Source: Hormiphora californensis
Lineage: Eukaryota; Animalia; Ctenophora
Direction: 5' to 3'
Length of the DNA stretch: 64,000 nucleotides
Assembly: GCA_020137815.1 (NCBI GenBank)
Contig: CM035359.1
Coordinates: forward strand, 3,596,001-3,660,000
The position numbers and the translations under genes are program-made. A model generated the notes under the pieces. It did no database searches and was not told the DNA's origin. It saw only the letters and a list, made by a program, of their open reading frames with translations. The first letter of the stretch is position 1. Each line of letters opens with the position of its first letter. Shown here in pieces: positions 1-64,000 of the stretch.

Positions 1-539
1 ACGAACAAAAAGTGATGTTCCATGAACCCACATGGAGTACTGATTACAAATCAGAGGTTGGCAGCGCAAAATCTACAAAGGTGCCATAGTCAATGGAGCG
101 TCCGAATTGTCCTAGCCAAGGCCACATCTAGAGCGATCAATGCTGAGATGCCACTCACCAAGGGTCGCTGGAGATATCCGAGACTGGCACAATGTGAAAA
201 CAGTGCTGGTGCGGTCCTCTTCATGGGACCTGTTAAGATAGTTATGGGAGACGATTCCACCCTTATCTCCAAAACCATGGACATAAGACGGAGGAAGAAA
301 ACTCTCCCGGGGGAAAGAGGAAACTCTGGAACCTGAGCTCCGTCCTTCTCGGGCGTGAGGAACTGGCTGCCGGACGGGATAAAATCACAAGTAGAGGATT
401 GGAAGCGGAGGCGCATACAACAACAACAACAACAACACCTTGATCGGTGCTCTCCATGAATTTTTTGAAAAAAAAAACGTTTCTGAATTTGTTGACCCTC
501 TCATGAGGACACGATTCGACGGGAAGTCAGGTATCAAAT

Positions 540-822
540 CAATCCATATCGAACCCGCTAACTAGCGAAATCATTTCCACATAGCACCACCGATTCGAAA
601 TAGGGTTAATACGGCGAAATTGACATTGAAATCCATACAATTTTCGTGAAATAATTGAAAAATTTTGCATGAAAAAGCCCGATTTCTGGGCATTTTTTGA
701 CCAAAAAATTCGGTGGTTCGGCCAAAATTTCCTACCGAACCGAACCGAACCGAACCGCCCAAAAAACACCGAATTTCCGAACCGAACCGAACCGAACCGA
801 ATGTTCGGTCGCTTCCTGGTCG
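540..822. mobile_element. Probable DNA-transposon end with (ACCGA)n subterminal repeats
   Basis: Clusters of ccgaa/ttcgg in both orientations at 708-810, typical of hAT-like MITE subtermini. No partner TIR is visible in the window. Confidence 0.35.
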
Positions 823-999
823 ACAGACTGGGAACATGTCTGCAAGGTGTTCATAATATACAACACTATACGAACCCTAGTCAGTTCCCTGTTCCCACGA
901 TTACCAAAATTACCCTTTGCTCGCGGTGATGTGCGGAGAAAACTTGTTCAAGGCGTTCGGGAATTCCATGTAAGTCATAATGTGTGTGTGTGAAATTAC

Positions 1000-3900
1000 C
1001 TGTGTACTATACTGTTCAGTAGTGGTATCTACTTCCACTGTCACTTCCAGGGAGACAATGCTTCCTATCTCGACTGTAAGAGTGCTCTGGAGTGGCCGAA
1101 CTACTGGCCTGTCTGAAGGGGAAGAGAGGGAGTGTAATAGGTACACATTGGGAGGGACGGTGTGTAATATGTATGGTACAAGGGCAAGAGAGGATGAAGA
1201 GAAAAGGGGTTTGTTTGGGACAAGTGTCGAGAGAAGGGGGATATATATAAGGCGTGTAATACGGGAGAGAAATGAAAACAAATGCACACAATAAATGTCG
1301 AATTTAAATCTTAGGAAGAATATCGACCCGCTCTCTCATTAACTTACTCAGTACACGAAGATATCTCGTGTCGGCTGTGGATCCAGTTGTACTACGGGTA
1401 AGACACTGGTAGGTGCCTGTATTTAGGGCGTTCACCCCATCAACTCGGAGCTCTGGTCTAGAAATATGATATTATAGGTTGCATGGGGTCACATCAAAAC
1501 CCTGGTATACCCTGGTAGAATACTTAGGTGTTAGTACTGCCATACCGAAACACTTAAAAAAGTACTGCAGAGTGAACATTTTAGGGAACTTTTTAGAGAA
1601 AGGAGACTACCTAATAATAACAGAGTGTTTTAAACTTACCCTGTTTGAATGAGAGCACTATTAAAGAACCACTGTATATCTGGGTGAGGATTACCCGCCC
1701 CTTCACATCGCATTACAACCTGTTATAGAGAGAATTCATGTTACCATGGTAGCATATGGTACAAGAAGTAATTAATAGATCTAGTCTATCAAAGAGAATG
1801 ATTTAGTCTGTCTAAGCTAGACCAATAAACTACACAGCTTTGTTTGAATTTGTAAAATTAAATGTCAGAGTCCTTCGCCGTGTTATGTCAGTGGATCCCA
1901 TAATAAACTTTTAAACACGATCTGCACTCACCGTATCGCCGTGTAGTGCGGTAGAAGGTCCAATAAAGTGGTAGATAACCGGTAGGGTGTACTGGGATCC
2001 GATTGTAAGATAGTAGTTGAGTGTTGTACTTCCGTTATTGTTGCTTGATTGAACGGTGTAGCTACCCTCGTCCGTCTAAAGGGGGGGGGGGGTTTATAAT
2101 GTGGGCATCATGGGTATTCATATTAAAAACTGAACTATCTATACAGTCCTTGTTTTAATGTTTTGTTCCAACCTCCGTGTACCGATTTACCGGGAAAATT
2201 ACCGGTAAATCGGGGTCTGACCGACTGTTTGGTTTGGTTTGGTTCGACTTTACCTCGCACTGCTCCCCGAAGGAGCCTGGCTCAAGTGGTACTGTTGTAT
2301 CCGTCTGACCGACTGTAGTACACTATAGTTTACCTGTTGTATATTGAATATGTAGAGGTACCCGCCCTGGTCAGATATCTGGTACTTACTGCCACTAGTT
2401 AGCGTCTGACCTGTATCAGAATAGAAGCTTGAAATAGTACAGTATAAAAAGGGAACTAGTAGTACATGAAGTATGATTTATATGAAAGAGGTAATACAGT
2501 AGTGTAGTACAGTATCATTACAGTAATGTAGTACAGTATTATTACAGTAGTGTAGTACAGTATTATTACTCTGATCAAGCGTGTATTGAGTCCTAATTAA
2601 TAAAGTAGTAGCAGCTACTAAAACACTGTTGCTCAAAGAGCAACAGTGTTTTGGTAGTTGCTCATATTGCAGGGTCTGTACAGTGTACAGCTTCATTACT
2701 CGTGTTGCAACACATTGTTACAAAGTTATATAACTTGTGGAGGCGGATCATTACTTAGGTTATACTAAGTATAACCTATGTAAGTCTTGTGTGTGGTGCC
2801 CCGGTTTAGAGATATCTGTATGCATGGTCATTATCCTATATTTAGGAGTACTACTCTACAGGGCACAAGGCATGAATACAATACAGTGTAGTACATTTCC
2901 TAACCCCAGTGTCCCTACCTAACTGGTATACTGGGCTAAATCCCACTATGTGCCCCTCCAATTCACACCAGGTGTGCTACTGTGTGGCTCTAATGGGGGG
3001 GGGGTATTGTGTGATCAGGATCTGCTATACCGTACAACCCCCTCAATCTCTCGGGGGATCATAGGTCACGCAAAGACAGTGGGACACCCTGTACAGTGTG
3101 GCATATCAATCTCTCCTCTTTAGAGGGACTCTTCTAATTTCTCCCTCTTCTAATAATAGTTCTCCCTCGTCTAATAACAGAACTCTTCATTACGAGCAGC
3201 TATACTGATCCATGGTTCCATGTGGCGCCAGAATATCTGTCATAGTTATATAATGTTCTATAGTTTGGTTCAGAGAGGGCAGTCTTTTGTGAAACAAATC
3301 GTTGAACATAAATAACCATGATGATATATCAGCCCTAATATTCAGTACACCGTTCCTTTTGCATTATATTAGGGTATTATATGGAGGTGCGAGATCATGT
3401 CCATTCACAACATACAGCTGTAACGAACAACTGTAACAATATACTGTTTCTAAACAAACTGTAACGAACAACAAAATACCGTTTCTGAACCATGTGAGAC
3501 CATCGGTAGGTTTAGCACCGAATGTCACCGTCGTACCATAGCCGGCTGATTGAACACGAGATGTCGTGTTGGAGATGTCTGGTAAAACTGAAAATACAAA
3601 GGTTTGAAGGCAACTCCAACCAAATTAAACGAAACGAAACCCCAAACCAAACTACCCCACCCGATACCAAACAACCCCAAACCACTCTACCCTACCTCAA
3701 ATCACTCCACCCCAAACCCCAAACCAAACTACCCCATACCAAACCACCCCATCCCACCTCAACTCCTACCTCGGACGGACACAGTTGCTTCATGAGCAGT
3801 ACGATGGGATCCCTGACTGGCAATACAGTGAACAGTAACAGTTTTATTTAGAGTTCCAAGGTACAGGGTGGACACAGAATCATCCCTTCCCCCACCCAGG

Positions 3901-4390
3901 ACTCGGAAACTTGGAAAAAGGACCTCGTTGGGTAGTTCCTGAAAAGAGAGAGTAACGGTCAGCCCCCGATTAATTATAGGAACCATGATGGGTAGAATTC
4001 AGCCCATGGAACGTTTGAGGACACATTACGGACACAATATTGTGGACACATTGAGGACACAATATTGTGGACACATCGTGGACAGTCTGAGGACACATTG
4101 AGTTGATACCTCGTTATGTTCTGACCCTCATTTACGGGGCGAGGTAAGTAAGGTCGGACCTTGGTTTGGGTATAAGGGATCTAAAAAATGGAAGAGTTGA
4201 AAGGTGGATGATGTGATGAGCAGGTGTTTCAAAGATTAACTCTTGTGACCTTCGAAAATGGAAGTTGGAAGAGGGATAGCTACAGTGTACCAACACTATT
4301 ATATTGCGGGTCAACAGGTGCTTCAATCGGTAGAAAACTGCGAAGAGAGTCAGAGAGAGAGAGGTGAGGGAGAGAGAGGTGAGGGAGAGA

Positions 4391-4476
<86 letters not shown>

Positions 4477-6989
4477 CGTAGGCTAGATTGACGAGACGAT
4501 GAGTGCTCTAGCTCACTTGATCATCAGTTCTTCGACTCTGGATGCTCAGTGTTCGGTGCGTGTACCACTCTCATCGTCTGCTCTCTCTTACTACCGCTAG
4601 CTCTTCTGCTGCTCTCGTGGATCCTCTCTCGTGACACGCTCACATCTGATTCTCTGAATCCATGCACTGTGTGACAACACTAGTACCTTGATAAAGTCTT
4701 AAAGTCGATGACTTTATATTAGTGTTTACATAAAAAGAAAAGTCCATACCAGTACTTGATTCATGGTGTTTTACATACCAGTGAGTCGATGGTAGGTGAT
4801 ATACGCAGTACTTGATTCAGTGTTTTACATACCAGTGAGTCGATGGTAGGTGATATATACCAGTACTTGATTCAGTGTTTTACATACCAGTGAGTCGATG
4901 GTAGGTGATATACCAGTACTTGATTCAGTGGGTTTTACATACCAGTGAGTCGATGGTCCATGTTAGGATGGATCCCTGGGAGACAGTACACGAGAGGGCA
5001 GTAGAGTCCCCCGGTGCAATGTTGACAGACTGTGGAGCCTCTCTTATTGAGGGTCGCACTAGAGAGAGAAATGGAGATCAAAAAACAATATTACTTTCGA
5101 ACATACTATCACAGAAGAAATGCCCAAAAAGATGGTATAGCTCACAAAAGCCAAACCTGTAATTTCAATTTGGATAAGGTGCCTTGTTATTCCACTACTC
5201 TGACTCCACACATGACACTCGTATAACCCTGAACTATCCAGAACCGCCTGAAAGTGTGGTAATGAGTATACCTGGAAAAAAGATAGTATTTTGGCCGGTC
5301 TGTTTTTGTGTCTCTTTCTCTCCCTCTCTCTCTCTTTCTTACGTTAGAAAACTGCAGTGTCAATTTATCTTCACTCAAGGCCACATTGTTTGTTCCAAAA
5401 ACAACATCTTCCCCTTCACGATACCACTTTATTGATAGCACCTGTAACAATTCATTGATAGCACAGCAGCTAGGTGCCTCAAGGACATATCCTGAAGAGA
5501 AGATTTTTCACGTTGAGTAACGCTAAGTGGGATTGAGAAGGTTTCAACTTACCTTTTCGCGTTGAGTAACACTAAGTGGGACGGAGAAGGTTTCCCCTGT
5601 AAATCGCTGCAGATATACCTCTCCTGTTATCTGTGGTGGACCTGTAACATTTACAGGGAATGTAACATTTACAGGGAATGTAACATTTAAAGGGAATGTA
5701 ACATTTACAGGGAATGTAACATTTACAGGGAATGTAACATTTACAGGGAATGTAACATTTACAGGGAATGTAACATTTAAAGGGAATGTAACATTTACAG
5801 GGAATGTAACATTTACAGGGAATGTAACATTTACAGGGAATGTAACATTTACAGGGAATGTAACATTTACAGGGAATGTAACATTTACAGGGAATGTAAC
5901 ATTTACAGGGAATGTAACATTTACAGGGAATGTAACATTTAAAGGGAATATAACATTTACAGGGAATGTAACATTTACAGGGAATGTAACATTTACAGGG
6001 AATGTAACATTTACAGGGAATGTAACATTTAAAGGGAATGTAACATTTACAGGGAATGTAACATTTACAGGGAATGTAACATTTACAGGGAATGTAACAT
6101 TTACAGGGAATGTAACATTTACAGGGAATGTAACATTTACAGGGAATGTAACATTTACAGGGAATGTAACATTTACAGGGAATGTAACATTTACAGGGAA
6201 TGTAACATTTACAGGGAATGTAACATTTACAGGGAATGTAACATTTACAGGGAATGTAACATTTATAATAGGGAATGTGTCAAAACTTTGGAAGCGCTAC
6301 GTAAAGGGGATTGTGCAACGTGCCCAAGTCAAAACTTGAATTCTTCGTTGTAACTTGTAACACTTGTAGGGGTGTCTGTTAGTCCCTTTCCGTATGTTTT
6401 TATTAGTTTGTGCCTTTGTTCATGAAGGAATTTTTCCTGAATCTTCGCTAAAATGTTTTTTAGACATTTTCTATGTCAACTTTATAGTTTCATGATGATC
6501 GAAGGTGTTTTTTGGCTAGATTGGAGTCTCATTTTATAAAAATAGTTACTACTGATCAAGTCCTGTTATACTAACCCTCCACTTCCAAGAGTATTTCAGT
6601 ATTCTGCAGATCCTCCTCTCTCTTTACCCTCACTTTCCCACTGTCACTCTCCTGAGTACTGTGAATCACTAGGGCCCTTCCACTTTCCTCAACTATGTAC
6701 CTGAGGGAATAATGTACAATTTTTTGATTTGGCTCTCCCTGGTCCTCCAGTGAATTGTCATCATGACACGAATGGTTTTGGTAAATATATAGGTATTGAA
6801 AATTTCCAAACTAATATAAACCGAAAAGTATCGATCAATGATGGGGTCTGTTTGTCTTGTTTTTGTTTTTGCTGCAGATGTAGTGCACCTTGGACTGGGG
6901 GACTGCTAAAGTGTACATGATGTGGTTCTCTCTCTCTCAGGGTACAAGGTACCGAGTCATTACCTCATTATCTCCCTGCTTAGAATCTT

Positions 6990-7045
<56 letters not shown>

Positions 7046-10000
7046 CCTCTCCCAAAACTCATGGCCCTATATCTCTCTAACCACACACTCCACACTCCCC
7101 AAAATATTCGTAACATTGTTCGTGTTGTGAATATTTTGGGGAGAGTGTTCGTCGAACAAAAAACTAAAGGCTCAAGATTACCAAGGATATAATTCAACTT
7201 ATTAAACTACCTTTGAGAATCCCAGCTATCGCTTGACCACTTGATACTTCCCGGCTCAATATCATCTTCTGCAGTAGAGACTCGGAGTGTGACTGTCTCC
7301 CCGCAGCATGGAACTGAGTAGACCGGGGAATCAGGGACCAAACGGGACTGAGCTGTAAAAAGCATAGAATTTGAATCGGGGTATTTTATGGTTAGGATGC
7401 CATGCATACAAATGGGGGGGGGGGGCAGTCCATCGGCCAAAATCAGGGTACCATCGGCCAAAATCAGGGTACCTTTTTAGGGCTGAATTACCCCCCTCCC
7501 CAAATTCCATGAAAGACGTTACATGGTGGAAGCTAGTTTTTATTTTCCGAAACGAACCTAAAAGTTTTAACAGCACTGTAGCCTGTGCATCAATCAGACC
7601 TCCATCGTTACGTGTACCCCTCACAGTAACCTGCAATTATAATGAAATTGGGAATTAGAATATCACACCTTAATGTGCGATTGAGAAAGAGAGGGAGGGT
7701 GCAGGAATGGAGATTTGGAAAGGGAGAGGAAGTTAGAGGGAGAGAAAGAAAGCAGATGTATGGAGACTATATTGCACTCTGTATATTGCAGAGTAGTAGG
7801 GTAACCTCCGTAAAAGGTTTGATGGTTCACTGCTGCCCTGCATTAATACACAGATTGCTGCAGAGAGGGTGGTGACATATATAACACGCGTAGATCAATA
7901 TTAGTACAATATTAGTACAGCTGATCTGTGTAACATTGAGCTGGCAGGGGCAGCGTTAATATACGATGAAATAAAGTGGTTTACTACAACACGAGACCGA
8001 AGGGCGATTGCTAACATTACAAAAACATGGACCGAGACCGACGGGTCGAGGTAGGCTAAGTGTAACTACTGAGCGAGCTTGCGAGCTCTGCAGTTAATAA
8101 GGCCGAGCTTGCGAGGCCTATAAAAATGAACGAATTTATCACATTATTGTTGTGTAATATATCACGTGAAAGATATTAGGTAAAGGGCGTGTTTAGGGCG
8201 TAGGCCCAGAAAAGTGTTTAAATATTAAAAAACTCGAAATTTATAATGTCAAAGTAATTCGGGTTTTGTCCGAAGTTGGTGACATTCTGAAGGACGGTAA
8301 GGGACGTTATAGAGTGGACTGTTACTGGTGATCTCTTGGTAATGTTCGAAATGCTCAAGTCGGGAGAGACGCCCTTCTGACAGCCTAGTTGAAACCTGGA
8401 TGGAAAGATCATGAACCAGATTATGTTAGGTCGGGGAGGAGGTCATTAAAAGTCTCTATAGTTACTGATTTAGTTTCCATGGCAACCAGACAATTGGTAT
8501 TTAACGGGGGAATAAAAGGGCCGACCGGTGGAATGTGGAGCCGCTCCGGGCTCCCGGTGGGTGCGCTAGTAAGATATATGTTATAAAAGTGCCAAACATA
8601 ACATCATGTATGTTATATCTGACACTTTTTAATATAAATAAATAGAGATCAAGTTCATTCAGACTAAGAAAGAGCAGGGGTCTCCCCTATTCATGCAAAG
8701 ACAGAGCAGGGGCAGAGCCTCCCCTATTCATGGAAAGATAGCATACTACCGAGATAAACGTTATGTGAAAAAAAACGTATTTTAAGGCGTGATCTTTTCA
8801 AACTTGCGTTTGATGGCCTTTTCCAGTGCCATATTTCCCAATTTTTCTGTGATAGTAGCGCTTGTAGTAATTAGTCAGCTTGTTTAAGTGGAGAAACTGT
8901 TTTCAAATGCTGTAAGCAGACGCAGCTCTATTGTGTAGCTCGCGAGTCCTAAAGTGTACGAGCTAGGAGCGCTGTGATTGGTCAATAGCTTGAACGGCTA
9001 CGTAGGGTCAGTAAATTCGGGAATTTTCACCGTTCAGCTGCATCATAAGTAATGACCTACATAGTCACATGTGTGACCTACATAGTCACACGTGATTAGA
9101 AACCTACCCTAGTTTAAGCATACTGCCAGTTGACAGGAGATTCGTTGTATTAATTACAGTTTCTGATTTGTCACATTACATAGCACTGATCAATATGTTG
9201 GTTTAGAGATCGTGTTTTTTGTTTTTTGAGTGTGCGTCATGTCACGTGCTGCACCTCTTAGAATTCTATTTTCACCCCATTCTATGTCTAGATGGGGGTT
9301 GAAATTCAGGAGGAAAGTTGTAAAAGCTTTAAATTTATCATAGGACTCAGTCCCTCAACAATTGATGAAGTTCGCTCTCTCTCTTCCACGGTACCACCCT
9401 CTCATCCACCCTGTCGTCTTATATTTTACTATTTTGCGGCTCGTTCGAGTTTAGCAAATTCCAGAATCCAGCTCCAATTACTACATTGTAACAGTCACAA
9501 AGGACCATATAATAACTGCTTTCCGCCGCCCTTTCACGTCTAGTCGAGTCTTTGGGCCCCTCCCTCCGTTCACTGTTCAGGCTCTTCTCGGTGCAGATTT
9601 ACAGTGAAGGTTTGCAGAGAGAAGCTCTGTTCGGACTCACCCAATCACTGCAGCCTTTCCATTGGTTTTCAATCTTATACAATCCTTTTCCTTCCATCCA
9701 GTTGTTGTTGTTGTCCAGTGAACCGCTCCCGTTCAAAACACTACTAACAGTCCACGAATTAAACCGATCCCTAAAAACCAAGGGTCCCCACTGCCCTTCC
9801 ACTCTGCACCCCTTTCTCCACTTGCCTCTTAGTCCCTTACCCTGCTTTCCTTTACTTCTGCCCCCTCTCCTGCTCCTACTCCTCCCTCTCCCTGCCCCCT
9901 TTTCTCTCCCTCCCGCCCATTTTCTGGTGTTTTTCTACCCTGTGACCTAAAATAGCAATGACATGAGGGGAGATTATCTACTACTAGTGCTTATTATTGG

Positions 10001-13000
10001 GTTCCATGCTACGATCCAAGTTGAATGTAGTGTCTACAACAACTGCAATATCACTGAAATCGGTCCCTTTCTCACGGAGATATGTCCACGTGTCCGGCCT
10101 CCAGGATCAGATAAAATTGTTTTTCGATGTCCCAACTCGAATGATACTTTCGCTGCCTACACTAGATACTCACAGGCACTTCGCCAAACCCGGAACATGG
10201 TGACAAAACTGTGCCCGAACGATGTAGCACACTACCAAGCTTGTCTTGTGAAATACCTCGACGATTATGACCGATTCAGCTTTTTTAACGGATTCAATAT
10301 CCGGCTGTTCGATTCCCCGCCGGTGTGCGGTCGTCTGTGCTGGAACAATGAAAGTTACGCCTACCAGTTTACGGATGACCAACACTGCCCAGAGGACGCA
10401 ACAATTTCAGAAGCCAACTTCACACGGTACGTCCTGCCTCGACCTCCCCACAATTACACCTTTCCTATCCCCTCAAATCTTGTGTGTGACGGGAAGTGTG
10501 ACTATGTAAATGAGGACTTTCTGAGCATGGTGTGGAGATGCGTGGACGAGATCGATTGCCATGGATTGTCATATGGTATTGTCATACCTGAGTCTGGTAT
10601 TTTCCCGCTAAACATCGGTTCCGACTTCATGGAAGCAACAAACATGAATTTCGAAAAGTATTGTGAACACTCGCATGAGTATGATGGAGGAGAAAGGAGA
10701 TTGTATCCACTGAACAACCGTACCCGGTGCTTTTACATGCTTCAATATCAACTATTTGGCAATGAGTTCGATTCAAAGCGTCACTATGACTATCCTTATT
10801 GTATCGATGGCCATGATCAGACTAACTGTTCCTACTCCGGGTTTGTAGCGGGACAATGCAAGGTCGATGGATTCCTCACCACCGTTTCAACACATATTCT
10901 ATGCGGGAGAGATATGCCGATCCTGTGCGATGACAAACTAGATGGTGAATGTTTTACATCGGATCGTCATTGTCGCGTTCACAAACACCGACTTTGTGAT
11001 GGTCACAGTGACTGTAACTCAGGTGCGGATGAGAAACTTGGTGCCTGTTATAGCAGGCTCACCAAGAGAAAGTGTGAACGAAGGATGACTCAGGTAACAT
11101 CTCTACTACCCATTCCCTACAACTGGGTCCAAGATGGGATTGTTGATTGTGTAGGAGGAGAGGACGAGGACTTTACCAGCTGGGATAGGTGTGGAACAGG
11201 ATCTACAAACAGAGTTCGTAGAGGGAGGAAATGTAGGGACGTCTTTGTTTGTCGACCAGGGGAGGTATTGAAATACCTAGAGCTGGAAGATATTTGTGCA
11301 ACTGCAGCAACGTGTGGAGGAAAAGCCTGTGAGAACTCAAACCCAGTCGTCCCTTGGACAACTTTATCCGAGACTGTTGTGGGCAACAGAAGGATAATAC
11401 GGAGCGGATGGTGCCAACGGGGATTGGAATCCCTAACTCGAGCAATAGGTGACACATGCACTGGAAATGATTTCACGAATCCATTTCAAGAATTTTTCGG
11501 GAAAACCTTGACGACTCAACTGATTCTTTCGAGTGTCATACACGATTGCCGCTACTTCTACGGCAAACAGTACGTCTATCGAACTTGCAGTGACCAGTGT
11601 CCAAACGAAAATTGTCCCTTGTCGAAACCAATCATTCACTCTTCTTGTGGAAACATAAAGAATCTTCGGTATTCCATTGCACAAGTTGGCGTCACTGTTG
11701 TAGAAAAAGACAGGTACGGTTATCATAATGACTTCTTTGCCTGCAACACCAGTCTCTGCATACCGTTTTCTAAGGTTTGTGACTTAGTGGACGACTGCGG
11801 GGATGGGTCCGACGAAGGGAATTGTGAAAATAGCGTAAAATGTGGGGAAAGCAACAGATATATTGCGATAAGTCAAATGTGCGATGTCACAATTGACTGC
11901 CCTGATTTTTCGGACGAATGCAACAACGACTGCCATCGGAAGTTTATTGAAAATGTCGCTACTCTAGCTTGTGCGTCGCTAATGGGTATAGTCGGGACTG
12001 TATTGAGTGGAACGCAGGTTTTTAAAAGCATTTTCATGGACGAGCCTTCAAAGAAGGATAGCCAGCTCATTAATAAAGTGTTTTCCACCCTCATCGCTCT
12101 TGGTGACCTCCTCACATCAACCTACCTACTGATTCTGGTCGCATTTCACTGGGCTAATCGGAATAGTTTCTGTGAGAAGCAGCTAGCTTGGGTTAGCAGC
12201 TGGACTTGTAGGATCCTGGGAATACTGAGCACAACCGGCACCACCATCACCTCTCTCTCCATGGCTGTAGTCAGTCTATTCAAGCTCCAGGGAGTAAGAC
12301 GTGGCATACGATTCCGGAGATCCAAGGATATTAGCCCGGAATTCAAGAAGAAAGTCTTCCTAATGGTTGCAGCTATCAAATTTATGGCAGTTGGTTTTGC
12401 TGTCACCCCGATCATTCCAGATTTTGAGGATGGTTTTGTAAACGGGCTTATCTACGAGGATGCTGCCCAGCTATTCCTGGGAGTGATGACAAAAGAGAAA
12501 CTCCTGTCGATTATCCAGGGATACCATGGCACCAGGATGATCACCAGATCCGAGAGTAGACTCTCATGGGCGAGGATCAGAAGTGTTGTGAGCAGCATGT
12601 TTACTGTGGACAACGGAGGGGTACAGCACAGGAAGTTATCCTTCTATGGAAATGACCCAATCTGTCTCTTCAAGTTCTTTGTCCTTCCAGATGATCCCCA
12701 ACTAGTATTTGTATGGTCATACATTTCCCTGCAGTTCCTGTGCTTTCTAGCCGTGGCCGTCTGTCACACTGTCATTGGGGTGTTGGTCACCCGGAATAAT
12801 AAAGTGGAGGGTAGCCATCTTGCCTCAAAGCTTAACGGGAAAATAATGTTGATCTGTCTAACGGATTTCTGCTGCTGGATGCCCTTCCTGATTTGTTGTG
12901 CCCTCCACACGGCCGAGGTGGTGGATATGTCGCCATGGTACCAGGTTTCACTCATCATACTGTCAATAAACTCTGTGATCAATCCACTGCTTTACAACAG

Positions 13001-16000
13001 TGAACTTCTCCAGACGGCACTTACCTTTTGTAAAAGAATGCTTCAGAAAGCTATTGAACACGACCTAGAAACACCTGCTAGTAATCCTGAAGAAGACCAA
13101 GAAACACCTGCTAGTACTCCTGAAGAAGACCAAGAAACACCAGCTAGTAATCCTGAAGAAGACCAAGAAAGACCTGCTAGTACTCCTGAACAAGACCAAG
13201 AAAGACCTGCTAGTACCCCTGAAGAAGACCAAGAAAGACCTGCTAGTACTCCTGAAGAAGACCAAGAAAGAACTGCTAGTACTCCTGAAGAAGACCAAGA
13301 AAGACCTGCTAGTACTCCTGAACAAGACCAAGAAAGACCTGCTAGTACCCCTGAAGAAGACCAAAGAAAGACCTGCTAGACTCCTGAAGAAGACCAAGAA
13401 AGAAATGCTAGTACTCTGAAGAAGACCAAGAAACACCTGCTAGTATCCTGAAGAAGACTAGAAAGACCTTTAGACTCCTGAAAGAAGACCAAGAAATACC
13501 TGCTAGTACTCCTGAAGAATACCAAGAAACACCAGCTAGTACCCCTGAAGAAGACCAAGAAAGACCTGCTAGTACTCCTGAAGAAGACCTAGAAAGACCT
13601 GCTAGTACTCCTGAAGAAGACCTTGGATCCATCGCATCCTATTCTCGCTCCGCGAATAATAGGATCCCGGCCCGTTGAGAGCAAGAACTCACGTGCGCGC
13701 GATATAAAGCACGTTTTCAGCAGACCTTTTTAGCTGACCTAGCACTACTCGAAGGTCAATTATGGCCTCATTTCGCATCGTGATGAATCGGCGGGGTATT
13801 TTCCCATATCACAAGGCCAATGACGATTCACCCAGTACCCGCAGATTGTCCAGGACCGAGTAGGAGCTTGCAGCCAGGTCTTTATAGAATGCTCATGTTT
13901 AGCGTCAATTTGACCCACTATTCCTCAAATGCTGATACGCGGGTATTTTCCGTAAAACTAGAGACAATTACCTGCCAGGAGCAACAAACGAGATGCAAAT
14001 CGGTTCAGTAGTTCCTTGCAGCCAGGTCTTGAAAAAGTTGCTCTAAAATCAATAACGGGCCGGAGGCCTAGATGTGAGATCGATCTCGGTCGCTGCGCGA
14101 CCTCGATCTCACTCAGGCATCAATGTGGCCAAAAGAAGACCTAGAAACACCTGCTAGTACTCCTGAAGAATACCAAGAAACACCTGCTAGTACCCCTGAA
14201 GAAGACCAAGAAACACCTGCTAGTACTCCTGAAGAAGACCAAGAAACACCTGCTAGTACTCCTGAAGAAGACCAAGAAACACCTGCTAGTACTCCTGAAG
14301 AAGACCAATCAACACCATCTACTCTTGAAGAAGACCAATCAACACCATCTACTCCTGAAGAAGACCAATCAACACCATCTACTCTTGACCAAAACGATTC
14401 CGAACAAGATCAAACCTAAAGCTAACTGTTTGTTGTGAATTGAAATTTAATCCATGGTACGACGGCACGTCCCAGATATGAGATCGACAGTGTATATAAT
14501 CAGTTTATGTCAGTAACTCGAAATCGAACTCTTTTTTTCTGGACGAAAACTTGATATCTATATAATTATAATGTCGAAGTGATTCGAGTTTTTTCCCGAA
14601 ATTAGTGACATTCTAGTTCTAGTTGACTTTTTTTCCATTCGAGTTATCGTCCGTTCGACGTCCGCCTCCGATTCTGCTTTACAATCGGGTGTGTTTCGCT
14701 TTTAAGTCCCGACAAACAATTTCAAGTTTGAAGCTGTAGATTATGAAAAATTAAATTTCCGCCCAAAATGGAACGATGAGTTTTAATGATTTGTTTTTAC
14801 CGAGGCGGTGTTTGTTGAGTAAGGGGGAAGAGTGTGACACTCTTCCCCCTTACTCAACAAGGCGGTCTACAGCAGTGGTTCATGGCCAACTGGCCAGAGT
14901 AAAGTAGTGATTTAACATACAGCAGTTCCATGGAATATAGGAGGACTATATAGTATATAGTCGCGTCGGACCTAATGAACCTATTACAAACTTATGTCAT
15001 GCAAGACCCTTGCTATGCAATGTATAATATATGCCACCACCCGGCTTAGTTTCTGTATACTGCTGTGGGGACAGACGAACATAAATCATGAAAGATGCGG
15101 AGTGAATGCTTCGTGAATCAACAAAACAAACTCACAAACAAACCCACAAACAAGCTCACAAACAAGCTCACAAACAAACCCACAAACAAGCTCACAAACA
15201 AACTCACAAACAAACCCACAAACAAGTTCACAAACAAACACAAAAAACACCACAACAAACCACAAAAAAACCACAAAAAAAAACAAAACAAACAAACTCA
15301 CAAACAAACCCACAAACAAGCTCACAAACAAACTCACAAACAAGCTCACAAACAAGTGCACAAACAAGCTCACAAACAAACTCACAAACAAACTCACAAA
15401 CAAAAGCAAAGCACCATTCTATTACCTGGTATGTCCCCGTGTCTGCTGGTTTAAAGTTGTAAATGGTAAAAGTAATGATATTTCCTACGTTCACAACTGT
15501 CCAGTACGAGGGTAGATTTCCCAGCAGCTATATAATGAAGTGCATCAGGGTTTTAGTATTCAATTTCTACAGTGTCGGAATCCCGAGTCGAACAATGATT
15601 TAGCATTACTAAAATGCAATTAATCAGAAGCTTTCGGCCGAACTATATGTCAGGCGTCATCAGTTTGTTAGGAGTTGGATACGGAATTCCTAAATAGAAC
15701 ACGGAAAGTAGGGTCGCCATGACAGCGAGTTTACGAACCTTAATCCATCCGATGTCAGACTGGGAGACGCTCACAGAGGAACTGTGTTCAGTTTTCAGTG
15801 TCACAGTAACATCCTCCCCTTCAAAACGAGCTACCACTGTCTCTAAGGTGGGCTCCACTCGCAAATATTGGCCTGATATCCCTGTGGGGTCGTAAAACGA
15901 AACTTTTATGAGAATGACAGGGATGCGGTATAACAATAGAATTGATCATACTCCAAAATTATCCTGCGACTGCCTGTTCCCTTGAAAACATACTATATTG

Positions 16001-18147
16001 CTTCATTGTGGATTATTATTGCTGACTTACCATTTATAAAAATGAACGCAAGTGCTATCAGCATTTAGACCACATCATTATATATTTCTCATTAATCTGG
16101 GGTATGCTATAACACAGAGTCGGGTTTTAGTTTCAACAATCCCCCACACACACAGAAGGGGAGTTCACCCCTCCACATGCACAGTTCAAGGGGAGTAATT
16201 CACACTTCACCTGGCGACCGTTTTGAATGAGAATTGAAATCCTCTCAATGAAAGCTAAACTAGTAGTACATCATGTTGAATACCTCCCCCCCCTCACCTC
16301 GGACTAGTATAGCCGCTGTTAAGTAGAACTGTACCATGGACATTGCATGTTAGATGTACAGTGTGATAAATAGAGCTACTTTTCATTACTCAATAGTACA
16401 TTGAAAACGGTTTAAATTATAAACGACATCTACTATCAATCTGTTTTAACACAAAACCGCAAACTCAATTAACAATTTCTACAAGGATTTGAATAATAAC
16501 ATAAAGCAAGTGAGCTCTGAATAAATATTTTTCAATAATATACACATTTGACTGCCCAGTATATTTAAAACGGGAGCCTAAGAGTTTCTTTAAAACTGCA
16601 ACCATTTATCAAACTGTCTCTGGTTTTCCCGGTTTTTCTTGGTCTGCCACCACCAGTGGGGAACTAAGTTGTTGTTGGAGTGCCCGCACTGTGGACATGG
16701 GGCTGATCTGTGTAGGGTCCCTCTCCTACCCTCCTGAATGGGGAAATATAGTGTGACACGCCATATTTGGGCATATAGCACTGCCCAAATTGGGGCTGGT
16801 CTGTTTGTATGTAGGCCCTCTCCTACCTCCTGAATGGGGAAATATAGTGTGACACACCATATTTGGGCATATAGACATCTGCCCAAATATGGGGCTTGAT
16901 CGTGTAGGGCCCTCTCCTACCCTCCTGAATGGGGAAATATAGTGTGACACGCCATATTTGGGCATATAGACAACTGCCCAAATATGGGGCTGGTCTGTGT
17001 AGGGTCCCTCTCCTACCCTCCTGAATGGGGAAATATATGGTGACAACCATATTTGGCAATATAGTCGATGCCCAAATGTGGGGCTGGTCTGTGTAGGGTC
17101 CCTCTCCACCCTCCTGAATGGGGAAATATAGTGTGACACCATATTTGGGATATAGACATCTGCCCAAATATGGGCTGATGGTGTAGGGTCTCCTCTCCTA
17201 TCCTCCTGAATGGGGAATATGTGTGACACACCACATATTTGGGCATATAGACATCTGCCCAAATATGGGGCTGGTCTGTGTAGCTACCCTCCTGATGAGA
17301 AGTATACATGAGATTGGACACACACACACACACTGTCTACTGAAACACTGCCTACTGAAACAACCATATTGAATGTACATGAGATTGGATGAAAAAGAGT
17401 AAGATACGTAGAGACGGAGAGGTGCGAAGGTGTCAGGAATGTATTTAGTGTGATGGATGAAACTAATGACCTGTCGATTTGTCTGTCAGCAGCTCAGTAC
17501 GTTTTGTAGGCGAGCAATATCAATATGAAGGAGCTGCAGGGGCACAATTATCCTAAGTGGGACAGATGGATATATCCCTTTTTTGCAAGGACAAGAGACA
17601 TGAGAGAAAGCCTCCCAAACTGCAGTTCGTACCTGTACTCTGTAGGAGGGGGTGCAGGGTAGGTTTCAAACAGTGTCTCTGGGACATCTGCCGCTGGTAA
17701 TTTCATTGTCGCCTTGTAAGTACCTGATCCCTGTAAAAGAATAGTTACTTTACAAGTTACAACATGTTGTTACTTTACAAGTTACAACATGTGTAGTTAT
17801 TTTATTTCACTCGGGCCATTCAGCTTTTCTTGATTTAGTTGTGAAGCATGAAACCAGCTCGGCCTCGGCCTGTACGGAGATCTACACCAAAACACATTTT
17901 CAAGTAACAGTCGGACCCCGGTATACCGGTCACCCCGATTTACAGGGCAAAACCAGTTCCCCCGAGCACCCCGGTAAATCGGGATACGACTGTACCTTGT
18001 TAGAAAAGCAAGCACCGTGGCCGCTTGATGCGATGACTCTCCGTTTTACACCTCAGCCCTGGTGAGAATCACGCAGCGTAGGCCTCGTAGCCACCGGGTA
18101 CTTGTACATTCGTTGAACGGGCTTCGGTCGGACATTCACTGAAATTT
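1000..18147 (-). CDS. Multi-exon immunoglobulin-superfamily (I-set-like repeat) cell-surface or matrix protein, partial
   Basis: GT-AG exons read by hand: 17633-17730, 15739-15881, 15426-15527 (..FKPADTGTYQ), 7558-7630, 7211-7352, 6576-6700 (..TQESDSGK), 5553-5641, 5343-5441 (IKWYREG), 5157-5247 (DSSGLYECHV), ~4110-4181, 3770-3938, 2334-2410, 1932-2075 (TDEGSYTV), 1640-1719 (CEGAGNPHPDIQWF), 1348-1457 (NTGTYQC), 1000-1112. Phases match at the junctions checked from 15881 to 5157 and from 2410 to 1000. Ig DxGxYxC and C..GxPxPxIxW motifs are present. Exons near 2960-3090, 4250-4340, 16030-16260 and 17995-18147 are noisy. Confidence 0.85.
2141..2227. mobile_element. Tiny Tc1/mariner-like MITE (CAGTC..GACTG family)
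   Basis: TA-cagtc start and ccgatttaccg..cggtaaatcggg..cgactg end; same family as 17909-17992. Confidence 0.5.
4345..4476. repeat. (GA)n microsatellite
   Basis: Seen directly. Other (GA/TC)n tracts lie at 6994-7042, 25860-25997, 29808-29956, 32687-32764 and 47075-47300. Confidence 0.95.
4746..4957. repeat. ~52-bp minisatellite, about 4 copies
   Basis: Unit taccagtacttgattcagtgttttacataccagtgagtcgatggtaggtgata. Confidence 0.9.
5643..6278. repeat. 18-bp minisatellite, about 35 copies, abutting a splice acceptor
   Basis: Unit tgtaacatttacagggaa. On -, the last unit runs into ..gttacAG|GT of exon 5553-5641. Confidence 0.95.
7975..8630. mobile_element. Non-autonomous repeat, family unassigned
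   Basis: acacgagaccgaagg (7989) recurs inverted at 28540-28555. 8245-8290 resembles 14570-14615. GC-rich mini-hairpins such as gagcttgcgagctc. Confidence 0.4.
9963..13379 (+). CDS. Intronless rhodopsin-class GPCR with Cys-rich/LDLa ectodomain (GRL101-like but lacking LRRs)
   Basis: 1138-aa ORF. It has a signal peptide and LDLa repeats (CDGHSDCNSGADE, VCDLVDDCGDGSDEGNC, CDVTIDCPDFSDEC). The 7TM carries LGD in TM2, TDFCCWMP in TM6 and NSVINPLLY in TM7, with a long ECL2 (YGNDPICLFK). An 11-aa acidic repeat tail follows; the ORF ends at an indel inside the repeats. Confidence 0.93.
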   Translation: MRGDYLLLVLIIGFHATIQVECSVYNNCNITEIGPFLTEICPRVRPPGSDKIVFRCPNSNDTFAAYTRYSQALRQTRNMVTKLCPNDVAHYQACLVKYLDDYDRFSFFNGFNIRLFDSPPVCGRLCWNNESYAYQFTDDQHCPEDATISEANFTRYVLPRPPHNYTFPIPSNLVCDGKCDYVNEDFLSMVWRCVDEIDCHGLSYGIVIPESGIFPLNIGSDFMEATNMNFEKYCEHSHEYDGGERRLYPLNNRTRCFYMLQYQLFGNEFDSKRHYDYPYCIDGHDQTNCSYSGFVAGQCKVDGFLTTVSTHILCGRDMPILCDDKLDGECFTSDRHCRVHKHRLCDGHSDCNSGADEKLGACYSRLTKRKCERRMTQVTSLLPIPYNWVQDGIVDCVGGEDEDFTSWDRCGTGSTNRVRRGRKCRDVFVCRPGEVLKYLELEDICATAATCGGKACENSNPVVPWTTLSETVVGNRRIIRSGWCQRGLESLTRAIGDTCTGNDFTNPFQEFFGKTLTTQLILSSVIHDCRYFYGKQYVYRTCSDQCPNENCPLSKPIIHSSCGNIKNLRYSIAQVGVTVVEKDRYGYHNDFFACNTSLCIPFSKVCDLVDDCGDGSDEGNCENSVKCGESNRYIAISQMCDVTIDCPDFSDECNNDCHRKFIENVATLACASLMGIVGTVLSGTQVFKSIFMDEPSKKDSQLINKVFSTLIALGDLLTSTYLLILVAFHWANRNSFCEKQLAWVSSWTCRILGILSTTGTTITSLSMAVVSLFKLQGVRRGIRFRRSKDISPEFKKKVFLMVAAIKFMAVGFAVTPIIPDFEDGFVNGLIYEDAAQLFLGVMTKEKLLSIIQGYHGTRMITRSESRLSWARIRSVVSSMFTVDNGGVQHRKLSFYGNDPICLFKFFVLPDDPQLVFVWSYISLQFLCFLAVAVCHTVIGVLVTRNNKVEGSHLASKLNGKIMLICLTDFCCWMPFLICCALHTAEVVDMSPWYQVSLIILSINSVINPLLYNSELLQTALTFCKRMLQKAIEHDLETPASNPEEDQETPASTPEEDQETPASNPEEDQERPASTPEQDQERPASTPEEDQERPASTPEEDQERTASTPEEDQERPASTPEQDQERPASTPEEDQRKTC
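13066..14419 (+). repeat. 33-bp coding tandem repeat (PASTPEEDQE[T/R]) forming the GPCR C-tail, split by an insertion
   Basis: About 17 units at 13066-13622. The array resumes at 14133 with about 5 units plus three 30-bp units, ending at TAA 14417-14419. Confidence 0.9.
13623..14132. mobile_element. 510-bp non-autonomous DNA element, TTGG..CCAA ends, 9-bp TSD
   Basis: TSD aagaagacc at 13614-13622 and 14133-14141; short imperfect TIRs. Confidence 0.85.
14812..14860. repeat. Perfect 49-bp palindrome (24-bp arms)
   Basis: ttgttgagtaagggggaagagtgt-g-acactcttcccccttactcaacaa. Confidence 0.95.
15118..15405. repeat. 12-bp degenerate minisatellite (cacaaacaagct)
   Basis: Seen directly; starts about 20 bp from the donor of exon 15426-15527. 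Confidence 0.9.
16697..17295. repeat. ~92-bp tandem repeat, 6-7 copies, each with an internal hairpin
   Basis: Each unit contains ccatatttgggca-N10-tgcccaaatatgg. Confidence 0.9.
17909..17992. mobile_element. Tiny Tc1/mariner-like MITE
   Basis: cagtcggaccccg...cgggatacgactg followed by TA. Confidence 0.6.
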
Positions 18148-19026
18148 TGATCTGAATAAACTTTCAATGCCATATTGCCATATTGTAGCACTCGTTTTTC
18201 ACGGGGGGAAGGGAGGAAGGTTGTAGTTTATGATAGTTTGGTATTTAGTAAGCGACCATGCTTATGGCGATCGTGTTAGATGAAATGCATGATATTTGTC
18301 GGTATTCGAGGGGAGAAGATGCTATTTACTTCGTCCCTTTCAACGTAGAGCACTTGTAGACTGGCAGTCTCACTTAGGCTCTCAGTCACGGTTCTATTTT
18401 TGCTCTCGAGGTAGTACTCGTATAAACAGACATGGCCCCACCAGCGCACATTGTTTACCTAACGGAATCTGAAGAGGTCAAAGCAGAGCGCGCAGGTTGA
18501 GACATGATATCCATGAACAGAAGAAGCAGGGCAATGCCAAGCCAGCATATTAAATATTTAAAGAATGTGTTAGTAAAACATAAGGATTGTTTGACATGAT
18601 GAGAGCACGTGACCACGTCCCACCATGCAAGAATCACGCATGTGCGCCTCGGAAACATGGACACACACAACTCTATCCAGGAGACGAGTATAAAGGACAC
18701 ACCTCCCCACTCATCCTCACTTCCAGAGTTATCTGATACAAAACTCTCGTTACATTGCAATTCGTACCACTTTTGCTGTACTCGGACACCAATATGGGAC
18801 TCTTACCCTCAATTAAAATGCTATCTTAAATCTGCTCTCTCAAATACCATCATTCCAGCGACATATGATCTCTCCGCTAACAGTGAGCACTCTCCCCGGC
18901 ATGGCCTAGTCCAATCATTAGTTTATGCCAGCATTTTTGGCCAATACTAATAGAAAAATCAACAACCCAACAAAAGCAAAACGATACCTTTGTTCCAGAC
19001 CTCCTCTGTATGGTTTGTAAACTTAA

Positions 19027-19764
19027 AGTAAGAGTGCGCGCCATGTTTTCTCACAAAAACTTGGTGAAGAACGGGGAGTACCACCAGGACCATTGGTACG
19101 GTATAGAAAATTTCCCAATTCCGTCTCATTTATTAGTATGACGTAATATGTAGCATTATTTCAACTTTCACAAAATTGTCTACAGAAAAATCTGTTCATT
19201 GTGGATTTGAAATGGAGCTTGCATCCGTTGTCAGCGTCAAAAAATAGCCGGGGGTACAAATTTTGGTGGTCTCTACCTTGTCTGGAACGCTGAGGATATG
19301 ACAAATATCAAAAACGACAAAAGTGAAAGAAAGAGAAGATGTTACAAGTGGGGTGGGCGCGAACACAACACAACTAGCACCCCAAAAGATAACAAAACTC
19401 TCTTTCTCCCATTTTGGTCGTTTTGATTAATTGTCGATATTCTCGCGTGTCCCACAAAAGAGAAAGGTTAGAGAACAAAAATTTGGACCCCGGACTATTT
19501 TTGTAACGGTTTGTTGGACTGAACCACCGATGTGCAAAGCATCACATTTCATCCACAAAGTGTGACACAGATTTTTCTGTTGTGTAGGAGCAATTTTCTG
19601 AAATTGAAGGTGAAATAACTGAACATATTACGTTATCATAACAATGAAACGAGACAGAATTGGAAATTAGTGAGGGGTTACGGATTACTCGTACCAATGG
19701 TCCTGGTGGTATCCCCGTGCATCCACCAAGTTTTGTGAAGAAAACACGGCACGCCACTCTTACT
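19027..19764. mobile_element. Kolobok-like foldback MITE
   Basis: TTAA on both sides (19023-26, 19765-68), ends AGTAAGAGTG..CACTCTTACT, and long diverged inverted arms (e.g. taccaccaggaccattggtacg in both orientations). Confidence 0.75.
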
Positions 19765-20439
19765 TTAATAGGATAAAGCTTGCGTAATCATTGAAATCTA
19801 TGTATTATTATGATCAGTTTTTATCTATCTAAATGACTGACCAAGACAGACATAATATGACAAGCGAAGAGCCCTCCAATGTGCAGCACTGCTCTCCCTT
19901 CAATTTTCAAGGGAGTTCGTACGGAGGGTTCCAGGCTATGCCGTCTATACCCGGGTGGTATGAGACTTGGTACGCTTCAGCTATTAATGCCCCAACCAAA
20001 AAAACACAAGACCAAGGTTCCATACGGTTCGACGTGATTTAAAATGATTGAGAAATGTCTGGGCCCCATCACATTAGATTTATATAGTTATGAAAATAGA
20101 GGTAGGTTGGCGGGGAAAAATAGCATTATGAACATAATGCAGTTAATATCTTGCCTTGCTTATTATTGTGTATCTATATATTGGGGCATTGACTATTGGT
20201 ACGATCATTTCACGCGTTAAAATGTCGTGATAAACTAATGCGGTATTTATTGCGGTGTTAGTTATTTTGCCCATTTAGATTTGCAATCGATCTCTACACT
20301 TGTACTATATAAGACTGTCTCTCCGCTACGTCATCTGATCTGATCTGATCTGATCTGATCTGATCTGAATCTGATCTGATCTGATCTGAATCTGAATCTG
20401 AATCTGAACTGTATACACTGACTGTAACATGTTACAGTC

Positions 20440-23400
20440 GGTAAGCGGACTCTAGTGCTAAAATCACGAAAAGCGAACTCGATATTTCGGCCGTAAGGGG
20501 CTGAGAGGAAGGGAGAGTGTTGCTGTGTGTACCTCTATATCTAAGTTGCTGATTGTGTTCAGGTAAGGTGTTGTTCAGGGTTTCGTAGTTTGGTTATTGG
20601 TAGGGTTCGAGGTAAGGGAGTTTGGTTAGTATTTTTTAAGAGTAGTTAGTGTATGTTGTGAAGGCTCGGTTTTGAGGTTTGATATTTTTTTGAATAGAAT
20701 GAGCCTCTTTGGGTGTAAATATAGAGTCCGTTAGCACAGAGGTCCACCTACCGTTACAGTTCAGTGCCTGACAAAATCAAACTGTATAATTGTCCATCGT
20801 GCTTTGTCAGGCCAAGGCTATGACAGTGATTGCTGGGCGTGCTGACTGAACTTCGGAGCCTCTTATAGTTGTTTTCTAGTGGTCACGTGCCATTAGTTTA
20901 GGTTTTCACTCATATAATCAGGATTTCATTACTAAATAGCGGTATACGATATTACGATTCGGTCTACTTTGAAAAAAGGTGTGGATGATGAAAATCCCCT
21001 AGTGATGACACATCGTGTTAGCCAGCGCTGTGCGCAGCAGGGTAGGTGGTGGCCCCCGCGCGTCACCAAACTAAAAAGGCCATGGCGCACGGTACAGTTC
21101 GGGGAGAGTGGCACGTGGACTATAGTTACCTATGGTTATGTTTTAACCCATTAGTAGGAGCGCTTAGAGGAGAGGACTAGAAGGAACATTCGAAATTACA
21201 GAAATAGTTGCAGGGAAGGGGGAAAAGGGAGGGGAGGGATGTGAGCGCCCTAACATAAGCAAAACCCACTATTACCCAAGCGAAGGGGAGTTCTACCAAA
21301 CCCAACCCCACGCTCCCAAGGAACCCCCAAGGGGCGCACCCCCCCGCACCCCTTCACCCCAACGCCCCGCCCATCCACCACACCACATGCCCACCCCCCC
21401 ACCCCCAACCCCCCACATCCCCCACCCCCCCTCACCACCCATACACCTCTTTCCTGTCCCAAACCAACCTTAACTCCCGCACCATTCCAACTTCCCACCC
21501 TTACATACTAAACTCCAACCCAACCTTCACCACACACCCCCCACCACCCCCTCCTCCACCTCCCACTCCCAATCGATCCGTAACCCACCACACCCACCCC
21601 CACGATCTCCCCCCACTAACCTCTCAACAAGGGCCCTACCCCTCACCGTACCTTCCTACCCCCTCACACCCTCACCCCCACCTCCCCTGACACACAGAGA
21701 ATATTTAAGACGCAGAACGGCCCAGCCTCACGGGGACAAAACGAAGGGCCGCACGCGACCAAAACAATACCCCCCCCGCCTCTCTGAACAGCTTCCCAGC
21801 CCACCAACTCCACAAGCAACCTCGCCAATGGTAGACATCATAAAACGAGACAGAAGCAAATAAACAACCTACCTACTACGCCAGGCAAACAAGACCAACA
21901 ACCCCGCCCTACTTCCAGCGCTATAAGACCCCACCCCTCCCATCCCCACACCTCCCCCTCCAACGTGACCCGAAATGGCGGCCGAATACCACACGAACAT
22001 GTACCCAATCTAACGCGGGAAAACCCGGCGCCTACCCCCCAGACACCACCCCTAACCCGGCAACACAGGGTAGGCGCCGGCCACGCCCACACCATTCCAG
22101 AACCGCCTACACAGCAAACACTGACTACCCGCCTCCCAAACCGCGCACACCCCCAGCAAGGACACGGTACCTGCACATTGTCGCACCCAAACGCGTAAAC
22201 AAACGCCCATAACTCAAAAGATGGAAAACCCGACAATTCCCACGCCCCCCCCAACCACGTCGGAAAGACAAACGAAGCTTAACGGTCCAACACAACCGAT
22301 AAACCCAAGGACCTCAATCACGAAAAGATTAGGAAGGAACTGCAGGCGCCCCCGAAAGGAAAAACGTAGAGTGAGGGGCGCCCCTCGGCGCCCAGACCAC
22401 TCATAACCCTAGACAACGCACAAACCATAACCCTTAACCACCATGCCACAAAAGCACGATGAGGCAACGAAATTACGGAGATAGCAACCACGGGCAAGGA
22501 CAGCATCTACAAGGAAGGAGACCGCTCAAAGCAGAAACCAGGAAAGGATACGAGTAAAGGAAAGACACACTCCCGACCGGGCAAGGAAAAAAACGGAAGG
22601 AGCGAGGCAGGAAGGAAAAAGGACGAAGGGAACGAAAGGAGAAGCCCCCCTCCCCTATACCCCCCCCCCGATCCCCCCCCCCAGGGAGAACCAAAAAGCA
22701 GACGAGAAAATAGGAGAGGGGGCTGAGAGGGGACTGAAAAGGCGAGAACCCGGAGGGAGGGCTGATGGTGCCTTAAATAAGAAAACCAGCATTAAACAAG
22801 GAAAATCTATTTTTAGAGACTTTACCGTGTTTGCTGAATTCTCAATTCACTGCACTTATCAATGTATTGTCGAGGCACACCAAGAGAAAGGCACCAAACG
22901 CGCCCTGGAGAATGAGAAGTAGAGGGAGGCACAGGCGGAACGGGAAAGGGCAGCGCGTGAAAGCGAAGAGAGAGGCGAAGACAGAGGAGAGAGCTACCCG
23001 GAGGAAGGGAACAGGAGCCGGGAGAGGCCATCAGAGAAAGAGGACTATAAAGAGAAAGATGGAAAGAGATATAAAATGAAAAAAAAGGGTTAAAACAAAG
23101 AGTTTAGAAAACAACAGTTCCAGTATCTATTCCGCACAAACGATGTGGATTCCTCCAACGATGTGGATTCCTCCAACGATGTGGATTCCTCCAACGATGT
23201 GGATTCCTCCAACAGTACTGAATCCTCTAGTATATTGACGAAGGAGGCGATGACGAAAACGAAGAGAACAGAGGGCGCACGAAAAAAATAGTGGGGGACA
23301 ACCCGGGAAACACGGATGTGAAGAGAACCCCAGGACCGACTCGTCCCTGAAGCATCAGAGACGGTCCAACAACCAACTCACCGCCCCGGGCACTTCCCAC

Positions 23401-25450
23401 TGAACCCCCCGTCGCGACGCAACTCCTCACAACCGACGGCGGCCAACAAGAAAGGGACGGAATCAAAAAAAAAAGAAAGACGGGGGACAACCGAGGCCAG
23501 GAATGAACGGACCAAGACAAAGGAACAAAAGCAAGACAACATACGGCGACAACAGTGACAACCCCCAGGCATAACCCAGACTAATAGCCGACCCACGCCA
23601 CACCACCACAAGCAATCGCAGACACCGACCCGCCTCTCTCCCGACGTTACCTAAACCTGTAACAGCCGAAACCCACCTACCTTCCCATAGGTCGCTGCCA
23701 AACCCCATACACCATCCACACATCACCCACAAAGGAAAAGCCTCACCACCCCCAACATCCCCACGAGCACAGACCCCCCAAGACCACTCCCCGTACACCC
23801 ACCGCACCCCACCTAAGCACCATCACAGCACCCTGGATAGCGCGAAACAAAGGAAAAAGCCACCCTAATAAGAAGACGAACTGCGGGCGAGCCAGCACCA
23901 ACCAAGAACAACCAACAGCCGGAAACACAGCACCCCACGCAATCCCACCCACATGTCCAGACCAAGACAAAGGAAACGAACGAACACCCAGGCACAACAA
24001 ACCAACCCAGACGGCACCTCCATCACCCTCACAGGAGAAAGCGAGCGGAAAACTGCCGCAAAGGGGTAACAGCGAAGCCGACGCAGCAAAAACTCGACCC
24101 CACAAACAGAAAAAGCCCTCACCCCCAGCCCAACCTTACCCAAGAAGCGACGCAGGAGCTGGGACCATAGATCTTCCAACCTCAGGCACCAAAAGCCAGG
24201 CCGGCACTCAAACCACCTCATCAGCGAGACAGGGGTACACACCCGCTCGCAGCAACTCTACCATCGCATGGGACAGGAAATTCCCAAAAAGGCGAGAGGA
24301 CCCGCCCCGGACTAGAGAACAAACCAGGAAGTAAATGGACAAAAGATAGAAGAACCTTAAGAGGACGAACGGGGGACCACATCAGCAAGAGGCGGGGGGA
24401 AAGGGGGGGGGAACCGGAAAGCCCCAAAAAAACAAAAGCAACGAAAACCCACACTCACAAAAACCAAAAGGCGGCTCCACCAAACACCAAGGGCACGCAA
24501 CGAACCCTCCACTTGACCGCAGAAGGTGAGGACCAGCCCAGTAGCCAGAGGGCCACAGCACCGCGGTAGGACTCCGCCACATCACAAAGGGCTCCCGGGA
24601 CGACAAGAAGGGTAAGGAAAAAAGCCAAACAAAAAACGCCCGAAGTCAATAAGACCCGGGACCCTTCTACAGTACCTACAAGCCCGGACCCCACACCTCA
24701 GCCAGACACAAAAATACATCACGCGGAACAGGCAACGAACCAGATCTCAAGGCCACCCACTTCACCCGCCACTCCGCAACCCCCGATCCCAGCGAGAATA
24801 CGAACCCACAGAAGAAAAAGGTGGAGAGAAAATAACCAATAGGAAGAAAAAAGGGACGAAAGACAACCAGCCAGCTCACACCCTCTCCAATTACAACCCA
24901 ACCCCCCTTCAAGGAGATAAATGGGAGGAGAAAAAAAAGGAAGGGGAAAAAACAAGGGAATAAAAACAGGGGGATTAACAGACTAAGAAACACCGAAGTT
25001 GTGGACAAGATTCTGCATGTCAGACATGACATAGACCTAGGTGGTTCCAGTTGAGAGAATGATGCTGTTGATGAAAGCGCCATATATTCTGCATAGCAAC
25101 TAAAACTCGCTAACACATACTGAGCTTTACAAATCTAAAGCAAAAAAAGAAGGAGAAAAAGCAAGAGAAAAGCAGAAGGAAAATAGGAGGGGGGAAGGGG
25201 TGGGAGGAGCGCACATTGTGACCCCCAAAAGAATGCTTTTGCACATGAATTTTATGCCACTCGACTATGAGTTGTTTGGCTATGAACCCATTAATGTTTG
25301 AGTGTTTTCACTCCTTCCTTACCGAAAGTCCAGGAGGAGTTTGTTTGGTTAAACTTTAGGTTTTTATTTTAAACATATGGGGACTTAGGCAGTGCCCAGT
25401 CGCCCAGTGGGGCAGTTAATTGTGATTGGGTATTTATGCTTTTTTTACAA
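20440..25450 (+). mobile_element. Degenerate non-LTR (CR1/L2-like) retrotransposon relic, strongly T-depleted
   Basis: About 5 kb. The region near 24645-24740 reads like VIRP..Y..W.PHL..YI..EQ.QR of the ORF2 C-terminus if lost Ts are restored. No intact ORF. Preceded by (TCTGA)n at 20333-20407; an 18-bp repeat x4 lies at 23139-23213. Confidence 0.4.
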
Positions 25451-25918
25451 TTACAAAAAACATAGTTCCCTCCGGTGAATGGTTAAAGGCCTTGCAAAAA
25501 AAGGCATAGGGGTTTAGAAAGAAGAAAGAAATTGAAACGGAGTAGTAACTAGTTAAAACTGCAACTGAACTCTCTCTAACACACCCAATACCAGCAGGAC
25601 CGCCCAAAGAGACAGTAGAGAAGAGAGACAGAGAGAAAAGAGGACGACGAAAGGAGACAAGAAGAGACCGACCAAGAGACAGAGGCAGAGCAAGAGAGAA
25701 GCCCAGAGAAGCGAGAGAGAAGAGATAGAAGTAGAACGGAGACATGGAGTAGAGAGAGCAGATGAGAGAGGATAAGGATTATATCTATCAGTAGAACTTA
25801 GAGGTAAGTATAGCGAGATAGGATATAACGTTCTCTATAATTATATTATCCATCTATACTCTCTATCTCTCTCTCTCCTCTCTCTCTTTCTTCTCTCGCT
25901 CTCTTTATCTCTCTCATA

Positions 25919-26003
<85 letters not shown>

Positions 26004-26225
26004 ATGTCACACTCTCAAGCACCGATATCAAGATAACAGTTACGAACTCCCGGACCCACACATTCTTTGTCTCATATAAGACCCTCCTCTTCGGCCCGGT
26101 GCGGCTACGTGAGGCGGCGTAGCGGCCTCGCGTAGCGAGGAGGGTCTCACCCCAAATGGTCTACTTGAATTTGAAACGCGCCGCACACAGCAAATGCTAA
26201 CGCGCACCAACTCTTCTCTCTCTAT

Positions 26226-27895
26226 AGGGTAAGCTGGGGCGAAATGGCCCACGGGGTAATGTGGCCCATGTATGGGGCAAAGTGGCCCTAGTAATAACAT
26301 GTGGTCACGTGACTTTTTCTCCAGCGGAGACCTGCTCGTTCTGTTCCGAATTTTCGCTTTAAAACTGCTGTCATTTCTGTTTGGGTTAAAAGTAGGTCGG
26401 AACGATGCCGTGGTGCTGATCTCCTATTACGAATGGCGTTCAGCGACGGTCCATTTTTGGTACAGATTTCTCTGAAGCATAGCTCCAGCGCCACCCCAAG
26501 CAGGCAACCGTATTGGTTAGATATGCACCGTCTTTGCGAAACTCTCGAAAGAGCCTCTACCAATCATAGCTTGGCGGTCTAGGTAGCATTGCGCTAGTCC
26601 AGGCCCGAACCTGTGACCTAGCGCGTGGAAGGCGAGTGCACTGGCCACTACACCACCCTGCCACCAATTTGGCCGATTTTAATTTTTAATTTGGCCGATT
26701 TTAATTTTGCAAAAACTGCCAGTTAGGCTTTATATGAGGCATAAACTCTTGCCAGTGGCGCGTTATTTCAGATACCTTTCTCCCAGCGCGCCGCTGGGAG
26801 AAGGTAGCTGTAGTTTATCCGCCACTGGCGGATAAACTGGTTTAAATCACGACGACGATCCCGAGGCGTAGCCGAGGGAGAGGCGGAGGGGTTTAAACCT
26901 ATAACGCGTCTGTGGCAAGAGTTTATGGGTTATATACCCTGCTTTAGTTGTTTGTTACAAGTATTACACACTAACAAGAGAGAGAACACTAATCAAAACA
27001 CACAAAGAGAACTGAGAAACAGTCAAAAACATCTCTCAATTGAGTGTACATTGTTTGGTAACAGTTACTAAGGAGAGAGAGAAAGAAATAACGAGATATG
27101 GGGCATGCCAGACATAACACAGAGGAATTGAGATAGTGAAACAAAAGGGAAGATAAAGAGAGAGTAATTGACGGAATGTGTTGTTTCTTTCTCTCCAATT
27201 TAGTGTGTAACTCTTCCAAACAGTGTTCCCTCTGTATTTCAGTAAGAACTGATCATTTACACACACTTTGAATGTAACATAGGAGTTAAAAATAAATAAC
27301 CTGCCAGTGGGAAATAATCTGCCGCTGGACTGGCTGGTTATCGAGAGCGCGCTAGTGGGACTTCTCGCCACTGGCGCATTATTTAAGTTAGCAGGGTATA
27401 TAATTCTCTAAAACGTGGTATAAAAATTTTGAAGAAATTGGCAATTTTTTTTGTCGTAATTGTCAATTTTGTGAAATCGGGGCCAATATGACCCACTCTC
27501 CGGGGCAAAGTGGTCCGGTCTGGGGCAAAGTGGCCCACCTCTAGGACCAATGAAATGGCGCCTGCAATACCACGTGACATTGGAATGGGCCACTTTGCCC
27601 CTAATTTGATCGTTTCGTCTAACAACACCAGGCCCGTGATAAAATCGAGCAATGCTATTGGCTAGGGCCATGGCCACTTTGCCCCGGTGCAAATTTTCCA
27701 AAAAAAAGCCTTACCAAATTATTTGAATTGATTAATTAACCCATTAAATAAAACTTGTAGATTTTAAAATTTAGCTCGGCTGAAAGGAAAAGGTTTCATT
27801 GGATAGCCTATATATTTTTTTCTTCCTGCTGTATAAATTGCGTATTTTAGAACCTAAAACGTTAAAAGTGGGCCACTTTGATCCCAGCTTACCCT
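26226..27895. mobile_element. TA-flanked MITE (pogo/Tc1-like) containing nested insertions
   Basis: TA-GGGTAAGCTGGG...CCCAGCTTACCC-TA, with subterminal ggggcaaagtggccc repeats at both ends. Confidence 0.8.
26590..26661 (-). mobile_element. tRNA-Gly(TCC)-derived SINE head or tRNA pseudogene
   Basis: - strand reads ggtggtgtagtgg (A box)...gccTTCCAcgc...ggttcgggcc (B-box-like)...gcgca. The acceptor stem is broken. Confidence 0.55.
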
Positions 27896-28846
27896 AGTCT
27901 GAACGCGTCTCTCGCTTTTCCCACGGACCGTGGGAAAGTCGCGCGAGCTCTTTATTACAAGAACGAATGATTTTGAAGAGTTCAAACTGTGTTTAACGCG
28001 CCTCGTTTCATCTTTGCGTGTGATAAAGCAGGGTTTGGGGTATGACTGTACATCGAGGTTGCGTGATGTACAGTCAGTGTATGACAACACATTCTTTATC
28101 TCTCTCACTCTCACTAATCTCTCACTCTCTTTACCTATCTCAGGCGTTATCTTATCTTATACTGATATCCCTGCCTGCTACCTTATCATGAATTCGTTCT
28201 ATTGTTACACCTTAAAGTGTCTCTCACTCTTGTTTTAAAAATTTTACAAGGCAATTTTAGTATGCCTATTTCGTCAACAATAATGTCCCAGATTCTTACA
28301 CTTTTAGACCTCGCAGGCTCGGTCAAAAAGTAAAACTACATCACTCGCTGTCTGGCGCCGCGACCCATCTGAGCGCACTGAGATTTGAGAATCAAATGGG
28401 GTATGGCGCCGCCATACAGATCACTCGCAGGCTCGTGAGGTAGTTAGACTTAGTGGCACTCGCAGGCTCGTACACTAAAGTACAAGAATCTGCCTCGACC
28501 TGTGGTCTCGGATCATTATTGTTGCACTTATAACACTCGACCTTCGGTCTCGTGTTATAAGTTTTCAGGTACAACTTATAGGCATAATAAAATCCTACAA
28601 TCTCACGCACGATTTTGACGGTCGCGTTCGATGACAAAATTTTAACACGCCGTCAAAATCGTGCGCGAGATTGTTTCTTTTAGAATGGGGGAGAGAAATT
28701 TTAACGGCCGCTGGTGTGTGCGGGATTAAAATCAAAATTTTAATTTTAATTTTAACTTTGGTGTGTGGTGACCCTTAGCTGTTATAGCAGCAAGCGGGAC
28801 AAATAAATAAAACCAAGCTAAATTGTCTGCCACATTGGCATGCAGT

Positions 28847-28908
28847 ACCAAATCCTTGTGTTTTAGTAGCACTAAACGCTTAGTGCTACTAAAACACAAG
28901 GATTTGGT
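28847..28908. repeat. Perfect hairpin, 29-bp arms and 4-nt loop
   Basis: accaaatccttgtgttttagtagcactaa-acgc-ttagtgctactaaaacacaaggatttggt. A second imperfect hairpin lies at ~28598-28673. Confidence 0.95.
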
Positions 28909-29810
28909 CTGCACTGTTTGATTGATATACAAATGATCGGACGGACATGTCTATCTCGCCTTCACATTAACTGATTAGATGGTTATGAAAATAACGGTTG
29001 GCGGGGAAACATCGAATTATGTAACATAATTATGTTCTAACCCTCCTTTACATTTGTGTGGAGTGCACGGTAAGTGGGTCGAGCAAGGCAAATATAATAC
29101 AGGTATTCTTGGTTGAAACTTGCCAAGTTAGACTGTTATTCGCGCGCCCCGCGGGCGAATAACAGTCAAGCTCATTTAAATAAATCTCACCTTTACACGA
29201 GTCTTCAACAGCGTGCTTGCAGTTATTATAGGTGGACAAGTTGTCAAAAGTCTGCTTGAGAGACTTGAAGTCGCTCCCCTTAGCAGTGTTTTTGATCCGG
29301 TTGTTGAGGTGCTCACACAACCTAAGGGGATGGTTTTACGGGATAGATAATGCAAGCTAGAGCCAAGTTTACTGTGAGGTCAGAATTTAGACAACAAAAC
29401 CAGCACAACTTACCAGTCCAGTCCTACACGGTGACCTGGGCCATTTTTGAAGGAAACAGTGTTGTTCCACTTCAGAACGTGTCCAGTGAAGGCTGACATG
29501 GCCCGCCGTTGGTCAACAAGAACCTCCATAAACAACTTCACGTAACTGAAATGAACTTTCATTAGTATCCCAATTTGGGGGATATTCATCTATTCAGTAA
29601 TTTGTTGTTTTGTTCAAACCCATTTTGGGCACGAAAAGGGGTCTAGCTAGGCAAATAGTTTGAGGTTCTGGCGGTTTAATAAATGCAACTTACTTCCTAG
29701 AATTCCTGTTGTAGACGAAGGGCAGGAAGACCTTTAGAGCCGAGTGTTCCCTGTTAGCATCCCCATGCGACACTGGAGAAAAAGACCGTTATTGAAAAGT
29801 TCTTCGTAGA

Positions 29811-29862
<52 letters not shown>

Positions 29863-29875
29863 GAGAGAGAAAGAG

Positions 29876-29958
<83 letters not shown>

Positions 29959-30173
29959 CATAGAAATATAGGGTTCAGCAAGGCAAGATTAAGTAATGAC
30001 CCTGCTAAGCAAGGCAAGTTTATGAGTTAAGCCGAAGAGATCTTGATAAGAAGAAGTGCAGGTATATGTTACTTACCAGCATCTACATATACCATGTACA
30101 GACCGATAAGGGAAACCAGCCCTCGTACATAGTTGAACTGGTTGTCGGGGGAGGTTCCAGGTAAGTCTTTCCC

Positions 30174-30889
30174 TTGGTAACGAAGTTACCCCTCCCTTGC
30201 CGGCGCGGCGTGCGAAGCACGCCAAACGAAGGCCGCGAAGCGGCCTGAGTAGGGGTAACAAACCCGCTTTGATTCACTTCAAAAATTAATAGCTCCTCAA
30301 CCACTCAATGAAAATGCACCAAATTTTGGTATTCCCCACCAAATTGTCTGAAAATTATAATTCTGTACTCATATTTAAAAAATTATCCCCGGAACCTTGG
30401 TTTTGAAATCAGTTTTAGGTGTTAATGATGAAAAAAATTTTTGAAAAAGTAGGTCAGGTATGCTTAACATCATATCAAAGATCGTGGCAAAGTTTGAAGT
30501 TTCTATCTTGAAAGGTCTGGCCATCAAAATTAAAAAGGTCTTGAAGTTGAACCATTTGTACAAAACATGTTGTAACTCAGCTTCTACTTTGCCAAATTAA
30601 ACCTGGTTTGAAACACTGAACTGCTAATCTATCCCTCCGAATACGGACGAAGTTTGAAACCGCCAGCTCTATTGGCCGCTCTGCAATACTTGTTTGTGTC
30701 AAAGAAATCAGGAAAGTAACGAGATTTGGTCTCGGTGTGGCCCTGTGCGCGGCTCAAACCCCTTAGCTAGAACTATGTAGTGTAGACTACAACTTTTCAG
30801 TGCTCAGTATAACGTTTTGGGCGCGCTATAAAAATAGGGCAAGCCCTTCTGATACCTCTAAACAGAGTGTGAGGTGTCTTCGATACCAA
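30174..30889. mobile_element. 716-bp non-autonomous DNA element, TTGG..CCAA ends, 9-bp TSD, inserted in a DUF6589 exon
   Basis: TSD gtctttccc at 30165-30173 and 30890-30898. TIR ttggtaacgaag / cttcgataccaa (11 of 12 match). Removing it restores HHGKDLPGTSPD. Confidence 0.88.
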
Positions 30890-31695
30890 GTCTTTCCCAT
30901 GATGCGAGCTAGCGTGCCGTACCAAGGCACGATTGAGTCTGAAAGTCTGGCCACACTCCTGGCACTCAAAGTAATCCGTGGACGGTGCGGGTAAGGTCAA
31001 TATTCCGACCATTTTCGTCACTATATCCTTGGAATTGAATTGAAATGACATCATAAACAAATTAAACAGCATCTTCATCACCAAATCACGAAGGGGGGGG
31101 GGTCTAGCTAGGCAACAAACTCCATAACTAAGAAATTGAAAGATCTAAAATATTACCTCAACTCCTGGAAAGACATAGACAGTTGCTCAACATGTATAAC
31201 ATCCAATTACATGCCCTCCGATGTCCAGACTTCCAAGAATAGGGCAACTATTATAGCAGTCTGAAAATGAAAAAAGTTTATTAACTTTCCTTGACAAAAC
31301 AAGTACAGTAAAAACAGGAAGAGATCAATTTATTTGTAATTTGTTCTGTTCAAAAGGGGGTCTAGCTAGGCAACAATTTCCAACATTTTTCATTCTCGAT
31401 TGTTACCTTGAAGTACATGATGGCCATATCTTCGCACTTTTCAAAGTTTTCTGTGACTTTGGTGTTTATAACCACCTTTCTGTTCATCTGGACGCATAGA
31501 CCATTAAAGGTCGCCTTGTCCATTGTGGCATTCCCGCCTCGGTAGTCCTCAAGGCAACGCTGGGTAGGGTAGGGGTTGTAGTTGTTTTGTTCAAACGCGA
31601 ATGGAAGTCTAGCTTGGCAAGGTTGTACTAAATGTCAAAATTCAATATTCAATTAAGAACTGTATAATGTGTTTATAATATCAGTTTTGTACGAA

Positions 31696-32468
31696 TAGTA
31701 GAGGAAAAACTGCCCAAAAATAAGCCAAAAAGGCAACTAATTGTTATAAAAGCGAAAACCACTCTACCCGACTAATTTTGATACGCTGAATCCAATGAGC
31801 AACTTACGCAAGCGCTCAGAGGTGGAGAAAGTGCCCTAATTGGCCATAATTGGGTACCTGTATTTTCAGCCTGAGGCCAAAACCATAAGTACCCTTAAAA
31901 TAGGAGTAAAGACAAATCTGAGGGCACTAAAGTGATCAGCGTCCTCGCATTAGTGGGGGTAGGTGCCGGAATTAAGTCTCTATCTCATCTGGTTAATTGA
32001 ATAATTGGATAATTAGATATGCGCATAACCGTATTTTGGCTATATGGCTATAGCCACTTAGGAATGGTTTAGAGACGTTTCATTGGTGCCATTTTGTAGG
32101 CAATGGCCAAGTTATGGGGGGTCGACGTCGGACTTCTAAGCTCTATCTTCAATCGTTTAGCCGTTATTTGGCTTTAAAGGTACTCAAAATGAGCGAAAAA
32201 CGGTAAAAAGCCCGATTACACTAATGCGAGGACGCTGATCACTTTAGTGCCCTCAGATTTGTCTTTACTCCTATTTTAAGGGTACTTATGGTTTTGGCCT
32301 CAGGCTGAAAATACAGGTACCCAATTATGGCCAATTAGGGCACTTTCTCCACCTCTGAGCGCTTGCGTAAGTTGCTCATTGGATTCAGCGTATCAAAATT
32401 AGTCGGGTTGAGTGGTTTTCGCTTTTATAACAATTAGTTGCCTAAATTTTTCAGTTTTTCCTCTACTA
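31696..32468. mobile_element. Non-autonomous Academ-like element with ~260-bp TIRs
   Basis: TAG..CTA termini, 3-bp TSD GAA (31693-95, 32469-71), and near-perfect arms ~31730-31955 vs 32219-32443. Confidence 0.85.
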
Positions 32469-32684
32469 GAATGGATAGGGACTTACAGTTAGCAGCATGA
32501 ACCTAGCATGACGTGTTCCGTAAGTGGTTTGAAGTTTAGGCTCTCCCTTCTCTTCCAACATCCTAACTCCTTGACCGAGTTAATCCTTGAAACAGTGAGC
32601 TGGTCACCACCCAACAAATCTTCATCAAACTGAATTAAATTAATATTAGCTGTGTAGGGCGCAGGGAACCATGGTTTGAGAGAG

Positions 32685-32768
<84 letters not shown>

Positions 32769-32872
32769 GAATTCTTGGAAATAGCAAACAACAAAACGTG
32801 ATAAGGGGATAATTAGTGAGAGAAAGAGGGAGAGTGAGTGTAAAATGGCAGACTGTGTGTGGTGTTATAGTA

Positions 32873-33943
32873 GGGGAGACTTGGCCATAACGGTATACCA
32901 TCCTTTTTCCCCATATATCTCCATTTCTACTGGCTCTTCCCCCTTCATTTTTATTTGGTTGCATTTTTCATTGTTAGATTTATCATTTCCCTGAAATATA
33001 TCTTCCTACGTACACCCAAAGATGAGCAACGGTACTATCCCATTTGGTATAAAATTTATGCAGTGGCTAAAAATTTTGGCGAAACGGGACATACCTTTTT
33101 GGGTCAAACGGGATATCCCATTTAACCGAAGTTGCGTGTCCCATTTTGCCAAAACCACTTTAGTTTGGGAAGAACTTTAATTATATGCCAAGCACGGGGT
33201 TATTAATTGGAAGTAAGTATAAAAATATTGTTTAAACATTAATTATTTGTGTTATGCACAAATGACGTTTTGTTTCCCGGCCGAAAATGGATGTATTATT
33301 GATGTCTATGATTCAAAACTTGGTTTTTTGATGAATTTTGTGCTATCAAACATTTTTCGGCTGATGCAATGTAACTTGCTATGGTTTCCTAGGTGGTTGC
33401 TATGGTAACAAAACGATCCCAAGCAGTTGCTATGGTAATCAATATAGATACTTAGATCTTAGGTCAAACGGGATAGCAAACTTTGGTAAAATGGGATATC
33501 CCATTTTAGCAAATTTGGCCCAAATTTGGTGAAATGGGATATCCCATTTTGGACAAGGTGTAAATGTCCCATATAACCCAAACTGATCAACTTAACTATA
33601 TCAACTATTTAACAAACACTGTAATTTGAGAAAGGTTAAAAATATTTAAGGGTGCAAGAAAATTATACTGGCTAATATTTCCGCCCAAAAACTGGTAAAA
33701 ATCTACCAAGAGAGCTGTGTAATCGAGCTTAACACAAGATCAAATTTTCGACTTAGATAATTCTGTGGGAAACCACTTACATACGACACCATCTAATTGT
33801 CAGAAAATGATAATAATCAATGGAAAATTATCCTTGAACAAAGAGGATCGTATTGTAGTGTTCATTTTGTGTCTGAACCTTATTATCTTACGTACAGCCC
33901 AAGATCCCATTTGGGCACACGTCCCATATTGGCCAAGTCTCCC
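32873..33943. mobile_element. TA-flanked MITE
   Basis: TA-GGGGAGACTTGGCCA...TGGCCAAGTCTCCCC-TA, with internal atgggatatcccat repeats. Confidence 0.8.
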
Positions 33944-34464
33944 CTACCTTGTCAGTCACATTCTGTGTGTTTGGGTGTAAAAACACTACGAGAACACTTT
34001 TCTTAGTTATATCCCTCTGCCTCCATATCTGCACGCTCCCGCGGAAGCACAGTGCATATTTCACAGTGCAAATGGTCGCGCACAACGGGAGTGATATGTG
34101 CACTCGCGGTATATATAATACTAGCGCACCCATTGGGTGCGCCTCAAGTAAGGGTGGCTCATTTCGCCACTTTCAACGTCAATAACACGGTTGCCATGGC
34201 AACTGAATTGGTAACTATGGTGACTGGCATGTTAAAAGTCATTCGAAAATATAAATTAACTTCCACTGGAAGTTCCAAAAGTGTGAGCAACAGCTTTACA
34301 GCTTTGGGCCTATAAAGTGTTTTATGAAGGAGCAATGTCGCTTAGATACCGCCTAACGAACGACCATCACGCGACATCTCCAAATTATAATAGAGATTGT
34401 ATAGTTCCTATTTAGTGTATTTTAGATATTAAACATTAATTAATGTGACCTTATATATTTTTAG

Positions 34465-34503
34465 CAGCCTGATGATGTCGATGTTCGACGAAACCGTCGT
34501 GTG
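34465..34503 (+). ncRNA. Minimal type-I hammerhead ribozyme remnant (Penelope-like element)
   Basis: cagc-CTGATGA-t-gtcga-tgt-tcgac-GAAAC-cGTC. Catalytic boxes and stem II are intact; stems I and III are imperfect. AATAAA follows, and 33950-34606 may be a pLTR fragment. Confidence 0.6.
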
Positions 34504-34606
34504 ATTTATTTCCTGCAATAAATTCATTGTCTCAGTTGTCCATAAACTACTATCAACTACTGAAGATGAGACTAATATCAAGCGTGGCAACACATGAACT
34601 TCATAA

Positions 34607-35192
34607 CGTCATCAGTTTGTTAGGAGTTGGATACGAAAGTCCTAACTAAAACACGGAAAGTAGGGTCGCCATGACAGCGAGTTTAACGAACCTTAATCCA
34701 TCCGATGTCAGACTGGGAGACGCTTACAGAGGAACTGTGTTCAGTTTTCAGTGTCACAGTAACATCCTCTCCTTCAAAACGAGCTACCACTGTCTCTAAG
34801 GTGGGCTCAACCCGCAAATATTGGCCTGATATCCCTGTGAAAAGGGGTCGTATTCACACTTCACCTGGCGACCGTTTTGAATGAGAATTGAAATCCTCTC
34901 AATGAAAGCTAAACTAGTAGTACATCATGTTGAATACCTCCCCCCCCCTCACCTCGGACTAACTTATAGCCGCTGTTAAGTAGAACTGTATCATGGACAT
35001 TGCATGTTAGATGTACAGTGTGATAAATAGAGCTACTTTTCATTACTAAATAGTACATTGAAAACGGTTTAAATTATAAACGGCATCTACTATAGATCTG
35101 ATCTAACACAAAACCGCAAACTCAATCAACAATTTCTACAAGGATTTGAATAATAACATAAAGCAAGTGAGCTCTGAATAAATATTTTTCAA
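34607..35192 (-). repeat. Diverged direct duplicate of 15655-16535, including an Ig exon copy (~34692-34834), with ~310 bp missing
   Basis: Near-identity to 15655-15885 and 16199-16535 with scattered substitutions. Confidence 0.9.
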
Positions 35193-35236
35193 ATAAATTT
35201 ATACCAAAAAAATTGACTGAATTCAACCCTTTTCAG

Positions 35237-37629
35237 CAACACCGCTATACGTTTCAACTGTGTGATGTTCAACTACCAAGAGACCAATGTGTATTGTGAC
35301 GACAAGTGGAGAACATGGGTCAACTGTACATCCGACCACACTGATGAAACAAATCTGTACTGTGCAGTGGGGCGCTACAAAACATCAATAGACGAGACAT
35401 TGGAATGTGATCTGGAGAGGTGTGTGTGACGACGGTGAAGATAGGACTGTCTTATCATAGATGATGTTACTACTAACTATTACCGGTACATCAACCTACA
35501 TCAATGACAAAGTAGAGGAGGACTACACCATGTACCGGTGCCCCTGGGGGTAGAACTCATCTTCTTTACCATCCAATCAACAAGTTCTGTGATGGTTATG
35601 TAGATTGCCCAGTGGTGGAGAGACGGTTATCCTAGTGAGGAGGAGAGCGCGGGTAGTTCCAGCTCGAAGGCTGGATGGGTATCTATCGGAGAACACCATG
35701 TATTTGCAGCCCCCTGTCTGCCTGGCGTCATGGCAAGTTCAACATGCACTGTGATAGAAGTTGAACTGGGGTACGGTATAACCAAGTACCTTCACTACGA
35801 TCATGCCTCTTTTGACTGCGCTAACACGGGAGGGGAGGTTTATGTGCTTGCAGTGACAGCTGATCTCTGCGACACACTGGACTACTCTGAAGATCTGGAC
35901 GTTACCACTGAGGGTCTGAGTGGATACACCACCGTGTACTCTCTCTTCAATAATCTGTCTGATGTTGGCTCCTTGCTTTACAATGGAAGTGCAACCGACA
36001 CGATATTCACTTGCTCCAACGACATCATGATCGCTTCAAGCAAGGTCTGTGACTACATTAATGACTGTGGTGATGACTCGGATGAGAAGAACTGTCTGAA
36101 TCGTTTCACCTGTGGGACGGATAACACAACTATTAAGAAGACTCAGGTGTGCGACACAGTGTTTGACTGTACTGATAAGAGCGACGAGTGTGATGAAGGA
36201 TGCAAGGACAGCACTGTCGTCTGGCGGATGATAACGACCCCTTTTTATAGGGGCATCGCAATCACTTTTGGCCTCTTCTCTCTCGTCGTCAACTTAGTAT
36301 CCCTGGTAATGTTTTTCAAGATGCTATTGACGACAAAGGACATTTCATTTAGCCTGCTAACAAACGACATCCTTGTGGCACTGATCGCTCTGGGAGACTT
36401 CTCTGTAGGGATATATATGGTACTGGTCTTCTCTTACGACCAGTATTATGGGGAGGAGTATTGCAAGGAAAGGCTGAAATGGCTCTCTAGTACCCCCTGC
36501 GGGTTTATTGGTGTAGTTAGCACATTTGGAAACCAGCTATCTCTCCTCTCTATGACATTGTTATCAGTCTTCAGGCTCATCTCTATCAAGACAATGTTAA
36601 TATTCTCCTCCCTCAGTAAGAAGATACCTTGCCTTACAACTTGTGTAAGCTGGATCTGTTTCCTGAAAGATGAACGCAATGAGCCTCCTCCAATTATCCC
36701 ATGTCATCTCGCCACTATTGTAATAATACAGGTACTAACATCAACAAACATCATCAGGTTTTGCACGACCTCTTGAAAAACATGAATCGTCTGGCGAACA
36801 CGATAGGGCCCATTAAATTCTATAGCCCAACTGACTATACAATTTCTTTTTAAAACAACAAAGGGGTGTGTTATATCCCACATTATTTCATTACTTCATC
36901 TTGGATAGCTTTCCGGGATTCTAGATTGTTTACACCTACGCTGGATGGATATCGAGAGACGTTATGACTCCTGACGTAAAGCAACATTCCTATTACACCT
37001 ACGTCAGATAACAACCAATTGTTATGTCTACCGAGAAGAATCGATGCAATACTTAAAGGAGGATACGAAGCGGAGAGGACTCACTGATACTCACTGAGAC
37101 TCACTTGGACCACCAGACTCTTCACCCGACTCACACCATAGTACGGAAGGACCCGAGAACGATCCCATTGATATCTGACCCATCACCCCCTTGAATCGGA
37201 GGATACCCATCAGATCACTGATTGCAAGTTAACATTGCCTTGCAATATATACTGTAGTTCTCAAGTGTTATACAAAACAGTAAACCTATTCACCCACACA
37301 TTATCATACAAGACCACCTTAACATGATCATAGCAACAGACTTTGCTACCTGGATCCCCTTTATCACTCTGTCGTTCCTGCATTACAACGGTATTTGGGA
37401 TGGTAATAATCTCTATGAGTTCTGCTCCATCCTCCTGATCACAATCAATAGCGTCCTCAACCCCATCATTTACAACGGGGATGCCGTTATTAGGGTGCTT
37501 CTCAGGTGGAACAGAAGGATCGCCAGCTCACTAGGAATCATCCATGTCACACAGACTGCCAGCATAGAACTACAGGGCATGAAGGGTCGTCGTGAAAGCA
37601 GGAAAATTGATGAAAAATCCAGTCAGTAG
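35237..37629 (+). CDS. 3' part of a second LDLa-7TM GPCR; starts at a splice acceptor; frame-noisy
   Basis: Begins ttttcAG|C AAC ACC. LDLa repeats VCDYINDCGDDSDEKNC and VCDTVFDCTDKSDEC; TM1-3 in ORF 35730-36776 (LIALGDF); TM6-7 in ORF 37324-37629 (TDFATWIP, INSVLNPIIY). Indel noise at 35310-35730 and 36660-37320. Confidence 0.82.
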
Positions 37630-37749
37630 AATCAAAAAGTGAAACGTGGGTTCGGTAACCTGTTTAGTATGAGTAACATTCATCCTTCTTGTGTTCGAAA
37701 CAAAAACATGTGATAAAAGGAGCACGTGTGCGGGTGTACTATAGTATTG

Positions 37750-40700
37750 TGTTAGTTAAAAACTGATTTATGATGTTTTTGCTCCCTGATGAGATAGACT
37801 TGAAGAACTCGACATAATATATCGAACCTCAATCTCATCAGTGGTGTAAAGTAAGGACGTTCGATACGGGTGTGTTTGGAAAGGGACGTTCTTGGGGTGG
37901 TTTCGTGACACGTATGGGGCGTACCCGTCAGCTGGAGCGTAAAGGCGAAAGTAAACACGTTGTCTTTTATCTTGTGAATGTAAAAGTAACGGTAAAGGAT
38001 TGTTACAGTTCAGTTGACTAAGAGAACACACGCTTTGAAAGTTGCTTCGCTCCGACAAAAAAGCTCACTCTCAAAACATCAATCAATCTTCTCCTCAGAT
38101 CTCAGAAAACGCGCGACGTGTCACCAAAGCGACACACACCGCGCGCGAAGATGCTGTGCTTTAATAGAACTCAGCGTCAAAACAAGCACCTTCGCGATAG
38201 GACACAGACACAAACCACCATTCTCACACACACGCACACACAAACACACAGGGCTGGCCCAGTTCTGCACCATTCATCAAGGACAAAAGCGCCGTTGCCA
38301 CCGACTCCTTTGAGCCGGTGACACGGTGTCCTCGACAGAATAGCCCAGAACTGTACCATGAGCACGGGACGATGAAAATAAACGAATATCGAGAAAGAGT
38401 ACACGTGACTTACAAGATACACTCTACAAGGAGTTACGTTAACGGTAAAAATAATTCATTAAAAATACTGTGTAGAATAATAAAATCGGACCATAGCATA
38501 CCCGGGTAATAATTAAGATCATTAAAAGCTTCACATTTTGTGAATACAAACATGTTCATGGTCAGTAATACCACTGTATAAAATATTACAATTTGTTTCT
38601 TTTTCTGTTTTCTCTTTCTCAGAGAAATTCTCGCTTTAAACAATGATTTCACGATGAGGTAAGGAAGAAAGGTCTCTGAAGTTCCAATTAAAGGGGGCAT
38701 TGCTGTTCACGTTGCACCATGTGGCCGATACCGTCCACCCCAGGAACACGATGTCAAAGGATGGCGCACAGGTTGATGGAAAATTGATGATGAGATTGAT
38801 CGGACACCGGTTGTTTCACTCTTTCTCAAGCGAGTTTCTCAGGGGGTAATCAAACTTCAGCAACAGCCGGTTCCTGACAAAACCATTGATCTCAAACCAA
38901 TAGATCACGGCTTCTCTTCACCTCCTTATCATGTCTCAAGGAAGCAAAATACGCATGTTCACACTTCACATGAACTGTTCACCGGTATCGCAGATGGTAG
39001 CTGCCATGTATCGTTAGGTAGCACATTTACCTTGTCATCAGGTTTCAGTTTGTTTCTGGATCATCAAAACATATCAACAGATAGAGGTCAGTTGTATGGT
39101 TGCTGTTGTCGAGAACTCTCAACTTGGTTGGGGTTATAAAAATAAATCCAAAAGGATTTAAACGGGTTGTCGAGTACACTCACTTAGTTGTAAAATAAAA
39201 TCGAAATCCAAGAGGATTTGATGGGTTGTCGAGTACACTCAACTTGGTGGGGTTATAAAAATAAATCCAAAGATTTAACGGGTTGTCGAGTACACTCAAC
39301 TTAATTGTTAAAATAATCGAAATCCAAGAGGATTTGATGGGTTGTCGAGTACACTCAACTGGTTGGGTTATAAAAATAAATCCAAAAGGATTTTAACGGG
39401 TTGTCGAGTACACTCAACTTAATTGTTAAAATAAAATCGAAATCCAAGAGGATTTGATGGGTTGTCGAGTACACTCAACTTGGTTGGGTTATAAAAAATA
39501 AACCAAAAGGATTTTAACGGTTGTCGAGTACACTCAACTATTAGTGTAAACACTGTTTAAATGTAGAGGGAGATCAGAAGATCTTACTTCCGGAACAGAT
39601 GAGCCTCAATGTGGAGTCGAAGATGTTCAGGCCTAGCAGCAGTCAGTGTTGGGGAGTGGCGAAATCTCGTGCACTGAGTAGGAACACACTCATATCGACC
39701 ACATGACAACTAACCCCCGAATCGGTCAGGTTTTTGAACTGAGCTCGAAGCCTGATTCTCCGGTCATTTCCTCCTGTAACTGGCGGAGAGGTTTGGTCTG
39801 GAGAAGGTGTTTCCGCTGTATCATGGTCATCTTCGGGTTGCTCTGGTGTTGGCACGATTTCAACTGAAGTTTCGTTACAATCGGGTGATCTGCATTTGCA
39901 TCTGAACTAGAACTGGCATCATTGGTGGGTTTGATTCGGTTTTCTTCAGTTTCTCCGAATTTTTACACTCTACCGTTTTGCCGTTGCGTGCAAATAACTT
40001 CAACTTTCCCACACCAATACCGTTCTCCTACTCTCATTCACCTGTAGAGGTAAGGGCTGATCACTTCGCTCACCGAGAGGGTCCCTCGAACCTAGGTCCA
40101 ACATTTAATGAACGCGGCACGGGATTTTCACACAGAACTGATCTCCAATGCAAGCTCCGGGTCATTTAGTCCTTGTTGAATTGCTTTGGCCGCTATTAGG
40201 TCTTCATATCCACGTTCTGCCTGATTTTGTAACTCAAGTTACAGATTTCTCGGTAGCGGTTGGTAGACGGACGCTGGAATGCCCATCTGTGGAGTCTTAT
40301 CATTTTTCCATGGGTCGGCGAAGATGTAACGCATCAGGCATGTTTGGTTCTGTGCCAAATACAATCCTGTGTGCCGTGAAGCCTGTTCTTCTGGATCTGG
40401 TGTTGTTTAGCTTGAAACAACTTGGTCAGATGCAAGTCCCAATCTTTAGGGTTGGATTCAAACAGGGTTGCTCTGAGGATCGATCAATTTTTGTTGCTAT
40501 TTTCAGCACGTCCAGTACTGCGGGCTGAATAAGCTTGGCCGTGTTGAACTTTCACGTTTAGCTTTTCGAAGAAATCCTTGAATTCTTTGCCGTTGAATTT
40601 TTGATGTTGATCACCGATTATTTCTCTCGGCCAACCAAATTTCCAGATCCAATGAGCGAGAATTTTCTCACGGCTCTCAACGGATGTTTGGGTCTTCGTA

Positions 40701-43700
40701 GGCACTGCAACTAGAAAGTTTGAATAAACGTCTGTAATTGTTAGACGTTCTTGTTGCCTCTTATCGTCGATCCACGGGCTTCTGGAACGATATGATCGAT
40801 TACAATAACGGCTTTGAACTCGTGACACACAAATGTGGCCATCTCGGCTTGGAAGGTCTGTTGACGCTGTTTGTTGAGGCACCTTTACACACTGACCGAT
40901 GTATAGTCCGACTGTTTGGGCTGGGGCCGGCCAGTAAAAGTTTCTTCGTAGGTGATCAACTGTTGCACTGACTCCGGCTGACCTGTGTGGAAGTCATGAG
41001 CCTGTCTGATAGCTCTTCTCGCCTTCATAGGTACCACGATCAGCCAGTTGGAATCATTTGTCTTTATATCGAGCCATTTTCTTTGCAAAACACCATCCTC
41101 TAACCGGAGCAGCTGGTATTGTTTCCACAAAGACTCTAGATCAGGTGGCCCTGTGGCTTGTACCACTTGTCTATTCCCGTCACTCACCCATTTTCTCACT
41201 AATTTTAGAATGTCATCTTGCTCCTGGGCAGTTCCCTCATTCAGCCCATGTCCTTTCCTGCTACGGGGATATCTACCCCGTTTTGCTGGATCGATGCGCA
41301 TAAGCAATGAATCTCCTGCTCATATGACCATCTTCTTCTGCTTCGTTATCTTCATTCATGACTTTTATTGGATGGGTGGTTATCCTCTTCACAGCTCACC
41401 CGATTGTCGAGTATCTGCACAGGCCTAGAGTTTCTTCCGAGCCAATAACTCCATGTTTCGTGTGGCTGTTTTCATCTGATTGGGTGGGTGACTCGTCTCC
41501 GTTACTGAAGTTATTTATACTCCGGACGTACGATGCTTCCGGAAACTGAGTGCTCTGCACGATAAAGACTTCGCGCTCGCTTGCACTTGCTAACTCGTGT
41601 TGTCGACAGAGATATGTCTTCATGAATCTTCAGTAGACGTGTACGTTCCTGTATCCATGTCGCTGCTAAAACGATCTTCATGGTTGGACTCTGTGTCTGC
41701 TTCGGACTCGTGTGGAGTTGTGACGATCCTCAGTATCTTTCGGACGACATTTTGTTGTATCTCTTCGTTGTTTCTATCGCATAGAGTAACAACCTTGACA
41801 ACTTTAGTCAAATCTTCATGAGTTTGAGTGTTCGTTTGTGTTTCGGCTTCGGTCTTGGTTGGCGGAAGCTGAACCCTACAACCAGTCACATATCTTGTTT
41901 TCCGGCCACTTAAATGTCGGAGTTTAATTGAACTCGGCTAACTTCATAACTTTCTGGTTACCGCGTTGTCTGGCTTCGTGAACAGGGTACCTTCGCTTCG
42001 GCTTTTACCAAGGATAAACAGTTGTTATGACGACAACTGTTTCACGTTATAAAGATATATGGTCCATGCTGGATTGCTGCGAACAGAGCCTCGAACTCCA
42101 GCTTCGTCTGTCCCCTGCTCTCTTGTACTCGGGGAGAGCTCGGCTGTAGTAAGCGACATCCTTCGTTTCCTCTACCTTCAGGTGTATCCAATCTGGGATA
42201 GGGAGGCGCCTAAACCTTCTCACTGGCATCTAGTGTGACCTCGTAGGAGCTGTAAGGATCTTCTGGATTTGGTATTGCAAGCTGTGTACTTTCCGCGACG
42301 AGTTGCTTCAGCTTCGCATAAGCTTCACTACATTCCTTTGTCCATTTGAATTTCTGCTCCTTTCTCCGCGTATGGAAGCGAATATGGCTTACTGATGGAA
42401 CTGTATCCTGGAATCCATTTCCTAACGTAGTTTAATGCACCATCGCTGCATCACTTCTTTCTTGAGTCAGGTTCGCGGAGTGCTAGGAGGTCGGCTACAC
42501 GGTCTTCAGTGATACTTATACCGCCACCACTGACACGAACTCCAACAAAATCAACTGCATCTCTCATCAGTGACTTTTGTCCGGTGAAATTTTGAGGTTC
42601 GCACGTAACATCTAGAGTAGCCGTTCCAATCGATCCAGATGTTGGTCAACTGTGACCGAAGACAGGAGGAGGTCGTCCACAAATTGGACAACCTGTTCAA
42701 TCGGGAGGGATCCGCAGACGATTCATCATATCACGAAGGACGGTCCGGATGATCGATGTCCCATCACTGTCTTCGAGAAGCGTACTGCGTATGGTGTTCT
42801 TATACAGGAAGGCAGTGATCTGTTTCGAGGATTCATCATAGGGAAGCTGCCAGTATCCTCGGGTGAGGTCAAAAGAAAGAAATATCTTGTCCTGGCCGAT
42901 TTTATCCAAGACATGATCCAAATGAGCCAATGGGAAGTTTGCTGGCATACACATCTTGTTAACGTTTTCCTAGGTCGCACCAAGCCTGTAACGCTGATGC
43001 TGCCTTTAGGTGTTTTCTTTCGTACCAGGAATGTTGGTGAGTTCCAATCTGACCGTTGCGGAAGGATCTCCACCACATTCGTTTTCACCATCTCATCGAT
43101 GTTTCTTGCATCTCCCCCTCAAGCTTGTAGTGGGCAAGGGAATGGAGGGGTCCACTGAGGTGTAGCCCCTTCCTTCAACTTGATCGTAGCTTTGTACATT
43201 TGCAGGAACCGAGATCGTACTCATCGTATGCAAAACAGTTCCCTGTGTTCCAATGATGTCTTTAGGATCTGTGAGCTGTTTTTCGTGAGGTTCCTGGATG
43301 CAGTTTTTACTTTTAGACGCTCGAATATTCTTCCTTGTCACTTTCTCGACTTTCCGGTTCCTAGACTCACGGAGAAATTGGATTCGGTCTTCCCATTCCA
43401 CTCTAGAATAAGGGTCGTACTCTGGCATGGGCGGATTTAGCGGCTTTATCACCCCTTTGGAGGTTATCGGCTCCTCGCTAAGTTCAAAACTCTCATGGGA
43501 ATGTCTCCTTCCATAGCTCGGCAATTTGCGTCACCAGATGAGTAGGCCATTATTTTTCCGTGACCATCAGTTGAGACAAGACCGATCGTATCACTAGACA
43601 ATCTTCCTTCAGGATCCTACGACATACCCCATAGTATGAGGTGGTATTGTGGTGAGTTTCTCCCCACCTCTATCTGGAGAATCTTCTTGGTGCTTCTGGT

Positions 43701-45859
43701 CTTGGCAGGAAGGTACTGTTCACCATTTGGGACTCTTAGTTCAGCGTTCGTAAGTCCAAGGCGGCTCCTGTACTACGACAGAATGGGTCACCTAATAGAA
43801 TATCTGTATCCATTCCTTCGCACACCACGAAGTTGACCAGATTAACTGGTGGCTCCTCCGACTATCATACACAAGGAGATGGCGCCTCTGCAAGGTATCC
43901 GATTTCCGCTGAAATCTCTCAACTTTCTTGTTGTCTCACGGATCTCAGACACTAGCCCGTACTTACATACAGTTGTCAGTCAATAAGGTTACTTGGCTTC
44001 TGTATCGATGAACATGCGCACCGGGTGTTTAGTTTGATCCTCACACCTGCGGGGCCATGGAGAGTCCGTTTACAATAATTTCTTGAGATTTCCGTATTTC
44101 TTCCCAGAGAGGGCTTTCACTTTCCGCTGCCTTGCTCCTCTTGTTCTCTTTTTCTTCCGTTTGGTCTTGGGTTCAGGGATAACATCGTCCTCATTGTTGC
44201 CCTCGACCTCAACCACTGCTGAACTATCGACTATTTCATTTTTCTCATCGCTCACGTCAGTGTGGGATTGATTCTTCTCCTGCTTTCGGATGACCACTTT
44301 TTTCCGTTTTTTGTTCTTGGGGAAGACTTAGGAGTGGATTACGAGTCCTTTGAGTCCACATCAGATGCTGTGGAAAGACCTTTTATCATTCTCATTCGGG
44401 TGCTACTTCGGTACCCGCTACAGCTTGTGTACTGTTTAAAGATGTTGCTGTATCTCCTTCTTCCTCTCTATAAACACCTTGTCTGATCGTGGTGAATCCC
44501 AGACGCATTTTACCGGCACAGATTCGGGTGTGGTCACCCTGTTTTCCTCGATTTCCTTCTTCTGTGCCGGGGTCACTGTCCGCTCAATTAATTGGCGCGG
44601 CGGAGTTCTGGTGGTGTGTCCGCGTTGTTGAAAATCTCCGACCGCTCTCTCGTTTAACTGCCATCCTCGGTTCTGGCAATTTCTGCTGAGGTGCCATTCT
44701 GATGACAAACATAGCATAGACCGTTGGCTCGATCATGTTCTCTCGTTCCAGGCACTGACGATGTGGCTTGTCTTCTGTTACCAGTTGTGAATGTCTGGGG
44801 TCGGAAAGTTCATGGTCTGCTGATTCTGCATCGGGTTAACATCGGTTTGGATAGTGCTCGCTAGCACGGGACAGTTCTGGCTTCATGTAGGGTCTTGACC
44901 ACATATTTGGCAAGTTATCTTGAAACCACAGTTGCTTCCGTTGTTCGTCTTCTTACAGAATTGCACGATTCCAACTCTTCTCTGGTAAGGGCTGGTTTTG
45001 GCTCATTCGTCCGTCACTCGAATTGCATAAACAGTGGCTCCAATCCCACCGCCTCTCTTGAAGATTTTGTTCTGCGTCCGCTGCTCTCTCAGCTTCTGCA
45101 ACCAAGTTTCAAAAGCGACGTCCTGTTTCTTCCAGTCACAGACATCCTTAGCAACATCACGGTCATGAAGACCTCTTTAGAGCGTCTCTTGTTTGCGTTC
45201 ACACGATCACGGACTCACCTGGGAACGCAAGCTCTGGCTGCCCGATGGATTTCTCTCTGCAAAGTCAGATACCGACTCGTGTCATCCTGTTTAAGTCCTT
45301 CATTTCTAAAACGATTTGTCTCAGCAATGGCAGCGCTCATTCGGATAGCATCACGGTATGAATTGTAGCAACTTGTGTGATTGGCCATTTCTTCTTGGCT
45401 GAACTTCAGACGGCGTATCCGATCATAGGTGGCATCGCACTTTAAGCAGTTAAGTAGGATTCCACGCACATCCTGAGGTTCTCGTCGTCCATTGACAGAT
45501 AATCTTCAAATCTCTTCAGTACGATTTCAGACTATTCCCTTCCTTGAACTTTGGTGGTTTTATATTCCGGGGGAGGGGTTCTGTATCTGTTTTGGTCACT
45601 GGAGTGGTTGAACGTTCCGTTGATCTGCACTGGTCGACTTGCTGGAACTACCACGGGTTTTCTGGGCACGTTGGGTTGTTAGATGACGTGCTTCGGCAAC
45701 TCAGAGCTCTTGATCGGTCCAAAGTTCGTGACATTCTTTTCCTCCGGTATCCTGGGCTTATCTTCAGGGATTCGGAAACTTGCTCTCGTGTGGGAAACTT
45801 GACACGATTGTGACGCAAATGCATGTCGCGAGGTCATTGGTTTCCGTTCTGGCTCAACT
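37750..45859 (-). mobile_element. Gypsy/Ty3 LTR retrotransposon, degenerate, 5' end lost in the gap
   Basis: gag-like region 45860-44050; protease MFIDT near 44015; RT motifs WNSPTFLVRKK, FDLTRGYWQL and FVDDLLL (~42665-42680); RNase H ~42230; integrase LRLEDGVLQRKW and WIWKFGWPREIIGD. A purine tract is followed by TGTAAT at 38590, the 3' LTR start. The LTR left end is uncertain (37750 or 37979). Confidence 0.9.
39103..39540. repeat. Eight-copy array of a 21-bp core with two alternating ~37-bp spacers in the Gypsy 3' UTR
   Basis: Core ggttgtcgagtacactcaact at ~39103, 39164, 39223, 39280, 39339, 39399, 39459 and 39519. Confidence 0.9.
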
Positions 45860-45959
45860 NNNNNNNNNNNNNNNNNNNNNNNNNNNNNNNNNNNNNNNNN
45901 NNNNNNNNNNNNNNNNNNNNNNNNNNNNNNNNNNNNNNNNNNNNNNNNNNNNNNNNNNN
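45860..45959. other. Assembly gap (100 N)
   Basis: Seen directly; followed by (atttacaag) x12 at 45989-46096. Confidence 1.
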
Positions 45960-46398
45960 AGGGGATGGGAGGCAAAGAAACACACACTATTTACAAGATT
46001 TACAAGATTTACAAGATTTACAAGATTTACAAGATTTACAAGATTTACAAGATTTACAAGATTTACAAGATTTACAAGATTTACAAGATTTACAAATTAG
46101 TTTCGGTAACTATAACAGTGCTGCTTGCAGTGAAAATACTGTAACGCAGAATACAGTAATCTGCGCGGAATTTGCGTAACGCGCGAGTGCTTTTGTCAAC
46201 AATCTGTTAAAAGTACTTTGTGGTCAGCACGTACTACCGCGCCGATTGGACGCGGTTGCGCGTCTTCATACAGTGTCTCCGTTTTCCATTACAGTATTCT
46301 CACTACAAGCGACCGTGTAAGTTTCCGGGCGGGGGATTAAGATGATATAAGTGATATATTTACACGCTGGATTGTTTAGAAGCTGGATGTATTGTTAC

Positions 46399-47072
46399 CT
46401 GGTCCCATTGAGAGTGCAGTTAAGGGCCTCATATTCAGTGGTACAAAGTTCTGACGTGGTGACTGTAGTGGAGCTGCAAATTAGATCAGAGAAACAGTAG
46501 TTTTTAGGGGCAATTTTGCATTTGCGGGCATCGCACTATAGACGCAGTACCCACGTACTATAGACGCATTATAAACGCATTATAAACGCATTATAGACGC
46601 ATTATAGACACACGCAATATAGACGCAATTTCGTAAGCAGCACTATAGACGCAATGTAGACGCATTATAACAGCAACATAAACGCATTTTTATAGACGCG
46701 ACGCAGTATAGCCGCATTATAGGCGCACTACCCACCCCAAATTCACCTTATAGACGCACTATAGACGCATTATAGACTGACTATAGCAGCACCATAAACG
46801 CTACATAGACCCATATAGACGCATGATAGAAGCATTATAAACGCAAATCGCTTTTTATAGACGCCGCGTCTATAAAAAACGTGCTTTTTTTAAGAAGCAC
46901 TATAGACGTACTCAGACGCACGCTGCGATATTTGAGGCGCAGTTGGGCGAACTATAAACGCATCTTTGTCGCATATAAAAGGAAGCAGTATAGACGCATT
47001 ATAGACGCATTATAGCCGCATGTGAGCGAAATCGATAAAGACGCAATATAGACGCAAAATAAGAAGGAGATC

Positions 47073-47110
<38 letters not shown>

Positions 47111-50100
47111 AGGGAGGGAGGGAGGGAGGGAGGGAGGGAGGGAGGGAGGGAGGGAGGGAGGGAGAGGGAAGGAGAGGGAAAGAGGGAGAGAGGGAGAGAG
47201 GGAGGGATACAGAACCAGATCAGATAGAGACAGATGGAGAGAGGGAGGGAGGGAGGGAGGGAGAGGGAAGGAGAGGCCGGAAAGAGGGAGAGAGGGAGGG
47301 ATACAGAGATGCAGATGCACAAAGATCTGAGACAGACGGAGAGATTAAGATGGAGATCAGAGATTAAGATGGAGAGAGATTAAGATGGAGAGAGAGGGAG
47401 ATAGTCCGTCCATCTCTGTCTTTTTCTGTCTCACTCCGTCCCTATCTCACTCTCTCTCCATCTTACTCTCTATCTCCATCTTAAACTCTGTCCGTCTGTC
47501 TCAGGTCTTTAAGTTTATCCATCTGTCTCTGTCCCTGTATCCCTCCCTCCCCCTTTCCATCTCCTTCGCTCTCCTCCCTCGCTCTCCCTCTCCTTCTTAT
47601 TTTGCGTCTATATTACGTCTTTATCGATTTCGCACACATGCGGCTATACTGCGTCTATAATGCGTCTATACTGCTTCCTTTTATATGCAACAAAGATGCG
47701 TTTATAAAACGCCCAACTGCGCCTCAAATATCGCATTGTAGCCTGGAGTACGTCTATAGTGCTTCTTAAAAAAGCACGTTTTTTATAGACGCGGCGTCTA
47801 TAAAAAGTGATTTGCGTCTAGAATGCTTCTATCATGCGTCTATATGGGTCTATGTAGCGTTTATGGTGCTGCTATAGTCAGTCTATAATGCGTCTATAGT
47901 GCGTCTATAAGGTGATTTTGGGGTGGGTAGTGCGCCTATAATGCGGCTATACTGCGTCGCGTCTATAAAAATGCGTTTATATTGCTGTTATAATGCGTCT
48001 ATATTGCGTCTATAGTGCTGCTTACGAAATTGCGTCTATATTGCGTGTGTCTATAATGCGTCTATAATGCGTTTATAATGCGTTTATAATGCGTCTATAG
48101 TACGTGGGTACTGCGTCTAAAGTGCGATGCCCGCAAATGCAAAATTGCCGTTTTTAGGTGGAATCCATTTCGTTAACTTGTTGCTGGAAGGGAGAATTAT
48201 TGTTATTATTAGGTGGGATCCATTTCGTTAACTTGTTGCTGGAAGGGAGAATTATCGTTATTATTAGGTGGGATCCATTTCGTTAACTTGTTGCTGGAAG
48301 GGAGAATTATTGTTATTATTAGGTGGGATCCATTTCGTTAACTTGTTGCTGGAAGGGAGAATTATTGTTATTGTTATAGGTGGGATCCATTTCGTTAACT
48401 TGTTGCTGGAAGGGAGAATTATCGTTATTAGTATGTGGGATCCATTTCGTTAACTTGTTGCTGGAAGGGAGAATTATTGTTATTGTTAGGTGGGATCCAT
48501 TTCGTTAACTTGTTGCTGGAAGGGAGAATTATTGTTATTGTTAGGTGGGATCCATTTCGTTAACTTGTTGCTGGAAGGGAGAATTATTGTTATTATTAGG
48601 TGGGATCCATTTCGTTAACTTGTTGCTGGAAGGGAGAATTATTGTTATTATTAGGTGGGATCCATTTCGTTAACTTGTTGCTGGAAGGGAGAATTATTGT
48701 TATTAGTATGTGGGATCCATTTCGTTAACTTGTTGCTGGAAGGGAGAATTATCGTTATTATTAGGTGGGATCCATTTCGTTAACTTGTTGCTGGAAGGGA
48801 GAATTATCGTTATTATTAGGTGGGATCCATTTCGTTAACTTGTTGCTGGAAGGGAGAATTATCGTTATTATTAGGTGGGATCCATTTCGTTAACTTGTTG
48901 CTGGAAGGGAGAATTATTGTTATTATTAGGTGGGATCCATTTCGTTAACTTGTTGCTGGAAGGGAGAATTATTGTTATTGTTAGGTGGGATCCATTTCGT
49001 TAACTTGTTGCTGGAAGGGAGAATTATCGTTATTAGTATGTGGGATCCATTTCGTTAACTTGTTGCTGGAAGGGAGAATTATTGTTATTGTTAGGTGGGA
49101 TCCATTTCGTTAACTTGTTGCTGGAAGGGAGAATTATTGTTATTGTTAGGTGGGATCCATTTCGTTAACTTGTTGCTGGAAGGGAGAATTATTGTTATTA
49201 TTAGGTGGGATCCATTTCGTTAACTTGTTGCTGGAAGGGAGAATTATTGTTATTATTAGGTGGGATCCATTTCGTTAACTTGTTGCTGGAAGGGAGAATT
49301 ATCGTTATTATTAGGTGGGATCCATTTCGTTAACTTGTTGCTGGAAGGGAGAATTATTGTTATTATTAGGTGGGATCCATTTCGTTAACTTGTTGCTGGA
49401 AGGGAGAATTATCGTTATTATTAGGTGGGATCCATTTCGTTGTTGGGAGAATTGTTATAATGATGACTGACCACGTTCTTTCTAAGATTAGTTACTAAAT
49501 CAATGTGAGGAATAGACCCTGTAAATCACCTGCTGGAAGAGGACGTTTCGACACATTGTACATCATTGTCCGTGGATGATGTGCAGTTGTACTCATCCTC
49601 ATAGTTGTAGACAGAGAACGTCACATCATTGTAAGTTATTGTGGTAGTGGTGGGACAGTTAGCCTCGTCATTGCACTGTTTCGACTTGGAGATGACCGTC
49701 TTGGTGGTGTCCTGGCAGGTGAACGTCTCTCCACTACTCACAGTACTGTCACTGTCACAGTCATCCTCATCAGAACAATCCGCACAGAAACACTGAAATA
49801 AGAAGATAGATAGGGGGATTCTATACTCTACCCCCCCCCCCCTCAAAAAGATAGTGAGCCTCAAACAATTCACCTAACCTGAGTTTCTCCTTTACGCTAT
49901 TTAACCCCTTGAGAGAGCTGATATTTATGGGTGATTGTATACTAACAAGATCATCGCAGTAATTGTCGGACCATACTGCTACAATGTTGCCATGCTTATC
50001 CTCACACACCTTGGACCCCAGTACCAGCCTCGATTTTTCCTAAAAAATATTGGGACATGGTTAACCACCGTTCTTTGTATAAAGATATTGGGATATATGG

Positions 50101-53100
50101 TAACCTCTAGTTGTTGTTATGGAATGTATCAATTACCTCGGTCACGGTCACGAAGGAGCACCCGCAAGTTTGGTAGTGTTTGGGGTCATAAGAGCAAACA
50201 AGGTTGAACAGGCAGAGACCGCCACTCCGTGCCGACACTTGGTATGCCTCCGGAGTCAGGGGACATTGATAGACCCCGTCCTGGTATGAGAACTGGGCAC
50301 ATGTTGTGTTGTCCGAGAGGGTCTCCATAGTGTTGAGTGTTGTTAGCGAACTGACAAACTCTGAAACAAGGGTGTTGAGTGTTGTTAGCGAACTGACAAA
50401 CTCTGAAACAAGGGTGTTGAGTGTTGTTAGCGAACTGAAAAACTCTGAAACAAGGGTGTTGAGTGTTGTTAGCGAACTGACAAACTCTGAAACAAGGGTG
50501 TTGAGTGTTGTTAGCGAACTGACAAACTCTGAAACAAGGGTGTTGAGTGTTGTTAGCGAACTGACAAACTCTGAAACAATTTCATAATTTGTTGGTACCT
50601 TTCATTACCCATCTATCACTACACTATTCCACTGATTAATGAAGTGGTTCAACATGTTACAATTAATCTTACTTTCGGAAGGGACCTGTTCAATGGAAAC
50701 CTCAACATCATGAACAAAGGGATCTTGACCCAGTAGAGTGATAGTGGCAGTACAAGTAAGGTTAGCAGTGGCAACTTCCCCATCCGTGATGTCTGTTTGC
50801 CACGTTCCCAGGAGATAGGACGAGTTACTTCCAACTGAAATCAGACTCAATGAAGATTTAGAAAGATGTATTTCTTGCATGTTCCAACTGAAAACAGACT
50901 CAATGAAGATTTAGAAAGATGTATTTCTTGCATATTACCTATGTCAGAGCATGAGGGTATTGAACAGAACTCGAACTCTTCATCAGGGTTGGTAGAGTAG
51001 CACCATGCTCTAGTCTTATTGAGCTCCGACCCATTAACATTTCTACAGTAGTTGTGCTGCAGAGTGGGGTACAATGCGAGGGTTGCGGTATCTAGGATAT
51101 CAGACCAGTCTCTACACTCCCATCCAGACTCCGTGACAGCGTAACTTCCAATGTATGTTGCATAAGAATCCTCCTCGTCCCCGCACACTGTTTGAACGAA
51201 GTGTTCTTTAGTAAGAGAGTAATCTTGAAATATAGTATAGTGGTCCTAGGTAAAGTTACAGATTGCTTACGATAGGTAAAGTCGTTGCAGACTTCTGTGA
51301 GATTACACTTTTCATAGGATGACGTGTTGGTAATATCTGTGTAACAGATTGGGTCTAGGTTTATCCAACTATCCCCAGGCTCCACAACTCTCCGACAATA
51401 ACTCTCGCACTGGGTCCCGTCTTCGCTTTTGTTGATATTTCCACGATAAAAGTTCGCAGCATAGTATCGACAGTTTTCTAGGGATTAGGAAAAGGTGTCT
51501 TGACTCAAATACTTTACATTAGCACTTTGCTATTTTCACTGGGCTCTTACCGGCAATATCGAGGTTACAGGATGGGAGATCACAATACCCCCATCTTACA
51601 GCTTTGTCTTCGGAGTAACACCACGCTATGGAGCTTCCACTTGGGTCCCTACAGTAGTTTGAGTCCAAGCCCTCATTCGGGTAGCTAGAATGGTAGAAAT
51701 GTTGAAATGGAGGAGTTTGATTGATCACTGAATTACAACAATATAATGCAACTGTTTGATTGATCACTAAGGGGGGGATGGACGAATAAGCTTACTTCTC
51801 TGGGGTATAGTCATGCTCTTGAGGTGATTGGGAGGACCATGGCTGGCAAGCGATCCCCGAAACAGTGTGGTTCTTGTAACCCCGATAAGAGGTCTGAGAC
51901 CCACTCCAACATGCTGAACAAGTTAGGTTAATTGAACAATGGTTAATTAACTAAACAAGTTGTTTAATTGATCAAACAAGTTAGGTTAATTAATCAAGTT
52001 AGGTTAATTAATCAAGCTAGGTTAATTGATCAAACAAGTTAGGTTAATTGATCGAACAAGTTAGGTTAATGACAGCTCAACGATCTCGTTTCATACGAGC
52101 GATCTTGGGATTTCCCAGCGAACATGGTATATCCAGCGACTAAACCGAAACGAATCATAATATGTAACCACAGTTCACATTTAATCTCTATTATTTGCCT
52201 CCACCCGCCCCTCCACCCACCCCACCCCCACCCCACCCACCTCCCCCGCCTCACTCGTCCCAAAGTAGAGGACTTTCTGAAACAGGTTACTATAGAGACA
52301 ATCCTTGTGTTCTAATTCGCTAAGTCGCTTATCGCGTGTAAGTGTGTAACAACTCACAAATGTGATACATACTGAGGCCATCAAGATGCAGAGAGAGCAC
52401 TAACTCTCAAAAAATAAAGTAAGGTCGATTCTGAGAAATAAATAGAAAAGAATATCCCTGCCTTGCGACTTTCGTCCCGCCACGTAAATTACAATGTAGA
52501 CCTACCAGATGCCAGACCAATTCAAGATAATAGAGAAAGCCCAAAAACCTAATTATATGGCATATAATATATGCGAGTGTGACATTCTAAAAACTGAGGG
52601 AATGAGACTTATACCTAAGTGGCAAAACCTCGTACAATAATCTGGTAAAGCGATAACAAACCACACCACGGTACCTATCAAGCTAATCGAGATCGACAGC
52701 CCATATAAACAATAAACTCAAGAACCAAGATTAAGATAAGAGGGCGATATCCCTGCCTGTCGCAGGGGGATAGAGCCACGGAGTCAAGAACCACATGTAA
52801 GAAGAAATAATAGCCTGCGACTCCCGCAGGAGTTTACTCTCCCGAACCCGACACCTATAATGTGAACCTGCCTGTGGTAGTTCCTGATGGTGGGAGGGGA
52901 GGGGGGCTATTCTCCTAGTGCCGGCGATATCGCTTTGCGATAGTCCCCTGTGGGCTTGCCGTTGGCAAGCCCAGGCACTCCGTAGATAGAGATAGATAAG
53001 TTAGGTTAATTGATCAAGTTAGGTTAATTGATCGAACAAGTTAGGTTAATTAATCAAGTTAGGTTAATTAAACATTGAACAAGTTAGGTTAATTAATCAA

Positions 53101-54507
53101 GTTAGGTTTATTGATCAAGTTAGGTTAATTAATTAATTAATTATATCAGAAGGCCGAGGGAATTTAACTCACTGCATGGTGTTGAGGGGAAACACTTTTC
53201 CTTTAGAAGTGTGATATTGTTGATATAACACCAGGGTACTTCCAGTGCAAAGTCTAGGTTTCTACAGTAATTGTGATCACCAACTCCGTAAATACGCTCT
53301 CTGGAGTGGAAAATCAGATAACTTCGACAACCCGGTTTATAAAGGAACACTATAAGATGCCTCTATCTGATGGGTTGTCTAGTTACTAGTTTGATGGAGC
53401 TAATTAACTAACTAGAGGCCTCTATTTGATGGAGCTAATTAACTAACTAGAGGCCTCTATTTGATGGAGCTAATTAACTAACTAGAGGCCTCTATTTGAT
53501 GGAGCTAATTAACTAACTAGAGGCCTCTATTTGATGGAGCTAATTAACTAACTAGAGGCCTCTATTTGATGGAGCTAATTAACTAACTAGAGGGCTCTAT
53601 TTGATGGAGCTAATTAACTAACTAGAGGCCTCTATTTGATGGAGCTAATTAACTAACTAGAGGCCTCTATTTGATGGAGCTAATTAACTAACTAGAGGCC
53701 TCTATTTGATGGAGCTAATTAACTAACTAGAGGCCTTTATTTGATGGAGCTAATTAACTAACTACAGGCCTCTATTTGATGGAGCTAGTTAGCGGGGGGG
53801 GGGGGGGGGTCGACTAACAACTAACTCGTGACTGGTGTAGTTGACCCAGTTTTGACAGGAGTTTCCACTAATGGTTGTGTTCCTTGTACCACTATAAAAC
53901 TGGCCCCATCCAACGTCAGAACACTCCTTTTCTGGAGAGGATGTATATAGCAGGTCTTATTACTAGTATGGTGTAGTATAACAGGTAGATATTGGTTTTA
54001 TTACTACCAGTACTCTCTGATTCACATGTTTTAAAGAGGGGAGGTACCTGAAATTGTACTTGTTCCGTTTGACCAGGTGAGTACCAGGTGCTCTATCTCT
54101 TTGCTATAATAAGCGTCGAATGTGTCGTGATAAATAGTGCAGTTTAATGTACTGGTCTGACCCTCTATAGTGATGAAACTATCGCCTGGCTGAACGGTCA
54201 GATTGCTTTTCACCTGATCCATAACCGTGCCTACAGGGGATGGGAAGTTAGAAGTATTGTTAATGTCTGGTTCACTCAAACTTGGTTTGCCGACCCCACA
54301 TTTTAACTCACACTTCACACACATTTCAACTTACCATAAACCTCCACTTCACACATCGTGGTCCTGTTTCCCTTGAGCATCAGGGCACTGCCAGTGATCC
54401 CTCCACAGGGTATTTCGATAACTTGTTTTGTCGCATCACTATCAGATACTGTCCCACACAACATCTTGTCCTGTCCATTCATAACATAGACCTTGGATAA
54501 GACGATA
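46399..54507 (-). CDS. Multi-exon ectodomain: F-type-lectin/discoidin-like, Ig-like (split), four kringles, Cys-rich GPCR N-module, LDLa; probably the 5' part of the GPCR at 35237-37629
   Basis: All junction phases are consistent. Exons: 54335-54507 (..MCEVEVY), 54048-54230 (TLNCTI..LTWSN), 53826-53931 + 53173-53300 (kringle, HNYCRN..PWCY), 51796-51913 + 51551-51684 (kringle, NYCRDP..AWCY), 51271-51477 (reduced kringle), 50939-51187 (kringle), 50673-50834 (NLTCTAT), 50137-50360 or 50570 (VCSYDPKHYQTCG), 49947-50009, 49530-49792 (CSDEDDC, QCNDEANC..EDEYNC), 46399-46473. Confidence 0.88.
46509..48149. mobile_element. Foldback/Mutator-like element with ~560-bp modular TIRs
   Basis: 9-bp TSD gtttttagg (46500-08, 48150-58), GGC..GCC ends, arms built of tatagacgca repeats, and a purine/pyrimidine microsatellite core. 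Confidence 0.92.
48155..49455. repeat. 55-bp intronic minisatellite, about 23-24 copies
   Basis: Unit aggtgggatccatttcgttaacttgttgctggaagggagaattattgttattatt. Confidence 0.95.
50330..50579 (-). repeat. 42-bp x6 in-frame repeat; each unit contains a 3' splice site
   Basis: tgtttcAG acceptors at 50361, 50403, 50445, 50487, 50529 and 50571. The unit encodes FVSSLTTLNTLVSE. Confidence 0.9.
52070..52997. mobile_element. ~930-bp insertion splitting an (aagttaggttaattgatc)n array
   Basis: The same satellite lies on both sides (51919-52069, 52998-53140). A terminal hairpin gggcttgccgttggcaagccc precedes an agatag tail. Class unassigned. Confidence 0.55.
53389..53790. repeat. 35-bp minisatellite, about 11 copies, inside a kringle intron
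   Basis: Unit tttgatggagctaattaactaactagaggcctcta. Confidence 0.95.
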
Positions 54508-57299
54508 CTAGTTAAAACTGTAGTTCATAGCACAAACCAAAACTGTATTAGTAGTTCATGGCACAAACCATGAAGGTGCCACGCTGCCCGAGGAATCAGC
54601 TTGTGGCTGGGAAGGTACAAAATAAAGTTTATTGTACTAGGGGTCAGTTTTATGTACTTTTAATCCGCTACTTGTTGATGTATACGTAGCAGTAGGAATT
54701 TGGGGACCTCCCCCAGTGCAGTATGTAGGGCACACGAGTTAGGTTCCTCGTGTTCCTACATTGTTTCTCTCTCAGAGTGACTGAGAGTGAGTCGGATGAT
54801 AGGTATTTGATGATCTTATGATGGTTGAGAGTGAGTTAGGAGGATACAAATATTTAGGAATTCTTTAGGGGAGAATAGGCATTATTTATTTGTTACAATA
54901 GTTATGGAGAGATATTAGAAGAGGAGAATTTGGGTCAATGTTTGAGATGAGTAGGAATAGCTAGAAGCCGCGTACAGGGGATTGTGCGACGTGCCGAGAG
55001 GAGAAGCTGCCACGTAAGCCTAGGCTGTCGTGGATCGCGTGATCTGAGAAAGAGGTGACCTGAGAGCGAGGGAGGAGATGAGGGAGTTCTGTTTTGAGGG
55101 GATTAGAATATGTTGCTCGGGAGATGGTGGGGAAACCATCTCTCTTATATATTGGCTTTGCCCGAGTTTTGTGAGTCTCGTAGGGGGAGAAAGAGTTGTT
55201 TGAGGGAGTTGAGTTATTTGCAATATGTTGTATTATCTATTGTATATATGATTGTAGTTAGGGGCACATTAGTTACAACCTTTTAACCGACCCATTTCAA
55301 TTAGTACAACTCTACTCGGTGTTCCCCAATATTCTCGAGGGGTTCTCTATATTATCTCTTCTTGCCACATTGGCAATTCTCACTCTAGGGGAACACTAGG
55401 TACCGGATCGGGGGAACTCCTACTGCCTAGTTTAGGGTACAAAGTGTCTCCAGCCTCACTTCTAGCCATATTGGCAACTCTCTATAAGTGGGGACACTTA
55501 GTATCGGCGATAGGAGCTTCACGTTTGGTTGGATCGCGGCCAGTCACAAATCCTAAGGATACTGATCGGTGCAAGGTTAGGGGTCTTGTACGCTGCTAGA
55601 CCAGCAAGGTTTATTGGGCTGGAAACCCCAGTCCGTAGGTTGTCGAGCACGCTCAAGGGGAGGTCTAGTTACCCTTGTAGCGCCTAGCATTTTACAGTCC
55701 GTGCTGACGGCTCGGCTCACCCTACAAAAATGGTCCGACGAACTGTAGATTCAACTGTGTATAGGAAAAGGGGTCTCATTAGTGAAGTTCTGGCTGATTC
55801 GTGATTAGGGAGCAATGTGCAATTTTTTTCATATAAAATAGGAGGTCTTGTGAGGCTGTAGTTAGCGATTAGGGGAGCATTAGGGGCTTATCATCATCAA
55901 ATTAGGGATTAGGGAATTAATGTATCATCATGAGTCATGACATTATACAAGCTGGCTAGTATTATTTTAGAGTGCACGTTAGGGGACATTTATTGCTCGT
56001 GCATATAGGCTCGCGTGTAGGATTGGGTTTTATTTGGGACCTCGTCTCCCGTTATATTTTATTCGCTCCTAAAAGCGATTATTATACAGCTTTGGCATTT
56101 TAGGTTTAGTTTGTGCCTATTTTTTGATTTTATTTGGCTCAGATATTTAGGGGTTTATCAAAATTAAAATTCACTCGCACGAATATTGATAACGCGATTC
56201 GGAGGATTCTCTGGGGACAACGGATCAATGGGGTAATGTATGCGCTCTTCGTGGAAATATAAGTACTTCACATACATCTTAGGATGAGAGAATGCATGTG
56301 AAGGGTCGAACTTTTATGCGAGAAGAAATTCGGGGATTAAAAATGAAACCTAGGCAGCTCGTGAAATAATTATTTTTGGGGGGAACAGAGCAGCAAAACT
56401 TTCCTAGTCTGTTTATATATTATTTTAGGTCGTGTGTGTAAAACAGGGGTCACATTTGCTTGATAGATAGGAAAGCTTTGCATGGTCTCATTATTTATGT
56501 AATTTTCTAGATGTTTCAAAATGTTTGTCTGCATTTACCGATGATACCAATGCCATCGTGAGTTAACGCTCCAGGCGGTACACCTGCCCATGCAGCTGTT
56601 TGCCAGCCAGTGCAGCCGTTTGTCTAGCAGTTTTGTGGGTATGTGTTGACTAGAAGTTCGTTGTCCGTGGGGGGTGGGGGGCACACGAACAAGACTGCTC
56701 TGTACGCGCACTGACTGGCGAGGTAGGAAGTTTGCTGTGCTACGTGAGTTGGGGAATTTGCTGAGTTGAGGAGGAATTTTTACAAAATAATAAATAGCCA
56801 GAAAAATTCCAATATTTTTGTGGTGGGTGATTGTTTCCAACACCAAAATGTGTCGCGCCAGATCTGCATGTTAACCGAAGATAATGGAACATGCTGATCA
56901 ATTTAATATTTTGATTTGTGGTAGATACATGGCGCCCGATTTAAATATGTTTTCAATAATTAGTATGGATAGCACTGAGGCCTGTAGTGGTTTAGTGGGG
57001 GGATTAGGGGATGCTACTATCACACATTATCACACCGCTCACACACCACACACAAGCTTTGGGGGGTCGGGGGTCGCACATTCCCAACACCTGGGCGATA
57101 CTTCGTTGAAATGTCGACTAAATCGGCGTTGTGATTGTGTGGGTGAAGGGATTGTGTGATGCTCAGATGCCCGAAAGGACATGTAAGTATTTCAGACTTA
57201 GTGTGTTAAGTAATTTGGTCGAATAAAGGGGGAGGGGACTGACTAGAACTGACCAAAACTTATTTACTTTGTATTGCGAGACAGGGGTAGGGGACAATA

Positions 57300-57600
57300 G
57301 AATACATTTATTGAAAGACGGGAGAGACAGGAGACAGCTGAATACATTTATTGAAAGACGGGAGAGACAGGAGACAGCTGAATACATTTATTGAAAGACG
57401 GGAGAGACAGGAGACAGCTGAATACATTTATTGAGAGACGGGAGAGACAGGAGACAGCTGAATACATTTATTGAGAGACAGGAGACAGCTGAATACATTT
57501 ATTGAGAGACGGGAGAGACAGGAGACAGCTGAATACATTTATTGAGAGACAGGAGACAGCTGAATACATTTATTGAGAGACGGGGGACAGGTGAATAAAT
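57300..57600. repeat. ~40-bp minisatellite
   Basis: Unit gaatacatttattgaaagacgggagagacaggagacagct. Confidence 0.9.
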
Positions 57601-58577
57601 AAACTGACTTTGTACTGACAATTGTATTTTGGGCGGATTTTTGAAAATGAACGTAATTGCACACACATGTTAGAATTAGAGAGGTATAGAAAATTAGAAT
57701 TAGAGAGGTATAGAAAATTGGGGTTTATGAGGGTGCTGTTATTTAGGATCATAGATGCAGAGAAGAATTGGTCACTGCAATAGTTTCCATATTACTAGAA
57801 TAGCTGCTGTCGTGATTTATTTAAAATATAGGGGGGAACTATATGTGTCCGGAAATCACCGGCCACATGAATTGAAAATTCTAGACCACTGCTATTTAGC
57901 TGCTGAAAAATAAGGTAGCCTGATTAGAAACTCAGTCCAATTAGGGGCACAAAAAGGGAAGAAAAAAAATAGACAAGAGTTTAGAATTTTTTGTCTGATA
58001 AGGGGTATATTAGAGTAGAATAGGAAAATTTTCTTCAGATTTAGGAGAAAGAATTTTGTATTTTTTGAACCACTGATAGGAGTAGGGGAAATTCCAACAA
58101 TTATAGTTTACTCTTAGCTGGTTTAATTTGCTTCTAAGAAGAGGGTTCGACTATGTAGGGGTAAATTTAGCATTTTTAGTAGGGGGGCTAATAAGTTAGC
58201 TAAAATCTATTTGTACTCGGAAAACATCTTGCATCTAGTTCAGAGATTAAAATTCGTTTGTTAGTGCTTTTATTCTCAAAATTGGCCTGGTGGGGAGGAT
58301 TGTGGCAATATGAAAGTTGAGTAGCATTTTTTGGGGCTAAGGTATTTTAAAAATTGGCCTGGTGGGGAGGCAATATTAAAGTTGAGTAGTGAACTTTTTG
58401 GGGGGATAAGGAAATTGTGAAATGAGTAGCAGAGTGTTCTCGAGAGAGCTAGAGGAGAACGAATATTCTGAGCCGAAATTGTGAGATGAGTACAAGCACA
58501 GAGTGGATACGAGAGGGGGTATGCACTCAATAGGACCCCAAGAGAAGCAAGAGAAGCAAGAGAAGTCCAGGGAGAAC

Positions 58578-58765
58578 GCGTCTGATGTGCCTTACAACCA
58601 CACCAGACGGTTTTTGCTACATTACTATCGGCAGCCACGCATTTATAAGGGGATAGAGCGTCTGATGTGCCTTACAACCACATCAGACAACTTAGTTGTC
58701 TTATCATCAGCTATGTATTTATAGGGGGATAGAGCGTCTGATGTGCCTTACAACCACATCAGACA
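58578..58765. repeat. Three spaced copies of a 10-bp-stem hairpin
   Basis: gtctgatgtg-ccttacaac-cacatcagac at ~58580 (first copy has a 1-nt deletion), 58659 and 58736. Confidence 0.9.
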
Positions 58766-61700
58766 ACTTGGCTGTCTGAGTATTAGTTTTGTAGGTTCCT
58801 AAAGGGCTAACTGCTTCATAATAAGAGAATGCTAGGAGAGTAGGCTAGACACAAACTGGCAGGGGTATTATTAATTGCCTAGGAAAAGTTTTTTTAAATT
58901 TTTTTCGGTTTTTAGGGGCCAATACCGATAGGCGATCATTTTTTGCCTGAATTAAGTTGGAAAATTTACGTGGTTCAAGAAATTTAGTGGGTATGTAGAT
59001 AGATCTAGATTGCCTGGTCATAGCCTCTCTCATCGCGCCCGACAAGTCGGCGACGACGATTGAGATATAGAAATTTTCTAGTTTTGATTAATTAGAATTT
59101 GGAAAAGGTTGTGATCAGAACAACATCTAGACTATCTAAGTATATTGGAGAGTAAGTGGTTCAGAGGGAATCTGAACTTTGAGTAAGAAGTGTGGTAAAG
59201 AAGTTTTTCGGACAATAAGTTGTCTGAAGGTGGGTATTAGATTTTCGGGTAGTTTGGAGGATCGGGTTGGGTACGGTTCCTGGTGCGTGGGAATTGCATA
59301 CAACTGGATTTTAAATACTATCAATTATCGGCCCAATTGAATATAAACTTTGAAAAGGGGACCAAATTTTTGGATCTGAGTTGAGGTAGATCGAGATGAG
59401 TAGGGCGAAGGAACTTCAGGGGGTAAGATAACCTTTGTATTACGATTAGTATACGAAGCAGGTAAACTGGAGGAATAACCTCCATCAGCAAAATAGCATT
59501 TTAGCACGGGGGGAGTGCAATGCTAAGTAAGTAACAGTAATGGTCAGGATAGAAACTGGAAAATTCCAGGATATAAGGTGGAAATTTGAAGCGGCAGGGG
59601 AACTGAAATAGACAGCATCTATTACCTCTGTAGTCTAACTAAGTTATATTCTAAAATGTGCAAAACGTATCATTACTCTACCGACAATGCGAATGACTGT
59701 GGGGAGGGGAAATGACAGACTAATCTATAAAATTTTGGCGTATGAGAAACTTTGAAGAAGAAAACATCCTTTCTTCAGAGGCGGCAACGTACAGCGATTA
59801 TTTGTGGGGGTTAAGTATTGGAGGAATAAGTATGGGAGGAACAGACGTATCAAGGTATTTGCCTAAATACCCTGTATTTTACTGTTATTAGGGGGTGATA
59901 TCACATCTAGGTGTGGCATAAGGGTACTAAGGGGTCTAAGAACACATTTGAGCAAAGTATAAAGTCTGGGGGGAGTAGGGCTACAGAAATTTTTGGCACA
60001 CTCGCAGATAGAGAATTATGATAAACTGACACCAGGTAGTTTTGAGTGAAACTGCCCGTAGACACTTATCAGTGTTTGCACTCCATGCAATAAGTAAGTG
60101 TAACTATGCAGGGGGACTGTGTTCTCAATGGTAGGCTTAGAACATTGAGAATGTTTATGCAGTTAGGACGTAGGGGGACCGTCCACATATCAAGCACTTC
60201 TTGATACAATCCTGTACGTGACATGAACTTGTAGGGGGACAAGACAGGTTTTTATTTTAGGGATGACATTCTAGCAGCAACGCACACGTTTAATGAAATG
60301 TGTGGGAATTTGATTGTTTTAGATGAAATTTTGGCCAATAGTGAATGGGGGAGACACTCCATTCCCGAAATTACGATTTGTGCGACAAGCGAACAAATTT
60401 TCTTGGGGTATTTTGTTTTTCTCTTGTAAATAGCTGAGGTTAAGGAAAAGAGAACTGTTCCGTAAATTAGGAAACAGTTACAGCGAATTTTTCGTGGTTT
60501 GGGAGACTTATCCCAAACTTTTCTGCACCAGCAAAAGGGGAATGCAAGATATTTTGATGGCCAAACGGGCTATATAAAGTGCAGAAATTTGCTGAGGCGC
60601 TTTGTTCGCCCAAAGGCGATGAAATTGAGGGGAAATTTTAGGCCATTTATAGCGCTCAGCAATTATATCCTTAGCTCGGCGGAGAGAAATTTTTGTCGTT
60701 TAAACGGGAAACTAATTTTTGGCTCTTAAGTATTTCATCAAAATTCAGGCGGGAGCTGTAAGTTTTAGGGAGCTCTAAGTTTTAGGGGGCTATACGAATG
60801 GTATAGCCAGCAAAACCGCCTAGGGTATAAAAGTTGCTGCTAAAGAGTGTGAGGGATTGCGTAATCCCATAATCTGTCGAATAGGGGAATAGAAGTGAAT
60901 GAATGCACAGTCGAAAAATTTTGAGCATAGTTAAAATCAGAAGTGGAGTCAGGGGGAAAATAGAGCAAATTAGGAAGTCAAATAGCTATGGGGAAAAGCC
61001 AATAAAATATTGGAATACGTTTGATTGGCCGGTATTGAGCACTAAGTTCTGTGCCATAGAAAGGTTTGAGTAAGGGGGAGTAGAAAGTCAGTGTACAAAT
61101 CTGCGTTCCAGGGGGTCGAAAAATGAAATTGTGTTCAAAGTTGCCATAGCAATTTTCTTATGGGAATATAAAAGTACCTAGGTATTAGGTAACTTAAAAA
61201 CGGGGTATAGGAGCTAGAAAGGGGGAATAAAGTTGTGCTTCAAACTATACCGACTTGAAACCGTTACGGAAAATTTCGAAATATGTACACTGGGGGAAAT
61301 GTAGTTCGGAAATTGAGAACTTAACAGAGAACGTTCGCTCCAAAAAGAGAAAAGTGATTAGGCGCACACGTCGAGTAGGGGAAGGAGTGGGTTCTTATAC
61401 GCCTATAATTGTGAGACAAATCAAGGTTCGGGGGATAGTGAGACCAAATAGTATACGTTGACGCCCTATAACAAGTTGAGAAATGCAGTAGGGGAGGGGT
61501 TTCGCCAAAACTGTCGCACCACGCATTGTTGACAACTTACTTTACACGGGGAACTGAGGAGATCTTCAGACAGTCAGATTATTATGGACAGATATACATG
61601 GGAGGGGACAGACATACATGGGAGGGGACAGATATACACGAGAGGGGACAGATATACAGTACTTGAGAGGGGAGAGATATTTATGAGGGGGGGGAGAGAC

Positions 61701-64000
61701 AGACAACAAATGATTGTCACATTGTATTGGACGGGGTAACAGATGGGGTTCAGAATATATTTTGTGTGATCCTATAATTATTGTGTGAATTTTCATTGCC
61801 TCCATACCATACAACTCACCAGCTTGGGGGGAGATGCTGTTAGTCTAATCCTTTAAAATACCTGTTAAAAGCATGCGCATGCGACCGGAAAATTTTGTGG
61901 GCAGAATCGCGATTCCGTAACTCCAAAATATCGTCGATCGAGTCCATAAAACTTTTTCAAATTTGTTAGCCAAATTAATTAGTGAAATCATGGACACTAT
62001 TAAACTCTAGAAGGGGGTGTAGGATAATGGGGAGAGTAGGCCAACTGCCGTAAAAAGTTAAAGAGTTTGAGACTAGGGGGGAGAGTCAAGAGCTGCGAGA
62101 TTTGGTTAACAGGGTATTGACTACTTGGGAACGGGATGACCATCCATTGTGAGCAAATTGGGAGAATAATAAAGGGAGATTTAGGGTTCATCCTGAGGAG
62201 TTCAGCCGGGGAGGGAGGGCACCAAGTAGGCCATGATTGTTTGAGGGGGATTGGGCAAGCGCGGGGAAGGCCTTCCTGCAATTGCTCGGGGATGAGAGGG
62301 GATTGATTAGACAGGGCGGGGTAGGTAGCCCAGAGTTGTATGAGCAGCTCTCACAACAATTAAATGAATCGTTGTGTTTTAGAAAATGAGAGGGGGGAAA
62401 TTAGAAGATGAGAGGGGGAAATTAGAAAATGAGAGGGGGACATTAGAAACAGAGAGGAGGGGACATTAGGGTGTGAAAAAGTTGGAAATTTAATTTTTTG
62501 TAAAGCTTAGGGGACATAAATTTGTTTTAAGATAAGGGGGCCTCCAACTCAGCAAATAAAATTAAACGCCAGCGCGATGTCAGACAAGCAAATAAAAGGG
62601 GTAACAGGGGAAACTACACATCTAGAGAACAGAGCAGAGACAGAGCTATCTTGAGCTAAGGAGAGGAGAAATAAATTATTTGAGAGGAGGTTTTTTGAGA
62701 GGAGTATTTTGATAGAAGTGATGATTATGTGAAGACATGATTATATTTTTCCAGTGCTACGTTATAGAGGTAACCAGATAGGGGAACGGGGTCGCTGGTG
62801 GATCTGCCTCTCCCAGTCTTACAAGAAATTGGCACTGAACCTTATACCTTAGAAGACATGGCGGTGACGATCTTAAGCCGGTCGGTTGTTTTTGGCTTCG
62901 GGGAGTGGTAGCATCTTTGCAGCTTCATAAAGGGTGTTCATTCAGGGGGAATCTTACAGTGGAAAGTGTGAAGTTCAGAGAAGCCTCAGGGGTCACTAGC
63001 CGACCGTAGTTTTTTCTTATCCTAAATGTGTTAGGGTAATTATTGGGGATCAGGCTGAAAGGTCCAAAATGGTTTGACGGCATTGGCGAGTTTGGGATCA
63101 TCAGGAAGTTTGGGATTCTTCCGTAGAGACCTTCAATAACCTGAGATGGCATATTTCAGGAGACGTCGACGAAAGGCAGAAACAGGGGTCATTGGGGTTA
63201 CACTGTCGGAGGGTTCCATCATGTAGTAGTTCATCGTGTTTGCAGGCTTCAGCGCGAATTAGTTTCAACGGCTGGCGAGGTCATCGAGATGTCAAGGGGG
63301 ATAGACGGGGATCTGGAAGATGGAAGAAATTAATACATGAAGGAGCGCACGAGGTTGGTCTTCATATGAAGGGGTCTTGGCGGACAAATTGACAATGGAC
63401 GTTTTCCGGAGCTAATGAGGATAGGGGATTTTAATAGAGGAGCGAACAAAAAGGCGTGTCAGGAAGGGGAAGAGTCGTGTTACGACGTTCCAGTCAATTA
63501 AAGAGGCCAACGCCAAGTTTTACCGTGGAAAAACGACCTTATGGGGATTGGCATATTGATCATCTCCAGGTTTTTTCAGAGGCCGCCGAGACAATGTTTT
63601 TGTTTCACCAATGTCTCGAAGTGGGGTAATAAAGGGGTAGTAGATGCTGCGCTATCAATTAGGGATCTCTAGAGTCTCGGGGAACTAGGGAGGTACCGTG
63701 AAGGAGGTGTAAGGGGAGTACCATGATGGTATCGGAGAGAAAGGTGGTGGAGGGGTATCAGGGTCCTCGGATAGTGCTGTAATTCTCGAACAGCGTGTAA
63801 AGCTCCTCCTCTTTTTTCATCAAGGGGCTGGAAGATAGAGGTGTATGTAGTAGAGATGTCCTCAGCCGGTGCAGCGACGATAAGGGTGTCAGTAGAGGCA
63901 GACGATGCCACAACAGGAGTAAGGGGACAGGAAGTGTCCATTGATTCCAGAGAAGACGTTGGGGTTGGAGGGATTTCTGGAGACACAAGTATCGGGGAAC

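What the first reader, a model, noticed from the sequence alone, without database searches (positions are those of the whole stretch)
35237..54507. Candidate new receptor architecture: lectin-Ig-(kringle)4-LDLa-7TM GPCR
Seen: the - strand exons encode an F-type-lectin-like C-terminus (MCEVEVYG), an Ig-like domain and four kringles. They continue with VCSYDPKHYQTCG and LDLa-like repeats that mirror LCPNDVAHYQAC and the following region in the neighbouring intronless GPCR. Known: kringles occur in plasminogen-family proteases, HGF, ROR/MuSK RTKs and Kremen; LDLa-GPCRs (GRL101/RXFP type) normally pair LDLa with LRRs. I know of no rhodopsin-class GPCR with this ectodomain. Inference: this LRR-less GPCR family is gaining glycan- and protein-binding modules by exon shuffling, giving an adhesion-GPCR-like or immune/prey-sensing receptor on a class A 7TM.
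Basis: partly seen in the sequence, partly recalled or inferred. Interest (0 to 1): 0.85.

Follow-up and report, generated by a model that had tools for sequence, protein, structure and literature searches.

The report
Kringle-bearing GPCR gene, split by inversion
This comb-jelly locus holds both halves of a receptor gene that joins kringle modules to a rhodopsin-type seven-helix receptor, a combination backed by a sister-species gene model and five intact-looking sister loci, but here the two halves lie on opposite strands beside an assembly gap, so this copy is either mis-assembled or broken.

Summary
The minus-strand exons are real. Three kringles pass or nearly pass Pfam, and a fourth is a shortened kringle. 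There is also a lectin-like tail, two Ig-like half exons, the GPCR family's N-terminal module and a Cys-rich LDLa-like exon.

No 7TM lies on the minus strand. The only nearby 7TM (35237-37629) is on the plus strand, beyond the gap and a degenerate retroelement.

The two parts are nevertheless halves of one gene:
- The Pleurobrachia bachei model sb/3461060 (1317 aa; Pfam Kringle + Ldl_recept_a + 7tm_1) maps residues 1-573 onto the minus exons and 570-1317 onto the plus-strand GPCR.
- The splice phases match (2/2).
- Five sister loci in this genome carry the same parts on one strand.

The gap sits exactly where the GPCR exon's acceptor should follow. The 600 bp next to the other breakpoint is rich in indels. 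The GPCR half also lacks TM4-TM5 and holds an 89-bp inverted piece.

Verdict: the architecture is probably real for a small pleurobrachiid clade and I found no description of it. This copy, as assembled, cannot encode it, whether through mis-assembly or a true inversion. No transcript evidence was available. Two other first-stage notes of this scan (s1-876713, s1-875418) flag the same architecture elsewhere in this genome.

The parts
54335..54517 (-). Exon with the last ~50 residues of a discoidin/F-type-lectin-like fold (...MCEVEVYG). Donor in phase 1. The 5' boundary is uncertain; the P. bachei model starts at the ATG at 54482.
   Evidence: no Pfam hit
54048..54230 (-). Ig-like first half exon (phase 1-1). 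The P. bachei model uses an earlier donor at 54085.
   Evidence: no profile support
53826..53931 (-). Kringle 1, first half (acceptor phase 1, donor phase 2).
   Evidence: Pfam Kringle E 1.4e-4
53173..53300 (-). Kringle 1, second half (acceptor phase 2, donor phase 1).
   Evidence: Pfam Kringle E 1.2e-5
51796..51913 (-). Kringle 2, first half.
   Evidence: Pfam Kringle E 1.5e-7
51551..51684 (-). Kringle 2, second half.
   Evidence: Pfam Kringle 48.3 bits, over the cut-off; P0121 residues 152-206
51271..51477 (-). Kringle 3: a shortened kringle-like module with six Cys and no central loop (phase 1-1).
   Evidence: Pfam E 0.22 only; P0121 residues 207-273, 71% identity
50939..51187 (-). Kringle 4 (phase 1-1).
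   Evidence: Pfam Kringle 46.8 bits; P0121 residues 274-358, 89% identity
50673..50834 (-). Ig-like second half exon (phase 1-1).
50137..50360 (-). Stalk unit plus the GPCR family's N-terminal module (GVYQCP...VCSYDPKHYQTCG). Donor in phase 0. Five further identical acceptors lie 42 nt apart up to 50570.
   Evidence: family HMM positions 20-71, E 3.5e-4
49530..49792 (-). Cys-rich LDLa-like exon. Donor AG|GTGATT in phase 2. If left unspliced, a TGA follows one codon later.
   Evidence: Pfam Ldl_recept_a E 0.032; P0121 residues 487-573, 85% identity
47990..49556 (.). 55-bp minisatellite (about 24-28 copies) in the intron after the Cys-rich exon. The twin locus has about 240 bp of it.
46509..48149 (.). 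Palindrome with arms of about 560 nt (92-98% complementary). Absent from the twin locus.
45860..45959 (.). Assembly gap, placed exactly where the acceptor of the GPCR exon should follow. 45967-45990 matches (23 of 25 bases, weak on its own) the stretch that precedes that acceptor in the twin.
39600..45859 (-). Degenerate LTR-type retroelement (RT, then integrase; many frame breaks), cut off by the gap. No LTR pair was found.
   Evidence: Pfam RVT_1 and rve
35237..37629 (+). 3' half of the same gene on the opposite strand: acceptor in phase 2, rest of the ectodomain, LDLa pair, TM1-TM3, TM6-TM7 and C-tail. It has four local frame excursions with stops (35237-35640), and TM4-TM5 are missing.
   Evidence: Pfam Ldl_recept_a E 9.5e-10, 7tm_1 E 0.007; family HMM 234-1006; P0121 residues 570-1034 and 1213-1317
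36634..36722 (-). 89-bp piece of the second extracellular loop, inverted inside the plus-strand GPCR half.
9963..13379 (+). Neighbouring intronless LDLa class-A GPCR (1138 aa), used as the family reference. It has its own signal peptide and no kringle.

Best explanation
The locus holds the ortholog of Pleurobrachia bachei sb/3461060. This is a class-A (7tm_1) GPCR of the LRR-less LDLa-GPCR expansion of ctenophores. Upstream of its usual N-terminal module it has gained a lectin-like tail, an Ig-like domain split by four kringle modules, and a stalk.

Inferred working: the kringle, Ig and lectin-like modules would bind a protein or glycan partner and pass that to the LDLa pair next to TM1, by analogy with LDLa-dependent activation in relaxin-type receptors.

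Shown: the 5' half (minus strand, 54517-49530) and the 3' half (plus strand, 35237-37629) are two halves of one gene lying in opposite orientation. The segment 35220-45859 is flipped relative to the ortholog and to five sister loci.

Inferred: I lean (about 55:45) to a mis-assembled or poorly polished segment rather than a true inversion. Either way, the sequence as assembled cannot encode the full receptor.
For: - P0121 carries Pfam Kringle (82 bits), Ldl_recept_a and 7tm_1 and is P. bachei sb/3461060.
- Its residues 1-573 map on the minus exons and 570-1317 on the plus-strand GPCR, at 65-89% identity.
- Donor phase 2 at 49530 matches acceptor phase 2 at 35237.
- The family HMM covers 20-71 on the minus strand and 234-1006 on the plus strand, without overlap.
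- Five loci in the same genome are collinear on one strand, from kringle through TM7, with intact ORFs of 626-860 aa carrying LDLa + 7tm_1.
- For mis-assembly: the right contig ends in a stretch that resembles (23 of 25 bases, E 0.18) what precedes the GPCR acceptor in the twin copy.
- 35220-35820 has 13 small indels against 8 substitutions relative to the twin, whose frame is open. The next 800 bp has 1 indel against 33 substitutions.
- The retroelement stretch measures 1801 nt against exactly 1830 nt in eight other copies.
Against: - There is no transcript evidence. Only one run was listed and it held nothing.
- P0121 is a gene model. Its K1/K2a region looks mis-predicted and it has no signal peptide.
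- The junction at 35219|35220 lies inside a contig without a gap.
- The twin locus on C1 carries a different, clean inversion sharing that breakpoint, which suggests real rearrangements at this site.
- The GPCR half also has a 465-bp loss and an 89-bp inverted piece, which looks more like decay.
- No other public protein of 724-2305 aa shares the kringle-to-GPCR bridge region.
Confidence: 0.8

Rival explanations
1. A true inversion of 35220-45859 broke the gene. The kringle half now ends at the TGA one codon past the unused donor and could yield a secreted lectin-like/Ig/kringle protein. The GPCR half is a decaying pseudogene.
For: - The left junction is seamless within a contig.
- The twin copy on C1 has its own clean inversion, with a 15-bp filler and a breakpoint inside the K1a exon.
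- The GPCR half lacks TM4-TM5 and holds an inverted 89-bp piece.
- All kringle-half exons are still open with good splice sites.
Against: - The gap coincides exactly with the second breakpoint.
- The excess of indels over substitutions is confined to the 600 bp beside the first breakpoint, which is unlike natural decay.
- Two independent inversions would need to share one breakpoint.
Confidence: 0.4
2. The gap hides a second, sense-oriented copy of the GPCR exon, so the gene is intact. The plus-strand copy would then be a degenerate inverted duplicate that made the assembler break at the repeat boundary.
For: - The right contig appears to stop at the boundary of the repeated sequence.
- The twin has three 45-bp tandem copies of the acceptor plus exon start at that boundary.
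- Gap length is only an estimate.
Against: - No further copy of the block appears in the assembly, unplaced contigs included, beyond the twin and more distant relatives.
- The left flank of the gap is retroelement, not GPCR.
Confidence: 0.12
3. These are two unrelated convergent genes: a secreted kringle protein and a separate LDLa GPCR that happen to be neighbours.
For: - They lie on opposite strands, 12 kb apart.
- Kringle genes and LDLa GPCRs are both very numerous in this genome: 114 and more than 300 matches.
Against: - The ortholog model spans both.
- Five loci are collinear.
- The halves cover complementary parts of the family HMM, and their phases match.
- The GPCR half starts at an acceptor, without a start codon or signal peptide.
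Confidence: 0.04

Closest known systems
Pleurobrachia bachei gene model sb/3461060 (EukProt EP00116_P000798)
   Same: Same order of parts: lectin-like tail, Ig-like half, kringles, Ig-like half, stalk, N-terminal module, Cys-rich exon, LDLa pair, 7tm_1. Identity to the window's exons is 65-89%.
   Different: It is collinear in one protein. It lacks K1 and K2a as predicted. It is a model, unnamed and, as far as my searches went, undescribed.
GRL101 / type-C LGR and relaxin receptors (LDLa + LRR + 7tm_1)
   Same: Class-A 7TM with LDLa modules in the ectodomain. NCBI names a Bolinopsis relative 'GRL101-like'.
   Different: No LRRs in any member scanned. The LDLa pair sits directly before TM1. Kringle, Ig-like and lectin-like modules are added.
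Amphioxus Adhesion GPCRs with kringle domains (PMC2246102)
   Same: Kringle modules in the N-terminus of a seven-helix receptor, within a lineage-specific expansion.
   Different: Those are Adhesion-class receptors. Here Pfam finds 7tm_1 and no 7tm_2 or GPS.
Kremen, ROR and MuSK (kringle-bearing single-pass receptors)
   Same: Kringle used as an extracellular module of a membrane receptor (my own knowledge).
   Different: They have a single transmembrane helix and kinase or no catalytic tail, not a GPCR.

Membership tests
Rhodopsin-class GPCR (Pfam 7tm_1) | Seven helices matching PF00001 above the gathering score | tested here: not met
   The window copy has only a TM6-TM7 piece, 16.3 bits against a 30.5 cut-off, and TM4-TM5 are absent. 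The feature is met in the ortholog P0121 (44.5 bits) and in sister loci (48.6 and 50.1 bits).
LDLa-bearing class-A GPCR expansion of ctenophores | LDLa pair directly before TM1, plus the family's N-terminal module | tested here: met
   Ldl_recept_a E 9.5e-10 with 2 stretches. Family HMM 474-765 at E 1e-67 on the plus strand, and 20-71 at E 3.5e-4 on the minus strand.
LGR / GRL101 type | Leucine-rich repeats in the ectodomain | tested here: not met
   No LRR family in the Pfam scans of GPCR1, the window pieces, P0121 or the sister ORFs.
Kringle domain | PF00051 above the gathering score, with the six-Cys pattern and the NYCRN...WCY motif | tested here: met
   K2b 48.3 bits and K4 46.8 bits against a 34.3 cut-off. 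K1 and K2a are partial because of introns. K3 does not meet it.
F-type lectin / discoidin (F5/8 type C) | Whole ~140-residue domain matching PF00754 or PF22633 | tested here: not met
   No Pfam hit. Only the last ~50 residues resemble a relative (E 0.048). No further exon within 50 kb.
Immunoglobulin-like domain | Profile or fold match over both half exons | tested here: inconclusive
   No Pfam Ig family at E up to 1. The fold was not predicted because the exons may not be joined here.
Adhesion GPCR | GAIN/GPS site and 7tm_2 | tested here: not met
   Pfam reports 7tm_1 only and no GPS or 7tm_2.

The most novel reading that the evidence does not exclude
The boundary between the Cys-rich exon and the GPCR exon holds a 45-bp tandem unit that contains the acceptor itself. 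It may be a recurrent inversion hotspot: two near-identical gene copies carry different inversions that share this breakpoint. If these are real, and polymorphic or somatic, DNA inversion could switch the product between a membrane GPCR and a secreted kringle protein.
Probability: 0.06. Interest if true: 0.85.

Novelty: new variant of a known kind. Interest (0 to 1): 0.55.

Why it matters
Kringles are known on proteases, growth factors, single-pass receptors and, in amphioxus, Adhesion GPCRs. I found no report of them on a rhodopsin-class receptor.

A small clade of such genes in pleurobrachiid comb jellies would show that the large ctenophore LDLa-GPCR expansion diversifies by adding phase 1-1 modules in front of a fixed core. 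It would also give concrete candidates for finding ligands.

For this assembly, the locus marks a likely orientation or polishing error, or a real inversion, that annotators should not read as two genes.

Tried and rejected
- **7TM on the minus strand:** tblastn and a family HMM with filters off found none.
- **Retroelement bridging the gap:** no LTR pair or any shared sequence across it.
- **Flip of a whole contig:** the right contig runs to 128431 and the left one covers at least 1-45859, so flipping either does not restore the gene.
- **Putative exon at 50036-49940:** dropped, because the ortholog splices 50137 directly to 49792.
- **Kringle next to a GPCR on C9:** these are a separate small gene and a GPCR with its own signal peptide.
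- **Kringle cluster 75-110 kb downstream:** shares only the kringle fold.
- **RNA evidence:** one run was listed and nothing was laid on the collinear sister locus.
- **Spliced-junction pattern in metagenome contigs:** 0 matches.
- **Collinear junction pattern in the own genome:** 0 matches, though no indels were allowed.
- exons were searched one by one by reference.
Full report
**Setting.** The window is G000:C10:3596001-3660000 of a 110.7-Mb genome in 45 contigs. Its GPCRs are 86-87% identical to Pleurobrachia bachei proteins. It is therefore a pleurobrachiid ctenophore. From memory, size and contig number fit Hormiphora californensis.

**Observation.**
- Stop-to-stop frames of the minus strand and Pfam confirm kringle sequence. 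K2b scores 48.3 bits and K4 46.8 bits, both over the 34.3 cut-off. K2a scores 32.1, K1a 22.5 and K1b 26.0.
- Reading codon by codon gives exons with AG/GT sites. K1 (53931-53826 and 53300-53173) and K2 (51913-51796 and 51684-51551) are each split by a phase-2 intron.
- K3 (51477-51271) is a shortened six-Cys kringle-like module (Pfam E 0.22). K4 is 51187-50939.
- Every module is bounded by phase-1 introns.
- The Ig-like halves (54230-54048 and 50834-50673) flank the kringles. No profile supports them.
- The lectin-like exon holds only the last ~50 residues of a discoidin/FTP-like fold. tblastn gives E 0.048 to such a domain in a 968-aa ORF on C6. Language-model neighbours score 0.82-0.84, which is a lead only.
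- Motif and Pfam searches found no N-terminal half within 50 kb upstream.
- The exon 50360-50137 carries the family's N-terminal module. An HMM of 87 family members matches it at positions 20-71 with E 3.5e-4.
- The Cys-rich exon 49792-49530 is LDLa-like only weakly (E 0.032). It ends in AG|GTGATT, phase 2.

**Where the 7TM is.**
- The intronless neighbour GPCR1 (9963-13379) and the family HMM hit only plus-strand sequence (35217-37626) near the finding.
- That GPCR half starts at an acceptor, TTTTCAG|C at 35237, in phase 2. It covers HMM positions 234-1006, the part that the minus-strand exons lack.

**One gene.**
- A search of 1.84 billion representatives with the plus-strand ORF gave P0121 (E 1.4e-185, 86% identity, 1317 aa), matched from residue 700 on.
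- P0121 is P. bachei sb/3461060. It carries Pfam Kringle, Ldl_recept_a and 7tm_1.
- Its residues 1-573 map on the minus exons from 54482 to 49532. Residues 570-1034 and 1213-1317 map on plus 35223-37626. Residues 1101-1132 map on a minus-strand piece at 36719-36624.
- Exon-wise searches of the genome found relatives.
- At C1:2.11M, C10:1.05M, C10:5.71M, C4:5.80M and C3:8.31M, the kringle(s), N-terminal module, Cys-rich exon and a long GPCR ORF follow each other on one strand. At C1:2.11M the Ig-like second-half exon is mapped as well. At four of these loci the ORF runs through TM7. At C3:8.31M the locus I could read ends before that.
- The two ORFs scanned (626 and 786 aa) have LDLa + 7tm_1.
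- These GPCR cores are 45-81% identical to the window's, against 38% or less for the rest of the expansion. This suggests one acquisition followed by duplication.

**The gap and the inversion.**
- The gap's left flank is a degenerate retroelement on the minus strand (RVT_1 and rve). Nothing is shared across the gap.
- A twin locus at C1:10.34M is about 96-98% identical in DNA.
- In the twin, the sequence matching the gap's right edge (45967-45990, a weak match of 23 of 25 bases) is followed directly by AATTCA..TTTTCAG|CAAC, the acceptor now found at 35220-35237.
- The segment 35220-45859 is therefore flipped relative to the collinear state, with one breakpoint exactly at the gap.
- The twin itself carries a different inversion, of its central block. 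Its breakpoints lie about 20 nt inside the K1a exon and at 35220, and it has three 45-bp tandem copies of the acceptor region.
- Against the twin, 35220-35820 shows 13 small indels and 8 substitutions. These cause four frame excursions with stops, while the twin's frame is open.
- The next 800 bp shows 1 indel and 33 substitutions.
- The retroelement stretch is 1801 nt against exactly 1830 nt in eight other copies.
- These features suggest poor consensus and perhaps a mis-join.
- The seamless left junction, the twin's clean inversion and the internal damage of the GPCR half argue for a real event. That damage is a 465-bp loss with an 89-bp inverted piece. I put mis-assembly at about 55%.

**Known or new.**
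- The literature searches found kringles only on amphioxus Adhesion GPCRs (PMC2246102). A 2025 survey lists LRR and LDLa as the rhodopsin-class N-terminal domains (PMC12716839).
- No other public protein of 724-2305 aa shares the bridge region.
- Other members of the expansion carry F5/8-type-C or SRCR domains.

**Limits.**
- There was no RNA evidence.
- Exons were searched singly by reference. The joined model was neither built nor folded.

Noticed in passing
window 46509-48149: Large palindrome with arms of about 560 nt at 92-98% complementarity, next to the 55-bp minisatellite. The twin locus lacks it: its sequence runs from the minisatellite straight to the equivalent of 46508.
   Followed up: partly
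L033 and L026 (G000:C1:10344263-10348300 and 10355458-10358715): Twin of this locus with its central block (K1a to the Cys-rich exon) inverted. One breakpoint lies inside the K1a exon with a 15-bp filler. Three 45-bp tandem copies of the GPCR-exon acceptor sit at the other. Kringle matches suggest an extra internal duplication.
   Followed up: partly
window 35220-35820 and 41800-43600: Excess of 1-2-bp indels over substitutions beside the breakpoint. The retroelement copy is 29 nt shorter than eight copies that are all 1830 nt. Both suggest locally poor consensus.
   Followed up: partly
window 50330-50579: Six 42-bp units, each carrying an identical TTTCAG acceptor in phase 1 ahead of the N-terminal-module exon. 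The P. bachei model has a single unit.
   Followed up: no
L001:4495-7398 (G000:C6): Single 968-aa ORF with discoidin/FTP-like domain, kringle, second FTP-like domain, many EGF repeats and Ig-like repeats. The LCEVEVYG motif is followed directly by a kringle, as in the window.
   Followed up: no
G000:C9:8086290-8086600 and 8088578-8092204 (L007, L008): A small single-kringle gene with its own signal peptide lies 2 kb upstream of an intronless LDLa GPCR on the same strand. The GPCR has its own start and signal peptide.
   Followed up: partly
whole genome G000: Very large expansions: over 300 candidate LDLa class-A GPCR loci, mostly single ORFs of 1000-1200 aa, and at least 114 kringle matches.
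   Followed up: no
L009 (G000:C4:7279000-7288999): Another minus-strand locus with a kringle match (from, L009 9288-9395), the N-terminal module and a GPCR whose ectodomain is read in three overlapping frames. This means frameshifts or very short introns.
   Followed up: no
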